Shown here: positions 1 through 64,000 of the stretch, piece after piece
Layout of the letters: each line of letters begins with the position of its first letter
Numbering within the stretch: position 1 is the stretch's first letter
Source: Candidatus Gottesmanbacteria bacterium
Lineage (GTDB): Bacteria; Patescibacteriota; Microgenomatia; UBA10105; UBA927
Direction: 5' to 3'
Length of the DNA: 64,000 nucleotides
Assembly (NCBI GenBank): GCA_963714095.1
Contig: OY970230.1
Coordinates: forward strand, 134,206 to 198,205
Notes under the pieces: generated by a model
What the model was told of the DNA's origin: nothing
Database searches by the model: none
The model's input: the letters and a program-made list of their open reading frames with translations, nothing else
Translations under genes and position numbers: made by a program

Positions 1-1262
1 CCCCAATCCAGGTTACTGTCCATCAATATCCGGTACCGTGACTGCGCCTGGCCGGCAAATTCATTAACATACGAGATGTAATGCGGAAACGCCGTTCCCG
101 TCCCATAGGCAAACCAGATACAAAGAGTACCAACAAGAATTTTGCCGGCTGATCCTTTCAGACAGTACAAACTTTCAGACGCAACAACCGCAACAAACGG
201 AATTACCGGTAACATATACCGGACCCAGGGCTGAATATTTACCGCGGATATAAGTACCAATACCGCGAAAACCGGAATGGCAAACAGCGCAATCCGTCTG
301 CGGCGCCTCTGTGCACACAATCCGAGAATAAAAAATACCAATAGCGGAATGGGGACTTTTAACAGAAATGTCGTGACCATAAAATACCAGCGGGCAGACG
401 GATAAAACTGTCCCAAAAAAAAGATCTTTGGCTGACGCTGTGGCCTGATGACGGTATTTTTGATGACCGCAAGATAATTTCTAAGCGGCAACTTCTGTGT
501 TTCCGCGATCCGCAGAATTCCCGCGAGCGCCTTGTCGTTACGGGCAAGAGCGTACGCGTACAGGCGGCTCGATACCCTCCCGGCATCCTCACGGGATACT
601 ACAAGGACGTCTGAAGTGAAAAAATATGCTGCCCAAATGACGAATCCGGTTATACAAATAAAGAAAATGACATGAAAAATATTTGTGTATAATTTCTTGA
701 ACGCTTTTTTATACACCGATAATCCCGCAACGACTGTACTGATAACGAGAAACGGGATAGCAGTAATTTTTGAAGAGAACGCTAAACCCCAAGTAATGGC
801 AACGACACCCAGGCGCCGTATTGAATACCGCTCCATAAGCCGGACAAACGCCATGTAGGCAAGAAAAACAAACAGTGTTACACCGGTATCCAGCGTCACG
901 TAATGGCTGTTTGCCAGAAATGTGGGTTCCAGTGCCAGTAAAAACAGGGCAAAAACCGCCTGAGTGCGGCCGAAATACCGTTTGGTGAAAAAATACACGG
1001 CAATAAGCGTCAGCGCTCCGAAGAAAACGGTGACTGCACGCGGGGGCACAAGCGTACCCAGTCCCAGGACTGTAGGCAGCATGGCAAGCTCGCGGATAAG
1101 CGGCGGATTATTCGTGTCGATAAAAAACGTATGCCGGGTAAGTGCGTTCACACCTTCCTGCATGTGCACGATTTCGTCAAACGTCAGCGACTCCGCACGG
1201 GCACTTGCGAAAGATAACGCAATAAAAAGAAAAATGAGAATAACAGGCAACCATCGTTTCAT
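1..1262 (-). CDS. GT-C superfamily membrane glycosyltransferase (ArnT/PMT-like), partial; C-terminus lies beyond the window edge
   Basis: Absent from the ORF track because it has no in-window stop. Manual minus-strand translation from ATG 1262..1260 gives MKRWLPVILIFLFIALSFASARAESLTFDEIVHMQEG...ALEPTFLANSHYVTLD...DSNLDWG, continuous to nt 1. It is multi-TM with a first-loop FDE motif. Its start overlaps the stop of the upstream GT4 gene (TGATG). Confidence 0.6.
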   Translation of the reverse strand, partial: MKRWLPVILIFLFIALSFASARAESLTFDEIVHMQEGVNALTRHTFFIDTNNPPLIRELAMLPTVLGLGTLVPPRAVTVFFGALTLIAVYFFTKRYFGRTQAVFALFLLALEPTFLANSHYVTLDTGVTLFVFLAYMAFVRLMERYSIRRLGVVAITWGLAFSSKITAIPFLVISTVVAGLSVYKKAFKKLYTNIFHVIFFICITGFVIWAAYFFTSDVLVVSREDAGRVSSRLYAYALARNDKALAGILRIAETQKLPLRNYLAVIKNTVIRPQRQPKIFFLGQFYPSARWYFMVTTFLLKVPIPLLVFFILGLCAQRRRRRIALFAIPVFAVLVLISAVNIQPWVRYMLPVIPFVAVVASESLYCLKGSAGKILVGTLCIWFAYGTGTAFPHYISYVNEFAGQAQSRYRILMDSNLDW

Positions 1263-2395
1263 CAAAATAATGAGGTGTAGAGGGCAGCAAGTTTTTTTGC
1301 ACCTATCCGCGCATCGTGAACAGTTACCGCCCGATTACGGGCAGCTTGTCCGTACACGCTGCGTTTCCTGGGGCTCAGTATATAGCTTTTCAGTGCTTGT
1401 GCAAGTGCAGGGACATCTCCAGGATCAACCATGACACCGGCATCTCCGATATTTTCCGGTATTCCGCCGCTTCTTGTGGTGACAATCGGGAGACCCGCGG
1501 CCTGTGCCTCAAGGAGAGCCGTACAATACTGCTCCTCGTATGTCGGCGTGGGTTTACTCGGTGCGATAAACATATCCGCGCTGTTGTAGAACGCGTTCAT
1601 GTCCTCGTACAAAGCACTCGTATGGACGAAATGCCTGCTAAGCCCGTACTGCTCTTCTAAATCCAGTAATTTTCCCCGTTGACTCCCGTTTCCCACAAAA
1701 ACAAACGTGAGGAAATAGCGAGAAAGAGCCGGATCATGAATAAGTTTTTTTGCCGCCTCAACGATATCAAAAACTCCTTTATACCACTGGAGCCTTCCGG
1801 AAAATAAAATCGTCAGTCTCTTTTGTGCATGATTCCGGCGCAGGACCGAGTCTTTCGCAGGATAAAACACTTTTGTATCGATAAAATGGCTGATGACCGT
1901 AATTTTTTCGGGGTCTGCTCCCTCAAGAAGCAGGGCGGTTTTCGTTTTATTGGTAAGGGCAATAATGTGATCGAGTTCCCGTCTTGCCCTGGCTTTGTAC
2001 GCCCTGCGGCCGGGGATTCCTTCATTATTAAACGGGACATTTTCCAAAACCGTTGCGATGACTTTCTTCACATACCCTTTCTTTTTAGCGTTTAAACACT
2101 GCTGCGTATACCGGAAATACGTTTCAGCCGTATGCACGAGATCAAAACCTTTCAGATTCCCTTCCAAACCCCATAAATAATGCGCATCGACAAACAGCCT
2201 GTTTAGCAGAGGCATTTTATACGGGAAATCAGGAAGGTCCATGGGAGACGGAAGTTTGACCACGGGAAACGCGAACCTGTCATGGAAACTTGTCAGCGAG
2301 CCGAACGCAGTCATATCGAACGACTCCGTCAGCGGCTCGAAAAACTGCATCTCGTATTTGTTTAAAAATTTTCCGCGGACGACGGCAACTTTCAT
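1262..2395 (-). CDS. GT4-family (GT-B fold) glycosyltransferase
   Basis: C-terminal EX7E-type motif GLPIVTTRSGGIPENIGDAG typical of GT4. Translationally coupled with both neighbours. Confidence 0.7.
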   Translation of the reverse strand: MKVAVVRGKFLNKYEMQFFEPLTESFDMTAFGSLTSFHDRFAFPVVKLPSPMDLPDFPYKMPLLNRLFVDAHYLWGLEGNLKGFDLVHTAETYFRYTQQCLNAKKKGYVKKVIATVLENVPFNNEGIPGRRAYKARARRELDHIIALTNKTKTALLLEGADPEKITVISHFIDTKVFYPAKDSVLRRNHAQKRLTILFSGRLQWYKGVFDIVEAAKKLIHDPALSRYFLTFVFVGNGSQRGKLLDLEEQYGLSRHFVHTSALYEDMNAFYNSADMFIAPSKPTPTYEEQYCTALLEAQAAGLPIVTTRSGGIPENIGDAGVMVDPGDVPALAQALKSYILSPRKRSVYGQAARNRAVTVHDARIGAKKLAALYTSLF

Positions 2396-3975
2396 ATCTG
2401 CCCCACATTAAGCGCATCACGGATGTCGCGATACCATCGTAAAAATATATTTCCTTCATGTACCGACGTTTGCAGCGGCGACGGTATTGTCGTGTTGATA
2501 TCGGTTGTATTCTGTTTATGTATTTGTTTGGTAATAAGCCAGGCGTCATTGCCTCCGGCCGTGTATGTTTCAACACTCGCCGCACGTTTTAACCGTTCAA
2601 CCTGCTGCAATTCACCCGTGGTACAGACTCCGGCACAAACGAATATTGCTCGGGCAACACCGGGAAAAACGATACCGCGGGTCCAATCCGCCAGTTGCGT
2701 ATATCCGATCGGCTGCGACGGATGAAAAAAGTAATTCTCAAATACATCACCGGGGAAATTCATAACACCGATCGTCTCAAAAGGCGCCAGCTTGGTATTC
2801 ACTGCCCTGGCAACATCATATTTCCACAGCTGCTTTCTGACCTGCTGGATCTTTAAATAATTCACTGCGACACTAAAAACTATAATGATTGCAACCCAGA
2901 AACAGACCGCCCACGACTTTTTTTCTCTTCGCTCAAGCCACAGGCCGCCGGTCCAGGCAAAAAACGGAATAAAGTAATACAGAAAATAACTGTGTCCCCA
3001 CGTCGCAGTAGGGAGAAATATAAGATTTAAGAGCCCGAACAGAAAAAAGAAAATGAGGGTAATGTCCGGTAACTTCCAGGATTCCCTGTGACCGATGAGT
3101 TTGACGATATAGATACCGGATACAAAAGCGAACGGAGAAAAATAAAGAAAAATACGTATGAGGGATATTACCAATAGCCGGACCGGCCACACGGATAATC
3201 CTGTCAGTTCCGCCGTATAGGAACGTGACCAAATGGCAACGGATAGCTCCCCGAATCCTTTCTGTAAGGCCAATACGCCGAAAAGAAAACTCCCTAAACT
3301 GACGGCGGTCGCCGCAAGATACACAACAATTGCGGGGAGCACGCGCTTCCCGAGCTTCGTAAAGAAAAAAATAATAAAGGGAAATAACAGATATAACACA
3401 CCCCAGTCCGCAAGCCCGGAACATATAGTCGCGAAGAATATGGCAACAAGATACCGCGGCTTGGTATCCCGTGCAAAACAGAGAACGAAATAATAGACGA
3501 GAAGATTAAAAAATAGACTTGCCTGTTCAAACAACATGTATTTCCAGAAAAATCCCGTCATCGGAAATATACTCGCAAGCGCCAACGACCATAGTGCAAC
3601 GGATGGATTCCACAGTTTCTTTGCAATCACGTACACCATTACCATGCTGCCGGCGGCAAAGAGTATCTGCGGCACGTGAACGACCCAGTTGGCCGTGCCG
3701 AAAAGAAATACGGAAAGCGCTTCCAGCCAAAAGACGAGAATCGGGTGATGCAGATAATACGGGTCGCCCGGCATAAAATGCGCCCCGGCAAAATAGGTCG
3801 GGAAAAATTTAAGCGTGGCGAACCCGAAGCGCAGATAATTTTTCGCCGCCAAACTTAAATAATTATTGTTCGTGTTGTAAATACCTACAAACGGATACAT
3901 ACTTCCCCAAAGCCATAAGGCGGCTCCGATGAGGATAAGAAAAAGGACAATGCGTTTCTGCCACAATAACTTCAT
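2392..3975 (-). CDS. GT-C superfamily polytopic membrane glycosyltransferase (ArnT/PMT/YfhO-like)
   Basis: 527 aa with more than 10 predicted TM helices. Its architecture parallels the other three GT-C paralogs in the window. Confidence 0.55.
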   Translation of the reverse strand: MKLLWQKRIVLFLILIGAALWLWGSMYPFVGIYNTNNNYLSLAAKNYLRFGFATLKFFPTYFAGAHFMPGDPYYLHHPILVFWLEALSVFLFGTANWVVHVPQILFAAGSMVMVYVIAKKLWNPSVALWSLALASIFPMTGFFWKYMLFEQASLFFNLLVYYFVLCFARDTKPRYLVAIFFATICSGLADWGVLYLLFPFIIFFFTKLGKRVLPAIVVYLAATAVSLGSFLFGVLALQKGFGELSVAIWSRSYTAELTGLSVWPVRLLVISLIRIFLYFSPFAFVSGIYIVKLIGHRESWKLPDITLIFFFLFGLLNLIFLPTATWGHSYFLYYFIPFFAWTGGLWLERREKKSWAVCFWVAIIIVFSVAVNYLKIQQVRKQLWKYDVARAVNTKLAPFETIGVMNFPGDVFENYFFHPSQPIGYTQLADWTRGIVFPGVARAIFVCAGVCTTGELQQVERLKRAASVETYTAGGNDAWLITKQIHKQNTTDINTTIPSPLQTSVHEGNIFLRWYRDIRDALNVGQI

Positions 3976-5054
3976 GAGTCCGAAAGAATCCGATAGACGC
4001 TCTGCGCAAATGCAGCCCAGGTAAATTGTTTACTGCGCGCAGTTCCCATACCAGTTAATTTTTTCCGAAGAGCAGCTGATCCTGCAATCTCTGCAAGTGA
4101 ACGGGCGGCGGCGGCTTCATCGTCTTTAGCAAATACCAAGCCTGAATCCCCGACAATTTCGGGCAATGATCCGGTTTTTGCGTACGCAACCGGACACCCT
4201 GAACGCATAGCCTCTGTTGCCGGCAGACAAAATCCTTCCCAAAGCGATGTCAAAAGAAGCGCGTTCGCGCCGCGGTAGTACGAAGGCAACACACGGTCAG
4301 GAACGTACCCGACAAGCTTCACACGATCCCACAGGCCCAGCTTTTCTATGGCCTGAGGAATCATTTTGTCCGCCCAATAATCACCGCCGACTAAAAGGAA
4401 ATTATATTGTTTTTTGCTCAAATCCAAAAATTTTTTAAACGTTCGTATGGCAAACGGAATATTTTTCCCGCGCTTAAGCGCCCCAACATACAGGATGTAC
4501 GGATTTTTTTCCTTGTGCTTCGGGCCACTTCTGGTAAACCGCTGGTCGACGCCGGGATAGTTAACCGTCACCCTGTCATTGTCGACCTTGTACGTGCGGA
4601 TAATATCCGCTTTTGTGGATTTAGAAATTGTAACAATATGGTCGGATCGTTTTACCAGCTGCCTCGTCTGCATCTCAAGACGGGCAAGAGAGCCGGGATA
4701 CGCCCCTGGATACCGTAAAAATCCGAGGTCATACACAAAACCGATATTCCGCGCGGCTGAAAAAGGAATCATCTGGGACACCCCCAAAAATACATCCACA
4801 GGATTCCGCCGAAGCTCAATAGGTAGTTGAATCATCGACCAGCCTATCACGGGGCGCACAACCACATTTTTCATCCGCGGCCCGAACTCTTTCATTTGCG
4901 CGGGATGAATGGGTAAAAAGGTGTAGAGTCGGTATTCATTTTTTTTATCAATTTTACCGAGTTCGCGCAGAAGATTCACCGTCACACGATATACGCCGAC
5001 TCTCAACCTATCATCCCGAATGGACAATGCTCCCGCATCAACACCGATAATCAT
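3972..5054 (-). CDS. GT4-family glycosyltransferase
   Basis: Motif EGFCLPATEAMRSGCPVAYAKTGSLPEIVGDSG (GT4 E..E signature). Confidence 0.7.
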   Translation of the reverse strand: MIIGVDAGALSIRDDRLRVGVYRVTVNLLRELGKIDKKNEYRLYTFLPIHPAQMKEFGPRMKNVVVRPVIGWSMIQLPIELRRNPVDVFLGVSQMIPFSAARNIGFVYDLGFLRYPGAYPGSLARLEMQTRQLVKRSDHIVTISKSTKADIIRTYKVDNDRVTVNYPGVDQRFTRSGPKHKEKNPYILYVGALKRGKNIPFAIRTFKKFLDLSKKQYNFLLVGGDYWADKMIPQAIEKLGLWDRVKLVGYVPDRVLPSYYRGANALLLTSLWEGFCLPATEAMRSGCPVAYAKTGSLPEIVGDSGLVFAKDDEAAAARSLAEIAGSAALRKKLTGMGTARSKQFTWAAFAQSVYRILSDS

Positions 5055-6202
5055 AAGGTTTGAAGAGACTGAATAAATTTCTTTGCTTGAATTTTGATAT
5101 TGAACCTGTCTATTATATTCTCTCGTGCTTGCCTCTTCAACTCAGCCATCTTAGATTTATGAGCATAAAGGTCTTCAATACGTCTACTAATAGCTGTTAT
5201 ATCAAATTGCCTATAAAGAAAACCGTTTACACCATTCTTAACAATTTCAGGATTACCACCCATTCTGCTGGTTACAACAACCTTTCCCATCGATTGTGCC
5301 TCTAATATAGCCAATGGGAGACCTTCAAAATGACGCGTGGGCAAAAATAATATATCGATACTACCTAAATATTTACGAACGTCCTCAAGAAATCCGGAAC
5401 ACGTATAATTTTGTGCAATATTAAACTTCTTTAGAGTTTTTTGGAGCCAAGAATAATAGGGTCCATCCCCAATAACAATAAAATGGTAATTCGTATTCTT
5501 ATGAATAAGCCGGCGCGATACATCAACAAAATCTTCTATTCCTTTTTCATTCGTCACTGTTCCTAAAAAACCAACGACGAACGCCTTCGGTTGAATATGC
5601 AGACGCCTTCGTATAGTTTGTATTTGAATGTGACTCAGCGGCTTGAATGCATTTGTATCAATACCGACATACAGAGGAATAATTTTATGCACAGATAGTC
5701 CTCCACGAACAAGATCTTGCTTCGTGTCTTTAGAAATCGTTAAAATTTTGCAAACGAATAAACTCGCTGCCTTATAAAGAAATGTAACGACTTTGGAAGT
5801 TTGCGTAGCGTAAATTGGTCCTAACTCAGTCCAAATTATCTTATAACCAAATAACCTAAGTAATGGAGTAAGAAATATTTTTTCTGTCATCGATTGTAAG
5901 CAAATAACATCAAAACGTACACCGTTTTCACGTTGATGAATGAGTGAAATATATCGGGGAAGAATAATTGGAAGCCGTACAAGAACAACCAATAGTTGTC
6001 TTTTTGTTCCAATCCCTTCTGCACCCCAGGAAATAACCGTCGTAGTTACACCGAATCGTGATGCGCGTCTCGCAAATAAAGCTAAATTAGTCAAAAAATA
6101 TGTCTTTACCGACCGATAGTTACGAAACTCCGAAAACAAATTAATATCGTACGTTTCGGAGCCGCTGAACCTATCCGCGTTTCTAATAAATAAAATTTTC
6201 AT
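5051..6202 (-). CDS. GT4-family glycosyltransferase
   Basis: Motif FEGLPLAILEAQSMGKVVVTSRMGGNPEIV. Confidence 0.7.
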   Translation of the reverse strand: MKILFIRNADRFSGSETYDINLFSEFRNYRSVKTYFLTNLALFARRASRFGVTTTVISWGAEGIGTKRQLLVVLVRLPIILPRYISLIHQRENGVRFDVICLQSMTEKIFLTPLLRLFGYKIIWTELGPIYATQTSKVVTFLYKAASLFVCKILTISKDTKQDLVRGGLSVHKIIPLYVGIDTNAFKPLSHIQIQTIRRRLHIQPKAFVVGFLGTVTNEKGIEDFVDVSRRLIHKNTNYHFIVIGDGPYYSWLQKTLKKFNIAQNYTCSGFLEDVRKYLGSIDILFLPTRHFEGLPLAILEAQSMGKVVVTSRMGGNPEIVKNGVNGFLYRQFDITAISRRIEDLYAHKSKMAELKRQARENIIDRFNIKIQAKKFIQSLQTL

Positions 6203-6208
6203 TAAAAA

Positions 6209-6874
6209 TTACTGCTTTTTTGCTACAACAATGTAGTTAATAACGCTGTACTGAGATTTAGTAAAACGTCCAGGCAAACTTGAAAAACCCTTCATCAACA
6301 ATAGGATACCTAGCTGTAGAAGTCGTTTGGGGTATTTAAGGAAAAAACGATTAAATGTGGGTTCAAGATAAGAAATTGTCTCTTGCCCGATTGAAGTAAT
6401 CCAATTTCCTTCACTTCGAATATAGACGATCCTAAAGTTCGCTTTCTTAACCATATATTCGAGACCAAATTTTGTGTACCGGTAATAATCATAAGGAACT
6501 TCATGCAAATATCCCGTAAACGGCGCCGTTAAAATAAGAATGCCGTTTTTATTAAGTATCTTGTTTATTTTATTTAAAAACTGCTGTGGATCGGGCGTAT
6601 GCTCGAGAACTTGCGTACACAGTACTGTGTCATATGATTTTGAATGGAATGGATATCGTAAAAAGTCCTTTTTAATATCAGCAGCAGCACTATGTTTATC
6701 TATACCCGTATAGGAAATAACCTTTGACATAAATATTGACTTATATGGCATGAGTCCACAACCAACGTCTAATAATGAACCTCGAGTGTAACGCGAAGCT
6801 TTTTGCAAAGCATCCCACTGCAAGTCTTTAATAATTTTATCAGGCGAAAAAATTCCTACATTCGGATTGGACAT
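6209..6874 (-). CDS. class I SAM-dependent methyltransferase
   Basis: Motif I LLDVGCGLMPY and motif-II/III-like ILILTAPF. Confidence 0.55.
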   Translation of the reverse strand: MSNPNVGIFSPDKIIKDLQWDALQKASRYTRGSLLDVGCGLMPYKSIFMSKVISYTGIDKHSAAADIKKDFLRYPFHSKSYDTVLCTQVLEHTPDPQQFLNKINKILNKNGILILTAPFTGYLHEVPYDYYRYTKFGLEYMVKKANFRIVYIRSEGNWITSIGQETISYLEPTFNRFFLKYPKRLLQLGILLLMKGFSSLPGRFTKSQYSVINYIVVAKKQ

Positions 6875-6875
6875 A

Positions 6876-8150
6876 TCAACTCAGAAGATTTTTGGCAGGA
6901 GCGGTTTTCATTAACTTCCATAAAATAATAAAATAGCTAATGGATGTTAGTGCTTCCGTTATAACAGTTGAAACACTTGTTCCCAAATAGCTAAATTGTG
7001 GAATAACAAATAAATTCACAACGAAATTAAATATGAGCGAAATAATCAATACCCCTAATATCCATTTAACTTTTGAAAATGACAAAAACAAAAAATAGAA
7101 GATGTTATTCAAAAATACTAGTGGTAAAGCAAAAATTAAGATTCGGAAAGGCAATATACTTGCAACGAAGCTCTTTCCACCAAGAATAGCAATTGCTAGA
7201 GGCGAAGCGATATACCCTACAACAAGTGTTATTAAAGAAAATAGTACAAGAATAATAAGCGATGTTTTTATAATCATCTTTAAATTTTTTACTTCTTCTT
7301 TATGAATATAGCCGGCCATTAAAGGATATGCACTCGCCATATAGAACGCCCAGAGCATAATAACGTTATCGAACAATTTATATGCAAGACTATATATGCC
7401 AACATCAACCGTTGTTTTCATCACGGAAAGCATCAATGTATCGACATTAAAATATAACATTGCTAATAAGGATGTTATACCAACGGGAAATGAAACTTTG
7501 ACCACCTTTTTAAATAATTGCAAGGAAGGTTTTAATGTTATCTGATAAAAATCTGGTGCTAAGTAAATATTTAATAGTGTACTCACCATATTCCCTATGA
7601 GAACTGCAAGAATAATTGCGTATAGCCCCCAATGCAACAAAACAAATATAACGATCGCAACTACCGTTACGATTCGATTGATTATTTCCAGAAGTGCTAC
7701 AAGATCAAGTTTAACCTTTGACTGAAATACAGACGCCCCATATGCATTCATCTGACCAACCCCGACAGCAAGAGAGCCAACAAGAATAGCCATCTTTATT
7801 GTTTGTGAGTAAGGGAAAAATATGAGTGCGACAAGAGCTAATAATATTGAAATAACGGTAAAAATTATTTTAAGTGAAAAATATGTAGATTTTAAATCAT
7901 TCGATGACTTTAAATCATCCGACAAATCACGAACCAATGTAAGTTGAAGTCCAAAATCGGCGAACGTAGCAAAAAAAGCGAGATAGGCAAATACAAGATT
8001 ATATATTCCGTACTGCGCAACACCTAAATATCTTGTTAAAAGTCCCACCGTAAGAAACCCAAGGATGACCGTTGTCGCCTTAGCGACAATCTGACTTGAT
8101 GTGTTAACAAATATCCTGTGAAATACGTTGCTACTATTCATTATAGCCAC
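6876..8150 (-). CDS. polysaccharide/oligosaccharide flippase (Wzx-like, MOP superfamily)
   Basis: 424 aa, about 12 TM helices, Wzx-like hydrophobic profile. Sits in a glycosyltransferase operon. Confidence 0.55.
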   Translation of the reverse strand: MAIMNSSNVFHRIFVNTSSQIVAKATTVILGFLTVGLLTRYLGVAQYGIYNLVFAYLAFFATFADFGLQLTLVRDLSDDLKSSNDLKSTYFSLKIIFTVISILLALVALIFFPYSQTIKMAILVGSLAVGVGQMNAYGASVFQSKVKLDLVALLEIINRIVTVVAIVIFVLLHWGLYAIILAVLIGNMVSTLLNIYLAPDFYQITLKPSLQLFKKVVKVSFPVGITSLLAMLYFNVDTLMLSVMKTTVDVGIYSLAYKLFDNVIMLWAFYMASAYPLMAGYIHKEEVKNLKMIIKTSLIILVLFSLITLVVGYIASPLAIAILGGKSFVASILPFRILIFALPLVFLNNIFYFLFLSFSKVKWILGVLIISLIFNFVVNLFVIPQFSYLGTSVSTVITEALTSISYFIILWKLMKTAPAKNLLS

Positions 8151-8329
8151 ATGCCTCTTGTTAGTTATATCATTTTTGAAGCTACAATGCGAAAATCATA
8201 ATCAAACACCTGTTTCACTTTAGAAATCCTACTCGCACTGTAAACTTACATTTACGTCTGTAATTTTGATGAACAGAAGACGAACGAAGATATTCTCCGC
8301 TGATCCCAGTATAATACGGGTAAAGCTGT

Positions 8330-9790
8330 ATGAAATCTTTCGTGTGGAAGCACCGGATAGCATTTTTATTTTGTCTATTTTTATTCCTCAGACTTTTGCT
8401 TCTTTTCCGTTATCCACCGTTTTCCGATGAATCGATTTATGTCCGTTGGGGCCAGCTGATGGTTCAAAACCCTATGATGCGGTGGGCTTCGATACACTAC
8501 GTGTCCCGTCAACCGCTTGCCTTCTGGATTTTCGGTATTGGTTCACATATATTCGGTACCCCGTTCATCGGCGCACGATTAGCTGTGCTTATTATAAATG
8601 CGATCTCGTTTTTCTTCTTCGCGGACTGGGTCAGTCACATAGTAAATGAAAAGATATCGGTCATTGCGCTTTTCTTATTTGCTGTCACGCCGATTTTTGT
8701 TTTCTTCCAAACAGTCGCACTCATGGACGGGCTACTGGTCACCGCAATGGTTCTCCTTCTGTGGTCGCTATCGCGTAAGAATATTGTCGTAACCGCTTTC
8801 TCACTGGCAGTATCGCTCTGGATCAAATCAACGGGACTCATCATGGCGCTCGTGGCCATGGGCGCCATTACGTACGCCGACCGGAAACACCCCTTCACGG
8901 CGCTTCTCCGTATCGGTCTCTGCATGGGTATTACTGTCATCCTATTGTTACCGCTGCTTCTTCGCCCTGACCGATCATTTCTGTTCGCCGAACCGCATTC
9001 TTTTACGTATTCCATTCGTGAACTATTCACATTCCCATTTCCCATATGGGTAAGAAACATCGGGATAGTAGTTTTTGCTCTCCTCGTATATGTAAATCCG
9101 CTCTACCCCATCGCTATTTTTTTCAGTCGGAATCAGCTTCCCCGACGCTACTTTTATTTCCTCCTCTATTTCACACTCGCGACCGCCGGTATTGTGATTC
9201 TGACCGGAAAGTTATTTACGACACGGTATGTACTCATCTGTCTCGTGCCGCTTCTTCCGCTCCTTGCATCTGGAATCTATGATCTCTGGGTGAAAAAACG
9301 TCGGCTCATCGTCATCATGACATTAACTTTCCCTGCAATCTTTTCCGGGATCCTCATACTCAATGCTCGGTGGTATTTCTGGCTGTTTCCCGATCACACG
9401 CCCCTCACGCAAGAACGTAATTACGCGTATTATTGGACGTCTGGCTACGCATCTTCCGATGCCGCACGGTATATCCGTTCAAACATTTCACATGGGACGC
9501 CCGTTCTCCTGGCCGTTGCTGACACGCCGGACAACCCCTCAGATTATATTCTTGCAACATTTTATTCCAGCAGAACAATCGCCGTCATCTTTCTCAACTC
9601 GCAGGAAGATCTTAAAAACCAGGCGAAACTTATTCAAACGTATCCCACGTACTATATCGTGCGACGCGACACATCACCGCCGTTTCTTTTGCCGTATCTT
9701 ACTGAAGTAAAAAAATTTCCTACCCCGGATGGTGCCGATTTTGTTGGAATATATGCGGTGCAGATTCCGAATAACGATGTTCAACGTTAG
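8330..9790 (+). CDS. GT-C superfamily polytopic membrane glycosyltransferase
   Basis: 486 aa multi-TM protein. N-terminal loop carries a DE-type motif (PPFSDESIYVRWGQ). A TATAAT -10 box lies at about 8304. Confidence 0.55.
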   Translation: MKSFVWKHRIAFLFCLFLFLRLLLLFRYPPFSDESIYVRWGQLMVQNPMMRWASIHYVSRQPLAFWIFGIGSHIFGTPFIGARLAVLIINAISFFFFADWVSHIVNEKISVIALFLFAVTPIFVFFQTVALMDGLLVTAMVLLLWSLSRKNIVVTAFSLAVSLWIKSTGLIMALVAMGAITYADRKHPFTALLRIGLCMGITVILLLPLLLRPDRSFLFAEPHSFTYSIRELFTFPFPIWVRNIGIVVFALLVYVNPLYPIAIFFSRNQLPRRYFYFLLYFTLATAGIVILTGKLFTTRYVLICLVPLLPLLASGIYDLWVKKRRLIVIMTLTFPAIFSGILILNARWYFWLFPDHTPLTQERNYAYYWTSGYASSDAARYIRSNISHGTPVLLAVADTPDNPSDYILATFYSSRTIAVIFLNSQEDLKNQAKLIQTYPTYYIVRRDTSPPFLLPYLTEVKKFPTPDGADFVGIYAVQIPNNDVQR

Positions 9791-9792
9791 TG

Positions 9793-9865
9793 TGGGCGGT
9801 ATAGGACTTGAACCTATGACCTTTTCAATGTCAATGAAACGCTCTACCAGCTGAGCTAACCGCCC
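9793..9865 (-). tRNA. tRNA-Val (anticodon GAC)
   Basis: Manual fold of the reverse complement GGGCGGTTAGCTCAGCTGGTAGAGCGTTTCATTGACATTGAAAAGGTCATAGGTTCAAGTCCTATACCGCCCA. It has a 7-bp acceptor stem, a GCTC/GAGC D stem, anticodon loop TTGACAT and T-loop TTCAAGT. CCA is not encoded. Confidence 0.85.
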
Positions 9866-9912
9866 ATATTTCCTTCCTTGACGGTATTTATTATATCACG
9901 TAGACTTGATGT

Positions 9913-10479
9913 ATGAATTGGATCAAACGGGCATTCACTTCTATATTCGATTTTTTGCAGGGAATCGTCGTCGTACTTGCCCTACTCGTTATGGTGTACC
10001 TCTTCATTATGTCCCCCCAGGAAATTCAGGGTTCTTCTATGGAACCGAACTTTCATGATGGTGAATATATCCTCACCAATAAAATTTTATATAAATTCCG
10101 CGACCCGGTACGGGGTGACGTCGTCATTCTCAAATCCCCGATGAATAAAGAGATTGACTACATCAAGCGTGTCATCGGTCTTCCGGGCGACACAGTGTCA
10201 GTCCATGATAACGCGCTTTGGATAAACGGCGAAAAACTTGTCGAGCCGTATCTGGCGCCCGATACACAAATTTTCGGCGGCACATTCCTTCCGGAGGGGC
10301 AAACCATCACTGTCCCGCCGGATAATTATTTTGTCTGCGGAGACAACAGGGCACACAGTTCCGATTCCCGCGAGTTCGGGACCATTGCAAAAGGGGATCT
10401 TATCGGGGTTGCGATTTTCCGCTATTATCCGTTCTCACTGATGGGACCCATCACCCGTCCCACGTATTCGATGCCGTAG
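9913..10479 (+). CDS. lepB: signal peptidase I
   Basis: Catalytic Ser box GSSMEPNF, Lys box KRVIGLPGD, and GDNRAHSSDSREFG. Confidence 0.85.
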   Translation: MNWIKRAFTSIFDFLQGIVVVLALLVMVYLFIMSPQEIQGSSMEPNFHDGEYILTNKILYKFRDPVRGDVVILKSPMNKEIDYIKRVIGLPGDTVSVHDNALWINGEKLVEPYLAPDTQIFGGTFLPEGQTITVPPDNYFVCGDNRAHSSDSREFGTIAKGDLIGVAIFRYYPFSLMGPITRPTYSMP

Positions 10480-10481
10480 CA

Positions 10482-11303
10482 TTACGGAGATTTTTTCAGA
10501 CCAAGATGTTCATGGATCGTTTTGAGGATTTTACTTGTGGTTTCCAGATTTCCCCGAATGACAAATACCAGTCTCGCTTCAACTTTGGACTGGGTGATTT
10601 TCACAAGACCGTTGACCGCCTGCGCCAAATCTTTAGCCATCGCATCCAGTTCATCGCTGTGGATTCGCTCTACCCGATGAATGGGTTTTTTATCCATCTG
10701 TGCTTTCAGTCTTCTGGCTAGATCTTCAGCGCGCCTGACCGAGGCGTTTTCCGACAGAATCGTCTTATATGCCTCCACCATCAGTTTCACTTCCCCTAAC
10801 CCTGCAATAGCCCTCGCGTGCCCTTCTGTAATGGCACCGGAAATAAGCCCGTCTTTAATAGCATCAGGAAGTGCCATAAGCCGCATGGTATTACTTACAT
10901 ACGATTCGCTTTTGCCGACACGTTTGGCAATCTCCAAAACCGGAAGACCGAATTCCTCGATCAACCGCTGGAATGCCTGAGCGCGCTCAATGGGATTGAG
11001 GTCCTCACGCTGAACGTTCTCCACAATTGCCATTTCAAGCATACCGCGGGCCGTCGTTTCGCGAACAATCACCGGAACGGTCGATAGGCCTGCCTGTTTG
11101 GAAGCGCGCCACCGCCGTTCTCCTGCAATAAGCTGGTATCCTGCGGGAGTTTTGGCAACAACGAGCGGCTCAATGACGCCGTGCTCTTTTATGGAATTGA
11201 CCAATTCCGTAAGCGATTCAGGTGAGATAAGACCACGGGGTTGAAGAGGGTTGGATTGAATAATATCGACGTCCAGATGCAAAACCTGTTGTGTGTCAGC
11301 CAT
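10482..11303 (-). CDS. parB: ParB-family partition/nucleoid-occlusion protein
   Basis: ParB N-terminal box LIAGERRWRASKQAGL with HTH. No parA is adjacent. Confidence 0.8.
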   Translation of the reverse strand: MADTQQVLHLDVDIIQSNPLQPRGLISPESLTELVNSIKEHGVIEPLVVAKTPAGYQLIAGERRWRASKQAGLSTVPVIVRETTARGMLEMAIVENVQREDLNPIERAQAFQRLIEEFGLPVLEIAKRVGKSESYVSNTMRLMALPDAIKDGLISGAITEGHARAIAGLGEVKLMVEAYKTILSENASVRRAEDLARRLKAQMDKKPIHRVERIHSDELDAMAKDLAQAVNGLVKITQSKVEARLVFVIRGNLETTSKILKTIHEHLGLKKSP

Positions 11304-11306
11304 GGT

Positions 11307-11564
11307 TTATGATTGTACAGGCAGGACAGAAACTACTTTTTTTCCTTCTTTCGTTGAAAAGTTGACCATACCCTTCTGTATCGCATAAATCGTATAATCC
11401 CGACCAAGTCTCACTCCTGTCCCAGGATAGACTTTCGTACCTTTCTGCCGCACGATAATGCTGCCGGACTGGGCCATCTGACCGCCGTAGACTTTCACGC
11501 CTAAACGCTTTGAGACTGAATCTTTGTTTCCTGCGGCCGTTCCGCCTGCTTTTACGTGTGCCAT
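11307..11564 (-). CDS. rpmA: 50S ribosomal protein L27
   Basis: MAHVKAGGTAAGNKDSVSKRLGVKVYGG...VRQKGTKVYPG matches the L27 signature. The track ORF starts at an upstream TTG (11579); the internal ATG at 11564 gives the canonical N-terminus. Confidence 0.8.
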   Translation of the reverse strand: MAHVKAGGTAAGNKDSVSKRLGVKVYGGQMAQSGSIIVRQKGTKVYPGTGVRLGRDYTIYAIQKGMVNFSTKEGKKVVSVLPVQS

Positions 11565-11565
11565 A

Positions 11566-12654
11566 TTATCGTTTTTCAAAAAGGTAAAACATTCGTTTTA
11601 CTTTAGCCCCCGGTCTACTATATTCTATGGGTCCAGTCAAAGTAGTATACCCAAGCGTTTCACACATGTCAATAACTTTTTTCACAAAGACTGTTTTTCC
11701 GTTTACGGCATACATGGGAAGTGCCATCATGACCATCCCGTGAGCCTTAAGAACGTGCCTCCAGTCCCGTAAACAGCCGATGTACAGTTTCTCCAGGCCT
11801 TTTATTGTATTGCGGACATCACCAATTTTTGTCGGGCCCATAAACGGCTCCGTCACAATTGCATCAATGGATTCCTTATCAACACAATCGGAAATATGAA
11901 CTGCATCCGAAACATGTAAACGGTATGTAACTCCTAAATCTGAATATTTTTGACCCAACCATTGGAGATTCTTCCGCGCCTTTGCAACAGTCTCGTCCGA
12001 GTAATCGCTGCCTATAACATTCCATCCCATAACAAGTGCTTCTGAAAGAATTGTTCCCATGCCGCAGAAAGGATCAAGGAGTGTTTTTTGAGCAAGTACG
12101 GAGCCAATATCACGCCGTCTGTCGGCAATATTGACGGCCATACGCGACACTTTCGGCGGTAACATGCCGCTTTTGGGGTCCGCGCTGGGCCGACCATAAT
12201 CTCTCGCATTCCATTCCTCAAATGGCTGAACTTCTATAGTTTTTCCCACATAATAGCCGTCTTTCGTTTGCACCAACACATAATCCTGCACATGCTGTTT
12301 TTGAATAACGACACTGGACAACTCATTTCCATTTCTCGATTCAACAAATCGTACGTGCTTTCCGCTCTGCGTGAGCATTGTTTTCACCTCTTCAAGGAGA
12401 TCCCTCGAAGTCTTATAATTGCTAATGCCAAATGTGGCGCTGTCAATGAACGGTGCAAGATGTCCCGCTGTTACCGAGGGAATGGTCCCAATAACCTCAG
12501 CAATCTTTACTGTGCCTCCTAGTTTTTGTATCGGTATATTGTGCGAAGCGATCGCCACCCCGTTGCCAATGAGTACAACATCGGGGATGAATGTCTGAAG
12601 TTCAAGAAAAGCTAATTCCGGGGTACGCCCGAGAATAAATACATAGGATGTCAT
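11566..12654 (-). CDS. THUMP-domain RNA methyltransferase (Trm11/RlmL-like, N2-guanine type)
   Basis: SAM motif LLDPFCGMGTILSEA and catalytic-like IVTEPFMGP, with an N-terminal THUMP-like region. Confidence 0.55.
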   Translation of the reverse strand: MTSYVFILGRTPELAFLELQTFIPDVVLIGNGVAIASHNIPIQKLGGTVKIAEVIGTIPSVTAGHLAPFIDSATFGISNYKTSRDLLEEVKTMLTQSGKHVRFVESRNGNELSSVVIQKQHVQDYVLVQTKDGYYVGKTIEVQPFEEWNARDYGRPSADPKSGMLPPKVSRMAVNIADRRRDIGSVLAQKTLLDPFCGMGTILSEALVMGWNVIGSDYSDETVAKARKNLQWLGQKYSDLGVTYRLHVSDAVHISDCVDKESIDAIVTEPFMGPTKIGDVRNTIKGLEKLYIGCLRDWRHVLKAHGMVMMALPMYAVNGKTVFVKKVIDMCETLGYTTLTGPIEYSRPGAKVKRMFYLFEKR

Positions 12655-12658
12655 GGTT

Positions 12659-12967
12659 TTATCCGATGGAGACTATTTCAAGCTTTGTAACCAGTGGTCG
12701 GAATCCTGTGGATTTCCGGTATCGGACTTTCTGCTTATACCGGCGGACATTAAGTTTTTCTCCCTTTGCCTGAGCAACAATTTTTGCCTTAACGGAGACC
12801 CCCGCGACTGTCGGAGTACCGATTTGAGTTTTTTTGTCATCAGAAACCATTAGTACCCGGTCAAATGTCAAACCGTCGCCCTCTTTTCCTTCAATATATG
12901 AAGCGTTAATGACATCTTTTACCTGTACCCGATATTGTTTTCCCTGAATTTCTACTATTACAAACAT
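12659..12967 (-). CDS. rplU: 50S ribosomal protein L21
   Basis: MFVIVEIQGKQYRVQ N-terminus and length are typical of L21. Confidence 0.85.
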   Translation of the reverse strand: MFVIVEIQGKQYRVQVKDVINASYIEGKEGDGLTFDRVLMVSDDKKTQIGTPTVAGVSVKAKIVAQAKGEKLNVRRYKQKVRYRKSTGFRPLVTKLEIVSIG

Positions 12968-12981
12968 ATTTGGTCATTTTA

Positions 12982-14073
12982 TCAGGAATGATGCGTGATT
13001 GCAATGCCGGATCTTTCATGATTGGTGCGTGCCAACGCCCAAAGTATGCCGAAGGAAATGGCTGTTGACAGGATCGAGCTTCCGCCGTACGACACAAACG
13101 GCAGTGTGATGCCCGTTATTGGAATAAGGCCCATATTCATACCGGCATTTATAAATATCTGTGAAAGTAACATCGCAAACAGGCCGAATGAATAGATAAA
13201 CAAGCGCGTTTCCTCAACCGCCCCCGCGAGAATCGGCTCGATAACACGGTAGAGAAGAAATGCATACCCTGCCAAAATGAGCGTTCCTCCCACAAACCCC
13301 AATTCCTCCACCAGCGTTGCAAAAATAAAGTCCGTATGAAATTCCGGCAAAAACCGCAGGTGAGACTGGGTGCCGCGCCCGAGACCTCGACCGAACCACT
13401 GACCGCTGCCGACTGCAATCATCGCCTGCAGAGCGTTGTATCCAGCACCTTTCGGATCAAGCGCGGGATTTAAGAATGTAAGAACCCGTGATTGTTGATA
13501 CGGTACAAGGTGCGACCATATAAAGGGTAGAAGTATACCGATTGCCGCGGCGGCAGATACAAAAAACCATACAGGCAGACCTGCAGCCAAAAGCATTGCA
13601 CTCCAAAAAGCCGCATATACCAGGCTTGTACCTAAATCCGGTTGCCGGAAAACAAGAAAAAAGGGCAGAACAAACAAAAGAAAAAGTATCGGAACATTTT
13701 TTAAATACCTCGGCGGATATTTCGCCATAAAATGCGCAAATGCGAGCAGTAAAAACGGTTTAACGAACTCAGACGGCTGGATTTGAGCCCCGGCTATCAC
13801 AATCCAACGCGTCGCGCCACGGATGCTGGGTCCAAGATACGACATCGCCAAAAATATGATAGAAAGGACATACCCGACCGGAGCAAACCACCAGAGAAGC
13901 ACCGCATCGACAGAGGAAATGCCGAACAACAAAATAAATCCCAAGATAAGATACAGAAGCTGGGATACAAAATACGCCTGGCTGATCGTCAAAAGGATAA
14001 AAAGTCCGAACGATCCCAGGCACGTAAGAACGAGTGCTGTTATCCAGTCGATATGGTGAGTGCGTCGCCCCAT
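12982..14073 (-). CDS. rodA: SEDS-family peptidoglycan glycosyltransferase (RodA-like; second SEDS paralog besides ftsW)
   Basis: SEDS C-terminal signature MGLIPITGITLPFVSYGGSSILS, 363 aa, about 10 TM. It lies outside the dcw cluster, hence RodA rather than FtsW. Confidence 0.7.
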   Translation of the reverse strand: MGRRTHHIDWITALVLTCLGSFGLFILLTISQAYFVSQLLYLILGFILLFGISSVDAVLLWWFAPVGYVLSIIFLAMSYLGPSIRGATRWIVIAGAQIQPSEFVKPFLLLAFAHFMAKYPPRYLKNVPILFLLFVLPFFLVFRQPDLGTSLVYAAFWSAMLLAAGLPVWFFVSAAAAIGILLPFIWSHLVPYQQSRVLTFLNPALDPKGAGYNALQAMIAVGSGQWFGRGLGRGTQSHLRFLPEFHTDFIFATLVEELGFVGGTLILAGYAFLLYRVIEPILAGAVEETRLFIYSFGLFAMLLSQIFINAGMNMGLIPITGITLPFVSYGGSSILSTAISFGILWALARTNHERSGIAITHHS

Positions 14074-16862
14074 GTTATTGTTTCAGTCAGTGTTTCTTTT
14101 TGTATGTACGCAATAAGATCAGCAGATAAAGACTGTTTATCCTTCGGCAGAGTGAGTTTAATATGCGCATCTATTGTACAGCCTTTTTCTTTGCGGAGCT
14201 TCTGAATATCGCGCACCAGTTCCCGCGCGGCGCCTTCCTGAATAAGTTGCGGCGTCAATTGTATATTCAAATCAACTGATAAATCCCCCACGCTATGTGC
14301 GACACTCTTCACGTTTACCTCTTCTGCTATTACCCGCTGAACATCTTCGGATAATTTTGCCGGTGTTGCGGCTGTAAGAACTGCCAACGGTTGCCGCACC
14401 TTCATCTTCTTCTCTTTCCGTATCGCATGCGCTTTTTCAACAACTTCCCGCGCACTCGTCATTTCTTCTTCTAGCGCCGTATCCGGCACACCGGCCATTG
14501 GCCAAGATTCCAAATGAACAGACTCTTTGCCGGTCAAATTCCTATACATCTCTTCCGTCACAAACGGAATAAGAGGCGCAAGAATTTTGCAATACGTCAC
14601 TAGCACGTACCAGAGAGTCTGATATGCATTATCTTTATCTTTTCCCGAAGGCGCTGCCGGACCCACGCGATCTCGGATTCGGCGCACATACCACAAGGAC
14701 AAATCCTGCATAAATTTCCACGCTACCCCCACAATGACCGGCGTATCATACAATTCATACCCCTTCTCCGTTATTTCCTGAATTGTGCTATCCAACCGTG
14801 AAAGAATCCATCTGTCCATAACGTGTACCGGTTTCACGGCATCCGTTTTTGGCGTCCATTGGTCAATCCCGGCATACGTCACAAAAAAGTTATACACATT
14901 CCATAAAAGCAAAAGCATTCCCTTCACCTGATTGCGGTATTCAAGTTCCGAAATCCTGATATCTTCCCCGTGCATCACCGGACACCCAAGAAGATATAAC
15001 CGCAGGGCATCGCCGCCGTATTTTTGTAACATTTCCTTGGGATCCGGATAATTATTATAGTTTTTGCTCATTTTCCTTCCGTCGGTTCCCAATATGACGC
15101 CGGTGACCAGAACATTTTTAAACGCATGTGAGTCATAAATAGCAGTTGCGATAACATGAAGTACATAAAACCATGCGCGGATCTGTCCGGTATACTCAAC
15201 GATAAAATCCGGCGGAAAGAAGTCGGTAAGCTTCACTTCTGTATTAAACGGAAAATGCCTTTCGGCAAACGGCGCGCTGCCTGCCTCAATCCAACTATCC
15301 AGTACCTCGGTCACGCGTGTTGCTTTTTGCCCGCATTCCTTACACGTTACCGTCACTGCATCAATTCCGGGTTTATGCAGATCGGTAATCTTTGTACCAG
15401 CCGCTTCTTCCAATTCTTTAATCGAGCCGGGGACGAACATATGTCCGTTTTTACATTCCCAAACCGGCACGGGGCTGCCCCAGTAACGAGAGCGGGAGAT
15501 GCACCAGTCCGGCGCGTTCTCCAGGCTTTTGAGGTACCGGCCGTATTTAAAATGTGCGGGGAACCAATTCACTTTCTCATTCGTCGCCTTCATCTTTGCT
15601 TTCAACGACTGGATATTCACATACCACGCATCCTGCGGCGCGTACATAAGACGCGTGTGGCAGCGCCAGCACGTGGGAACCGGATGAGTATACTCGTCCA
15701 CGCGGTAAATAAGTTCACGTTTTTTCAAATCTTCGATAACCAGAGGGTCCACATCCAGATAATATTTCCCTGCCCACTTGGGTACGTCCGGCTTCATCAT
15801 GCCCTCTTCATCCACGTGCAGGACGATCTGAATATTCTCTTTTTGCATGACCCCTAAATCTTCCTCGCCATATGCTGCAATCGTCACGATACCGGTGCCC
15901 TCGTCTGCAGTCACGAAATCTCCCGGGATAATAACAAATGCTTTCTTCCCTTCATCGATTGTATAAAAGTTGTAATGCGGCACAAACTTCTTACCGACGA
16001 GCGTTTCCCCTGAAAATTCCTCAAGAACTTTATACGGCCTATCCGAAAGCATCTTCAGGGTCGTTTTTGCCAAAATATATTTGTCATCCCCCTGCTCAAC
16101 CTTCACGTACGTTAATTTCGGGTTGACGGCGAGAGCGGGTGTGGCGATTTTATTCCACGGCGTCGTACTCCAGGCGAGATAATAGGTGTTCTTATCCTCA
16201 TGAGACTGGTACATAAAAACTCCTGCGGGTTCCGTAATTTCCTTATAATTCTCCGGGTCCATGGCTACTTCAAAATTTGAAATGGGAGTCACGTCATGCG
16301 GACAATAAAGGGATACGCGCAGCCCTTTATAAATCAACTTTTTTTCAAACATTTGTTTAAATACCCACATCACCGTCTCCATGTAACTCGTGTCCATAGT
16401 CTTATAGGCGTTCTTAAAATCCACCCAGCGGCCGATATGATCCACATACCATTCCCACTCGCCGGAAACCTGCGACACATAGGATTTACACTCATCAATA
16501 AATTTCTGTACACCGATTGTGGTTTCTATATCTTTTTTCCGCTTAATATGGAGTTTCGTTTCCACTTTATTTTCTGCCGGCAGTCCATGGCAATCCCATC
16601 CCCACACACGCCGGACCCGATACCCCTTCATCGTCCAATACCGGGGAAACAAATCCTTGGGAATACTGGAGAGAAGTGTCCCGTAATGCGGCAACCCGGT
16701 AATAAACGGCGGCCCATCCAAAAACGTCCACGTTTTATTGGCCGGCCGGCTCTCGACGGATTTCTCAAAAATTTTATTCTCTTTCCAATATTTGAGTACC
16801 CGCTCCTCAAGATCGGGAAAGTTCACCTGCGCCGTTACCGGTTGAAATAAATGCTTTGCCAT
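14040..16862 (-). CDS. ileS: isoleucyl-tRNA synthetase (type 2, eukaryote/archaeal-like)
   Basis: N-terminal HIGH region PPFITGLPHYGTL...WGWDCHGLPAE, KMSKS region GRKMSKNY, 940 aa. Confidence 0.85.
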   Translation of the reverse strand: MAKHLFQPVTAQVNFPDLEERVLKYWKENKIFEKSVESRPANKTWTFLDGPPFITGLPHYGTLLSSIPKDLFPRYWTMKGYRVRRVWGWDCHGLPAENKVETKLHIKRKKDIETTIGVQKFIDECKSYVSQVSGEWEWYVDHIGRWVDFKNAYKTMDTSYMETVMWVFKQMFEKKLIYKGLRVSLYCPHDVTPISNFEVAMDPENYKEITEPAGVFMYQSHEDKNTYYLAWSTTPWNKIATPALAVNPKLTYVKVEQGDDKYILAKTTLKMLSDRPYKVLEEFSGETLVGKKFVPHYNFYTIDEGKKAFVIIPGDFVTADEGTGIVTIAAYGEEDLGVMQKENIQIVLHVDEEGMMKPDVPKWAGKYYLDVDPLVIEDLKKRELIYRVDEYTHPVPTCWRCHTRLMYAPQDAWYVNIQSLKAKMKATNEKVNWFPAHFKYGRYLKSLENAPDWCISRSRYWGSPVPVWECKNGHMFVPGSIKELEEAAGTKITDLHKPGIDAVTVTCKECGQKATRVTEVLDSWIEAGSAPFAERHFPFNTEVKLTDFFPPDFIVEYTGQIRAWFYVLHVIATAIYDSHAFKNVLVTGVILGTDGRKMSKNYNNYPDPKEMLQKYGGDALRLYLLGCPVMHGEDIRISELEYRNQVKGMLLLLWNVYNFFVTYAGIDQWTPKTDAVKPVHVMDRWILSRLDSTIQEITEKGYELYDTPVIVGVAWKFMQDLSLWYVRRIRDRVGPAAPSGKDKDNAYQTLWYVLVTYCKILAPLIPFVTEEMYRNLTGKESVHLESWPMAGVPDTALEEEMTSAREVVEKAHAIRKEKKMKVRQPLAVLTAATPAKLSEDVQRVIAEEVNVKSVAHSVGDLSVDLNIQLTPQLIQEGAARELVRDIQKLRKEKGCTIDAHIKLTLPKDKQSLSADLIAYIQKETLTETITWGDALTISTG

Positions 16863-16932
16863 ACTGATTTCTTTATTATATCAGGACACATGCAACAAAT
16901 CATGGTAAAATAGTGGTTCGGATGAATTCTTT

Positions 16933-18351
16933 ATGAAAAAACGACTGATCGCGCTCCTTTTTATCATTATTCTGCTTACCGGCGCGCTTTTTGCGATCTG
17001 GTACCATTCCGTCCACACGAAAGTGTTCATCACACGCCAAAAAACAGCCAGTGCTCCGCCCGATACCATACCGCAGCATCTTTCAAAAAAAACACCGTTT
17101 GACGTACTCCTTCTGGGCTACGGCGGCGGCACCCACGACGGGCCGTACCTTACCGATTCCATGATGGACATTCACGTCGATCCGAAAACTAAAAAAATAT
17201 TTCTTATTTCCATCCCGAGGGATTTGTGGGTCAATATTCCTACTGCCGGTACATCCGAATCCCCGTCTAAAATTAACGCAGCCTATGCCATTGGGTTGGA
17301 CGACACCATGTATCCCGATAAACAGGCACAGTTTAAAGGCCCGGACGGCGGCGGAAGGCTGGCGGAATATACAGTATCCCAGGTCATGGGACTGCCGGTA
17401 GATTATTTCGTCGGTATGGATTTTTCCGGTTTTGTAAAAACGATCGACACGATCGGCGGCGTTGATATAAATGTCCAGCCTGCATTTGATGATCCCGGGT
17501 ACCCCAACGAAGCCAGTGCCGCGGCCACGTGCGGGCACTCGGATGAAGACATAAAAGCGTTTATCGCAACAGTCTCTGCGGAATCAGATATCTGGGCGTA
17601 TTTCCCCTGCCGGTATGAAAACGTGCATTTTAATGCCGGACTGCAGCATATGGACGGAGATCGCGCGTTAATCTATGCCAGATCGCGCCACAGTGCCCAG
17701 GATGGCACTGACTTCGGCAGGGCGAGACGTCAGCGGAATCTCCTTATCGCAGTCGAACAGAAAATATTTACCGTCGGCTTTATTCCGAAAATCATTCCGT
17801 TTATCGACAGCCTGAAGGATGACCTTCGCACCGACCTGGCGCCATCGGATATCCAAACACTTATTCAGAATGCACCGGCGCTTGGCAAATACCAGATTGT
17901 CTCGCTTGCTCTCACCGACCAAAATTATTTAAAAGACTCATTTTCAAGCGATAACCTGGATATTCTCATCCCGAAAGACGGTCAGGGCAACTATACAAAT
18001 ATTCACGCATGGATTACCGACGTCATCTCAGGTAAACCGGAACCGTTTTCAGCAGTCGTACAGGTGCAAAACGGAACAAAAACAGAAGGACTTGCGCAGG
18101 TTGTAACAAATACGCTGGAGAATCTGAACATCAGGACAACACCGCCGACAAATACCGGCGGGATTATGTCGCCAAAAACAAGCATCATTGCCTTCGGTAC
18201 CAATATTAACCCCTCAGATCTTGCCATACTTGAAAAGGAATTTAACCCAGTAAAAATTTCGTACCAGCCCGCGACAGCCAGCGCCTACAACATCCGTATT
18301 GTTGTGGGAGCAGACTATACTGTGCATCTGACACCAACACCCACTCCGTAA
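16933..18351 (+). CDS. LytR-CpsA-Psr (LCP) family cell-envelope phosphotransferase
   Basis: N-terminal TM, LCP core LLLGYGGGTHDGPYLTDSMMDIHVDP...FLISIPRDLWVNIP...KINAAYAIG...VDYFVGMDFSGF, plus a C-terminal LytR_C-like extension. Confidence 0.75.
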   Translation: MKKRLIALLFIIILLTGALFAIWYHSVHTKVFITRQKTASAPPDTIPQHLSKKTPFDVLLLGYGGGTHDGPYLTDSMMDIHVDPKTKKIFLISIPRDLWVNIPTAGTSESPSKINAAYAIGLDDTMYPDKQAQFKGPDGGGRLAEYTVSQVMGLPVDYFVGMDFSGFVKTIDTIGGVDINVQPAFDDPGYPNEASAAATCGHSDEDIKAFIATVSAESDIWAYFPCRYENVHFNAGLQHMDGDRALIYARSRHSAQDGTDFGRARRQRNLLIAVEQKIFTVGFIPKIIPFIDSLKDDLRTDLAPSDIQTLIQNAPALGKYQIVSLALTDQNYLKDSFSSDNLDILIPKDGQGNYTNIHAWITDVISGKPEPFSAVVQVQNGTKTEGLAQVVTNTLENLNIRTTPPTNTGGIMSPKTSIIAFGTNINPSDLAILEKEFNPVKISYQPATASAYNIRIVVGADYTVHLTPTPTP

Positions 18352-18384
18352 CTTCTTTACCTCAATAACGCGGGGTTTATCAGG
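18349..18384. repeat. copy 1 of a ~36-nt repeated element (TAACTTCTTTACCTCAATAACGCGGGGTTTATCAGG); begins with the LCP stop codon
   Basis: Aligns by eye at about 30/36 with copy 2 (26282..26317) and with copy 3 (41383..41418) over the GCGGGG-centred core. Confidence 0.5.
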
Positions 18385-18421
18385 CATCAAAACGATAAAA
18401 ATCGTATGCTATAATTCTTGT

Positions 18422-20002
18422 ATGCCGAACTATTTGTTTAGGAAAATTCATATATCATTTGATGGTATTCTTTCAATCTTCCTTTTTTTCTTCACGTTTA
18501 TTATCGCCGGAAGTTTTTCACGCATCGGTATTGAACCTCTTCATGACGGGCTTCAGTTAAAGCCAGCCCTGGATGTCGCACGGGGCGTCATGCTTTTCCG
18601 AGATACGTTCACCCAATACGGAGCATTGACTACGCTCATTCAGGCCGGCGCGCTGGTCATTTTCGGCAAATATCTTTTAACACTGAAACTCTTAACAGCA
18701 GCGTTTTATGGTGGAATTGCCACACTCCAGTATCTTATATATAAACGCATTCTTCCGCGGCCTATCGCCTTCACAACTGTCATTCTGTGGGTGTTTTGTG
18801 CCCCCTATTTTTTCTGGATATTTCTTGCTTGGTCGTCGGTGTATACTCTTTTCTTTCAGCTCCTTACAGCGTATTTTTTCTTCATTTGGCTGGAAAAAAA
18901 GAACGTGCGTGTTCTCTTTTGGGCCGGGGTAACAACAGCTATTGTCTTTTATTTTAAACAAACAATAGGAATATTCACAACGTGCGGCATACTCGTATTT
19001 TTTATTGTTCTCTCTCTGCAAAAAAATCCTGCTTTTGCTAAAGCAAAAAAAGCTTTGTTTTATTTTCTCTCAGGAATACTTATCATCAACCTTTGTTTCG
19101 CGGTTTGGCTGGGCGTCAATCATAGTTTTTCTGCTTGGTGGAAAGAATCATTTGTTGTTGGGTATGTCTATGGCACGCAATTTACATCAATCGGTGATTT
19201 CCTGCATCTGCTCAAAATCACGTTATTTCCGCTGTCGGACCCTACGTTTATAACCAGCCCGGTAGAATTATGGGTACTTCTTCCGTGTACAACAATTATT
19301 GTTTTTATTCGCTATTGTTTCTTTGGTAAAAAAGGTAATCAGATCCACAGATCTCTTATTCTCTTGCTTTCGCTTGTCGGATTATCATCATGGAGCCAAT
19401 ATTATCCGATTATAGACTACCGTCATGTGTATTGGGGCGGTACACCGATGTTCGGCATTCTTGCGTTCTTCTGTTATGAAATAATCCGATACGTCATCTC
19501 TATTTTTCAGAAGCGCCCGTCGTCTCTTGCAACCATACTGACGGTTGTGGGATTATGCATTCTTTTTTACCCCGACGTATCCAATAGAATTATCCTGGGA
19601 AAAGAAAAGCTCTCTGCGCCGTACGAAACGCTTGAATATCCGCCTATTTTAAAAGGTATGCAGGTCACCGCAGAAGAAAAACAATATATCATGGCTTTTG
19701 AAAATTCTCTGGATACATATTTTGCAAAACATCCGAACGGCACGGTCGCTAATCTCAGTGAACAGGGTATTTATCCGTCCTTATATGATCATATGATGTA
19801 TATTCCTCCGTTATATGTCTATTGGCCTCAATTCTTCGGTTCAATCTTTCCAGACGTTTTGCCCCGTATGTTAACCTATATTTCACTTCATCACCCGCTC
19901 GTTGTTACATCCCGCACATCCATTCTTCCGCCTGGCTATTGTGCGGTCCAAAATTTAGATTCTCTCTATGGTTCGTACCTTGCGTTACCTTGCGGGGATT
20001 AA
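18422..20002 (+). CDS. GT-C superfamily polytopic membrane glycosyltransferase
   Basis: 526 aa, many TM helices. Fourth paralog of the ArnT/PMT-like type in this window. Confidence 0.5.
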   Translation: MPNYLFRKIHISFDGILSIFLFFFTFIIAGSFSRIGIEPLHDGLQLKPALDVARGVMLFRDTFTQYGALTTLIQAGALVIFGKYLLTLKLLTAAFYGGIATLQYLIYKRILPRPIAFTTVILWVFCAPYFFWIFLAWSSVYTLFFQLLTAYFFFIWLEKKNVRVLFWAGVTTAIVFYFKQTIGIFTTCGILVFFIVLSLQKNPAFAKAKKALFYFLSGILIINLCFAVWLGVNHSFSAWWKESFVVGYVYGTQFTSIGDFLHLLKITLFPLSDPTFITSPVELWVLLPCTTIIVFIRYCFFGKKGNQIHRSLILLLSLVGLSSWSQYYPIIDYRHVYWGGTPMFGILAFFCYEIIRYVISIFQKRPSSLATILTVVGLCILFYPDVSNRIILGKEKLSAPYETLEYPPILKGMQVTAEEKQYIMAFENSLDTYFAKHPNGTVANLSEQGIYPSLYDHMMYIPPLYVYWPQFFGSIFPDVLPRMLTYISLHHPLVVTSRTSILPPGYCAVQNLDSLYGSYLALPCGD

Positions 20003-20032
20003 CTTTAACTTTTTGCTCAAAAACGCAGGGTT

Positions 20033-23000
20033 TTATTTATCCAACAAGAATATTTTAAAAGAGATATCAGTGGAAAAAATCGGCGATCGCAACACTAAAG
20101 CACCTTTTTGTACGGGCTGTTCTGAAAGAATCAACCCTGTGGTCGTGCTAATCCATTGAATTTTTCCGTTTGCAGGAATCTTTAAAGATATTGTGCAATA
20201 GCTCGGCGCTGAATCCCAAATCCGACGAAAAACATAACCCAAAATTTGCTTTCCCGAGTCCATCGCGAATGCATTGGTAGCAGATGACGTAATCGGATGG
20301 TCAATAAGAGTAGTGGATAAATTTTTCGTAAACGTATTCAGAGCGGAAACATATTGTCGTTCGGTAGGGCCAATATAAAGATCGGACGCTCCTGAAGTAG
20401 CATCAACATTAGAGTACTGCATACGAGACGCATTCCAAAAAATAAAAAATATTTTGTTAAAAAAACCAGCCCATAAATGCACTCTCATTCTCGCCGCAGA
20501 CTGGTCATCCCAGTTTGAATAGAAATTTCCCTGTTCACTGAAGACAAGGGGTTTATGAGTCTTTTTATCTAATCCGGAATTCAAGGTTACTTCATTAACG
20601 CACGTTTGATCACATTTACGGGAATACCAGTGAACAGAGGTTATGTCAACTGATGAAAGGTCGGGCCGCTCCCAACTGACGGTAACCGGATGATGATACG
20701 GGTCGATGGATTTAATGTAGTCAGACATGAAGGTTATGAGGTGACCATCCAGCTTTATTTCGTTAGCAAGTTCCCAAACATCGACATACGCGGCATATCG
20801 GGCAACAACATAATCGAGATAGTGTTTGATAACAGTTTGTTTTTGGGCATCATTTAACGACGCATCAAATGGCAATTTAAAGCTGAACAATGTCATCCAG
20901 ACATGATAGTTATGACTGCGCAATGCGGAAAACAGAGTATCTGCCCATACCCCTTCATTGAGCGCATACCTGTTTCCCGAAGACGACAAGGTATTCCATA
21001 ACGTAAAACTACAGTTTCCCGGACCCCAACGGAAAATATTGAATCCGCTTTGTGCATAGGTGGATAGGTAGGTGTTCATAGACACTGCCACTCTGGTGCC
21101 CGGCTTTATATCGATCCCCAAAAACCATTGGCTCAACGGCTCACCGTCATTTTTAAGATCCAGTATACAATCCTGAATTCCTATGGGGGTGAAAATTGTG
21201 CCGTTTTGAAGGGTAAATATACGCGGGTCCGTTCGTGAGATGGACAAAAACCCCGGCATATCTGATGGAAGTGCGGTAAATGACCCATGCTGAGACGCGG
21301 ACGCCGTCCTAATTGTCCAGGTCCACCTTCCCGCCAACGAAGGCATAAAACGAAGTTTCCAAATGTTTTTATCATAATAAAATGCACGCACATTGTAGGT
21401 TTTCCCCTGGGCGTTTGAAAATATTCCTTCTATAAGCCCATCATCATATTTATTAGCGTATTGAGATTCATCTATATGAACAGAGATTTCATAGACGTCG
21501 TTGACGCGGATGGATCTGGGTGATGCATCAATTATTATTTTTTGCGAATTGGGTTTCACCGAAGCGAACGCCGACAACTGCTGAATAAAGTAAGTTACAT
21601 ATCCGTAAATTTTCGAGATACTATGAGAAGCATCGGAGATCATACGAATTCTTTTGCTTTGTAGAAATGGGATTGAGCTCTGGGTGTCTAACATAACGAC
21701 GCTCTTTTTATCTTTCGAAACGAAATACAAATCATCGGTATACACTGCCATACTGTTAATGTTCACATTGTTAGATTGGTATACCCATTTGCGTAATCCG
21801 GAGTGTTTATCAAGATAGGAAATGGTCGTTTGATTAGGATTGTTGGATACAAGATATATACCATCGCTGGTCAAAAAAGAGATATTTCCAAACTGATGTT
21901 CTTTTACACACCATTCCTTCCCCCCGCCGATCTTGAATGCACATTGTGCATCGTCTCCTAAAACGTATACATAATCTACATCAAACAGAATGACATTAAT
22001 TTTCCCGGCATTGACCTCTTCCGACCATTTTGTTGCCCCAGTAGCTGCGTCAACCATGGTAACGCGGTTGTAATCCGCTATCGCTAAAGAGCTAACACCT
22101 ATTTCCTTCATGACCAGCAGTTGTGTGGAATTGGTCGGACGCGTCCAGAGAATCGAGCCATTTGATGAGTCTATAGAGCTAATACTATTTTTTCCCGTTG
22201 GCAAATAACTTCGGGCAGCACCCTCATAGACTTGACTGCGGGAAGCAAACCGTTTATATACCGGCATTCCAGATATTTTATCAATAATGTTGTATGACCC
22301 ATCAGAATCAAAAAAGGCAATAGTTTTTGCAAATATGGTTGGTATTTGGGATAGATATCCATGGAGCGAAAACTTCCATACGGTCTTCCCCGTATTTTTA
22401 TTCAACGCATATATTGTTTTGTCGGCTGCACTGTTAAGGTAGACGTTCAGCTCATCAACAGCGAACCGCCCGAATAGTAAATCAGGATGGTTAATTGTCG
22501 CGTCGGGCGAAAGTGACCACATGTCTACCTGTGATGTTTGAAACTGCCACTTGAGACTGCCCGTAGATGCATCCAGTGCATAGAGTATCCCGTTTCGGCT
22601 CCCGAAATACACAAAGCCTCCGGAAATCACCGGTCCTGTATCCGCCATGAACAGGCCGGGGGTAACAAATTGCCATTGTTCTTTTCCTGTTCGGGTATCA
22701 ATGGCATATACCCGTCCGTCTAAGCTCGATACAAACATTACGTTATTTTCCCCGAATGCTGCAGGATAAATCGATGCCTTTTGCCCTTCATGACGCCATT
22801 GAAACACGCCTGTTATTCTATTTAAGCTATACGTAAATCCGCTCTGAACATTTATATATAGAGATGAATTATTTATCGAGAGCGAATTGTCCTCACGTGG
22901 GGATGCCGTCAATAAAGGAATTTCTTCAGAAAATGCATATTGCCACCCGTTCGTATACATCCACACGCCTACCCTGTCGAGAATCAGGGGTAAAAGAATG

Positions 23001-23179
23001 ATGCACAGTCCAATGAGAAAGTAATCTCGAAGATGCAGCCATCCGCGTTTAAATGTCAGACACTTCTGGTCTTCATGCTTCATGAGTAAATTGTACCTAA
23101 TGGAACCATGAGGAACAAGTCTATGCAAAGAATGCACAAAATGTCGGCGTTTATAAGACGCGTTTAACCAAAATGGCAT
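20033..23179 (-). CDS. membrane-anchored multidomain protein: N-terminal TM anchor, PQQ-like beta-propeller repeats, and a C-terminal TIM-barrel glycoside-hydrolase-like (clan GH-A/GH5-like) domain
   Basis: Repeats of the form DGRVYAIDTRTGKEQWQF, NGILYALDASTGSLKWQF and KTIYALNKNTGKTVWKF. The C-terminal region has VWELANE (NE acid/base-like) and LVFSEQG (nucleophile-like). The hydrolase assignment is tentative. Confidence 0.45.
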   Translation of the reverse strand: MPFWLNASYKRRHFVHSLHRLVPHGSIRYNLLMKHEDQKCLTFKRGWLHLRDYFLIGLCIILLPLILDRVGVWMYTNGWQYAFSEEIPLLTASPREDNSLSINNSSLYINVQSGFTYSLNRITGVFQWRHEGQKASIYPAAFGENNVMFVSSLDGRVYAIDTRTGKEQWQFVTPGLFMADTGPVISGGFVYFGSRNGILYALDASTGSLKWQFQTSQVDMWSLSPDATINHPDLLFGRFAVDELNVYLNSAADKTIYALNKNTGKTVWKFSLHGYLSQIPTIFAKTIAFFDSDGSYNIIDKISGMPVYKRFASRSQVYEGAARSYLPTGKNSISSIDSSNGSILWTRPTNSTQLLVMKEIGVSSLAIADYNRVTMVDAATGATKWSEEVNAGKINVILFDVDYVYVLGDDAQCAFKIGGGKEWCVKEHQFGNISFLTSDGIYLVSNNPNQTTISYLDKHSGLRKWVYQSNNVNINSMAVYTDDLYFVSKDKKSVVMLDTQSSIPFLQSKRIRMISDASHSISKIYGYVTYFIQQLSAFASVKPNSQKIIIDASPRSIRVNDVYEISVHIDESQYANKYDDGLIEGIFSNAQGKTYNVRAFYYDKNIWKLRFMPSLAGRWTWTIRTASASQHGSFTALPSDMPGFLSISRTDPRIFTLQNGTIFTPIGIQDCILDLKNDGEPLSQWFLGIDIKPGTRVAVSMNTYLSTYAQSGFNIFRWGPGNCSFTLWNTLSSSGNRYALNEGVWADTLFSALRSHNYHVWMTLFSFKLPFDASLNDAQKQTVIKHYLDYVVARYAAYVDVWELANEIKLDGHLITFMSDYIKSIDPYHHPVTVSWERPDLSSVDITSVHWYSRKCDQTCVNEVTLNSGLDKKTHKPLVFSEQGNFYSNWDDQSAARMRVHLWAGFFNKIFFIFWNASRMQYSNVDATSGASDLYIGPTERQYVSALNTFTKNLSTTLIDHPITSSATNAFAMDSGKQILGYVFRRIWDSAPSYCTISLKIPANGKIQWISTTTGLILSEQPVQKGALVLRSPIFSTDISFKIFLLDK

Positions 23180-23189
23180 CGTGCATATC
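23167..23189. repeat. R1 repeat copy A (ACCAAAATGGCATCGTGCATATC); antisense to the start codon and first codons of the 20033..23179 gene
   Basis: 22/23 nt identical to 26333..26355. Confidence 0.5.
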
Positions 23190-23245
23190 CAGATCCTTAG
23201 GAAGGAAGTATCAAAAATTAGTACAAAACATGATATATTAATTAA

Positions 23246-24757
23246 ATGAAAAAAATTATTATTTTAATTGTTAGTTTGACTGTTTGTTTATTACTATTGC
23301 TATCTCTCAGATATTATTCCTCATTTAAATCAGTAAATGCAAAGGTGTGTAACAAATGCAATGTAATTTTTATGTATATTGATACGCTGCGCGCGGATGA
23401 ATTGCCTTGCTGGGGATATACATATGATACGATGCCAAACGTATGCCATTTTGCCGAAAACGCAGCAAGTTTTAAAAACGCGTATTCTCAAAGCTCCTGG
23501 ACGTTGCCTGTTAATATGTCCATCATTACGTCACTGTATCCCTCCCAGCATAATATGTTAAGGGCTTATATCGATAGCCTGGATCCGTCGATTGTCACCA
23601 TGCCTCAAACATTCCAGGCAAACGGGTATTATACTGTTTTTGTCGGACAGTTAGACAATCCGCATTTACCAATTGATAAAGGATTAGGTAGGGGTTTTGA
23701 TGAAAAGATTAAGTATGAAACAATTGACGACTGGCATAAGGGATTATCAATTTTAGAAAAAAATAACGCCAAAGGAATCCCTAGTTTCTTATATATGCAT
23801 ACGTACTATGTCCATGATAGTTGGAAAGCAGCCGAAACTGATTCACTTGATTTCCATTTTGCGGGGGAAATGTCCAACCCCTATCACTATGATCCGCAAA
23901 GATTTAATAAAACCATCTGGGATACCGCAACGGCTTATTTGGAATATAATCCTGCTGATGTTCAAGGCGGAACTGAGTATGGGAAATTGGGCAAAGATCT
24001 TGAATCCGCAAAAAATGTAAACGCAGCCAAAATAATTTTCGATCAGCTGCCCGACAATACGAAGTCCATTATTAGGGATCTTTCAATAACGAAAGAATTG
24101 GACCCAACGAATCTAAAACTGATGCAATATCTCAGAAATTACTACGACGATTCCTTGTTTACGTTAGACCGACAAATAGGCATATGGTTAGAAGAATTAA
24201 AACAAAAAGGATTGCTTCAAAATACCATTGTGGTCATAGCAGGCGGAAACGGAGAAGCGTTTGGGGAACATGATGTGCTTGGTCATGCAAAGAATCTCTA
24301 CGATACCGTAACGCATGTTCCTCTTATCTATTATTTCCCCAACATTCAGCCGCAAACAAGATATGAGTTAACTCAAAGTATCGATATCTACCCTACGTTA
24401 TGCGGCTTAACAGGAATTAAATGCCCCGTTAACATTTCTGGTTCAAACTTTGCAAAAAGTCTTATGGGCAATTACTATGACAATCAAAATACGGGGCTGG
24501 TGAGCGAATTTGGTGATCAGAGTGAGCTAAAATCAATTCGAAATTTACGATGGAAATTTTATATTAACGAACAAACGAAAGATAAAGAATTGTATGATGT
24601 ATTACTTGATAAGGGAGAACGGACAAATCTAATCCAAAAATACCCGCAAATTGCCGATCATATGGAGCAGATGCTGTATTATACTCTCAGCACTAAAAGC
24701 AATCTCCCTATATTCGCGCTGCCTCCAATTCCGGTCCAAATACCAACATTGAAATAG
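23246..24757 (+). CDS. alkaline-phosphatase/sulfatase-superfamily protein, LtaS/MdoB-like (Thr-nucleophile type), secreted or anchored
   Basis: N-terminal signal anchor. Metal-site motif NVIFMYIDTLRADE. NAYSQSSWTLPVNMSIITSLYP parallels the LtaS/MdoB active-site block. No sulfatase CxPxR motif. Confidence 0.5.
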   Translation: MKKIIILIVSLTVCLLLLLSLRYYSSFKSVNAKVCNKCNVIFMYIDTLRADELPCWGYTYDTMPNVCHFAENAASFKNAYSQSSWTLPVNMSIITSLYPSQHNMLRAYIDSLDPSIVTMPQTFQANGYYTVFVGQLDNPHLPIDKGLGRGFDEKIKYETIDDWHKGLSILEKNNAKGIPSFLYMHTYYVHDSWKAAETDSLDFHFAGEMSNPYHYDPQRFNKTIWDTATAYLEYNPADVQGGTEYGKLGKDLESAKNVNAAKIIFDQLPDNTKSIIRDLSITKELDPTNLKLMQYLRNYYDDSLFTLDRQIGIWLEELKQKGLLQNTIVVIAGGNGEAFGEHDVLGHAKNLYDTVTHVPLIYYFPNIQPQTRYELTQSIDIYPTLCGLTGIKCPVNISGSNFAKSLMGNYYDNQNTGLVSEFGDQSELKSIRNLRWKFYINEQTKDKELYDVLLDKGERTNLIQKYPQIADHMEQMLYYTLSTKSNLPIFALPPIPVQIPTLK

Positions 24758-24825
24758 ATAACAATATACATAGGTACGTCGGCGAGTGTTCATGATATAA
24801 TTTCATCATACTATAGTAAAGTACA

Positions 24826-25470
24826 ATGAATATTCAGAGACATATAAAACTATATTTTTTTATCCTAATCTTGGTGTGCCTACTCGCAGTTGTAGGAATT
24901 ATTGTATGGAAAACCCGATTCACCTGTTCAACATATGAATGTCTGGTATTCCCCGAAAAAAATCTTTGGAAGATTCAGACTGTGTATGAAAAAGACAGTA
25001 ACGTTTTTAGGGGGCTTTTGGAGCGTCCTGATTATTTCGTCCGGCTGGAACGGGTCTCGCTTTTGCAACAGCAACAAAGCGCTGACAACCTCACGAAGAT
25101 CCGTCTCATGCAAATTCAGGGATTATTTGATACTGCACAGTCACCATATCCGGGTGTTATTACCGACAGAATTGTGTGTGCCGATACATACAAACCTAAT
25201 CCCGACATCCTAACCACGGCGTCGGGCGTAGGCATCACGTATTTTTCCGCTTTTCTCAATAGTCGGCTCCAATACGGTATATGTACTGATGACCAAATTG
25301 TCTATAAGGTATATACAGCATTATTTTCCTGTCAACAAACGGACGATTGGTATTCGGTTGAACTTATTGTTCCGAAGGGGAAAGCTTCTAGCGATTCCGC
25401 GTATATTGGGCTCTTTCGGCAGATTGGTTGTCAACGACCATCTGTAAACCTAGTCAAATTTTTGCCTTGA
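24826..25470 (+). CDS. hypothetical secreted/membrane-anchored protein
   Basis: N-terminal TM helix. No recognisable catalytic motifs. Confidence 0.35.
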   Translation: MNIQRHIKLYFFILILVCLLAVVGIIVWKTRFTCSTYECLVFPEKNLWKIQTVYEKDSNVFRGLLERPDYFVRLERVSLLQQQQSADNLTKIRLMQIQGLFDTAQSPYPGVITDRIVCADTYKPNPDILTTASGVGITYFSAFLNSRLQYGICTDDQIVYKVYTALFSCQQTDDWYSVELIVPKGKASSDSAYIGLFRQIGCQRPSVNLVKFLP

Positions 25471-25523
25471 ACAAAACCCGGGATCGTAAATTGAAGTATA
25501 TAGTAATATGAGAACATATTATC

Positions 25524-26270
25524 ATGGATAAATCATTTGAAGGGCTTGTAGTAACCAGTCGATCATTAGAATCTTATACATCTAATCTTAATATCGATAA
25601 AAAAGTATTATTCGGCTCTACCGTCCTGAATGTAGGATCAGGCGGTTCAAATATTGGTAAGGAATTCCCAGGTGACACTGGTAAAAAAGTAGTCAATGTG
25701 GATTTACTTCATGATCCATATTTTAGTATCCTTCCTCTTTCACACTTACCCAGATCATTATTTGCCAAACTGGTTGAACGTGCTGATCCAAATAACGTAC
25801 ATCTTAAACGTCAAATGGCCGGAACAGAGGGAAGGACTATGGTTCAAGCGGATGCTTTTAAATTGCCTTTCAAGGATGATCAATTTGATTATGTATTGGC
25901 AAACTGGTTTACCCAACAGATTCCAGTAGAAAAAAGGAATGACGTTATCAGAGAATTAGTCAGGGTTGGTAAACATATCCATATAGCACCAGTTTTTGAA
26001 GTTGATATCCCAAATCTATTAGATATGCATAAAAATGGAGGAGTGACAATCGTGTCATGTACTGCTCAACCAACCATGATGGATCCCCCACCATTTACGA
26101 TCGAAGATGCAAGTGATTACGCACGATATGTCAATGAACATCCAAAGTTATCCGAACGTGCTGTCATGCCACAAAGAACTGATGTATCTTTCAAAAAGAA
26201 GTTTGGCAGAATTGTTACAAACGCAACAGGTGGTAATAGTCTGATTTTGTGCAAGGATAAATATCTATAA
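25524..26270 (+). CDS. probable class I SAM-dependent methyltransferase-fold protein
   Basis: Gly-rich motif VLNVGSGGSNIG and acidic loop DAFKLPFKDDQFDYVL. Confidence 0.4.
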   Translation: MDKSFEGLVVTSRSLESYTSNLNIDKKVLFGSTVLNVGSGGSNIGKEFPGDTGKKVVNVDLLHDPYFSILPLSHLPRSLFAKLVERADPNNVHLKRQMAGTEGRTMVQADAFKLPFKDDQFDYVLANWFTQQIPVEKRNDVIRELVRVGKHIHIAPVFEVDIPNLLDMHKNGGVTIVSCTAQPTMMDPPPFTIEDASDYARYVNEHPKLSERAVMPQRTDVSFKKKFGRIVTNATGGNSLILCKDKYL

Positions 26271-26281
26271 GTCACAAATCT

Positions 26282-26317
26282 TAACTTCTCTGTCTCAAAA
26301 ATGCGGGGATTTATAGG
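26282..26317. repeat. copy 2 of the ~36-nt repeated element (TAACTTCTCTGTCTCAAAAATGCGGGGATTTATAGG)
   Basis: Lies 11 nt after the stop of the 25524..26270 gene. Its antisense reads ...IPAFLRQRS*, identical to the FtsZ C-terminus encoded antisense to copy 3. Confidence 0.5.
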
Positions 26318-26332
26318 ACAGTCGCTTATTTC

Positions 26333-26355
26333 GCTTCGATCTCCCTCACTACACC
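26333..26355. repeat. R1 repeat copy B (ACCAAAATGGCACCGTGCATATC)
   Basis: 22/23 nt identical to 23167..23189. Sits in the mosaic intergenic region 26271..26538. Confidence 0.5.
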
Positions 26356-26538
26356 AAAATGGCACCGTGCATATCAAAGTCTCCAATGAAAATGTAACAG
26401 GGAAGTGAAATAAAATCAACACGAACAATTTCTTGAAGCTAGTTTATGGATTTAGACTAATTTATCTGACATCATTTCACAAACTTCTTGCTACGACGCT
26501 CTGTTTTTAGTATTTTGTAGTATAATACCTATATTCCT

Positions 26539-27318
26539 ATGAAAGACATTCAAAACGAGAAAGACAAGCGGAATATAGCTCTTCAACTTGTGGGAATTAA
26601 AGACCTTATTCTTCCCGTTGTTATTGAAAATAAAAACGGAGAACCCGTCCAAATTTCTGCGACATTTAGCTGCTATACAGATTTGCCTTCCCATCAACGC
26701 GGCACACACATGAGCCGTCCCGCGCAACTATTACATACGCTTGAGGATAAACCGTTAACGCTATCCCAGCGGAAAGACATTGCAACACGCATTAAAGAAT
26801 CGCTTCATGCAAAACTCGCACTGCTAAATTTTACCTTCACCTATCATATTAAAAAAGAATCGCCGGTATCAAAAATGAAGAGTTATATGTCATATCCTTG
26901 CGAAATGCAGACAGTTTCAAACGGAATAAAATCAGCAAACCGCACAACCGTTCACGTACCGGTACTCCTACTCTGTCCGTGCAGTAAAGCCATAAGCGAA
27001 CAGAATGCCCATAATCAACGGGCAGTTATTACCATCCAAGTTGAATCAACAAATTCAGTGTTTCTCGAGGATCTTATTACCATCGCGGAAAACGCAGCAA
27101 GCAGCCCGCTCTATACAATTTTAAAACGTCCGGATGAAAAGTATGTAACAGAACGTTCATACGCGAATCCAAAATTTGTTGAAGATGCCGTAAGGGATGT
27201 CGCTTTAAAATTGAAAAAAATCAAAGCTATAACTGCCTTTAGTGTCGAATGTGAAAGCCAGGAATCAATTCATGGTCACAACGCATATGCACGGTTCTCA
27301 CAAGGAGGGCTTCAATGA
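26539..27318 (+). CDS. folE2: GTP cyclohydrolase FolE2/MptA-type (first step to the 7-deazaguanine precursor)
   Basis: Motifs QRGTHMSR, CPCS and ESIHGHNAYA, characteristic of FolE2 (DUF198). A TATAAT lies at about 26520. Confidence 0.8.
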   Translation: MKDIQNEKDKRNIALQLVGIKDLILPVVIENKNGEPVQISATFSCYTDLPSHQRGTHMSRPAQLLHTLEDKPLTLSQRKDIATRIKESLHAKLALLNFTFTYHIKKESPVSKMKSYMSYPCEMQTVSNGIKSANRTTVHVPVLLLCPCSKAISEQNAHNQRAVITIQVESTNSVFLEDLITIAENAASSPLYTILKRPDEKYVTERSYANPKFVEDAVRDVALKLKKIKAITAFSVECESQESIHGHNAYARFSQGGLQ

Positions 27319-27692
27319 AATCTGCGATCGTGTATATCAATAAAGAGTTTACCTTTGAAGCGGCACATAAACTGAATAACTATAACGGAAAATGCGCGAA
27401 TCTTCACGGGCATACGTATAAACTGCGCGTTACAACAAAGGGACCGGTTCACAAAAACGGCTTAGCTATTGATTTCGTTGATCTTAAAAAGATTGTGGAA
27501 GACAAAATTCTTATCCGGGTAGATCATACCTATTTAAATGACCTGATAAGCCAGCCTACGGCAGAAAATATTATCGTTTGGATGTGGCAAACACTGGACA
27601 AATACTTACCGCTCTATGAATTGTCTCTCTGGGAGACGCCAACCAGCTGGGTGACGTATCAGGGAAAGCATAAAATCTATGCCAACAAATGA
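27315..27692 (+). CDS. queD: 6-carboxy-5,6,7,8-tetrahydropterin synthase
   Basis: CANLHGHTYKL zinc/catalytic motif, 125 aa. AAGGAGGG Shine-Dalgarno immediately upstream. ATGA overlap with folE2. Confidence 0.85.
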   Translation: MKSAIVYINKEFTFEAAHKLNNYNGKCANLHGHTYKLRVTTKGPVHKNGLAIDFVDLKKIVEDKILIRVDHTYLNDLISQPTAENIIVWMWQTLDKYLPLYELSLWETPTSWVTYQGKHKIYANK

Positions 27693-28428
27693 ATGCTACC
27701 AACCTACACCAGGCGAAATCCAAGCGGCTCAGTTGAAACCGAACCTACTTAAAGTTTCAGGCGATTCCACTTTTTTTACTATTCAGGGAGAAGGAGACAG
27801 CATAGGAAAACCGGCAGTATTTTTACGTCTGCATCTGTGTAATCTCACCTGCACTTGGTGCGATACACCCTACACATGGAAGCGCACCACTCCGGAATTC
27901 TGGCAGGAAAGCCAGGATTGGGATATAGATCGGGCAGTATCGGAAATCAGCATCTTCAATCAACATCGACTGGTTCTTACGGGCGGAGAACCCATGATGC
28001 AACAAAAAATGATCTCGCAATTACTGAAGCGTGTTCCTGATTGGGATATAGAAATTGAAACAAACGGAACAATCTCTCCTATTCAGGATCTTGCAGAGCG
28101 GTGCCAATTCAATGTGTCACCAAAACTCGCCAATTCAGGCAATAAAGAACGATCACGATTAAAACCAGATGTTTTACGTGCATATAACGCCTTACCCAAA
28201 ACAACATTTAAGTTTGTGGCACAATCCGTTGATGATGTTCGGGAAATTGACGCAATTGTTGCAGAATGTGCTATTGACCCTCATAAAATTATTATTATGC
28301 CAGAGGGAAAAAATGAGGCATCAATCCGTGAACATGCACTCGCCGTAGTGGAAGAAGTAAAGAATCGCGGCTGGCGCCTGGTTCCGAGACTTCAGGTTAC
28401 CTTATGGGGTAATCAGCGAGGTATCTGA
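27679..28428 (+). CDS. queE: 7-carboxy-7-deazaguanine synthase (radical SAM)
   Basis: CNLTCTWCDTPY radical-SAM CxxxCxxC motif in a QueE-type context (FFTIQGEGDSIGKPAVFLRL), 249 aa. Confidence 0.85.
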   Translation: MPTNECYQPTPGEIQAAQLKPNLLKVSGDSTFFTIQGEGDSIGKPAVFLRLHLCNLTCTWCDTPYTWKRTTPEFWQESQDWDIDRAVSEISIFNQHRLVLTGGEPMMQQKMISQLLKRVPDWDIEIETNGTISPIQDLAERCQFNVSPKLANSGNKERSRLKPDVLRAYNALPKTTFKFVAQSVDDVREIDAIVAECAIDPHKIIIMPEGKNEASIREHALAVVEEVKNRGWRLVPRLQVTLWGNQRGI

Positions 28429-29154
28429 GATATTGAACAACCAGGGCTCTTTGACGAATTCTTCCGAATACCCTTTAGACGACATCATCTGCTGAGCCTT
28501 TTGTTCAATTTTTATCAATAAAGAGAATGTTTGTTGAAAATTTCTCGAGTCGAATGATTCTAGCTCACGTATGAACGAGCTTTCTATTAATTTCTCTCTT
28601 CTTATAAAATACCATCTCCACTTAAATGTGGGCACGGGCTTATCATAATAGATAAAACAGAATTTTGATAACGCATCGAGTGTTTTAAACATAAACATCC
28701 ATGATGTAATCAGATCACGCCGTTTCATTGTTTTTTCAAAATTGTAGGATTGAAACAATTCTTTGTATAGTCTGATGAGTATCCTTTGATATATTTTTTT
28801 ATGATATTTATTTAACTCCAAAAACTTCTTCTTCAATATTTTTTGAGGGTCATACAATATATGAGCCTTCTCCCTAATCCAAAATTCATCCGTGTCGGGA
28901 TCTGTTTTTTGTAATAGCTGACAAGAGGAAACTGTGTCTACTTCTATCTTTACCTCTTCGCTTTTGAACTGACTCATCTTAAATTCACTGTCTTCTTTAT
29001 CACAAACGAGTTTAATATCAATATCAGCAAGAGCGTCAGATATTCCGTATGCGGTTGATCCAATCCAGATGATACCCTGAAGACCGGGGACATTTAAATA
29101 CTTTTTGCTTACGTTTAAAGCAATTTTTTTAAAATCAGTAACATTTTTCATCAT
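28402..29154 (-). CDS. Pol-beta superfamily nucleotidyltransferase (ANT/Lnu-like fold)
   Basis: NTase motif IWIGSTAYGISDALADIDIKLV (G[SG]...D.D). Alpha-helical C-terminal region. Confidence 0.6.
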   Translation of the reverse strand: MMKNVTDFKKIALNVSKKYLNVPGLQGIIWIGSTAYGISDALADIDIKLVCDKEDSEFKMSQFKSEEVKIEVDTVSSCQLLQKTDPDTDEFWIREKAHILYDPQKILKKKFLELNKYHKKIYQRILIRLYKELFQSYNFEKTMKRRDLITSWMFMFKTLDALSKFCFIYYDKPVPTFKWRWYFIRREKLIESSFIRELESFDSRNFQQTFSLLIKIEQKAQQMMSSKGYSEEFVKEPWLFNISDTSLITP

Positions 29155-30119
29155 ACGGGTATTCCGGTAACTCTTAGTATATCGCGCTTTATATCACCAT
29201 GAAATCCGGGCTTATTCCATTGCCAAATCCAATAATTAAGACTTTCGAACGGTTTATAATAATTAACCTGGATTGTAATATCGTCTTTATTCATTTTTCC
29301 TACTGAAGCATATCCTTCGTGAAAAGCATCGCTTAAATCCATATTTTCCCGCGAATTTTCAAAAGCAGCACTCACTCTGGTTAAATCCCAACCGGGAATC
29401 CAATATTTCGCGAGTTCGAAATCTACAATACCGGCAATTCTCTGAGTATCAGGATTGATGATTATATTCTGTGGAGCAAAATCACCGTGACATAAGGTTG
29501 GTCTAACGCGGCAATGAGTAAGAATCGGACTTGTTAACCTATCAGTAAAATAATTAACGTGGGCTTGATGTAAAACACCTAAACTAAGTCCAAATTCAAG
29601 GTGTCTGAGTGTGTCTTGAGTAAAACAATCCTTCCAATCTGGAAATTTATCACCGGCATCGCCAACATCACCAAAATAGGGAGCGGTAATTCCGTGTATT
29701 CGGGATAAATATGTTCCTACTTCATGCGCGATTGCCCGTAAACTATCTCTGGAAAAATTGGATCCATTCATTAACGTATCAAAAGGTACTCCCCTAACTT
29801 CCTCCAAAAGTATTGCTGCATATCCCGACTTATCTTTTCCCAGATAAGTTGATTGAGAGGTATGTATACCCAAAGTCTCCCGAATCAATCGGGAAACAAT
29901 CAACTCTCTTTGAACTTTCAGCTCAGGTAATTCTCCCATTTCATCCGGCGTATTCGGAAAAATTTTTAAATAATATGATTTCAAATACGGAGACGCGTCG
30001 TGAGAAAAATATAAAAGGGTGTTTTGACTCGGTCTATCAACGGATTTAAACGAATACCCTTGATATGCTTCACCAACTTGCACTACGTGTTGAAAATATT
30101 CAGCATTCATTGCTACCAT
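29151..30119 (-). CDS. APH/choline-kinase-family small-molecule kinase (aminoglycoside-phosphotransferase-like fold)
   Basis: Brenner motif LCHGDFAPQNIII and metal-binding GIVDFE. Confidence 0.7.
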   Translation of the reverse strand: MVAMNAEYFQHVVQVGEAYQGYSFKSVDRPSQNTLLYFSHDASPYLKSYYLKIFPNTPDEMGELPELKVQRELIVSRLIRETLGIHTSQSTYLGKDKSGYAAILLEEVRGVPFDTLMNGSNFSRDSLRAIAHEVGTYLSRIHGITAPYFGDVGDAGDKFPDWKDCFTQDTLRHLEFGLSLGVLHQAHVNYFTDRLTSPILTHCRVRPTLCHGDFAPQNIIINPDTQRIAGIVDFELAKYWIPGWDLTRVSAAFENSRENMDLSDAFHEGYASVGKMNKDDITIQVNYYKPFESLNYWIWQWNKPGFHGDIKRDILRVTGIPV

Positions 30120-31300
30120 CCTATTTGCACTATTCCTTTTGGATTTGCTACAGCTTTATCCATTCGTTGAAAATCTTCCATATATTCGCACACCCGACAT
30201 TTACTGCCCGGCGTCATATCCGGAAAATGACCTTTCCTGAACTCAGAATATTTTTTACCTTCCCAAATATCTGCAAATCGCTCAGACCTGATATTGCCCA
30301 TAATAAATTTATCTCTACTTGTATCAGCAAAAGGACCATTATCATCATAAAGATATAAACAGGGTCTGACGTTACCCTGGGGATCTATCATGACACTGTA
30401 TTCACCGATATGGCACTGAGGGTGATTTTGAGTCTTCAAATATGAAGAGGGCGCAAGTACATTGTTATCGAAATCTTCAACCCGGATTAAACCGTGTGCA
30501 GCATATTTTATTGCAGATGAAAGATCCACTTCAGTGACAGGATGTAGATTTTCCAATCTGGCGATAAAAGACTTTAATATATCGAACGCTGAGTGGTTAA
30601 GCTCGTATGATCCGGTTCCATGAACGAGCGCCATCCTGAGCGTATCAACCCCGATATGATCTATATCCTCTGCAGTAACCGCGGTCAAATCCCGAATATT
30701 ACCTTTTTGAATAGTAAAGTTTGCAGATATTCTTACGTGATTCGCATCTAACCCCCATTCATCACGTGCTTGTCTTAATCGATGGATTGATTGTAATGTT
30801 CTCCCAAATGCATCAAAGGTTCCGTCAGGCATTCTGATTCCGTTATGGCTATCCTTATTAAACCCATCAACTGAAAAGGCAACATCAGTTTCCGTATCAA
30901 GTACCGCCTGTATAACAGCATCATCTAATTTTATTCCCGCAGTATATAACTCCGGTTTTATTCCATTCGTCCGTATATCAGTCAAAATTTGAGGCAAGTC
31001 TTCTCTCATAACAGGCTCCGTCCCGACGAGGGTTATCTTTCTTGTATGAAGCGTTTGTAACTGATCCATCAAGTCATCAAGCTCGGAAGTATTTAATGCG
31101 TTCTCCGATGGAGCACCTGAAGAAATCCACTTGTGCCGATCGCACATTTGACACCTCAGATAACAGGCATAATTAATTTGTAAAATTACGTTATTCGGAC
31201 CGATAGTCGCTGGGAGTTCACCGCTTCTGGATAAATCCTGATATACGCGTTGATCGACCTCTTTAAGTGAATAAGGGTTATAACGAAAAGCTTCATTCAT
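30113..31300 (-). CDS. radical SAM enzyme with C-terminal SPASM/twitch-like Cys cluster
   Basis: NYACYLRCQMCDRHKW (CxxxCxxC) at the N-terminus. C-terminal Cys motifs ...CHIGEY...RPCLY...GSKCRVCEY. Confidence 0.7.
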   Translation of the reverse strand: MNEAFRYNPYSLKEVDQRVYQDLSRSGELPATIGPNNVILQINYACYLRCQMCDRHKWISSGAPSENALNTSELDDLMDQLQTLHTRKITLVGTEPVMREDLPQILTDIRTNGIKPELYTAGIKLDDAVIQAVLDTETDVAFSVDGFNKDSHNGIRMPDGTFDAFGRTLQSIHRLRQARDEWGLDANHVRISANFTIQKGNIRDLTAVTAEDIDHIGVDTLRMALVHGTGSYELNHSAFDILKSFIARLENLHPVTEVDLSSAIKYAAHGLIRVEDFDNNVLAPSSYLKTQNHPQCHIGEYSVMIDPQGNVRPCLYLYDDNGPFADTSRDKFIMGNIRSERFADIWEGKKYSEFRKGHFPDMTPGSKCRVCEYMEDFQRMDKAVANPKGIVQIGW

Positions 31301-31369
31301 AATTTGCGTTTAAATACAAAAACAGATAGTATTATATACTAAATTAGGTTGATATGACAATAAAAAGCT

Positions 31370-32254
31370 ATGGTCAAGCATGAAATGTTTTTACCAATTG
31401 AAGCCCCTGCATTTATCCGACACGCGCCACTGGATTTGAGCATTGTCATACGTTGCGGCAGAGACAAAAACGGACTAATCCGTTTTCTTACATCAGTTAA
31501 TGAAAACGTTGAAGTAGTCGTAAGCGCAGCAGAAGATGCTTCATTTATTCACGAATTTCAGGAAAAAGGGTACAAAATTGCTCCTCATACATACGGAAAC
31601 TGGAGCAGCGCCGCACAGGCGGGAATAAATGCATCTACCAATAATGACGTTATTATCATGGATTCTGATTCAGTTTTTGGTGAGGGCGCAATAAATACGA
31701 TTGATAAAGCACTTAAAGACGGTCACTTATTAGTACAACCAAGAATTATCTTTATGGATAACGGAACGCCGTTAAGTAAAATAATCGCACAGGCAAGAAC
31801 CTATGAAAACAGAAGAGTACCCAAATCATATTCTCCGGGTTTAGGATTGAAAGTGCAGGAATTGACTGAAAGAATCGGAGTCGGAGGAAACGTATATAAC
31901 TTATCGGTTGCCTACGGAGATGACGGAGATTTAGATCAACGAAGAAGAAATGCAGGCATAGACGTATATGTTGCGGAGGACGCATTAATATATTCAGATC
32001 CGAATACGCTTGAACATGAATTAAAAACAGCGTATCGTTTTGGAATCGGAGAAAGGCAATCGCAACAGGGAAAAACGAACCAAAAAAATATCGTTGATAT
32101 CATGAATGAGGAATTCTTTTCTAAAGAAGCTAAGGAATACTATATGAATCTTATACGACAGTTTGGCATACCAACTGCCATGTTTATGATGTTCTGCAGA
32201 TCCGCCTATGTCACTGGGTTTCAAACGGCGGGCAATATAAAAACTACCCTATGA
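31370..32254 (+). CDS. GT-A fold (GT2-like) glycosyltransferase-like protein
   Basis: LDLSIVIRCGRD (GT2 N-terminal strand) and DxD-like VIIMDSDSVF. Confidence 0.45.
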   Translation: MVKHEMFLPIEAPAFIRHAPLDLSIVIRCGRDKNGLIRFLTSVNENVEVVVSAAEDASFIHEFQEKGYKIAPHTYGNWSSAAQAGINASTNNDVIIMDSDSVFGEGAINTIDKALKDGHLLVQPRIIFMDNGTPLSKIIAQARTYENRRVPKSYSPGLGLKVQELTERIGVGGNVYNLSVAYGDDGDLDQRRRNAGIDVYVAEDALIYSDPNTLEHELKTAYRFGIGERQSQQGKTNQKNIVDIMNEEFFSKEAKEYYMNLIRQFGIPTAMFMMFCRSAYVTGFQTAGNIKTTL

Positions 32255-33831
32255 ACGAACGACTACTATCAGGTCCCGTTGCGTACGCAGCCACACAATA
32301 TAAAGAATATAACACTACTGATCAGGCGAGTAAGCTTGAGCATTTAGATTCGGTTGGCAGAGCGTATATCGAACAAGGTCACGCTCCCTTTTATGATGCA
32401 CAATTTCTGGAACATCATATTGCGAAACTAAGAGAAGAACAAAGAGGTAACAATTTTTCTTTTACATGGATGCCGGAAAATCCCCACGGTAACTTTTTAA
32501 GGCAAAATACCCATCGTGATGGGTACATCATGCCCGAACCAGCGACGATTGAAAGTATCGAGAAGCTTATTCATGATGAACCGGATATACGAAATATTGT
32601 TTTTGCTGTATATTCCAACGGGTATAGTATTTTCAGAGATATTGCAACACATCTTCACAAAGAACATCCGCAAATCGAAATCGTCGCGGGAGCAGTAGGA
32701 TCGTTATATCGCGAAACACAACAATTAGCTCAGCATATCCTTGGGGGTAACCAGATTGATGATATGCGGAGATTACTTGGTGAACCGGTTTTAAATCCTC
32801 TTCACATATCCACTGCCCCATCTCATACGTCTACCACATATAACGGTGCTACGAAACAAAGCACATATGGAGTTATGATAAGCAGCTACGGTTGTCCATA
32901 TCGATGTGATTTTTGTCCGACTACAGCACAATATCAGGGTAAATACAGTACTCCGCATAGTGCGGATGAAATTGTGAAAGCCATACATGAAGCACACGAT
33001 GCTATCGCTCCTGATAAACCAATAATGTCACTCAGTATTGCTGACCCACAGGGTTTGGGCGATGTTCCTGTATGGAAGGAGGTTTTTCAAAGATGCCAAA
33101 ATACGGGTTTCATGGTAGAACTGGCGACAACGACATCTTCAAAAATATTAGAACAGTATTCTCCTGATGAACTAACGCAGGGAGATTTATACCTTTCGTG
33201 TGTGAATATAGGGGTTGAATCTATGATATCACCCTATGTAAAAAACCGCGGAATAGATTTGAGGAAAGAAATTGAAAAGTATCAGTCTGCCGGGATACGT
33301 ATAGCTGCAACATTTATCGTTGGGCATGATTGGCATAACCAAACAAATATTTGGGAGGACGTTGATAAAATTCAACAGTTAGGAGCGTCCGGCTATATCG
33401 TTTCCAATATGATGATGGAACGCGGGACAACTATTTTTAGTAAAATGCAAGCTGATGGAAGACTATTGGATGTGCCGCCTGAATTTGAGGCGACATACGG
33501 ATATCAGTCATTCAGACATCCGAACTTTGAACCGGGTTTCAATGCCATGGTTCCTATCCTTTCACAAATTGAAGCCAAGCTAAATCAAGGAATTGATGTT
33601 TTTACCGGTGATGAACACTTCTATCTTCAAAGGGTTAATGCGCGAATTACAGAAACTCAAACTCAATTAAGAACACGAATGAAAGAAATAGAGAGAACTG
33701 TTATGGCAGATAGTTCATTGCATCCGGATGCAAAAACTTCTGAAATCAAAAAACAACAGGTACAACTATACTATGATACTATTTTCAGGAATATTGACCT
33801 GTTTCACCCATATATAACCTGGAATGTCTAA
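32251..33831 (+). CDS. radical SAM enzyme, class-B-like (putative N-terminal Rossmann/B12-binding-like domain followed by radical SAM core)
   Basis: SSYGCPYRCDFCPTT (CxxxCxxC) at about residue 215, preceded by a flavodoxin-like block IVFAVYSNGYSIF...IEIVAGAVGS. Confidence 0.55.
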   Translation: MNERLLSGPVAYAATQYKEYNTTDQASKLEHLDSVGRAYIEQGHAPFYDAQFLEHHIAKLREEQRGNNFSFTWMPENPHGNFLRQNTHRDGYIMPEPATIESIEKLIHDEPDIRNIVFAVYSNGYSIFRDIATHLHKEHPQIEIVAGAVGSLYRETQQLAQHILGGNQIDDMRRLLGEPVLNPLHISTAPSHTSTTYNGATKQSTYGVMISSYGCPYRCDFCPTTAQYQGKYSTPHSADEIVKAIHEAHDAIAPDKPIMSLSIADPQGLGDVPVWKEVFQRCQNTGFMVELATTTSSKILEQYSPDELTQGDLYLSCVNIGVESMISPYVKNRGIDLRKEIEKYQSAGIRIAATFIVGHDWHNQTNIWEDVDKIQQLGASGYIVSNMMMERGTTIFSKMQADGRLLDVPPEFEATYGYQSFRHPNFEPGFNAMVPILSQIEAKLNQGIDVFTGDEHFYLQRVNARITETQTQLRTRMKEIERTVMADSSLHPDAKTSEIKKQQVQLYYDTIFRNIDLFHPYITWNV

Positions 33832-33852
33832 CGTCGTTCAGGTTGTCATTAC

Positions 33853-34932
33853 GTGCCAAACTGTAGTAGAATCAGCCAAGGAATTACTATGGTACGGAAT
33901 CTGGAAATCGAACCACGCAGGCTTATCGAAAATCAACGTACGTTGCCACCGATATGGTGGGACAGTTTGAACGGACTTACCGACCCTCATAAAGTATTAT
34001 TAGTTACTACTCCTTCTGCAGAGTTGCAGTTTAATCCAGTCTCAGCTGGATTTAATATTGTTGACCATCTGCACGTGGCAGATGAAACGCAAAAAACAGC
34101 AGACGAGATGCTACTCTACCCCGGCGATACTATTGAAAAAGTTTTCGCTGTGGGCGGCGGAAGAGCAATAGATATGGCAAAACTTATAGCCCACCGATGG
34201 GATAAAGAATTAATTGCCATTCCGACGATTCTTTCGACCGATGCGTTTCTGGTAAATTCTACGGGAGTGAGAACTGACGGATGCGTCAAATATATTCAAT
34301 CTAAACAACCTGATCTGATACTTTTCGACATGGATGTATTAAAACAAGCACCCTATGTATATCATGCTTCCGGTTGTTGTGATGTTCTCTCCATTGTTAC
34401 CGCCGTATCGGATTGGAAATTGGCTCATGACAAAGGTAAATTACTTCCCGATGAACCATATATCGAATCGGTTGCACAAACATCAAAAGCGATAGTGAGC
34501 TATCTATTTGAAAATGCTGAAAATATTTCTGCAAAAACTCCTGAAGGGCTTACTGCCATCATCAATGCTCTTTCTATGGAAGTTGAGTTATGTAATCTGT
34601 ATGGAAATAGCCGACCGGAAGAAGGCGGTGAACATTTTTTTGCATATGCTATTGAATCCCGTTTACCTCACGCAATACATGGAGAACTAGTAGGACTTGG
34701 TATTCTCTTAACTGCATATATGCAGCACCAACCATGGCAAGAGGTACAACATTTTATGGACAGCATCGGAATGAATTATCGCCCTCAAGGTATATCTACC
34801 CAGATAATCACTGACACACTGGAGGGAATGCGTGAGTATGTTGAACGTCATGCGCTTCGATACAGTATCTGGAATGAATATCATCATAATGAAAAAAACA
34901 TCCAGACATTTCTAAATGCCATACATTTATGA
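33853..34932 (+). CDS. iron-containing ADH superfamily polyol(-phosphate) dehydrogenase, glycerol-dehydrogenase/G1PDH(AraM)-like
   Basis: VFAVGGGRAIDMAKLIA (NAD-binding GGG..D.AK) and IAIPTILSTDAFLVNS (IPT..STDA block of GldA/G1PDH rather than the VPTTLLAQVDS of DHQS). Confidence 0.6.
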   Translation: MPNCSRISQGITMVRNLEIEPRRLIENQRTLPPIWWDSLNGLTDPHKVLLVTTPSAELQFNPVSAGFNIVDHLHVADETQKTADEMLLYPGDTIEKVFAVGGGRAIDMAKLIAHRWDKELIAIPTILSTDAFLVNSTGVRTDGCVKYIQSKQPDLILFDMDVLKQAPYVYHASGCCDVLSIVTAVSDWKLAHDKGKLLPDEPYIESVAQTSKAIVSYLFENAENISAKTPEGLTAIINALSMEVELCNLYGNSRPEEGGEHFFAYAIESRLPHAIHGELVGLGILLTAYMQHQPWQEVQHFMDSIGMNYRPQGISTQIITDTLEGMREYVERHALRYSIWNEYHHNEKNIQTFLNAIHL

Positions 34933-35633
34933 ATGAAATACCACTAAAAACAACAGAACTTGAGGCGGTCATGAAAGGGTTAGAGCGACAATCAACAAAA
35001 CGGGTTGTCCTACTCTATTCCGGCGGCGCGGACAGTACTGCAGCAGGACTAAAACTTCGTGAAGACGGATATTCCGTCTACCCTATATTCTTTGACTATA
35101 ATCAAAGCGCCCGGGACGCAGAGCGTTTTCTTGTAAGTAATGCTCCCGATACACTTGGTTTTGAAAAAACGAAAATCGTGCGAACAGACTTACTTACAGA
35201 CCTAAGTCACAGCGCACTGCTTGGAGGCGACGCCAAAGATGACACATCGGCATGGGTTCCCGGTCGAAACACGCTTTTCATGATTGCTGCGGGCATTTAT
35301 GGACATCAGATAGATGCTGACGGCATCGCCATCGGATATATGCGTTCAGATGAAGGGGTATTCGGAGATTCAAATAAGCTGCATCACAAAATAGTAGAAA
35401 CACTTCTTGAAAAAACACTTTCCCGACCTATGGAAGTTCGCTTACCTTTGGCACAAATGACAAAAATGGACGTATTGCAGTACCTCAACGATCACAGAGT
35501 TATTGATCTTACCGTATCGTGTTGGAATGCAACACTTCAGGGTAATACAGTTCAAACGTGCCATACATGCGCAAACTGCGTCGAACGTGAAGAAAGCCTT
35601 CGTGGGATTATCTACCAATACGGTAAAAAATAG
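34929..35633 (+). CDS. queC: 7-cyano-7-deazaguanine synthase
   Basis: PP-loop VVLLYSGGADST. C-terminal zinc motif CWNATLQGNTVQTCHTCANC. ATGA overlap with the preceding Fe-ADH gene. Confidence 0.85.
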   Translation: MNEIPLKTTELEAVMKGLERQSTKRVVLLYSGGADSTAAGLKLREDGYSVYPIFFDYNQSARDAERFLVSNAPDTLGFEKTKIVRTDLLTDLSHSALLGGDAKDDTSAWVPGRNTLFMIAAGIYGHQIDADGIAIGYMRSDEGVFGDSNKLHHKIVETLLEKTLSRPMEVRLPLAQMTKMDVLQYLNDHRVIDLTVSCWNATLQGNTVQTCHTCANCVEREESLRGIIYQYGKK

Positions 35634-35676
35634 AGTTTAGATTGATTTTACGGTCTAAAAGCGTATAATATTCCCT

Positions 35677-36648
35677 ATGCCTGTCTCAGAAATTCTCAAA
35701 CGACTCGACGAATACGACATCCGTCCCAACGAACAACTTGGGCAACATATTCTCATTGACCCCAAATGGCTTGGCTATATTGCTGATCAAACCTGTCGTG
35801 GCGGACATGTTATAGAAATCGGAGCCGGACCAGGGAACCTGACTGAACCCATTGCGGCGCTCGCAAAATACGTTACTGCGATTGAACTGGATCGCCGATA
35901 TGAACCCATGTTGCAGGATCTTCATGAACGACATCCCAACGTAACCGTTATATTCGGGGACGCCATTAAGCAGGATTTTCGACAATTACAAAAACAATCT
36001 GATAGAACACTGCAGATTATCGGAAATATCCCCTATCACATTTCAGAACCGCTTATGAAAAAACTTACTGATGTCCCTATGGAAGATGCCGTGCTTACGG
36101 TCGGCGATAAACTGAGTGAAACATTACGGGAAACGAATCCTTCTAGCATTAATTTCACAAGACTTTCTCTTCTTGCATTAGGTTTTTTCGACGTAGATTT
36201 ATTAGCTAAAATTCCAAAAAGTGCCTTTTATCCAATGCCAAGGACAGAATCGCAAATCATAAGGATTACGCCGAAAATGAAAGCGGAATCATCCAATCCC
36301 GGTATTCGCGTTATTCAACAATTATTTCTAAGCGGTGATAGTTCATCAGTCGAAAATATTATGAGAACGGCACTCAACGGCGGAATATCGGATCGAAAGC
36401 TACGATACAAAGATGAACAGAATAGATACGAACGTCGGGAAACACGAAGATCGTTGGAAATGATGAGGCGCGGATATAATGCTTCTCAAGACCTCTCGGA
36501 AGAAGATGGGCAACAAGGCATGTCTAAAGATCCGATATCACTAATGAACATACCGGGACAGATTCTCACCCACAGATTTTCCAGTCTTAGCAATGACGAA
36601 GTGTGCACGCTCTCAAAAGCTATCTTAGACGTCTATCCAAGTCAATAA
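35677..36648 (+). CDS. KsgA/Dim1/Erm-family rRNA adenine N6-dimethyltransferase-like protein with a ~100-aa basic C-terminal extension
   Basis: QHILIDPKW, HVIEIGAGPGNLTEPIA and IIGNIPYHISEP (NLPYNIS-type catalytic motif). The C-terminal extension is unusual: RKLRYKDEQNRYERRETRRSLEMMRRG. Confidence 0.65.
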   Translation: MPVSEILKRLDEYDIRPNEQLGQHILIDPKWLGYIADQTCRGGHVIEIGAGPGNLTEPIAALAKYVTAIELDRRYEPMLQDLHERHPNVTVIFGDAIKQDFRQLQKQSDRTLQIIGNIPYHISEPLMKKLTDVPMEDAVLTVGDKLSETLRETNPSSINFTRLSLLALGFFDVDLLAKIPKSAFYPMPRTESQIIRITPKMKAESSNPGIRVIQQLFLSGDSSSVENIMRTALNGGISDRKLRYKDEQNRYERRETRRSLEMMRRGYNASQDLSEEDGQQGMSKDPISLMNIPGQILTHRFSSLSNDEVCTLSKAILDVYPSQ

Positions 36649-37399
36649 ATCCGGAACCTTTAGATTTTTCTATCAACTCTATTTCACGACTCCACTGTTC
36701 GTTCATGGCACATTTTTTACTCACCAAATCAGATACCATTTCTATTATCGGGTTGCTATCCTGATTATCTGATAAATTAATCTTCTTATCATCTATATAA
36801 ACCGACTTATTCAAAAGATCCAACACTATCTTCCCTTTTCGTTTCAAATAAATGGTTATCTCTCTTCTTGGATTGCCATATCCGCAATAAAGTTTCCAGG
36901 GAATTTTTTTCTTGGTTAAATAAAACCATAAATCAACATCGTGTATCCCTAGATCATATAACGGATCACATTCATAATCCCATGGTGGCTTCATTCCTAA
37001 TCGGTAACTTGTTATATAATCAATTTCTGACAGTTCAATAGTTTTCTTAAAATATTTGACGGCAGGATTATATCGTTCTAAAGTTGACTGATAAAAAAGT
37101 AATTTTTTCTCTTTGGCTAACGTTTCCAATTCTTTTGCATCGGATGATGAAAAACATACGGGCTTTTCGCATAAAACATTATATCCGTGTAACAGGAGCA
37201 TTTTTGAACATTTAAAATGTAATGGGGTTGGTGTCGCGACGATTGCAAAATCAACAGTCTCACCATATCGTATAAATTTTTCAACTGTATTGAAGTACAT
37301 CCCGTGAGATACCGGAAGGATATCCACGATGTATGTTGCATGAAGAAGGCTATCATAAAGTTTTCCCATTCTTCCGTAACCGATTATTGCTGTAGTCAT
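36620..37399 (-). CDS. Gfo/Idh/MocA-family NAD(P)-dependent oxidoreductase
   Basis: N-terminal Rossmann TAIIGYGRMGK and the family EKP motif (VLCEKPVCFS). Confidence 0.6.
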   Translation of the reverse strand: MTTAIIGYGRMGKLYDSLLHATYIVDILPVSHGMYFNTVEKFIRYGETVDFAIVATPTPLHFKCSKMLLLHGYNVLCEKPVCFSSSDAKELETLAKEKKLLFYQSTLERYNPAVKYFKKTIELSEIDYITSYRLGMKPPWDYECDPLYDLGIHDVDLWFYLTKKKIPWKLYCGYGNPRREITIYLKRKGKIVLDLLNKSVYIDDKKINLSDNQDSNPIIEMVSDLVSKKCAMNEQWSREIELIEKSKGSGFIDLDRRLR

Positions 37400-37403
37400 A
37401 CAA

Positions 37404-38468
37404 TTATTTATTCACAAAATCAGTAAGTTTTTTCGCAAGAGTCTGCCAAGACAGGTCTTTTACCAAATTCGTATTGTATATTCTGCAAGCAGCGTCCAAT
37501 AATACAGCCCGTTCGATACCTTTACGCCATGCATCAACAGTGGAAGCAACCAAATACCCGGTCTTTCCATTTTTCAACAGCCAGTCAATTCTTCCGGTTC
37601 CCATAACGATCGGTTTGCCGACGGCTAAATACTCGCTGATGGCAATGGGACTACAATCCGTTTCAACCGGGAATACAAGCACATCGGCGATATTTGTATA
37701 TTTAGGCACATCAGCATAGGAAACAGCACCGCAAAGAATAACATTTTTACGTTTTGGAATTTCCCTCTTCACAGGCCCGTCTCCTACGATAAGGAAAATA
37801 TAATTATCCGGAATTGCGCGTGCAATGAGTTTAATATGTTCATAAAACCTACCGAGCTTTCCCGTATATACAACGATCTTTTTATTGAGTAAATCAGTAT
37901 GGAATGTGCTTGAAAAATCTTTTTTCAATGCTACAACATCCGGCTGCGAGTACGGATAAAAAAGTGTTTTATCGTACCCATTAGGAATAACGATTACATC
38001 CTTTGTTTTTAATCCGGACTGCTGGAGCATTTTTAAATTTACTGGGGATTGAGAAACAACTTTGTTTGCTTTTTCCAAAAGGTATGAGAGTCCGTATTGT
38101 AATAAATAATACGTTGCGTTTATACCATATTCCTTCAGGTACATCTCGTTATACCAATCGATACTGTCAAATAGCAAAGAAATTTTACATGTTTCTTCTA
38201 TAAGCAACCCGCTCAGAGGATTATCTACCATCAAAAGATCGAATCGCCGGGTGCGCAGATATTTCTGCAAACGCTGTCTTTCGCGGATAACATCATCAAT
38301 TGAACAAATAACTGCATGGCGGAAAAAACTAAAAGAAATATCCGTACAATGTTGTGCTAAAAACTGTTCCCGCTGGGGAAATCCGGATACATACGACTGG
38401 CTGAAATTCTGTAAGCTTTGAGCATAAACTTTATCGCCGATTTTCAGTATCTTTTTCATTGAAACCAT
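37404..38468 (-). CDS. GT4-family (GT-B) glycosyltransferase
   Basis: C-terminal VLVFPVETDCSPIAISEYLAVGKPIVMGTGR resembles the GT4 E..E region. Confidence 0.55.
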   Translation of the reverse strand: MVSMKKILKIGDKVYAQSLQNFSQSYVSGFPQREQFLAQHCTDISFSFFRHAVICSIDDVIRERQRLQKYLRTRRFDLLMVDNPLSGLLIEETCKISLLFDSIDWYNEMYLKEYGINATYYLLQYGLSYLLEKANKVVSQSPVNLKMLQQSGLKTKDVIVIPNGYDKTLFYPYSQPDVVALKKDFSSTFHTDLLNKKIVVYTGKLGRFYEHIKLIARAIPDNYIFLIVGDGPVKREIPKRKNVILCGAVSYADVPKYTNIADVLVFPVETDCSPIAISEYLAVGKPIVMGTGRIDWLLKNGKTGYLVASTVDAWRKGIERAVLLDAACRIYNTNLVKDLSWQTLAKKLTDFVNK

Positions 38469-39463
38469 CCTTGTAATGCATGGGTAACTCTATGTATCTC
38501 CGCATGAGTAAGATTCCAACGGCATGGTATGGCAACGATAGAAGAAGTTACATCTTTATAGTTTTGTTTTTGATCATCGGGGAGCATGTCTTCGTCATAA
38601 TATACCAATGTTTGGATACCCTGTTTATCCATATATGTTCTAAATTTATTTCTATCCGTGATAAGCATATTAAAAACTGAATAGGTATGATAGGTGTTCG
38701 CTTCTTCCGCTAAAAACGGTTGATATCCCGGAATAACTTTTTTATACTCGTGTGCTATATCCCGCTGGGTTGCGATACGTGTGTCATACCCCTTAAGCTC
38801 TTTGAGAAGATATTCTGCTTTAATTTCATCAATACGCAGATTCAGTGCGATCGAATCTGTCATCGCTCCGTTTTCCCGCCCGGATTCTATAAATGTTTTC
38901 ATCTGCCGGTAATAGTGTTCATCACTCGTAACAACGGCTCCCGCGTGACCACAAGCATGAAGTGATTTGGTTGGATAAAAGCTGAAGCAACCTATTTTCC
39001 CGAAGGTACCCACAAATTTACCGTTAAACTTTGCTCCGAATGCCTGACAGGCATCCTCAATATAATTCTGCATTTTTATCTGACCAAGCAAATAATGTGG
39101 CTGACCGAAAAGATGAGTAATCGTCATCAAACTCGACCGTGATGGTATTCTGACATTCTTCTTCGGATTGTAAGGAATATACCGTTTAAAATTCACGGTA
39201 TACTGCAGCATTTTTGCCGGCTGATATGTTGCAGGGAACGTATATGGATCAACAGTTAAACTTTTATAGTTATCTTTCAACACCCAATACGCGGCAAGGA
39301 GCGCTGCCGTTCCGTTATTCGTTAATACAACGTACGGAGCATGGAGATATTCCTTTAATTTTTCCTCCAGCTCTTTTGTTTTTTTACCGTCAACCCACTT
39401 ACCGCTGTTATAGATATCACTTGTATAGTTCGAACCTAATTTATATATGGAAATATACTTCAT
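38456..39463 (-). CDS. DegT/DnrJ/EryC1/StrS-family PLP-dependent sugar aminotransferase
   Basis: DACQAFGAKFNGKFVGTFGKIGCFSFYPTKSL block with PLP Lys (YPTKSL). Confidence 0.75.
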   Translation of the reverse strand: MKYISIYKLGSNYTSDIYNSGKWVDGKKTKELEEKLKEYLHAPYVVLTNNGTAALLAAYWVLKDNYKSLTVDPYTFPATYQPAKMLQYTVNFKRYIPYNPKKNVRIPSRSSLMTITHLFGQPHYLLGQIKMQNYIEDACQAFGAKFNGKFVGTFGKIGCFSFYPTKSLHACGHAGAVVTSDEHYYRQMKTFIESGRENGAMTDSIALNLRIDEIKAEYLLKELKGYDTRIATQRDIAHEYKKVIPGYQPFLAEEANTYHTYSVFNMLITDRNKFRTYMDKQGIQTLVYYDEDMLPDDQKQNYKDVTSSIVAIPCRWNLTHAEIHRVTHALQGWFQ

Positions 39464-40185
39464 AATAAATTCAGCAAATCAATAGCCTTATGATTTAATG
39501 GCTGATAATTATTTACAATAAACGCTTCACCATACGATGCTCCGATAGACTTTCCCCTAAATTCCGCAAGATGGAACAATTTAGTACGTAACCATTGCTC
39601 ATCAGCTCCATGCTCACCTTTCACTGATGCATACAATGAAAATGCTTCTATTTTTCTTTGGATATTTTGCTTCGACAATTCAGATACGAAATGGAAACTA
39701 AATATAGATGTCATCTCCAAATCAATCTCTCCCTGCAACACAACAGGCGCTTTCCATGTTTGTGTACCGCCACAGAGTTCACAGTCGCTTTGGAAATTAG
39801 CTTCAGGAACAATTTCTCCAAGCGTTCTATGGTCTATATGCTTATCTTCTGCATGATGTGTGATAATAACATCCGGTTGAACACGTCGAATCTCTTTAAT
39901 GGTTTTTTGAATAAGCAGTCCTTTGTCTTTTTGAAGACGCATGTCCTGAAGTTTTAGAAATTTCACGGAATAACCCAAATATTTACTGCTTTTAGTCGCT
40001 TCGCTCATTGCTCTATGGCGACGCGTGTTTTGCGTCTCCGTTTTAAAGTACGCCTGGTCATTCAGGGTGTAATAGGTTACGAAAACTTTATGACCGTGCT
40101 TCACGAGCTTATCCATCATCGCTCCGCACATGATCACTTCATCATCCGGATGTGCCACTAAAACAAGAATTTTCATAGATTGCAA
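39460..40185 (-). CDS. PIG-L/LmbE-family N-acetylglucosaminyl deacetylase
   Basis: VLVAHPDDEVIMCGA zinc-binding motif and downstream HHAEDKHIDH. Confidence 0.75.
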   Translation of the reverse strand: MQSMKILVLVAHPDDEVIMCGAMMDKLVKHGHKVFVTYYTLNDQAYFKTETQNTRRHRAMSEATKSSKYLGYSVKFLKLQDMRLQKDKGLLIQKTIKEIRRVQPDVIITHHAEDKHIDHRTLGEIVPEANFQSDCELCGGTQTWKAPVVLQGEIDLEMTSIFSFHFVSELSKQNIQRKIEAFSLYASVKGEHGADEQWLRTKLFHLAEFRGKSIGASYGEAFIVNNYQPLNHKAIDLLNLL

Positions 40186-40299
40186 TAACTAGAATATATT
40201 GCTAGGACGGGCTTATTATATCATTTTACTCAAATACACCTATAGAAACCAGTCTTAAAATAACAACTTCGGGGATACTTGCATTGAAACAGCCCACAA

Positions 40300-40572
40300 T
40301 CATTTATTCGAATCAAATGGCGCACTTATATTACATTCCTTACAAGACAAATAATATAAAACAGTGCCTGTAGGCATTGATTGACCAAATAATGGTCTGG
40401 TAACGGCATTTTTGATAGTAACTTCTAACGGGACACTTTTCGAACAATTTTCCAAATGAGGAAAATTGCCTCTCAATTCCTCTTGAGAATAAACAGCAAG
40501 ATTTGTTTTCCAAGAAAAACCTTCCTTTAAGAATTGTCCGATTACGTGAAGTTTATTGGTTATTTTTTCCAT
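40300..40572 (-). CDS. hypothetical small protein
   Basis: 90-aa ORF with no recognisable motifs. Sits between the LmbE gene and a methyltransferase gene on the same strand. Confidence 0.3.
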   Translation of the reverse strand: MEKITNKLHVIGQFLKEGFSWKTNLAVYSQEELRGNFPHLENCSKSVPLEVTIKNAVTRPLFGQSMPTGTVLYYLSCKECNISAPFDSNK

Positions 40573-40589
40573 AAATATTTTGTTTAAAA

Positions 40590-41348
40590 TTATATCCTCT
40601 TTGCAACCAGTACGATTCTATGTCGAGGAAGTTGAATACCCTTTTCTGTTTTGAATTTTACTACGTATTCTTTGAGCAACGCTCCGTCTTTTTCGGAATC
40701 AAAATCTTCAAAAATAGGCACTCCTTGTAAAAATTTGTCTACATCCTCATACGATGCATAATATTCGTCATAAAAATATTCCTGGGCGAAAACGATGTTA
40801 AATCCTGCGTCAATAAGTTTTTGTTTTTCCTTTTCTAACCTTGAAGTACTCCATGCCTTATATCCCTGCCCTCGCCCAAATACTTCTTTGATTGCCTGAC
40901 AATCCCTTTCACCTATATCAATTCCCACAAAATAGCCGTCTGGTTTCAATAATCGTTGAAACTCAAGATATGGTGTTGGTCCCCGGCGGGAAAAAATAAC
41001 ATCAAACGATCTATCAGAAAATGTTGTTCTTTGCGCGTCTTGAAGTTTAAATGTAAAATTTTTAACTACGAGTACCTTTTGTTTTTCTCCCGCAACTTTG
41101 AGTAATTCCTTGGATGTATCAATACCTGTAATCGATAAAAAAGACTTGGCGATTCCAAAGGAAAACTTGCCGTCTCCGCAACCCGCATCAAAAGCTTTTA
41201 TCTTGTTACCCGCTAAACCAAGGAGTTTTTCTTTGAAAACTTTTTCAGGATCTCCGGCTGGATATTCCGTACGGTAATCAACACGACCGGTACCAAAGGC
41301 ATATCCACCGAATTTCTTTGCAACTTTATCGTAAAAATTTGTGGTCAT
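40590..41348 (-). CDS. class I SAM-dependent methyltransferase
   Basis: Motif I KAFDAGCGDGKFSFGIA and motif II VIFSRRG. Confidence 0.65.
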   Translation of the reverse strand: MTTNFYDKVAKKFGGYAFGTGRVDYRTEYPAGDPEKVFKEKLLGLAGNKIKAFDAGCGDGKFSFGIAKSFLSITGIDTSKELLKVAGEKQKVLVVKNFTFKLQDAQRTTFSDRSFDVIFSRRGPTPYLEFQRLLKPDGYFVGIDIGERDCQAIKEVFGRGQGYKAWSTSRLEKEKQKLIDAGFNIVFAQEYFYDEYYASYEDVDKFLQGVPIFEDFDSEKDGALLKEYVVKFKTEKGIQLPRHRIVLVAKRI

Positions 41349-41381
41349 ACAGCTATTTTACCATTGAAGAAAGTAAATGTA

Positions 41382-42524
41382 TTAGCTTCTCTGTCTCAAG
41401 AACGCGGGGATATCAAATTCGTCTTCCTCCGGCGGCAATTCGTCGGCAGGAATCGGAGGCGTATTGCGCGGTTGTTGCGGCTGATTGGACGTCTGTGTCA
41501 CGCGCGTCGCCTGCGGCTGGGCCATTGTGCTGTAACTCGGCTGGCCGGAAAGCTCCCGTAATCGTTTCTTGGTTTCGTCAAATCCCGTTGCAATCACGGT
41601 GATTTTTACCTGATCAACCATATTCTGATCGATTGTTGCTCCGAAAATGATATTTGCGTCCGGATCAACGGCTGATGCAATTTGTTTGGCGGCTTCATCC
41701 ACTTCGGACATCGTGAGGTCCGGTCCGCCGGTAATGTTAAACAGAACCCCCTTCGCCCCTTCAATGGAAATCTCAAGAAGCGGCGAGGCGATCGCTGTAC
41801 GTGCAGCCGTGGCAGCACGGTTTTCCCCGACACCGGTCCCGATACCCATAAGGGAACTTCCTGCATTGGTCATAATGGTACGCACATCGGCGAAATCTAC
41901 ATTAATAAGGCCGGGCATCGTGATGAGGTCTGCAATTCCCTGCACACCCTGACCGAGAACCGAATCCGTCACGCGGAATGCGTCCAAAAGCGTCATTTTC
42001 TTATCAATCACCTCCATAAGCCGCTGGTTGGGAATGACGATAAGCGTATCAACCTTGTCTTTGAGATTCATGATGCCTTCTTCCGCGGTTACCATGCGGC
42101 GCGTTCCTTCAAAATGAAACGGTTTGGTAACGACCGCTACGGTAAGAGATCCTAATTCTTTGGCAATTTCGGCGATAATCGGCGTTGCGCCTGTCCCCGT
42201 ACCTCCCCCTTCACCGCAGGTCAAAAATACCATGTCGGCATCCCGCAGATATTCTTTCAGTTTTTCCCGCGATTCTTCCGCCGCTTGTTTCCCTATCTCT
42301 GGATCACCGCCTGCCCCCAGTCCTCGTGTCAAATTTTCTCCTATCTGTACTTTCGTTGCCGCCTGGCACGTCAATAGTGCCTGTGCGTCGGTATTGACGC
42401 CGATAAAATCTACACCGGTTATCTCATTCCCGACAACCATTGAATTAATGGCGTTGCATCCGCCGCCGCCGATACCGATGACCTTAATTTTTGCAAACCG
42501 GGCAATGTCAGGTTTTATGAGCAT
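41382..42524 (-). CDS. ftsZ: cell division GTPase FtsZ
   Basis: GGGTGTG tubulin signature ([15 protein letters not shown]) and conserved C-terminal peptide [10 protein letters not shown]. Confidence 0.95.
41383..41418. repeat. copy 3 of the ~36-nt repeated element (TAGCTTCTCTGTCTCAAGAACGCGGGGATATCAAAT); antisense to the last codons of ftsZ (..[10 protein letters not shown])
   Basis: About 28/36 identical to copy 2 by eye. Overlaps the conserved FtsZ C-terminal peptide coding sequence. Confidence 0.5.
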
Positions 42525-42566
42525 AAAACTTTTGGGGGCAGAAGAAATAAATGCGCAGGTTTTTTA

Positions 42567-43871
42567 TCAGGGCATAAATGACTTTACCAGATCTATGAGC
42601 TTCCCTGCAAGTCCCTTAATTTGTACCTTCTCACCGATTTTTCCGAAACCAGCAAATTTCCAGCCTTGCTGGCCGGACTCTCCGGTAGCGCCGTATAAAA
42701 GAAGGCCGACACCGGTTGCATAGGCGGGAACCATAATTTCATCGACCAGCCCCGTAATTTTTTTGGGCTCGCCGATATGCACGGGCATCGCCAGATTTCT
42801 TCGTGCAGATTCAACCGCGCCGATCGTCTGGGCTCCCCCGCCCGTAAGAACGACCCCTGAAGGTGTCATACCGCCGAACCCGCTCCTTTTTATTTCAAGA
42901 CCGACCATGGTGAATATTTCATTTAAACGCGGCTTGATAATTCCCTCAATAAGGGTTTTTCTGGATAATATCCGAAGTTCTTCAGGCAAACCCAGCCCCG
43001 ATACATCCAACTCGTCGTTCTTTTCGCCTTTGGTCGCTTTCAGTGGTGCAATATTTTCCTCAGGAATTGCAGGATTCCGCGGAACTGTCCCTAAAAGAAG
43101 CTTAATTTTTTCAGCACTCTCCAGCGATACGCGCAGACCCGCTGCCAAATCCTTGGTGATATTGATGGCGCCAATCGGAATAACAGATGAATATGACAGT
43201 GCCCCTTCCACAAAAATCGCCACGTCCGTTGTGCCTCCGCCGATATCGATAAGAACGACACCTAATTCCTTTTCCGTATCCGTAATCGTAGCGATAGCGG
43301 AGGCCAGTCCCCCGAATACCATGCCCACAACTTCGACACCAAGCTCTTCCACACACTTGCGCAAGTTTCGCAGTGCCGTCGCGCCCCCCGTCACCAAATG
43401 CGTGTCAACTTCCAGTCTTACGCCGGTCATGCCGATGGGATCCACGACACCCTCCTGACTGTCTACGACATACCCGCGCGGAAGCACATGAAGTATTTCA
43501 CGCGAGGAAGGCAATGATACCGCCTTTGCCGCTTCGATTACCCTCCTGACATCATTTTCTGATATTTCCTTATCAGGTTCAGAAACCGCGACAACTCCGT
43601 GCGAATTTTGTGATGCAATATGGGCTCCACCGACGGACAAAAATGCACGGCCTACCTGAGTCCCGGCCATGCGTTCTGCCGCCTCAAGCGATTGGGAAAT
43701 TGCAACCGTTGCTTCCTCGATATTGACAACCTGTCCCTTCCTGATGCCGCGGCTGTTTACGGTTGAAACGCCGATGACGCGAGCATCCCCCTCCTCAGGA
43801 ACAGTTGCAATGAGGGTCGTTATCTTACTGGTCCCGACATCAATGCCGGATACTATGTGGTCTCGCGCCAT
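42567..43871 (-). CDS. ftsA: cell division protein FtsA (actin-like ATPase)
   Basis: Actin/Hsp70 fold motifs (VGIDVGTSKI, DIGGGTTDVAIF), 434 aa, immediately upstream of ftsZ. Confidence 0.9.
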   Translation of the reverse strand: MARDHIVSGIDVGTSKITTLIATVPEEGDARVIGVSTVNSRGIRKGQVVNIEEATVAISQSLEAAERMAGTQVGRAFLSVGGAHIASQNSHGVVAVSEPDKEISENDVRRVIEAAKAVSLPSSREILHVLPRGYVVDSQEGVVDPIGMTGVRLEVDTHLVTGGATALRNLRKCVEELGVEVVGMVFGGLASAIATITDTEKELGVVLIDIGGGTTDVAIFVEGALSYSSVIPIGAINITKDLAAGLRVSLESAEKIKLLLGTVPRNPAIPEENIAPLKATKGEKNDELDVSGLGLPEELRILSRKTLIEGIIKPRLNEIFTMVGLEIKRSGFGGMTPSGVVLTGGGAQTIGAVESARRNLAMPVHIGEPKKITGLVDEIMVPAYATGVGLLLYGATGESGQQGWKFAGFGKIGEKVQIKGLAGKLIDLVKSFMP

Positions 43872-43875
43872 AAAA

Positions 43876-44577
43876 CTAAAATTTTATTATCGGTTTGTTA
43901 AAACGTAGGTCGATATACGTGGGCAACGTACCTTTTATTCTAAACCCCGAAAGAAGTGTTTGTAAAGTAGCCAGTGTAGAGCTCATATCCCCGTCCTGAG
44001 AAAAGAGTATATCGAGAGAATTGCTTTTAGCGCGGAGTGACTGCTCATCTTCAACGCTTACCGTCTGAATAGGGACTATGTTTTGCATCCCTGTAATAAA
44101 AGAAATACCCGCAGTCACCCTGCTGTCACGTATCGTTTCCCCAATCCGAACGGCCGCGAGAGGTACGATAATACTCGGAAGAGGTGGGGATTGACTATCC
44201 GCATCCGCAAGAACAACTGCAGACTCATCCAGCAACACCTCCCGTCCGGTGAGAATTAAACGAACAACGGCAGCGCGCAGAGTCGGCACGATCACCAGCG
44301 TATGAGGATATTTTTTTTGAAATTGAATATCGGCAAGTATCGGGTTATCCGCCAACAGCTGCGCCCGGATCTTCGCAGACGGAAATAATAAGAGAGTTTT
44401 CGGTAGCCGCCTCTGGTTTATCTGAACCTGAATATTATTTCCTATGACGACAATATTCTTTATGGAAAACGCCGATATACAAACCCACCAGACGACACCG
44501 GAAAACAGACAAAAAAGAAGGAAATACCCGACAATCTTACCGAATTTCCGCCAAAAAATTGCCTGTTTGGGTTTCAT
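43876..44577 (-). CDS. ftsQ: FtsQ/DivIB-like division protein (TM plus POTRA)
   Basis: N-terminal TM helix and a 233-aa periplasmic part. Positioned between murG and ftsA. Confidence 0.55.
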   Translation of the reverse strand: MKPKQAIFWRKFGKIVGYFLLFCLFSGVVWWVCISAFSIKNIVVIGNNIQVQINQRRLPKTLLLFPSAKIRAQLLADNPILADIQFQKKYPHTLVIVPTLRAAVVRLILTGREVLLDESAVVLADADSQSPPLPSIIVPLAAVRIGETIRDSRVTAGISFITGMQNIVPIQTVSVEDEQSLRAKSNSLDILFSQDGDMSSTLATLQTLLSGFRIKGTLPTYIDLRFNKPIIKF

Positions 44578-45698
44578 GCCGTTTTAAGAAGAATGTGTTC
44601 GATTTCGACCATTACTCTCTCTGCACCGTTCCGCGGAATGTGCTCTGCACATGCATCTGCCTGTGCCTGAAGCGACTTGATGTTTACCCATACATCATCG
44701 ATCTTTCGCTCCAGGAGGTCTGAAGTTAATTCCCGTTGCGTAAGAACAACTGCGCCGCCGTTTCTCGCGAGCCACTCGGCATTTGCCTGCTGTTCCCCCC
44801 CGCCAGCCCAAGGAAGAGGCACAAAGAGTGCAACTTTACCAAGCGCCGCCAGCTCCAGGACTGTATTGGCTCCGGATCTACCGACGATAAATACCGCGCG
44901 TGATAACACCCATGACAACACAGGGAGAGGAATATATGACCGGACAATATACCGGTCTTTATATTCATCCGGAAGTGCCATGCGGATATTTTGTGCTTCA
45001 GCAAGGGACATATCCCCCACCTGATGAACGATCGAGTAACGCTGTAACAAATGCGGCAGTATAGGATACAACAGCCGGTTTATTGATTGCGCGCCGGTTC
45101 CGCCGCCTGTAATATACAGCAGGGGGAACCGTTTGGTATCGGGGGCAAACGGTGCTGTTTTTGGCGGGCTGAACAACCCTCTGCGCATCGGCAGACCTGT
45201 GTAAACGGCTTTCCCTTTCGGAAGTCGGCCTACGACTTCAGGAAATGTCACACAGACACGATTCGCGATACGGGCAATAATTCTATTGGCCAGTCCGACA
45301 ACCAACGTTTGCTCATGGGTAATAACGGGTACCCGACAAAGCCAGCCGGCAATTGCCACAGGCAGTGCAACATATCCGCCGAAACTTACAATCAGGGACG
45401 GTCTTTCCCGAAGACAATAGACGTATGCCTGCGTAAAACCGACGGGAACCTTAAGAATAGACGGAATGGTTTGCAGGGTAAATTGCCGCTGCAGTCTTCC
45501 TGCCGTGATTGGTACAAACCGGATGCCTTTTTGGTGAATGAGTTGATATTCAAATGAAGGCACATGGCTTCCCTCAATCGCGCTGCGCCTGCCGATAAAA
45601 ACCATGTCAATGTCTTTTTCTCCTTTCAACGCATCGATAAGGGCGAGCGCGGGCGTAATATGTCCGCCGCAAATGACAATGGTACGTTTATTTTTCAT
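44574..45698 (-). CDS. murG: UDP-GlcNAc:undecaprenyl-PP-MurNAc-pentapeptide GlcNAc transferase
   Basis: N-terminal ICGGHITPALALIDAL, GT28 fold, dcw context. Confidence 0.85.
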   Translation of the reverse strand: MKNKRTIVICGGHITPALALIDALKGEKDIDMVFIGRRSAIEGSHVPSFEYQLIHQKGIRFVPITAGRLQRQFTLQTIPSILKVPVGFTQAYVYCLRERPSLIVSFGGYVALPVAIAGWLCRVPVITHEQTLVVGLANRIIARIANRVCVTFPEVVGRLPKGKAVYTGLPMRRGLFSPPKTAPFAPDTKRFPLLYITGGGTGAQSINRLLYPILPHLLQRYSIVHQVGDMSLAEAQNIRMALPDEYKDRYIVRSYIPLPVLSWVLSRAVFIVGRSGANTVLELAALGKVALFVPLPWAGGGEQQANAEWLARNGGAVVLTQRELTSDLLERKIDDVWVNIKSLQAQADACAEHIPRNGAERVMVEIEHILLKTA

Positions 45699-46786
45699 GC
45701 TACTTTACTTATATTTAATAATATCCCAACCGCAGCCAACATAATAATAAGACTGGATCCGCCGTATGAAACAAACGGAAGCGGAACACCGGTAAGCGGC
45801 ATAAGCGCTACCATAGCCGAGAGATTAATAATGGTTTGCACCGAAATCCATGCAGTAATGCCAATTGCCAATAACCTCCCGAACCCGTCGCGGGCCCGAT
45901 TTGCAATGCGAAACCCCCGCCATGAGGCGAAGACAAACATAAGAATAACTGCGACACCCCCGATGAATCCCGTTTCCTCCCCGATAATTGCAAATATCGA
46001 ATCCGTATTTGCCTCAGGAAGATATTCATATTTCTGCCGTGATTGTCCGATGCCTACGCCGGTCAATCCGCCGGACCCCAAACCTAAGAGTACCTGCCGG
46101 ATATGATACGAGGAACCAAGCGGGTCTTCTTCCGGATGCAAAAACGTCGTGAGTCTCGCCATCCGGTACGGGGAAATAATCGCAAGACCGACAATCCCGA
46201 GGATTAAAACCGGTATGATGACGGCAAAATGCATGACCGGCGCCCCTGATGCAAAGTATAAAATCAATGCAATTAAAACGATAATAACGCTTGTTCCTAA
46301 ATCCGGCTCCAGAAGGACCAGTCCCACAACCATGGAAACCAGCAGTGCAAATGCCCTGAGCCTTCCCCTCTCGCGGACCGAAAACCACGCTGAGAGATAT
46401 ATGACCAGTGCCAGTTTGGCAAACTCCGCCGGCTGCAAAACAAAAAACCCGAAATTAATCCACCTGTGCGCCCCCAGTGCCGCAACGCCGATGCCGGGCA
46501 AAAAAACAGCCAAGAGTAATACTATCGTTCCCAAGAGTATCGGTAAGGCAATGTTATACCACCAGTGGTAATCAACAAAAGAAAAAATAGTGAGTAGTAC
46601 GAAACCGGCTGCCAACCATTTCAGCTGATCCCTGAGGTAATAGTATTGGTTGCCGAAATCCCGTATGGCGATAGCGACCGATGAATCATAAACCATAAGA
46701 ATTCCGAACAACGAAAGACCTACGACCGCCAGCAGCATCCACCGGTCCGCAGGACGGTTCTTCAATTTAAAGAAGGGAAACTTCAT
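45695..46786 (-). CDS. ftsW: SEDS-family lipid II flippase/peptidoglycan polymerase FtsW
   Basis: SEDS signature LMPLTGVPLPFVSYGGSS. The track ORF starts at 46906, but the internal ATG at 46786 (MKFPFFKL...) avoids a 140-nt overlap with murD. Confidence 0.8.
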   Translation of the reverse strand: MKFPFFKLKNRPADRWMLLAVVGLSLFGILMVYDSSVAIAIRDFGNQYYYLRDQLKWLAAGFVLLTIFSFVDYHWWYNIALPILLGTIVLLLAVFLPGIGVAALGAHRWINFGFFVLQPAEFAKLALVIYLSAWFSVRERGRLRAFALLVSMVVGLVLLEPDLGTSVIIVLIALILYFASGAPVMHFAVIIPVLILGIVGLAIISPYRMARLTTFLHPEEDPLGSSYHIRQVLLGLGSGGLTGVGIGQSRQKYEYLPEANTDSIFAIIGEETGFIGGVAVILMFVFASWRGFRIANRARDGFGRLLAIGITAWISVQTIINLSAMVALMPLTGVPLPFVSYGGSSLIIMLAAVGILLNISKVA

Positions 46787-48161
46787 GTTTAAATAATTTG
46801 CCGCGCTCTTTGTAGTTTTTAAACATATCAAAGGATGCACATGCCGGAGAAAGCAGTACCACATCTCCGGAGGCGGCCTCACGTTGAGCAGAAACGACAA
46901 TCTCATGCATTGAACCGGCGCCCGTGAGGATTTTTCCCCTAAACCCGGCGTCTTTCACAGCTTTTACGATTCTCCCGGTCATTCGGCCGACGGCAATAAG
47001 TACTTTTACCGGGTGAGTAGCAATTTCCTTCCCCAACTGGGTAAAATCCGATCCTTTTTCCGATCCGCCTGCTATCAGTACGATGGGCTGGGTAAATGAT
47101 TCTATCGCCGCGATTGCGGTTTCGGGAACGGTCGAAAATGAATCGTTGATATACAGCACTCCGCGAACCGCCCGGACTGTCTCCAACCGGTGTTCCAATC
47201 CTTCAAACGCAGTTGCGGCCGTCACAATCGATTCCCAACATACTCCTGCCGCGCGGGCCGCAAGCGCAGCCGCGGCAATATTATCGAGATTGTGAATACC
47301 ACGGAGTTTAATTTCAGACATGGAACAAATCTTGTGAACAGATTCTCCCTCACGGACGTAAACGGTCTGGTCGTCTATGTACGCATTGGCGGTTTTCTGA
47401 AATCGGCTAAAATAGCAGACCCGCGCCGGTGTGTCATCGGCAAACGAACTACTTGTCGGGTCATCTGCATTTAAAATAGCAACGTCTGTTTTTTTCTGAT
47501 AACGGACAATGGATTTTTTTGCTTCCACGTAATCCTGCCGGGATACATGGAAATTTGAAGCAAGTTTGTCCTGATTGGCTAGATGTTCCTGAGTGGTTTT
47601 AAGTACCACTGCAATATGGGGGCTGGTCCGGCAGTCCTCCAATTGAAATGAGGATAATTCTAAAACAACAACGTCCGATGGCTTTATCATTCTCACCTTC
47701 GACAGCAGCGGTGTACCGACGTTCCCACCTAGCCAAACCGTTTTCCCGTCAGCTTCCAGCATATGCGCGATGAGTGTACTGGTTGTACCTTTCCCTTTTG
47801 TACCTGTCACTCCGATAACCGGCGCCGCGCATAAAGAAAAAAACAGTTTTGTTTGGCTGGTAATATTTTTTCCTTTTCTTTGAAGCGAAACGAGTTGGGG
47901 TAAATGCAATGACATGCCGGGCGTACGTACAATCATGTCAAATCTTTCCAAATGTTCCAAATACGTTTTTCCCAGCTGGAACCCGGCAGCAAGCGGCGCC
48001 AACTGATCAAAGGTATCTCCGAGCTCATCCTTATCTCTCCTGTCGCAGCAGCAAATACGCGCGCCTTCGCTACGGAAAAAAAGAACGGAATCCATACCTT
48101 CAACCGACAAGCCTAAAATCGCAACAGTTTTGCCTTTATAATGCTGCATATCGTACCTCAA
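46767..48161 (-). CDS. murD: UDP-N-acetylmuramoylalanine--D-glutamate ligase
   Basis: N-terminal Rossmann VAILGLSVEGMDSV and Mur-ligase P-loop GVTGTKGKGTTSTL. Confidence 0.85.
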   Translation of the reverse strand: MRYDMQHYKGKTVAILGLSVEGMDSVLFFRSEGARICCCDRRDKDELGDTFDQLAPLAAGFQLGKTYLEHLERFDMIVRTPGMSLHLPQLVSLQRKGKNITSQTKLFFSLCAAPVIGVTGTKGKGTTSTLIAHMLEADGKTVWLGGNVGTPLLSKVRMIKPSDVVVLELSSFQLEDCRTSPHIAVVLKTTQEHLANQDKLASNFHVSRQDYVEAKKSIVRYQKKTDVAILNADDPTSSSFADDTPARVCYFSRFQKTANAYIDDQTVYVREGESVHKICSMSEIKLRGIHNLDNIAAAALAARAAGVCWESIVTAATAFEGLEHRLETVRAVRGVLYINDSFSTVPETAIAAIESFTQPIVLIAGGSEKGSDFTQLGKEIATHPVKVLIAVGRMTGRIVKAVKDAGFRGKILTGAGSMHEIVVSAQREAASGDVVLLSPACASFDMFKNYKERGKLFKHEVSLL

Positions 48162-48915
48162 CAGATATCCCTGCTAATGTTGACGCGATATCGGATGCTT
48201 TCCCCCATTCCCGTGTTGAATAAAATGTGTGGGTGCTACTCCGATCGGAGGACCGGATGTGATTTCGTTCCAGTATCCGGCCCACATGCCGCGCCACAGC
48301 CCCACCTGAATCCAAAATCGCAATATCTTCCCCTACTATAGCACGGATTTGATCCCTCAAAAATGGATAGTGCGTACACCCCAAGGCTATAACATCAGTT
48401 CCGCTTCTAACTGCAGGAGTCAGAACTATCCGCAGTTCTTTTTCAATGACTGCACCCCGCAATTTTGCTTTCTCAACAAATGACACAAGGTTGGGGCATC
48501 CGAGATTGTACACACGGCAGCCGCCGGCAAATTTACGGATAAGCCGTTTCTGATAGATACTGCGAGCAGTAAAGCTCGTAGACAAAATAATGATTTTTTT
48601 CGTTTTTGATACTTCGGCAGCAGTCTTAACCACCGGGACAACGCCTATAATGGGAACGCCGGGAAACCAGCGGCGATACTGGTCAATACCTGCAACGGTC
48701 GCCGTGTTACATGCAATGACAATAAGCTTCGCCTGTTTTTCAATAAGAAATTGTATCAATTTTTTAATGCGCCGGCGGATGGCAACCCGCGTTTTGGTAC
48801 CGTACGGGAGATATGCATGGTCACCTATGTAGACGGTTGATTCATTCGGCAGAAGCGCCGTAATGCACCGATACACTGATAACCCCCCAAAACCGGAGTC
48901 CAATATTCCTATCAT
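48136..48915 (-). CDS. murI: glutamate racemase
   Basis: MIGILDSGFGGLSVY, plus CNTATV and GCTHYP catalytic Cys motifs. Start set at ATG 48915 (ATGA overlap with the mraY stop); the 120-codon Cys-rich N-terminal extension in the track ORF is rejected. Confidence 0.8.
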   Translation of the reverse strand: MIGILDSGFGGLSVYRCITALLPNESTVYIGDHAYLPYGTKTRVAIRRRIKKLIQFLIEKQAKLIVIACNTATVAGIDQYRRWFPGVPIIGVVPVVKTAAEVSKTKKIIILSTSFTARSIYQKRLIRKFAGGCRVYNLGCPNLVSFVEKAKLRGAVIEKELRIVLTPAVRSGTDVIALGCTHYPFLRDQIRAIVGEDIAILDSGGAVARHVGRILERNHIRSSDRSSTHTFYSTREWGKASDIASTLAGISVEVRYAAL

Positions 48916-49982
48916 ACGGCAGGTATTTTCGTGAGCATGGCAATCCACAGACCGAAAATTGCAAGAATAATGGCGACGACCCACATGCGCATGACGATTT
49001 TCGGCTCCGGCCAGCCGTTGTATTGGAGCCACAAATGAAACGGGGCGACTGAAAATGTTTTTTTGTGTAAGAACTTTTTCGATAATAACTGCACAAGAGA
49101 TGATGCGACCTCTATCACAAAAATACCGCCGATCACAACCAGAGCAGGCGCTTTCCCCAGAACAAGACCCACAACCGCCATTGTGGCTCCGAATGAAAGG
49201 GCCCCCACATCTCCTAAAAATATACGCGCCGGATAGATATTGAAATATAAAAAAGCGATGAGGCTTCCGAGCCAAATAGCGATAAACACAGAAAGCGGAG
49301 TATCCAGTATCGATGCAGATATTATCCAGAATGCACCGAGGGCTATCATCAAAAGTCCCGATGCAAGTCCGTCCAGGCCGTCGGTAATGTTAAACGCATT
49401 GGCGAATGAGATAATAACAAGAGTCGCAAACGGAATGTACCACCATCCCAGACGCATGATGCCGATAAACGGTACGTAAAAAATATCGATTTTGAGGTTA
49501 TAAATCATCCAGAAACTGATGATGCCGGCAAGAAGGATCTCGAGCAGTAATTTATGCCGCAGGCGCAGGCCGAAAAATTTCGGGGAAATTCCTCCGAACG
49601 TTTTTTTGATATCGTCCAAAAGACCGAGGGCTCCGAACGAAACAAAGGTAAACAGGAGGATTTCAATTTCACCGGCAATCGGGTACACCGCGGTTATCGG
49701 AACCCAGAAGTAGTGCATAAGCAGTACCGCCAGCGGAAAAAGTATTGTCGTGACGGCAATAATCAGTAAGCCTCCGCCCACCGGCGTTCCTGCTTTCTTT
49801 TCATGAAAACTGTCAAATATGGGAGTTCGCCTGTTAAACGCGTCCAGCGTCTTCTGGTGAAGCCGCTGCATGCGCCATTTATAGAGAAGCCGTATAAACG
49901 GAATATAGAGAAGACTACTCACCAGCCATGAAAACAACAGGAGTCCGAACAAAATAACCATAGGATTATATATACTGACCAA
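48912..49982 (-). CDS. mraY: phospho-N-acetylmuramoyl-pentapeptide transferase
   Basis: MraY motifs NAFNITDGLDGLA and polytopic membrane topology, 356 aa. Confidence 0.9.
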   Translation of the reverse strand: MVSIYNPMVILFGLLLFSWLVSSLLYIPFIRLLYKWRMQRLHQKTLDAFNRRTPIFDSFHEKKAGTPVGGGLLIIAVTTILFPLAVLLMHYFWVPITAVYPIAGEIEILLFTFVSFGALGLLDDIKKTFGGISPKFFGLRLRHKLLLEILLAGIISFWMIYNLKIDIFYVPFIGIMRLGWWYIPFATLVIISFANAFNITDGLDGLASGLLMIALGAFWIISASILDTPLSVFIAIWLGSLIAFLYFNIYPARIFLGDVGALSFGATMAVVGLVLGKAPALVVIGGIFVIEVASSLVQLLSKKFLHKKTFSVAPFHLWLQYNGWPEPKIVMRMWVVAIILAIFGLWIAMLTKIPAV

Positions 49983-50322
49983 ATATTACGATTGCGACAA
50001 TGACCGCACCGATAGCGGTGGTGAGCATCATGCCGGCAGATACATCTTTGGCAATTTTTGCTTCCTGGCGCCATTCTTTTGTAATCAAATCCGTCATAGA
50101 TTCAATGGCCGTATTGATAAGTTCTGCCGTGAGCCCCAAAACTATAGTGAAAATGATAATTGCCCATTCGGTTCCCGTAATGCCGAAATACACGCTTAAG
50201 CCGATTGCAATTGCGGAAAGTACCAGATGCACACGAAAGTTCGGCTGTGTCCGAAGAGCCCACTCAAGACCGGCAAAGGCATGTTTGAACGAAATCGTGT
50301 GTTTCCGTATGATTTCCTTCAT
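49966..50322 (-). CDS. dgkA: diacylglycerol/undecaprenol kinase (DgkA family)
   Basis: MKEIIRKHTISFKHAFAGLEWAL...TAELINTAIES matches the DgkA family. Start taken at the internal ATG 50322 (118 aa). Confidence 0.65.
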   Translation of the reverse strand: MKEIIRKHTISFKHAFAGLEWALRTQPNFRVHLVLSAIAIGLSVYFGITGTEWAIIIFTIVLGLTAELINTAIESMTDLITKEWRQEAKIAKDVSAGMMLTTAIGAVIVAIVIFGQYI

Positions 50323-50363
50323 AACTATATAAAAGTATAACGGCTGGCTCAACAAATTACAAA

Positions 50364-51353
50364 TCAATACCCTTTTAATTGTTTTCTGATACTCTCTATC
50401 GTTTTCGGTATTACGTAGAATGGTGACACCGGATAGTCCTGCGCATGCATAAACTCCATCTGCCGACCCCCAAACCCTGTTTTGAACAACGTTATACCCC
50501 GCCACGGGTGATTCTCCTTACCTTCCGGCGCTATACCCCAAAAATTGTACAGTTTTTTGCCCCGTTTCTTTGCCTCACGGATTGCATCCCACTGAATAAG
50601 GTACGAGGCCGGGATCTTCGATTGAATTGATGCGCCATGATGATAAATCGCCTGTTCACCCCAAAAGAGAACAATTGCAGACGCAAGTACTTTTTTCTCA
50701 AATATCGCGCTGAATACAACTGCATCAGACCCGAATGTTTTCACTTCTTCGGCAATCCCCGTGTGCCGGACGAACCCATGACGCTCGGATGTTTCTCCGT
50801 AAAGAGCAAAAAAATCGTCCAAACCGGCCTCTTTCACGATGGTGACTCCTACCTTTTGAGCGCGCTTTATTTCGTAACGCGTGGTTTTTCTCATGCCGGC
50901 CAATAGTTCTTCCTCGCTTTTGTCCAAATCCAAAACCCAGCAAAGCTCCGCGTCCATTGCGTGAATCGGGGCACTGTGCAATCCCAAATTTCTGTAAAGT
51001 TCCTTATTCTCAGCCGTAATTTCCAACAACGGGCTTATCCGAATAAACCAGGCATGTTCCTTTTTCGCGAGATTTTGGAGATCACGAAGTACCGTTTTAA
51101 AATATTTTTTGTTTTGAACAATCGGCCCGTGCCGCACGTGCAAAAACGTGCCGCGGCGGGCTGTCACTTTCTGAACCTGCGCAACTGCAATAAGATTATT
51201 GCCCTCATACCATCCGAATCGCCACAACGCATGATTTCCTGCTTTGACCACCTCACCCCACGTCCAACTCTGAAATAACGCCATGGGGGAATATTTTTTT
51301 AAAAACGAATCCCACGTGCTTTGGGACGAAATCTCCTTTAAGAGGTATGCCAT
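50364..51353 (-). CDS. FemAB-family peptidoglycan interpeptide-bridge aminoacyltransferase-like protein
   Basis: N-terminal FQSWTWGEV block and a two-GNAT-like domain length (329 aa) typical of FemX/FemAB. Confidence 0.6.
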   Translation of the reverse strand: MAYLLKEISSQSTWDSFLKKYSPMALFQSWTWGEVVKAGNHALWRFGWYEGNNLIAVAQVQKVTARRGTFLHVRHGPIVQNKKYFKTVLRDLQNLAKKEHAWFIRISPLLEITAENKELYRNLGLHSAPIHAMDAELCWVLDLDKSEEELLAGMRKTTRYEIKRAQKVGVTIVKEAGLDDFFALYGETSERHGFVRHTGIAEEVKTFGSDAVVFSAIFEKKVLASAIVLFWGEQAIYHHGASIQSKIPASYLIQWDAIREAKKRGKKLYNFWGIAPEGKENHPWRGITLFKTGFGGRQMEFMHAQDYPVSPFYVIPKTIESIRKQLKGY

Positions 51354-51910
51354 AGTTTTATTGTATCACCTGAGTCTCCGTGTCCGGAAAAAAATTTCGT
51401 TTTCGGGGGCAGCGCAAGAATTTTGTTTATAGACTGGGATAACGCTGTTTTATCGGAATATTGGTGATCTGTACTCCCCACTGCACCACCTGCAAAAATA
51501 GTATCGCCGGTAAAAACGACGCCGTCTCCAACCAAACAAACACTTCCCGGTGTATGACCCGGGGCGTGCATAACGGTAAAATCCCCAATCTTATCTTCTT
51601 CTGTAATATAGCTGGTAATTTTCGGTGGAGGATCTGTAACAATATGCAAAAAATGTTTTGCGCTTGACTGCATAGTTTTAACAAGAAATGCATCTTTTTC
51701 GTGAATAACAAACGGAATATTGTACGCAAGCTGCAGCGCATACGAGGCCATGATGTGATCAAAATGCCCGTGGGTCGCCACAATCATAATAGGTTTCGTT
51801 TGGAGATGCCCCATAATATATTCAGCGTCATCTCCTGGGTCTATGATTATTCCGTCAACAATATAACAGTTGGTTGCCATTTGCCCAACAACAAGCGTTT
51901 CTATTCTCAT
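51338..51910 (-). CDS. MBL-fold metallo-hydrolase (glyoxalase II-like)
   Basis: Motifs VATHGHFDHI and HAPGHTPGS. Confidence 0.7.
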   Translation of the reverse strand: MRIETLVVGQMATNCYIVDGIIIDPGDDAEYIMGHLQTKPIMIVATHGHFDHIMASYALQLAYNIPFVIHEKDAFLVKTMQSSAKHFLHIVTDPPPKITSYITEEDKIGDFTVMHAPGHTPGSVCLVGDGVVFTGDTIFAGGAVGSTDHQYSDKTALSQSINKILALPPKTKFFSGHGDSGDTIKLWHTS

Positions 51911-53082
51911 AGAACAGCAAGCACCTTTTTTGCTTCACACACTGAAATACGTGTCGGCAGATTGACAATGTGTTCGGCTGCTTTCTCTGCTACGGGACAA
52001 CTGCCCATTTTATACCCGATGTTTCGAAAATCGACGCCTGCCGGATCAATAACATTGTGATACCAATTCCCCAGGAGTATCCCCTGTTTTTTTGCTTTTG
52101 TAATAAAAAGCTCCGGTTGATCGACGAACTTCGGAAAACGTAAATAGGGCTTATCAATGCCGTACATTCTGCTAATTTCCTGTCGCTCTCGAGTGAACCG
52201 TTCAAGTTTTTTCAGCTGTTTTAAGAGTAGTATTGCCAAAGCGTTTGGGTATTTTGCAGGAAAATCATTTGGCTGACGACCGAGCTTTTCTTCACGATAC
52301 ACAGGAAACCCCAAAAATCCCAATCGCTGGAATAAAACAAGCAACGCTTTGCCGATTCCGATCTGGTAGAGAGGCAGAATAATAGCAAACGCCACAGGAT
52401 GGAACAGTTGTTGAAATGTCCACGGCAAAGAAGAATTGTTTAATTTCTTGTGATATGCTTTTAATTTTTCGATTTGAATAGGAAATGTATCCTGTATTGT
52501 AGCCAGCCCTCCGAAAACGCTTGATACGACTTTATCCCGTCCAAAACTATAAAACGCCGCGTCACCGAACGTTCCGATTTTTTTCCCGTTGTACAGGGCG
52601 CCTAATGCATGCGCGCAATCCTCGATAACAATAATATTCTTTTTTTTTGCGATGGAAATAAGTTCGTCTAATTTCGCGGGCATGCCGAATGTATGTTGGA
52701 CGATAACCGCTTTCGTTTTTTTTGTAATTTTTTTCTCTATATCCGCAGGATCCAAATTATACGACCCATCAATATCCGCATACACGGGTGTTGCCCCGGC
52801 CCAACGAACACTGTTTGGCACGGCAACACACGTAAACGCCTGGACCACGACCTCATCCCCGCGCCCGATATTAAAAGCCTTCAAGATTCCAAGAAGCGCG
52901 GACCTTCCGCTGTTAAATGATACAGCACACGCGGCTCCCGAATATTTCCGGAACCACGCTTCAACTTTTCCTACTGCCGATCCGCGTTGCCACACCCATG
53001 GAGCAAATAATAACCGGAATGCAAGGAATACATCATCGGGCTCAGTGTTAGGTGATAGCGAAGCTGAAATTATCCGACTCAT
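51907..53082 (-). CDS. DegT/DnrJ/EryC1-family sugar aminotransferase
   Basis: AVSFNSGRSALLGILKAFNIGRGDEVVVQAFTCVA and FYSFGRDKVVSS (PLP Lys). Start moved to ATG 53082 (ATGA overlap with the hydrolase stop) from the track's 53244. Confidence 0.7.
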   Translation of the reverse strand: MSRIISASLSPNTEPDDVFLAFRLLFAPWVWQRGSAVGKVEAWFRKYSGAACAVSFNSGRSALLGILKAFNIGRGDEVVVQAFTCVAVPNSVRWAGATPVYADIDGSYNLDPADIEKKITKKTKAVIVQHTFGMPAKLDELISIAKKKNIIVIEDCAHALGALYNGKKIGTFGDAAFYSFGRDKVVSSVFGGLATIQDTFPIQIEKLKAYHKKLNNSSLPWTFQQLFHPVAFAIILPLYQIGIGKALLVLFQRLGFLGFPVYREEKLGRQPNDFPAKYPNALAILLLKQLKKLERFTRERQEISRMYGIDKPYLRFPKFVDQPELFITKAKKQGILLGNWYHNVIDPAGVDFRNIGYKMGSCPVAEKAAEHIVNLPTRISVCEAKKVLAVL

Positions 53083-53798
53083 AATGCATGAAGCCAACCG
53101 GCAATAGAATGATAAAACAATACGGGATTTTTGTACGAAACGCCATGACCGCTGTTGGGTAAAATAATAAGCCCAGCGCCAATAATTGTTTGTTTCATTT
53201 TTTGGGCAACCAGCAGCGGCACGATGATATCGTTGGCCCCCCACACCAGAAGCGTCGGAACACGAACCTTTTTCATGCTTGTGATAAGCTCTTCCTGCAC
53301 GATACGCTTAAATGTTTCCCGCATGACTCCTTCTGCCCGGTAATAATCCCTAGCCCCGACCACATAGTAATACCAGCTACGAACCTTATCACGGAAAAGA
53401 TGCATAAAAGGAATGAAGAAAAATATTTTACCGATCTTTGCGATCGTCACAGCGATAAATATTTTTTTCTTCGCTATCGGGGTATATCCCGGCGTTCCGG
53501 TTAACACCAAGGCGCGGATATTTGCAGGATGCGCAGCCTGATATTTCAGTGCTACCCTGCCGCCGAACGATTGCGCGATGATAATAGGGTGAACGATATG
53601 CTCAGTTTTAAAATACTCATCCAAAAAACTGACGTAATCGGAAAGCTGCAATGGTTTATCAGGAATCTTGCTGTTGCCGAAGCCCGGAAGGTCCGGTGCC
53701 CAAACGGGATACCCGTGCCGTCGCAACTCGCCAACGAGAGGCAAAAACGTACTGCCTGATAATCCCCACCCATGTAACACGACGATCGGATGTTTCAT
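53079..53798 (-). CDS. alpha/beta-fold hydrolase
   Basis: HGWGLSGSTF oxyanion region and GxSxG-like IAQSFGGRVA. Confidence 0.6.
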   Translation of the reverse strand: MKHPIVVLHGWGLSGSTFLPLVGELRRHGYPVWAPDLPGFGNSKIPDKPLQLSDYVSFLDEYFKTEHIVHPIIIAQSFGGRVALKYQAAHPANIRALVLTGTPGYTPIAKKKIFIAVTIAKIGKIFFFIPFMHLFRDKVRSWYYYVVGARDYYRAEGVMRETFKRIVQEELITSMKKVRVPTLLVWGANDIIVPLLVAQKMKQTIIGAGLIILPNSGHGVSYKNPVLFYHSIAGWLHAL

Positions 53799-53803
53799 TA
53801 AAA

Positions 53804-55093
53804 TTATATTTTTTTCCTGAACGATTCGCGGGAAACGGGAGCACGGGTATTATTTTTTGTAATAGTAAATCCAGGCTTGGCAATACAAAACGATTCTTCC
53901 GGAATATCACGGTCCACAACAGCTCCGCTGCCGATAAAGGAATTTTTTCCGATCTTGATGCCCGGCATAATTGATGCGTTGACACCGATCCTCACGCCCG
54001 TACTGATCATAGCGCCTAATTTATTTTTTCCTGTCGGAATTTTTACTTTATCAACAACCGAAAAAATTTCTCCGTCATCAAGCCGGAGATTGGCAAGACT
54101 GGCTCCCGACCCCATGCTGATATTTCCTTCAAGAACGGAATCCCCGATGTAGTTGCTGTGAAACCAGCAGTCATTGCCGATATAACTGCGGGTTACATCA
54201 CAGTTAAATCCGACAACGCTGTTTGCCCCGATATGAGACCCCCGGATAATACAGTTATTTCCGATAATCGTATTTTTTCCTATATAGCATGGCCCAACAA
54301 TTTTTACGTTCTCAAAAATTTTAACGTTGTCTTCGATATACACCGGCCCTTCAATAATGACATTTTTATTTATAACCACGTCTTTGCCTTTATGCTCTTC
54401 CATTCCGTCAAACAACGCATGCATGACATCTAAAACATGCCAGGGATATTTTAATACCGCCCAAGGACCTTCGTATGGAAGAAAAACGAACGTATGATCC
54501 ATCATAAGGCTTGATAATGCTTTTTCGTAAACATCGTCGGATGTACTTTTCGTTTTTGAGATTTCGGTAATAAACGCAGATCCGTCTGCAATATAATGAC
54601 AGACAATATTTGCATAGGCACTCGGTTCACGACCGGCTTCAGGTTTTTCGATAATCCCGGTTACACGATTGCCTGCAAGAGATAAATATCCAAATGGGCC
54701 GTGATTCTGCGCATGCCGGCCGGGAATCACTCCGAATGCGTCTGTCTTACAAATTTGTGTTAAGAGATCAGGATCAACGACATCGTCAACATTCACAATA
54801 AGAATCGGGGAGGTTTTCACGATATCCCGGCAGGCCAGCAGTGCATCCGCCATACCTGTGGGTTCCTTCTGCATAACCGTTGCGGTTTCTATCGGAAAAC
54901 GGAACGAACGAATCGCGGCATTATTTGCAGGGCTGGTCACGATAATCATCCGGGAAACGGAGGCAGGGATATCAGCAATGCTTTGGGCAAACATCGGCAA
55001 ACCGAAAAACGGAAACAGGGCTTTATTGGTTGTAAAAGGCCAAAATCGTTTTCCTGCCCCTCCCGCCAACACTATCATTGTAATATCTTTCAT
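53804..55093 (-). CDS. bifunctional-type sugar-1-phosphate nucleotidyltransferase with C-terminal left-handed beta-helix (hexapeptide repeat) domain, GlmU-like
   Basis: N-terminal MIVLAGGAGKRFWPFT (G-x-G-x-R nucleotidyltransferase motif). C-terminal [LIV]G-x-x-x-x hexapeptide repeats (IGKNTIIGNNCIIRGSHIGANSVVG). Confidence 0.6.
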   Translation of the reverse strand: MKDITMIVLAGGAGKRFWPFTTNKALFPFFGLPMFAQSIADIPASVSRMIIVTSPANNAAIRSFRFPIETATVMQKEPTGMADALLACRDIVKTSPILIVNVDDVVDPDLLTQICKTDAFGVIPGRHAQNHGPFGYLSLAGNRVTGIIEKPEAGREPSAYANIVCHYIADGSAFITEISKTKSTSDDVYEKALSSLMMDHTFVFLPYEGPWAVLKYPWHVLDVMHALFDGMEEHKGKDVVINKNVIIEGPVYIEDNVKIFENVKIVGPCYIGKNTIIGNNCIIRGSHIGANSVVGFNCDVTRSYIGNDCWFHSNYIGDSVLEGNISMGSGASLANLRLDDGEIFSVVDKVKIPTGKNKLGAMISTGVRIGVNASIMPGIKIGKNSFIGSGAVVDRDIPEESFCIAKPGFTITKNNTRAPVSRESFRKKI

Positions 55094-55094
55094 A

Positions 55095-56426
55095 TTATTC
55101 CTCCTTCACCCGTTTAATCCGGGCTCCAAGCGCCCCCAGCCGCTCTTCTATTTTCTCATATCCGCGGTCAACCTGCTCAACGCCGTGAACGAGACTTTCT
55201 CCGGGCGCGGACAGTGCTGCCAGTATAAGCGTCGCTCCGGCCCGAAGGTCATCAATCTCGAGTACTGCATTATGCAGCGGTGTCGGACCCATAATTTTAA
55301 TACCCTGATGATACCCTTTCACGCGGTCCGCCCAATTAAAATTGTAAAACGCTTCGGGACCGGCGACCTCCGGATCAAAAAATTCAATAACCGCTCCCAT
55401 CTTCCGTAACTCCGATACATAGGAAAACCTGCTTTCAAATACCGTTTCATGGATAGTTGAGGTACCGTGGGCCTGCGTCATAAGGACCGCCCACGGCGCC
55501 TGCCAGTCCGTCATAAATCCCGGGTGCGGTGCTGTCACGATATCGGTCGCCGAAAGTTTGCCCTTAGAATAATATCGTGTCGTTACGGCATCAATTTCTT
55601 CATACTTCCCTCCTGCCTTTTTATACATATCAAGAAACACACCTAAATTATTCCGCGAAGAATGCGTGACTGTCACATTTCCGCCGGTCATCAGTGCGCC
55701 AACGGCGAACGTCACTTCCTCATTACGGTCCGGCATGATCGAATATTCGGTTCCGTGAAGAAGACTGACCCCATCAATAACAATAGTGCGTGTTTTCACC
55801 CGCCGAACTCGCGCACCCATCTGGTTCAGACACGCAATCAGATCGTCAATTTCAACCTCCTCTGCCGCGTTTTCCAGAACCGTCTGCCCGCGCGCTAGGA
55901 CCGCAGCTAAGAGTAGCGTTTCCGTCCCCGTGTGGGTATTTTTCTCAAACCGTACCGTTGCACCGTGTAGGCCACCCGCTTTTGCATAAAAATAGCCGTC
56001 ATCCGAATGGTATTGAATCTGAGCCCCCATATGCTTCAGGGCACTGATGTGACGGTCAATAGGCCGCGCCCCCAACCTGCACCCTCCCGGATTCGGGGTC
56101 GTGGCCGTGCCGTACCGCGCAAGAAGCGGCCCCAACACCATCGACGACGTCCGCAGCCTCGCCGCTACATCAAGAGGAACTTTTGCATTATGGACGTGAT
56201 TGTGAGTAACGTGAATCGTATGCCCCTCTCGCCTGCTGACAACACCCAGCACCGCAAGAACTTCCAGCATAAGCGTCACATCGCGGATCAAAGGCACATT
56301 ATGAATGACCATCTCTTCGTCGGTCAGAAGTGACGCAACAAGAATTTTAAGCGCCACGTTTTTGGCACCTGCGACAGCAATTTCACCTTTGAGAGGCACT
56401 CCACCCGTAATAATAAACTTATCCAT
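55095..56426 (-). CDS. murA: UDP-N-acetylglucosamine 1-carboxyvinyltransferase
   Basis: MDKFIITGGVPLKGEIAVAGAKNVALKIL N-terminus and active-site Cys region PGGCRLGARPID. Confidence 0.9.
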   Translation of the reverse strand: MDKFIITGGVPLKGEIAVAGAKNVALKILVASLLTDEEMVIHNVPLIRDVTLMLEVLAVLGVVSRREGHTIHVTHNHVHNAKVPLDVAARLRTSSMVLGPLLARYGTATTPNPGGCRLGARPIDRHISALKHMGAQIQYHSDDGYFYAKAGGLHGATVRFEKNTHTGTETLLLAAVLARGQTVLENAAEEVEIDDLIACLNQMGARVRRVKTRTIVIDGVSLLHGTEYSIMPDRNEEVTFAVGALMTGGNVTVTHSSRNNLGVFLDMYKKAGGKYEEIDAVTTRYYSKGKLSATDIVTAPHPGFMTDWQAPWAVLMTQAHGTSTIHETVFESRFSYVSELRKMGAVIEFFDPEVAGPEAFYNFNWADRVKGYHQGIKIMGPTPLHNAVLEIDDLRAGATLILAALSAPGESLVHGVEQVDRGYEKIEERLGALGARIKRVKEE

Positions 56427-56428
56427 AG

Positions 56429-57409
56429 TTAAAATTCCCCCACCTGAAGTATTTCTTCACTCAGCGCGACGCCGAATTGTTCCTTAACTCTGGCTCTTAC
56501 AAGCTCGATTAATTGTACCACGTCGCGGGCTCGTGCCCGCCCGCGGTTTATTATAAAATTTGCATGAACGTCGGATATCTGGGCATCCCCCACCCGCACA
56601 CCTTTAAGTCCCGCGTGATCGATAAGAAATCCCGCGGACGTCGTATGATTGGGAGTCCCGGCCACGAGGGCTTCCGCTTGCGAAATATTTCGGAATGTGC
56701 ACCCCGCAGACGGTATGCCCTGCGGCTGCGTTTCTCTCCGATACGCAATACTTTCGTTTGCAATTTTCCACAACCGTTCTTTCGTCTCGGAGCGGAGCGA
56801 AAAAATAACATTCAAAAGAACATCGTTGATCTTTTGAAGACTGCTCGTGTCATACCCAAAATGGAAATATGTATTCGGGACGATTCGGCGGTTGTTTTCA
56901 GAGGTGAGAACCTCAGCTTGATACACAGTATCACCCACGAACGATTGCGGATGTGTCCATTTGGAATTCATAAATATCGCGCCCCCCACAGAGCCGGGGA
57001 GTCCCAAATGCATCTCCAACCCCGCAAGCCCTTCCTCAACGGTGAATCGGACGAATGAGTTAAAAATAACACCGGAATCGGCTTCAACAAATACCAATCC
57101 TCGTTTTGTTTTACCGCCCGTTACTGTACCCTTAATGCCTTTCATCCGTATGCCGCCCGTGCTGTTTTTTATAACCAAACCACGGATCCCGCGGTCTCCG
57201 ACAAGAATATTGGTTCCTCCGCCGAGAATAAACACCGGGACACGCAGGGCGCGGCCCAGTGTTATGGCCCCAACAAACTCATCCGTCGTTTTCGCATCAA
57301 AAAAATAGTCTGCGGGGCCGCCGATTTTAAACGTCGTATACATAGCCAACGGCTCATTCTCTTTCACCCTATTTCCTACATTCTTTTTTAATTCTTCAAA
57401 AATATTCAT
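56429..57409 (-). CDS. murB: UDP-N-acetylenolpyruvoylglucosamine reductase
   Basis: FAD-binding PCMH-type N-terminus (TTFKIGGPADYF, PVFILGGGTNIL) with a MurB C-terminal domain. Confidence 0.85.
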   Translation of the reverse strand: MNIFEELKKNVGNRVKENEPLAMYTTFKIGGPADYFFDAKTTDEFVGAITLGRALRVPVFILGGGTNILVGDRGIRGLVIKNSTGGIRMKGIKGTVTGGKTKRGLVFVEADSGVIFNSFVRFTVEEGLAGLEMHLGLPGSVGGAIFMNSKWTHPQSFVGDTVYQAEVLTSENNRRIVPNTYFHFGYDTSSLQKINDVLLNVIFSLRSETKERLWKIANESIAYRRETQPQGIPSAGCTFRNISQAEALVAGTPNHTTSAGFLIDHAGLKGVRVGDAQISDVHANFIINRGRARARDVVQLIELVRARVKEQFGVALSEEILQVGEF

Positions 57410-57415
57410 ATTGGG

Positions 57416-58816
57416 TTATTTGTGTATTAATCTCTTCCCCCATGTATATATGCTCCCTGCCCCCATAAATATCAGTATATCCTGCGGCTTCAGATGTTGA
57501 TGCAATAAATTTTTTACTGCAGGAAAATTCGGCGCATAAAAAACGTTCCGGTGGTGTTTGGCAGTTTCTTCAACAAGGGTTTTGCCGGAAATACCCAGGT
57601 CGCTCGTCTCACGGGCGGACGAATAAATATCAGTAAGAATTATTTCGGATGCGCCTGTGAAAGCGCGGGAAAATTCGCTCATGAGCGCTTTCGTCCTGGA
57701 ATACGTGTGCGGCTGAAAGACTGCAATAATACGCCGTCCGGGATACCACTCACTGGCGGCTGCGAGAGTCGCCATAATTTCTTTCGGATGATGGGCGTAA
57801 TCGTCAATCACGTGTATATCTCCTATAGCACCAACCGGCTCAAATCTGCGTTTCGTCCCGCCGAATAAACCCAACCCCTTTTTAATATTTTCCCACGACA
57901 CACCTACCTGTCTACACGCAAGCGCTGCAGCAGCGGCGTTGACGGCGTTGTGTCTCCCCGGAACTCGCAGTGTAAATTCTCCGATGCCGATACCCCGCTG
58001 GGACAGTGTAAAGAACGTCCGTTCTTCTCCGAAGTGAACATTGGTCACCTGAAACTCAGATTTTGCAGAAAAACCATAAGAAATATAATTATGTTCCATT
58101 AAAACGCTGCTAGCAGGATCATCGGCATTGACAATGGAACATTTCTGCCCTTTTTGGTTCTTTTGGAGTTGTATAAATGCTTTCTGTACTTCAACCAAAG
58201 ACGCATATGCATCGGGGTGATCAAAATCCACGTTCGTTACCACGAGTATATCCGGCTTCTGCCATAAAAATCGTGGTGTACTGTCGTGCCCCGGGTCTGT
58301 GATGTATTCATCTGCCTCCGCTACAAAAATACCCTTTTTTCCACAGTGGCCGGGAAGTCCTAAACCACGGATTTCTCCGCAACCGATGGCATATGAAGGA
58401 TCAAGATCTGAGTGAGATAGGATTGTGGCAATCATTGCAGATGTTGTGGTTTTCCCGTGTGACCCTGCAACCGATATCTGTATGGCACCCGCCATCACCA
58501 TACCTAATGCCTGCCCGTGCGGTACCACGTTAATTCCCTGCCTTACCGCTTCAACTACTTCACTGTTATCTTTTCCTCCGTGTGCACCGGTGAAAACCAC
58601 CAGATGCGGATGAATACGGGAAATATTCTTTGCATTAAAGCGCAATACGGAAATTTTCGCTTTTGCAAGAACTGCGTCCGTCGGAAACTCTTCCTCCGTA
58701 TCGGAACCGGTAACCACATATCCCGATTCTTTTGCCCACACTGCAAGTGCAGTCATAGCCACACCCTTGACACCCACGAAATGGATACGCTTTATCGTTT
58801 TCCAATTGATATTCAT
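57416..58816 (-). CDS. murC: UDP-N-acetylmuramate--L-alanine ligase
   Basis: IHFVGVKGVAMTALA N-terminus, P-loop VAGSHGKTTTSAM, 466 aa. Confidence 0.85.
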   Translation of the reverse strand: MNINWKTIKRIHFVGVKGVAMTALAVWAKESGYVVTGSDTEEEFPTDAVLAKAKISVLRFNAKNISRIHPHLVVFTGAHGGKDNSEVVEAVRQGINVVPHGQALGMVMAGAIQISVAGSHGKTTTSAMIATILSHSDLDPSYAIGCGEIRGLGLPGHCGKKGIFVAEADEYITDPGHDSTPRFLWQKPDILVVTNVDFDHPDAYASLVEVQKAFIQLQKNQKGQKCSIVNADDPASSVLMEHNYISYGFSAKSEFQVTNVHFGEERTFFTLSQRGIGIGEFTLRVPGRHNAVNAAAAALACRQVGVSWENIKKGLGLFGGTKRRFEPVGAIGDIHVIDDYAHHPKEIMATLAAASEWYPGRRIIAVFQPHTYSRTKALMSEFSRAFTGASEIILTDIYSSARETSDLGISGKTLVEETAKHHRNVFYAPNFPAVKNLLHQHLKPQDILIFMGAGSIYTWGKRLIHK

Positions 58817-58820
58817 AGCT

Positions 58821-59546
58821 CTAGAACCGTATTATACCGAGTTGTACGCCAAAAGTTTTTTTCGAGTCTTTCCGGAACGAGTTAAACTCACCAACCTGAC
58901 ATGACGTGCAGGTTACGGGAGCATCAATATGCATCGGAATGATACCCGCGTCCAACAGCTGAACGTAGTTTGCATACCCGATATCCAAATGCCACTCATT
59001 TTTAATTTTTGATGTAATTTTTTCATCCCCACCAAATTTTTTCTGAAATTCCTTTACCCGATCCTCGAGCACGTTGTAGCAACACATCCCGATATGCGGC
59101 CCCACAGACACTCGGATATCTTTCGCCGTACATCTTACGCTGAGCATCGTTTGAATTAGTTCGCGGGCAACGCCGTGGAGGGTCCCGCGCCATCCTGCGT
59201 GGGCGACCCCTATAACGCGGGCAACCGGGTCAACCGCAATCAGCGGCACGCAGTCAGCAAACGAAACGCCCAAAACAACAGGCGATCTGTCGTTTTTAAA
59301 CACCAAACCATCCGTATCTGCAAGTGTTTTTCCGCGATCTTCTTTTGTAACGATTGCCACCTGCACTCCATGGATTTGCCGCGCCATAATGAGATCTTCA
59401 GCGTCTGACCCCACGAGTCGGAGGAACGCTTCGCGGCTTTTATCCGTACGCATATCGCCCAATGTACGGCAGGAATACGCAGCCGTCACAGGTAACAAAT
59501 CAAACGTAGAAATACCATAGATACCGTCTGAATTTTTGTAGATCAT
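58821..59546 (-). CDS. pgeF: YfiH/PgeF-family (DUF152) purine-nucleoside phosphorylase/peptidoglycan editing factor
   Basis: AHAGWRG signature and Cys/His metal ligands. Confidence 0.7.
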   Translation of the reverse strand: MIYKNSDGIYGISTFDLLPVTAAYSCRTLGDMRTDKSREAFLRLVGSDAEDLIMARQIHGVQVAIVTKEDRGKTLADTDGLVFKNDRSPVVLGVSFADCVPLIAVDPVARVIGVAHAGWRGTLHGVARELIQTMLSVRCTAKDIRVSVGPHIGMCCYNVLEDRVKEFQKKFGGDEKITSKIKNEWHLDIGYANYVQLLDAGIIPMHIDAPVTCTSCQVGEFNSFRKDSKKTFGVQLGIIRF

Positions 59547-60727
59547 CTCAGTAGTCTCAGTGCCTTTTTCACTGCCTCATGGTCACTCCAGGGATATTCA
59601 TTTTTACCCCGCGCTAAACTCTGCTCATGGCCCTTGCCGGTAATTATGACCACATCGCGGGGTTTCGCCAGTCGAAGGGCAAAATCAATCGCATTCTGGC
59701 GGTTGGAAAATCGGTAGACTTGAGGTCCCGGCTCGATTCCAGCAGCAATTTCATCCATAATCGTCTCCACATTCTCGGTCCGGTAGTCCTCTTCCGTAAG
59801 GATTATACTGTCCGCGTACGTCCCCGACGCTTTCCCCATCAGTGGCCGTTTGGTTCGGTCCCGCAGGCCGGCGCTGCCGAAGACATGAATAAGGCGTTTC
59901 TTGGCAAGTGCCCGCGCGGTTTTGAGCGCCCGGTCGATAGCGTTGGGCGTATGAGCAAAATCCACGATCACGGTAAACGGATCCGCGGCAACGATCTCCA
60001 TCCGGCCGACGACCCCGGAAAATGCCCCAACAGCTTCCCGCGCAACCTTTTTCGAAATTCCCAGTATATGAGCCACCGAAAGAGCAGCCAGGCAATTGTA
60101 CTGATTAAATTCACCGAGTAATCGGGTACTAAACGGATATGTTTGGGGGGTTATTTGAGCCTCACGGTGAATCCCGTAGGTTACAAGCGTTTTCCTGCGC
60201 AGTAGCGGGATTGCCCGATTATATAATTCCGCTTCATCACGGTTAATAACGGCAACATTCGCCCGGGTCAACAAAGAAAGTTTCGTTTTAACATAGTGCT
60301 CAAACGTCCTGTGCCAGTCCAGATGTTCATGTGTAACATTGGTGAGGACGCCGATGGCAAACCGAACGCCGAATACTCTGTGCTGTGCAAGACCGTGAGA
60401 GGTTACCTCCAAAACCATATGCGTATCGCCGTGTTTAACCGCGGCCCTCAGGTACTTTTGCACGGCAAACGGGCCGGGATTGGTCACGTGAAGACCTGTG
60501 TCATAGGTTTTACCGGCAATGACAGCATGGACGGTCGAAATCATTGATACTTTGAACCCCGCGGCTTTCAAAATCTCGTAAATAAGCGTGGCCGTGGTGG
60601 TCTTCCCGTCCGTTCCTGAGACGCCGATGACGGTGATCTCTCGGCTGGGGAAACCGTACCAGACATTTGCCGCTATTGCCAAAACCAGATGATAGAGCCC
60701 TTTGAGGCTTCGTAGCATGATACTCAT
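59543..60727 (-). CDS. Mur-ligase-family enzyme with a very short N-terminal domain (MurE/MurF position in the dcw cluster)
   Basis: P-loop VIGVSGTDGKTTTATL only about 35 aa from the N-terminus. C-terminal IITGKGHEQ. Position between ftsI and murC suggests murE or murF, but the usual about 80-100-aa UDP-binding N-domain is missing. Confidence 0.55.
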   Translation of the reverse strand: MSIMLRSLKGLYHLVLAIAANVWYGFPSREITVIGVSGTDGKTTTATLIYEILKAAGFKVSMISTVHAVIAGKTYDTGLHVTNPGPFAVQKYLRAAVKHGDTHMVLEVTSHGLAQHRVFGVRFAIGVLTNVTHEHLDWHRTFEHYVKTKLSLLTRANVAVINRDEAELYNRAIPLLRRKTLVTYGIHREAQITPQTYPFSTRLLGEFNQYNCLAALSVAHILGISKKVAREAVGAFSGVVGRMEIVAADPFTVIVDFAHTPNAIDRALKTARALAKKRLIHVFGSAGLRDRTKRPLMGKASGTYADSIILTEEDYRTENVETIMDEIAAGIEPGPQVYRFSNRQNAIDFALRLAKPRDVVIITGKGHEQSLARGKNEYPWSDHEAVKKALRLLR

Positions 60728-60734
60728 TATATCA

Positions 60735-62411
60735 CTATGGCGAGGCGGGGATGCTGTAGTAGGTAAACAAATCTTTCGCGATATTGAAAAAGAGCGGAGC
60801 CGCAGTTTCCGAGCCCCAGATGGATGAACTCGGCTCGGTTAAGGTAACGAGCATCACAAACTTCGGATTATCGGCAGGCGCAAAACCCACAAAGGATGCA
60901 ATCGTTTTTGTGGCGTCATAATGACCCGCTATAGGAATCTGTGCCGTGCCGGTTTTGCCGGCGATGCGGTACCCGGCGGGCGCGGCCCACTTTGCCTCAC
61001 CCAAATTGACTGCGGATATCATCATCTCCGTAAGCACGCTTGCCGTCGCGCTGCTGATAACCTGCCGGATTTTCTTCGGCGCGATGACAACTTTCTTCCC
61101 TGTATCATCAATGATTTCACGGACAACGTGCGGTTCCATAAGCCACCCTCCGTTGGCGATGGCTGCCACTGCGCGAACCATTTGGATCGGAGTGACGGCA
61201 ATTCCCTGGCCGAATGATGCAGTTGCAAGATCTATATCCTTCCAATCGCGATCAGCCCGCAGATCAGGAGAACTTTCATCCTGAAGGTCAATACCGGTCG
61301 GTTCTCCGATGTCATATGCATGGAGATATTTGAGCATGGTTGCTTTGCCCATTTTTTGTTCAATATGTACCATGCCGACGTTACTTGAATATTCCAACAC
61401 CTGTGTCGTTGTAATCTGCCCGTGATAGGAATCATTCCACGTATGAATCTCGTAGCCGGACACCGGCGCCGGCCCGCTTTCATCAACCTTGGTATCAGGG
61501 GTCACCAGTTTCTCCTGCAGCGCTCCGCTCATAATAAGGACTTTAAACGTACTTCCGGGCTCGTATGCTTGGGAAACTGCCGGGTTCGCATAAAGAGATT
61601 TATCATACGTGCTATACGCTCCAGGGTCGTAACTGGGAAAACTCGCCATCGCCAGAATTCCGCCGGTTTTGGGGTCCATAATCGTCACTGTACCGGCCTT
61701 GGCACCGTACGCCTGAATACCATCGGATAACCGTTTCTCAGCTATTTGCTGAACCGTCCGGTCGGTCCAAAGAATAAGAGACCGTCCGTCTTCAGGTTCA
61801 ATCCGTTTCGTATCCCCCACCAATATTGCAGATCCCTGCACGTCTTTTTCCAGCTGTATGCTGCCATCACGACCTCGAAGCTCCCGGTCATAATACCCCT
61901 CTAATCCGAAATACCCCTGATCATTGCCATTTTGATCCGATCCAACAAATCCCAAAAGTTGTGCCGCCATGGATGCTTCGGGGTAGTAGCGTTTGGCTTC
62001 ATCTTCAAATCCCAACCCTTTCAGATTTAACGCGCTCAATTGATCTTTCGTTTGCGCATCTACTTTATGCGCGATGGGCACCCACACGCGGTCGGGTATA
62101 TTCAATATGGCTGAAATAGACGCTTCATCCTGATGTAAAATCGGCGCCACGACTTTGGCAAATACATCGGCATTTTCTATTTCCTTCGGTTGTGCATAAA
62201 CCAATGACCCCGGCTGATTCATGGCCAAGGGGCTCCCATCTGTGGCCGCGATTGTTCCCCGCATGGCAGGAATGGTAAGTTCCAGATTATATTGCTGGTT
62301 TGCTTCAGCACTCAGCGCATCCCCTTGTATAATCTGCCAGTAAAATAGCCGTACGATAATCGCGAAAAAAAGAAGTATAATGATGCCAAACAATGTCCAA
62401 ATCCTCCACAT
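60735..62411 (-). CDS. ftsI: class B penicillin-binding protein / septal transpeptidase
   Basis: N-terminal TM, PBP dimerisation domain, SxxK (PGSTFKV), SxN-like (YSSNVG) and KTG (AGKTGT). Confidence 0.85.
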   Translation of the reverse strand: MWRIWTLFGIIILLFFAIIVRLFYWQIIQGDALSAEANQQYNLELTIPAMRGTIAATDGSPLAMNQPGSLVYAQPKEIENADVFAKVVAPILHQDEASISAILNIPDRVWVPIAHKVDAQTKDQLSALNLKGLGFEDEAKRYYPEASMAAQLLGFVGSDQNGNDQGYFGLEGYYDRELRGRDGSIQLEKDVQGSAILVGDTKRIEPEDGRSLILWTDRTVQQIAEKRLSDGIQAYGAKAGTVTIMDPKTGGILAMASFPSYDPGAYSTYDKSLYANPAVSQAYEPGSTFKVLIMSGALQEKLVTPDTKVDESGPAPVSGYEIHTWNDSYHGQITTTQVLEYSSNVGMVHIEQKMGKATMLKYLHAYDIGEPTGIDLQDESSPDLRADRDWKDIDLATASFGQGIAVTPIQMVRAVAAIANGGWLMEPHVVREIIDDTGKKVVIAPKKIRQVISSATASVLTEMMISAVNLGEAKWAAPAGYRIAGKTGTAQIPIAGHYDATKTIASFVGFAPADNPKFVMLVTLTEPSSSIWGSETAAPLFFNIAKDLFTYYSIPASP

Positions 62412-62417
62412 AAGGGG

Positions 62418-62720
62418 TTATTGCGGGCGGTTCAAGGCAACGGGCAGGGACTCATTCCCTATCATAACAAATTGTTTCACCGAAGGCTCAACAAATCCCA
62501 TATCTTTCGCCTTTGCAGCAACCGTCATAAGAGATGAAGCGGAAGCAACTTGCTGGGCCAACTGTTCGTTTGCCGCGCGCAGCGAAACGATTTGCAAGTC
62601 AACGGAGCTTACTTCACGTCCCGAAACGACAAGCGTATTGGACCAGAGTATTTCAATAACCACGAGGATAATAACAATTCCCGGTATACTTTTAGCGAGC
62701 GTCCGTAATACGTTCATCAT
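62418..62720 (-). CDS. ftsL: FtsL-like small bitopic division protein
   Basis: 100 aa with a single TM and a coiled-coil. Conserved position between rsmH and ftsI. Confidence 0.5.
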   Translation of the reverse strand: MMNVLRTLAKSIPGIVIILVVIEILWSNTLVVSGREVSSVDLQIVSLRAANEQLAQQVASASSLMTVAAKAKDMGFVEPSVKQFVMIGNESLPVALNRPQ

Positions 62721-63544
62721 AGTTTTTCTGCTATTCGCAATTTTGCGCTATGCGCACGTTTATTTACCGTCACCTCTTCATCGATTGCGACTATCGGCTT
62801 TTTGGTTATCAATTTCCATGCATCGGTTCTTAAGAATCGTTTTACAATCCGATCTTCCAATGAATGAAAGCTGATAACCGCCAGTCTTCCTCCAGGCTTT
62901 AATAGAGTTTTTGCTCCATTCAATCCTTCCTTTAAGGCATTGAGTTCGTCATTGACGGCAATGCGTAACGCCTGAAAAACCCGGGACGCGCTTCGCGTAT
63001 CAACAAATTGTAAAAGATCTCCCGTTGTGACGACCGGGCTCACCCGACGGGCGCGGACAATAGCAGAAGCAATTGCCCGACTATGCTCTTCTTCACCAAA
63101 CGTTGCCAAAATTTCATAGAGTTCTTGTTCTGTAACTTTTTGTAACAATTCAGCTGCTCTCTGTCCTTCGCGTTGGTTCAACCGCAAATCTAATGGCGCG
63201 TCGCCGAATCTATAGCTAAATCCCCGCTGGGGTGTATCAAGCTGATGGCTTGAAACACCTAAATCAAACAAAATCCCATCTACGTCAGTAAAACCTTTCT
63301 CTTTCGCAATCTTTTCAATATCTCTAAAATTCCCCAGTACGTCTGCATGAGCATCCGGATCCGTATCTATCCCAAGTACCGCTCCTCCCATCGCACGAAT
63401 CGCTTGTGTATGCCCCCCTCCGCCGTAGGTCGCGTCGATAAAGCGCTTACCCGGAACCACCTGCAGGCCTTCAACGACCTCTTTAACCATTACCGGCGTG
63501 TGATACGGCATAGTTCCTCCAGTTTTCCTTATCCCAAATCTCAA
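62717..63544 (-). CDS. rsmH: 16S rRNA (cytosine1402-N4)-methyltransferase
   Basis: HTPVMVKEV and DATYGGGGHT motifs. The true start is probably an internal ATG (63511 or 63493), since the track ORF overlaps mraZ by 62 nt. Confidence 0.85.
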   Translation of the reverse strand: MRFGIRKTGGTMPYHTPVMVKEVVEGLQVVPGKRFIDATYGGGGHTQAIRAMGGAVLGIDTDPDAHADVLGNFRDIEKIAKEKGFTDVDGILFDLGVSSHQLDTPQRGFSYRFGDAPLDLRLNQREGQRAAELLQKVTEQELYEILATFGEEEHSRAIASAIVRARRVSPVVTTGDLLQFVDTRSASRVFQALRIAVNDELNALKEGLNGAKTLLKPGGRLAVISFHSLEDRIVKRFLRTDAWKLITKKPIVAIDEEVTVNKRAHSAKLRIAEKL

Positions 63545-63890
63545 AATGGTCTCCGGCGCCTATGATGGCTACATTACGGGAAATCGAAGCATATTCCTTG
63601 AGCTGGGCAGGCAAAAGAATACGACCAAGCTTGTCTAATTCCTCTTTTTGCGCCCCACTAAAGAGATAGCGGCGCAAACTTCGTCCTTTTTCATCGGTCA
63701 CCGGCGTTTCAAGGTGCTTTCCCGCTTCTCGTTCCCAACTGGACAAGTCAAATCCAAATATGCATGTATCAAAACCTCTCGCAAGTACCAATTCCCGTTC
63801 GTTCCCTAACTCTTGCCTAATCTTTCTCGGGAGCGTTATACGGCCCCGATCGTCCAGTGCATGTTCGTATTCCCCAAGGAATAGTTTCAT
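63483..63890 (-). CDS. mraZ: transcriptional regulator MraZ
   Basis: MKLFLGEYEHALDDRGRITLP N-terminus and a second DxxxR-like repeat later (duplicated MraZ fold), 135 aa. First gene of the dcw operon. Confidence 0.85.
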   Translation of the reverse strand: MKLFLGEYEHALDDRGRITLPRKIRQELGNERELVLARGFDTCIFGFDLSSWEREAGKHLETPVTDEKGRSLRRYLFSGAQKEELDKLGRILLPAQLKEYASISRNVAIIGAGDHFEIWDKENWRNYAVSHAGNG

Positions 63891-63901
63891 TCCCTTAATC
63901 T

Positions 63902-63953
63902 ACCATATCTTCCCATCTATATCCATAGTCACCCATTTTTCACGCTTTGTCAA
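63902..63953 (-). promoter_or_regulatory. dcw promoter with MraZ-operator-like array: four TGGN direct repeats on an exact 10-nt pitch downstream of a TTGACA -35 hexamer
   Basis: The minus strand reads cTTGACAaagcgtgaaaaaTGGGtgactaTGGAtatagaTGGGaagataTGGTagat...ATG(mraZ). The plus-strand CCA cores are at 63902-05, 63912-15, 63922-25 and 63932-35. Confidence 0.5.
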
Positions 63954-64000
63954 GAGGCATTTCACGGACTATAATCAGCGTATGGACAAGAAAAAAACCA

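Follow-up and report, generated by a model that had tools for sequence, protein, structure and literature searches.

A gene island of Microgenomates-type bacteria that may produce a 7-deazaguanine–amino sugar conjugate

Introduction

What is made by a set of four closely spaced genes that combines a QueC homolog with a glycosyltransferase, a radical SAM enzyme and a G1PDH-like dehydrogenase? We addressed this question in a 64-kb window, meaning the whole stretch of DNA analyzed, from a 1.09-Mb bacterial genome. A sequence-only reading had treated the four genes as one coupled unit, in which QueC performs the last preQ0 step and a class B radical SAM enzyme modifies a deazapurine glycoside, or its sugar or polyol partner, by C-methylation or in another way.

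Results

The four genes form the centre of a ~16-kb island of 17 genes (window positions 25524-41348; Table 1), whose G+C content is below that of its flanks. Its other members are the genes for FolE2, QueD and QueE, for a KsgA/Erm-like methyltransferase, a kinase and a SPASM radical SAM enzyme, and a bacillithiol-like aminosugar module. Protein families were checked against Pfam and NCBIfam, by sequence searches of the PDB and by AF2 models compared with Foldseek. FolE2 exceeds the cut-off of its NCBIfam model (266 bits against 215), and the top NCBIfam matches of the QueE-like protein are all QueE models, at 1e-21 to 8e-29 and under their cut-offs. The NCBIfam matches of the tailoring enzymes all fall under the curated cut-offs, and their predicted substrates are guesses. 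No riboswitch was found, and the literature yielded no account of the cluster. Near the island, the window contains LytR-CpsA-Psr, PMT_2 and polysaccharide genes.

Table 1. Predicted genes of the island region (window coordinates).
Coordinates	Strand	Predicted product	Evidence
25524..26270	+	SAM-dependent methyltransferase, cluster membership uncertain	Pfam Methyltransf_11 1.4e-8
26539..27318	+	GTP cyclohydrolase FolE2, first step towards CDG	Pfam GCHY-1 2.7e-83
27315..27692	+	QueD / 6-carboxytetrahydropterin synthase	Pfam PTPS 1.3e-33
27679..28428	+	QueE-like radical SAM (7-carboxy-7-deazaguanine synthase)	Pfam Radical_SAM/Fer4_12
28402..29154	-	DUF4037-type protein, possibly nucleotidyltransferase	Pfam DUF4037 6.7e-5; faint Polbeta/NTP_transf_2 matches
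29151..30119	-	APH-fold small-molecule kinase, biosynthetic or resistance	Pfam APH 3.1e-15
30113..31300	-	Radical SAM with SPASM domain	Pfam SPASM 4.1e-14, Radical_SAM 1.2e-9
31370..32254	+	GT-A fold, GT2-like glycosyltransferase	DxD = D98-S-D100; AF2 pLDDT 90.9
32251..33831	+	Two-domain radical SAM, class-B/AprD4 architecture	N-terminal Rossmann-type domain and CX3CX2C core (C215/C219/C222), alignment
33889..34932	+	G1PDH-like Fe-ADH_2 dehydrogenase	ORF could begin at GTG 33853; PDB 5fb3 G1PDH 1.1e-25
34929..35633	+	Non-canonical QueC-fold ATP-dependent enzyme (QueC*)	Pfam QueC 5.4e-32
35677..36648	+	KsgA/Erm-family N6-adenine-type methyltransferase	Pfam RrnaAD 1.4e-36; ~120-aa charged C-terminal tail
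36620..37399	-	Gfo/Idh/MocA oxidoreductase, nearest UDP-GlcNAc 3-dehydrogenase	Pfam GFO_IDH_MocA 6.6e-13
37404..38468	-	GT4 (GT-B) glycosyltransferase	Pfam Glyco_trans_1_4 8.5e-16; weak BshA match 3e-4
38456..39463	-	DegT-family PLP aminotransferase, keto-sugar or inosose type	Pfam 2.5e-49
39460..40185	-	PIG-L family N-deacetylase, BshB1-like	Pfam PIG-L 2.1e-25
40300..40572	-	90-aa ORF, cluster membership uncertain	no Pfam match
40590..41348	-	SAM-dependent methyltransferase	Pfam Methyltransf_31 9.1e-17

All four plus-strand ORFs were recovered as previously described (31370-32254, 32251-33831, 33853-34932 and 34929-35633; 294, 526, 359 and 234 aa, the third with a GTG start), with spacings of -4, +21 and -4 nt. 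ATGA start/stop overlaps join the GT-A and radical SAM genes (cccTATGAacg) and the Fe-ADH and QueC genes (tttATGAatg). The spacing of 21 nt holds for the start at GTG 33853. Most likely, the Fe-ADH gene begins instead at ATG 33889, because an AAGGA Shine-Dalgarno-like motif lies 6 nt upstream of this codon and the publicly annotated protein has 347 aa (P0046); the gap would then be 57 nt, and no terminator-like site was found in it. The KsgA/Erm-like gene (35677-36648) follows queC on the same strand after 43 nt, so that the transcription unit probably comprises five genes. Overlaps of 4 nt occur at 12 of the 44 same-strand junctions in the window and, being common in this genome, are unremarkable by themselves. 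It is the conservation across genomes, not the overlap itself, that exceeds chance.

The island recurs, with shuffled gene order, in ten loci (this window, L001, L003/L004, L005, L008, L088, L089, L090, L092 and L093), and its carriers, at least ten small CPR bacteria, are of the Microgenomates type. The loci share the same ten-gene core, with differing flanks and orders. The core consists of a CDG supply (FolE/FolE2-QueD-QueE, or YhhQ-type transporters in one genome), a non-canonical QueC-fold enzyme (QueC*) translationally coupled to the G1PDH-like dehydrogenase, the radical SAM enzyme with AprD4/class-B architecture, and a four-gene aminosugar operon encoding a BshB-like deacetylase, a DegT aminotransferase, a GT4 and a Gfo-family dehydrogenase. 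In nine of the ten loci Fe-ADH_2 directly precedes QueC* on the same strand; the two genes overlap by 4 nt or are separated by no more than 3 nt. L089 and L092 share the order radical SAM, Fe-ADH_2, QueC*, PIG-L, DegT, GT4 and GFO, with 4-nt overlaps, while L093 keeps QueC* and has two Vut_1/YhhQ transporters, QueD and QueE being absent within 10 kb. The four genes do not, however, form a conserved operon, since a GT-A gene directly followed by the radical SAM gene is found only in this window among the loci compared, and in L008, the nearest relative (radical SAM 71% identical), queC lies on the opposite strand; only the coupling of Fe-ADH to QueC is conserved. The distribution of the cluster is patchy. 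In other genomes it is adjoined by recombinase or mobile-element genes, and conservation does not extend to the flanking envelope genes.

Several genes accompany the core in a subset of loci. An aaRS paralog that retains the anticodon-binding domain occurs in the clusters of L005, L089, L090, L092 and L093, and GNAT acetyltransferases in L005, L088, L089 and L090. Orthologs of the DUF4037-type protein adjoin the large radical SAM gene in L001, L003 and L088, and the APH-fold kinase has an ortholog in L001. The methyltransferase at 40590..41348 has orthologs within the cluster in L001 (45%) and L090 (57%); BLASTP found none of the methyltransferase at 25524..26270 in other loci.

The AF2 model of the first gene product and its DxD motif, with D98 and D100 invariant across 24 sequences, bear out the earlier assignment to GT-A glycosyltransferases. 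Foldseek matches the model to WrtF, hyaluronan synthase, AvpGT and TarP (E 1e-9 to 1e-7); Pfam GT2 matches fall under the gathering score. The gene is missing from four of the ten loci. It is divergently paired with the SPASM radical SAM gene, as also in L001, L003, L007, L088, L090 and L006, and a sequence search of the PDB found no relative of the SPASM protein. By locus comparison, we assign the GT-A to a putative accessory module, not to the core.

The AF2 model of the large radical SAM enzyme (pLDDT 87.6) predicts an N-terminal Rossmann-type domain of five strands and five helices, as in class B enzymes, in agreement with the cobalamin- or flavodoxin-type fold expected earlier. Its best Foldseek match is AprD4 bound to paromamine (6fd2, 3e-11). 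Next come MgmA/QCMT, TsrM, CysS and TokK (E 1e-8 to 1e-10), which are B12-dependent radical SAM enzymes. All are modest matches, with TM-scores of 0.5-0.6 and 12-14% identity. A Pfam search did not detect the B12-binding domain PF02310 in this protein; it is present in P0017 and P0018, two distant relatives by sequence, and a profile search matches the cobalamin domain of TokK at E 0.002. Since AprD4, an aminoglycoside diol dehydratase, works without cobalamin, C-methylation would be just one option, and not the best-supported one. As a rule, CPR bacteria are not known to synthesize cobalamin.

The Fe-ADH homolog groups with G1PDH/GldA, as proposed, and not with DHQS/DOIS: DHQS is matched at 1e-3 in the PDB sequence search and aroB at 22 bits. 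The NCBIfam G1PDH model NF002022 gives 7.8e-48 and 163 bits, under its cut-off of 413. The protein carries GGGRAIDMAK at 101, and D177, H261 and H276 align with the conserved Asp/His/His of the enzyme.

The fourth gene product belongs to the QueC family (Table 1), and scores 97 bits with TIGR00364, missing the cut-off of 150. It keeps SGGxDS, VPxRN and the four Zn cysteines. The other two of the five canonical motifs, YxQxHxxE and YPDC, are missing in all 22 members of the subfamily (this protein and 21 relatives), which is distinct, with 16 representative clusters and a score gap to canonical QueC. Both motifs are among those that define canonical QueC, an enzyme killed by mutation of Y35, R99 or Y131 (PMC13082051). 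With two motifs missing, nitrile (preQ0) synthesis, assumed in the sequence-only reading, is not assured; QueC* may still make preQ0.

Most of the functional information comes from the surrounding aminosugar and resistance-like genes, which had not been linked to the four. The Gfo protein matches the NCBIfam UDP-GlcNAc 3-dehydrogenase at 2.2e-17, under the cut-off, and PDB 7bvj at 3e-11. The DegT protein, which matches the Gln-scyllo-inositol transaminase 7b0d (9e-31), QdtB and WbpE, is nearest to inosose or 3-keto-sugar aminotransferases. The PIG-L protein matches BshB1 at 1.5e-25 and 90 bits, under the cut-off of 182.5. The KsgA/Erm-like protein contains the NIPY motif, has B. subtilis RsmA as its best PDB match (6ifs, 1.1e-26) and is encoded in eight of the ten core-bearing loci and in L007. 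Its role would be self-resistance or tailoring, and could be other than resistance.

Discussion

We propose, with a probability of roughly 0.5, that this mobile island makes a small-molecule 7-deazaguanine–amino sugar conjugate and that the four genes are its central transcription unit. Judged from the gene content, the product is most likely a nucleoside- or aminoglycoside-like, antibiotic-like secondary metabolite. Gfo and DegT would put an amino group onto a GlcNAc-type sugar, which GT4 would join to a hydroxyl acceptor, plausibly a glycerol-1-phosphate-like polyol obtained from a keto-phosphate via the Fe-ADH enzyme. The BshB-like deacetylase would unmask the 2-amine. QueC* would adenylate CDG and then either form the nitrile or, as we prefer, transfer CDG to the unmasked amine. 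The large radical SAM enzyme would provide radical tailoring, either AprD4-like 1,2-diol dehydration, with the adjacent Fe-ADH dehydrogenase reducing the resulting ketone, or cobalamin-dependent C-methylation. Two candidate roles stand side by side for the Fe-ADH enzyme, the supply of a polyol phosphate and ketone reduction for the radical SAM enzyme. The module of GT-A and SPASM radical SAM would add and modify a further sugar, and the KsgA/Erm-like enzyme would protect the producer ribosome or N-methylate the product.

The sequence-only reading would instead have a canonical QueC finish preQ0, the GT-A glycosylate preQ0 or a G1PDH-made polyol, and the radical SAM enzyme methylate an unactivated carbon of the deazapurine glycoside, or of its sugar or polyol, with methylcobalamin, like GenK, GenD1 and TokK. 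The 5β/5α domain and CX3CX2C core fit class I B12-dependent radical SAM enzymes, four of which (TokK, TsrM, CysS and MgmA) are among the structural matches; the PF02310 domains of P0017 and P0018, the match to the TokK cobalamin domain and the ATP loop, VPxRN and Zn cysteines of QueC* also agree with it, and GenD2/GenS2/GenN/GenD1 of gentamicin parallel the set of Gfo, DegT, methyltransferase and radical SAM. We nevertheless consider it doubtful, given the cobalamin-independent top match, the undetected PF02310, the motifs and cut-off missed by QueC*, the presumed general lack of cobalamin synthesis in CPR bacteria and a GT-A that is absent from four loci and nowhere else adjoins the radical SAM gene. 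What stands is a small-molecule deazapurine-glycoside pathway, still the best reading; C-methylation is one option within it, and the preQ0 step is not assured. A chance grouping of unrelated genes, the genome being compact, could explain routine 4-nt overlaps and a GT-A–radical SAM junction unique to this genome, but is contradicted by the ten-gene core and the Fe-ADH_2–QueC* coupling and can practically be dismissed.

A metabolite for the cell's own use, either a bacillithiol/mycothiol-like low-molecular-weight cofactor or an envelope glycoconjugate built by acylating a GlcN-polyol scaffold, would account for the GT4 and BshB1-like deacetylase, which together with an acylating ligase follow the scheme by which bacillithiol and mycothiol are made. 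The aaRS paralogs are candidate ligases, GNATs are present in four loci, and LytR-CpsA-Psr, PMT_2 and polysaccharide genes are nearby in the window. Yet the cluster always has deazaguanine genes or transporters, mostly with the KsgA/Erm-like gene; its patchy spread and adjoining mobile-element genes are unlike a housekeeping cofactor, and the flanking envelope genes do not travel with it. This makes own use improbable. Somewhat less probable still is nucleic-acid hypermodification, modelled on mannosyl-, galactosyl- and glutamyl-queuosine, in which a TGT would insert deazaguanine into tRNA or rRNA for glycosylation and aminoacylation, with KsgA-like and aaRS-like proteins recognising RNA. It draws on the NIPY RNA-adenine motif, the anticodon-binding domains and the YhhQ-type queuosine-precursor transporters flanking L093, and the eukaryotic queuosine glycosyltransferases belong to the GT-A and GT-B families. 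The genome could encode a TGT outside the window, but neither TGT nor DpdA, QueA, QueF or QueG was found in the 64 kb or in any locus examined. A deacetylase, an aminotransferase, a kinase and a pair of radical SAM enzymes typify sugar tailoring of small molecules, and the mobile, patchy distribution also speaks against it.

The steps of the preferred conjugate pathway resemble known systems. MshA uses inositol phosphate as acceptor, and the GT4 would likewise use a polyol phosphate. Transfer of CDG to an amine by QueC* would be like RoyL, Cap9 and QatC. Cap9 has the same YxQ(x)5E variant as QueC* (PMC13082051), and QueC homologs of the RoyL type act as CDG amide synthetases (bioRxiv 10.64898/2026.04.15.718813). 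RoyL, a proven amide synthetase, retains the canonical Tyr/His/Glu spacing, unlike QueC*, so that the loss of the His shows divergence, not its direction. Ligation of CDG to amines is a known reaction of QueC-fold enzymes.

A separate QueC subfamily

The 234-aa protein encoded by the last of the four genes belongs to the QueC family (Pfam 5.4e-32), scores below the TIGR00364 equivalog cut-off (97.3 against 150.3 bits) and is at most about 30% identical to canonical QueC sequences. A 2026 preprint describes canonical QueC (cluster 1 of PF06508) by the signature SGGxDS, YxQxHxxE, VPxRN, YPDC and C(x)8CxxCxxC; Y35A, R99A and Y131A each abolish QueC function, and Y131F leaves the E. coli enzyme partly active (PMC13082051). 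We looked for these motifs in 22 sequences, the window protein plus 21 relatives, together called QueC*. The ATP loop SGGxDS (YSGGADS in the window protein) is kept in 21 of the 22 sequences, and V/I-P-x-R-N (VPGRN in the window protein) in all of them. YxQxHxxE occurs in none: the window protein reads YNQSARDAE, and YxQ(x)5E is found in 21 members, with Ser, Pro, Thr or Asn and Ala, Ser or Asn in place of Arg-His. A YxQ(x)5E variant without the histidine is what the preprint gives for Cap9 (PMC13082051). YPDC is also absent from all 22 sequences, being replaced by FGDS in the window protein and by F-G-D-N/S in its relatives, with an aromatic residue retained. The four cysteines of the zinc motif are kept at a spacing of C(x)12CxxCxxC, against the canonical C(x)8CxxCxxC. 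In an exhaustive search, 16 representative clusters scored above 127 bits; the ordinary QueC sequences that came next scored no more than 70 bits. Judged by sequence, QueC* forms a new subfamily of its own, at odds with the canonical signature published recently.

It is established that enzymes of the QueC fold can adenylate 7-carboxy-7-deazaguanine (CDG) and transfer it to amines, the acceptor being an amino acid for RoyL (bioRxiv 10.64898/2026.04.15.718813) and a protein N-terminus for Cap9 and QatC (PMC13082051). RoyL, though, has Tyr, His and Glu spaced as in canonical QueC, so that the altered motif of QueC* is a sign of divergence but not of its direction.

The four-gene unit and its conservation

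The four plus-strand ORFs lie where the sequence-only reading had placed them, with gaps of -4, +21 and -4 nt and an ATGA start/stop overlap at both -4 junctions. A start at ATG 33889 is more probable for the third gene: an AAGGA motif precedes this codon by 6 nt, and the publicly annotated protein has 347 aa. With this start the gap to the radical SAM gene is 57 nt, and a terminator scan found no terminator-like hairpin within it. A fifth plus-strand gene follows 43 nt beyond queC. Genes in this genome often overlap by 4 nt (at 12 of the window's 44 same-strand junctions), so that such overlaps are uninformative by themselves; the informative data are comparative. The promoter and terminator scan of the window did not exceed the shuffled expectation, so that operon boundaries cannot be drawn from it.

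Homologs of the large radical SAM and GT-A proteins are few and come almost entirely from Patescibacteria (Roizmanbacteria, Microgenomates, Gottesmanbacteria and Shapirobacteria). We compared nine further loci with the window: L001, L003/L004, L005, L008, L088, L089, L090, L092 and L093. Wherever the contig is long enough, they share the large radical SAM, Fe-ADH_2, QueC, PIG-L, DegT, GT4 and Gfo genes together with FolE/QueD/QueE, in shuffled order and strand. Through this shuffling Fe-ADH_2 and QueC stay co-directional, in that order, in nine of the ten loci (a 4-nt overlap in seven, a gap of 1-3 nt in two); only in L008, the closest relative, does queC lie on the other strand. The radical SAM gene adjoins Fe-ADH_2 in seven of the ten, co-directionally in five and divergently in two. 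In L089 and L092 the pathway runs on one strand as aaRS-like, radical SAM, Fe-ADH_2, QueC, PIG-L, DegT, GT4 and Gfo, and here QueC* follows the G1PDH-like gene and precedes that of the deacetylase. The cluster gives the QueC* subfamily a testable context, with a fixed dehydrogenase partner and an amine-unmasking deacetylase.

The first gene of the unit is less constant: among the loci examined, GT-A adjoins the large radical SAM in the window alone. It forms a divergently transcribed pair with a SPASM radical SAM gene, 28-126 nt apart, in the window and in L001, L003, L006, L007, L088 and L090. The pair is missing from L005, L089, L092 and L093, occurs without the core genes in L007, and lies in L006 on a mobile element that bears integrase and relaxase genes and lacks deazapurine genes. 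In clusters without the pair its place is taken by class II aminoacyl-tRNA synthetase paralogs, in many cases accompanied by a GNAT and an Asp/Glu racemase. The genes of these paralogs immediately precede that of the large radical SAM; their products are truncated GlyRS-like proteins, or a SerRS-like protein lacking the N-terminal arm, all below equivalog cut-offs, and may be aminoacyl ligases or self-resistance copies.

Supply of the deazapurine also varies. The L093 cluster (GCA_049287205.1, Microgenomates group bacterium) has eight genes syntenic with the window, including the QueC homolog, and is flanked by two genes for Vut_1/YhhQ-family queuosine-precursor transporters. QueD and QueE were not found within 10 kb of it, and a 108-aa remnant is all that is left of FolE. 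The absence of nearby QueD/QueE, the flanking transporters and the retained QueC homolog suggest that the pathway can run on salvaged deazapurine.

The enzymes encoded beside QueC*

Single-sequence PDB searches found no relatives of the large radical SAM, GT-A or SPASM proteins, and profile searches gave weak matches only. In the large radical SAM protein, CX3CX2C lies at C215/C219/C222 and is invariant in 17 sequences, with no further invariant cysteine. Its AF2 model (pLDDT 87.6) has an N-terminal Rossmann-type 5β/5α domain, with β and α alternating over residues ~69-175, ahead of a radical SAM core whose fold agrees in Foldseek with radical SAM structures (partial TIM-barrel). The Rossmann domain of class B enzymes likewise consists of five β-strands and five α-helices (PMC12931638). 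The best Foldseek match is AprD4 (6fd2, E 3e-11; identity 12-14%, TM-score 0.5-0.6), followed by full-length matches to the cobalamin-dependent MgmA/QCMT, TsrM, CysS and TokK (E 1e-8 to 1e-10). AprD4 is the radical SAM 1,2-diol dehydratase of apramycin biosynthesis, solved in 6fd2 with paromamine bound; a review notes that it has a Rossmann-related domain yet binds no cobalamin (PMC12931638). Because AprD4 has this architecture without cobalamin, the fold alone leaves cobalamin use undecided. Pfam detects PF04055 only, and not the B12-binding PF02310, in the window protein; PF02310 was found only in P0017 and P0018, two relatives 28% identical to it. The label "class-B-like" in the sequence-only reading therefore stands for the architecture, whereas cobalamin use and C-methylation are no more than possible. 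A genome-contig search recovered one close locus, L008; the other 79 hits are radical SAM proteins of other phyla, 20-29% identical. The protein represents a new, small and well-modelled AprD4/class-B branch, which could help to separate cobalamin-dependent from cobalamin-independent members.

Fe-ADH_2 matches G1PDH best (PDB 5fb3, E 1.1e-25; NCBIfam NF002022, E 7.8e-48) and GldA next, and lies far below the NF002022 G1PDH equivalog cut-off (163.2 against 413 bits). DHQS chains reach E 1e-3 to 6e-3, aroB stops at 22 bits, below its cut-off of 305, and Pfam DHQ_synthase gives E 0.0024. With 1e-25 against 1e-3 in the PDB sequence search, the enzyme is G1PDH/GldA-like and not DHQS/DOIS, in line with the earlier assignment. 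Its nucleotide loop GGGRAIDMAK starts at residue 101, and D177, H261 and H276 align with family positions that we take to be the metal triad of GldA and G1PDH. Stand-alone homologs in large genomes, such as the 6.5-Mb genome of L091, are ~45% identical to Fe-ADH_2 over 73% of its length. They stand in housekeeping contexts without deazapurine genes and may be ordinary bacterial G1PDH/AraM-type enzymes.

The 294-aa GT-A protein falls below the Pfam gathering scores of the GT2 families (PF13632, 22.7 against 27; PF00535, 18.6 against 23.3). Its D98-x-D100 is invariant in a 24-sequence alignment, and its AF2 model (pLDDT 90.9) matches WrtF, hyaluronan synthase, TarP/TarS and AvpGT in Foldseek; there are 213 PDB matches at E ≤ 1e-3, and those among the matches listed are GT-A glycosyltransferases. 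Fold and DxD motif together confirm a GT-A glycosyltransferase. AvpGT is a GT2 enzyme that 3'-O-glucosylates tubercidin (PMC11959488).

The surrounding island

The four genes are enclosed in a block from ~25.5 to 41.3 kb, whose right end directly abuts ftsZ. The G+C content of window positions 18000-42000, which cover the block and ~7 kb to its left, is 0.38-0.43, against 0.47-0.51 in the flanks. In other genomes the cluster adjoins recombinase, resolvase or phage-like genes (L088). The low G+C and such neighbors are consistent with horizontal mobility. TGT, DpdA, QueA, QueF and QueG are all absent from the 64-kb window, and Rfam (gathering score and E ≤ 1) found no preQ1, cobalamin or SAM riboswitch in it.

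In the KsgA/RsmA-like methyltransferase, which is most similar to RsmA, both the SAM motif and NIPY are preserved. An extra, highly charged tail of ~120 residues (RKLRYKDEQNRYERRETRR...) extends its C-terminus, and a promoter-like TTGATT-16-TATAAT ends 8 nt ahead of its ATG. The DUF4037-type protein is conserved at 238-250 aa in four loci, has weak DUF4037 and nucleotidyltransferase-like matches, and in three loci its gene directly adjoins, in opposite orientation, that of the large radical SAM.

Outside the block, the window holds a separate polysaccharide locus, two more PMT_2-like genes, and a mur/dcw region with non-standard genes. A gene for a 1048-aa protein with a PQQ-like β-propeller, DUF5060 and an apiosidase-like glycosidase domain adjoins a sulfatase-family gene, and neither is kept with the cluster in other loci. 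A 214-aa ORF is not a Vut_1 transporter.

Features of the window and of related loci (window positions unless a locus is named)
Feature	Position	Strand	Remark
GT-A glycosyltransferase	31370-32254	+	pair with SPASM gene, 30113-32254
Large radical SAM	32251-33831	+	526 aa
Fe-ADH_2	33853-34932	+	G1PDH-like
queC (QueC*)	34929-35633	+	
KsgA/Erm-family methyltransferase	35677-36648	+	in block
SPASM radical SAM	30113-31300		in block
FolE2, QueD, QueE-like radical SAM			in block
APH-fold kinase			in block
PIG-L, DegT aminotransferase, GT4, Gfo-family dehydrogenase			convergent operon; PIG-L BshB1-like; Gfo closest to UDP-GlcNAc 3-dehydrogenase
Further methyltransferases			one or two, in block
DUF4037-type protein	28402-29154		in block
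DUF4037-type protein	L001:11640-12356		
DUF4037-type protein	L003:11532-12251		
DUF4037-type protein	L088:11533-12252		
ftsZ	41382-42524		
aaRS paralog	L089:4065-5279		
aaRS paralog	L092:1940-3160		
aaRS paralog	L093:7258-8442		
aaRS paralog	L090:2281-3417		
aaRS paralog	L005:7338-8540		
L093 cluster	L093:6133-17144		
Stand-alone Fe-ADH_2 homolog	L091:10001-11038		
Polysaccharide locus	1262-8150		three GT4, PMT_2-type membrane glycosyltransferase, methyltransferase, Wzx-like flippase
PMT_2-like gene	8330-9790		
PMT_2-like gene	18422-20002		
1048-aa protein	20033-23179		
Sulfatase-family gene	23246-24757		
214-aa ORF	24826-25470		
mur/dcw region	46767-62411		
Asp/Glu racemase ORF	48136-49275		379 aa, N-terminal extension; overlaps next ORF
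Long ORF	48912-49982		
FemAB-family gene	50364-51353		
Second DegT-family aminotransferase	51907-53244		

A possible pathway

We consider it possible, with a probability of about 0.3, that QueC* is not a nitrile synthase but a CDG:aminosugar amide ligase. In that case it would produce, with the G1PDH-like enzyme to which it is translationally coupled and a BshA/BshB-like module, a 7-deazaguanine-7-carboxamide glycoside, which would be a new chemical class. The same proposal would make this the first nucleoside- or aminoglycoside-like antibiotic pathway of CPR bacteria, with a KsgA/Erm-type gene for ribosomal self-protection and, in some genomes, fed by salvaged deazapurine. Following the logic of bacillithiol and mycothiol, the GT4/PIG-L pair would place GlcNAc on a hydroxyl acceptor and then free its amine for acylation, and Gfo and DegT would add a second amine. 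In the model that takes in every conserved part, the product of the Fe-ADH enzyme, which would be a polyol phosphate or some other reduced keto compound, would receive its sugar from GT4 and, after deacetylation, its CDG acyl group from QueC*. Lineage-specific decorations may come from GT-A/SPASM or from the aaRS paralogs, and the KsgA-like enzyme may provide either ribosomal self-protection or a tailoring N-methylation.

Alternatively, QueC* would make preQ0, as the sequence-only reading assumed, and glycosylation would come afterwards. For the large radical SAM, an AprD4-like dehydration with the neighboring dehydrogenase as reductase and a cobalamin-dependent methylation are both conceivable. 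The Fe-ADH enzyme may be either a polyol-phosphate supplier or the reductase that serves the radical SAM. An aminoglycoside cluster built on 2-deoxystreptamine (BtrC/BtrS/BtrN/BtrM/BtrD type) would bring an aminocyclitol branch and was rejected: the Fe-ADH is G1PDH-like and not DOIS/DHQS-like, sequence search links the SPASM enzyme to no solved relative such as BtrN, and the SPASM gene is accessory and not part of the core.

CPR bacteria (Patescibacteria) have genomes of about 1 Mb, and their secondary metabolism is thought to be almost nil. For them a conserved, mobile pathway of 15-17 genes would be a substantial commitment of GTP, SAM and UDP-sugars, and its product could serve as a weapon or a signal in an episymbiotic lifestyle. 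A role in resistance for the KsgA/Erm-like gene would suggest that the product targets the ribosome and that uncultured bacteria are a reservoir of rRNA-methyltransferase resistance genes.

Comparison with known systems

In the literature on CPR with deazaguanine, QueC or biosynthetic gene clusters we found no description of this cluster; an unspecified CPR cluster beside an MLS-type resistance gene has been reported (PMC9927545) and may be of the same kind.

The amine chemistry proposed here resembles that of bacillithiol and mycothiol (BshA-BshB-BshC; MshA-MshB-MshC-MshD), in which a GT4 enzyme transfers GlcNAc to a hydroxy-acid or polyol phosphate, a PIG-L enzyme deacetylates it, and the amine is acylated with ATP. 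The PIG-L protein is closest to BshB1, and some window-type clusters include a GNAT. Unlike those pathways, window-type clusters have no cysteine ligase, the candidate acylators being QueC* and the GlyRS-/SerRS-like paralogs; the window cluster adds Gfo and DegT amination, and its scores lie under the cut-offs. QueC* shares fold and ATP loop with RoyL, Cap9 and QatC, and Cap9 is its third-best PDB match (9nto_B, E 9e-9). However, RoyL has the canonical Tyr-His-Glu spacing, Cap9 and QatC modify protein N-termini in defence systems, and none of the three is coupled to dehydrogenase or aminosugar genes. Fe-ADH_2 is closest by sequence to G1PDH (EgsA/AraM) and GldA, keeping the GGG loop and the Asp/His/His positions, but its N-terminal ~80 residues are unaligned and it is fixed beside a QueC-fold gene in a secondary-metabolite-like cluster.

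With AprD4/AprD3 the window-type loci share a two-domain radical SAM with a Rossmann-like N-domain and, in seven of ten, a dehydrogenase gene beside it; AprD4 acts on a GlcN-containing pseudodisaccharide. The window cluster, in contrast, has no DOIS and no 2-deoxystreptamine pathway, and its neighboring reductase has a G1PDH-like Fe-ADH fold, different from that of AprD3. The class B methyltransferases (TokK, TsrM, CysS, GenK/GenD1, MgmA/QCMT) agree with the large radical SAM in domain order, fold and CX3CX2C, whereas the window protein has an extra N-terminal segment of ~65 residues and a long C-terminal helical domain.

Clusters for 7-deazapurine secondary metabolites have been called by FolE, QueD and QueE (± QueC) with tailoring genes and without enzymes of nucleic-acid incorporation, in a survey that does not mention Patescibacteria (bioRxiv 10.64898/2026.04.15.718813). 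The window cluster falls under this rule, the absence of TGT and DpdA having been checked across 64 kb. Like the clusters for toyocamycin/sangivamycin, tubercidin, huimycin (preQ0 with O-methylation and GlcNAc; PMC7439116), dapiramicin and roseomycin A, it combines genes from GTP to CDG and a QueC-family gene with glycosyltransferase and methyltransferase genes, with no TGT nearby. Those clusters belong to actinomycete hosts, whereas this one belongs to a CPR bacterium; it lacks a phosphoribosyltransferase, its QueC homolog is of the separate subfamily, and it adds the G1PDH-like enzyme, AprD4/class-B-type and SPASM radical SAMs, a BshB/DegT/Gfo module and the KsgA-like gene. Phylum, QueC subfamily and added enzymes set it apart from the toyocamycin, tubercidin, huimycin, dapiramicin and roseomycin families.
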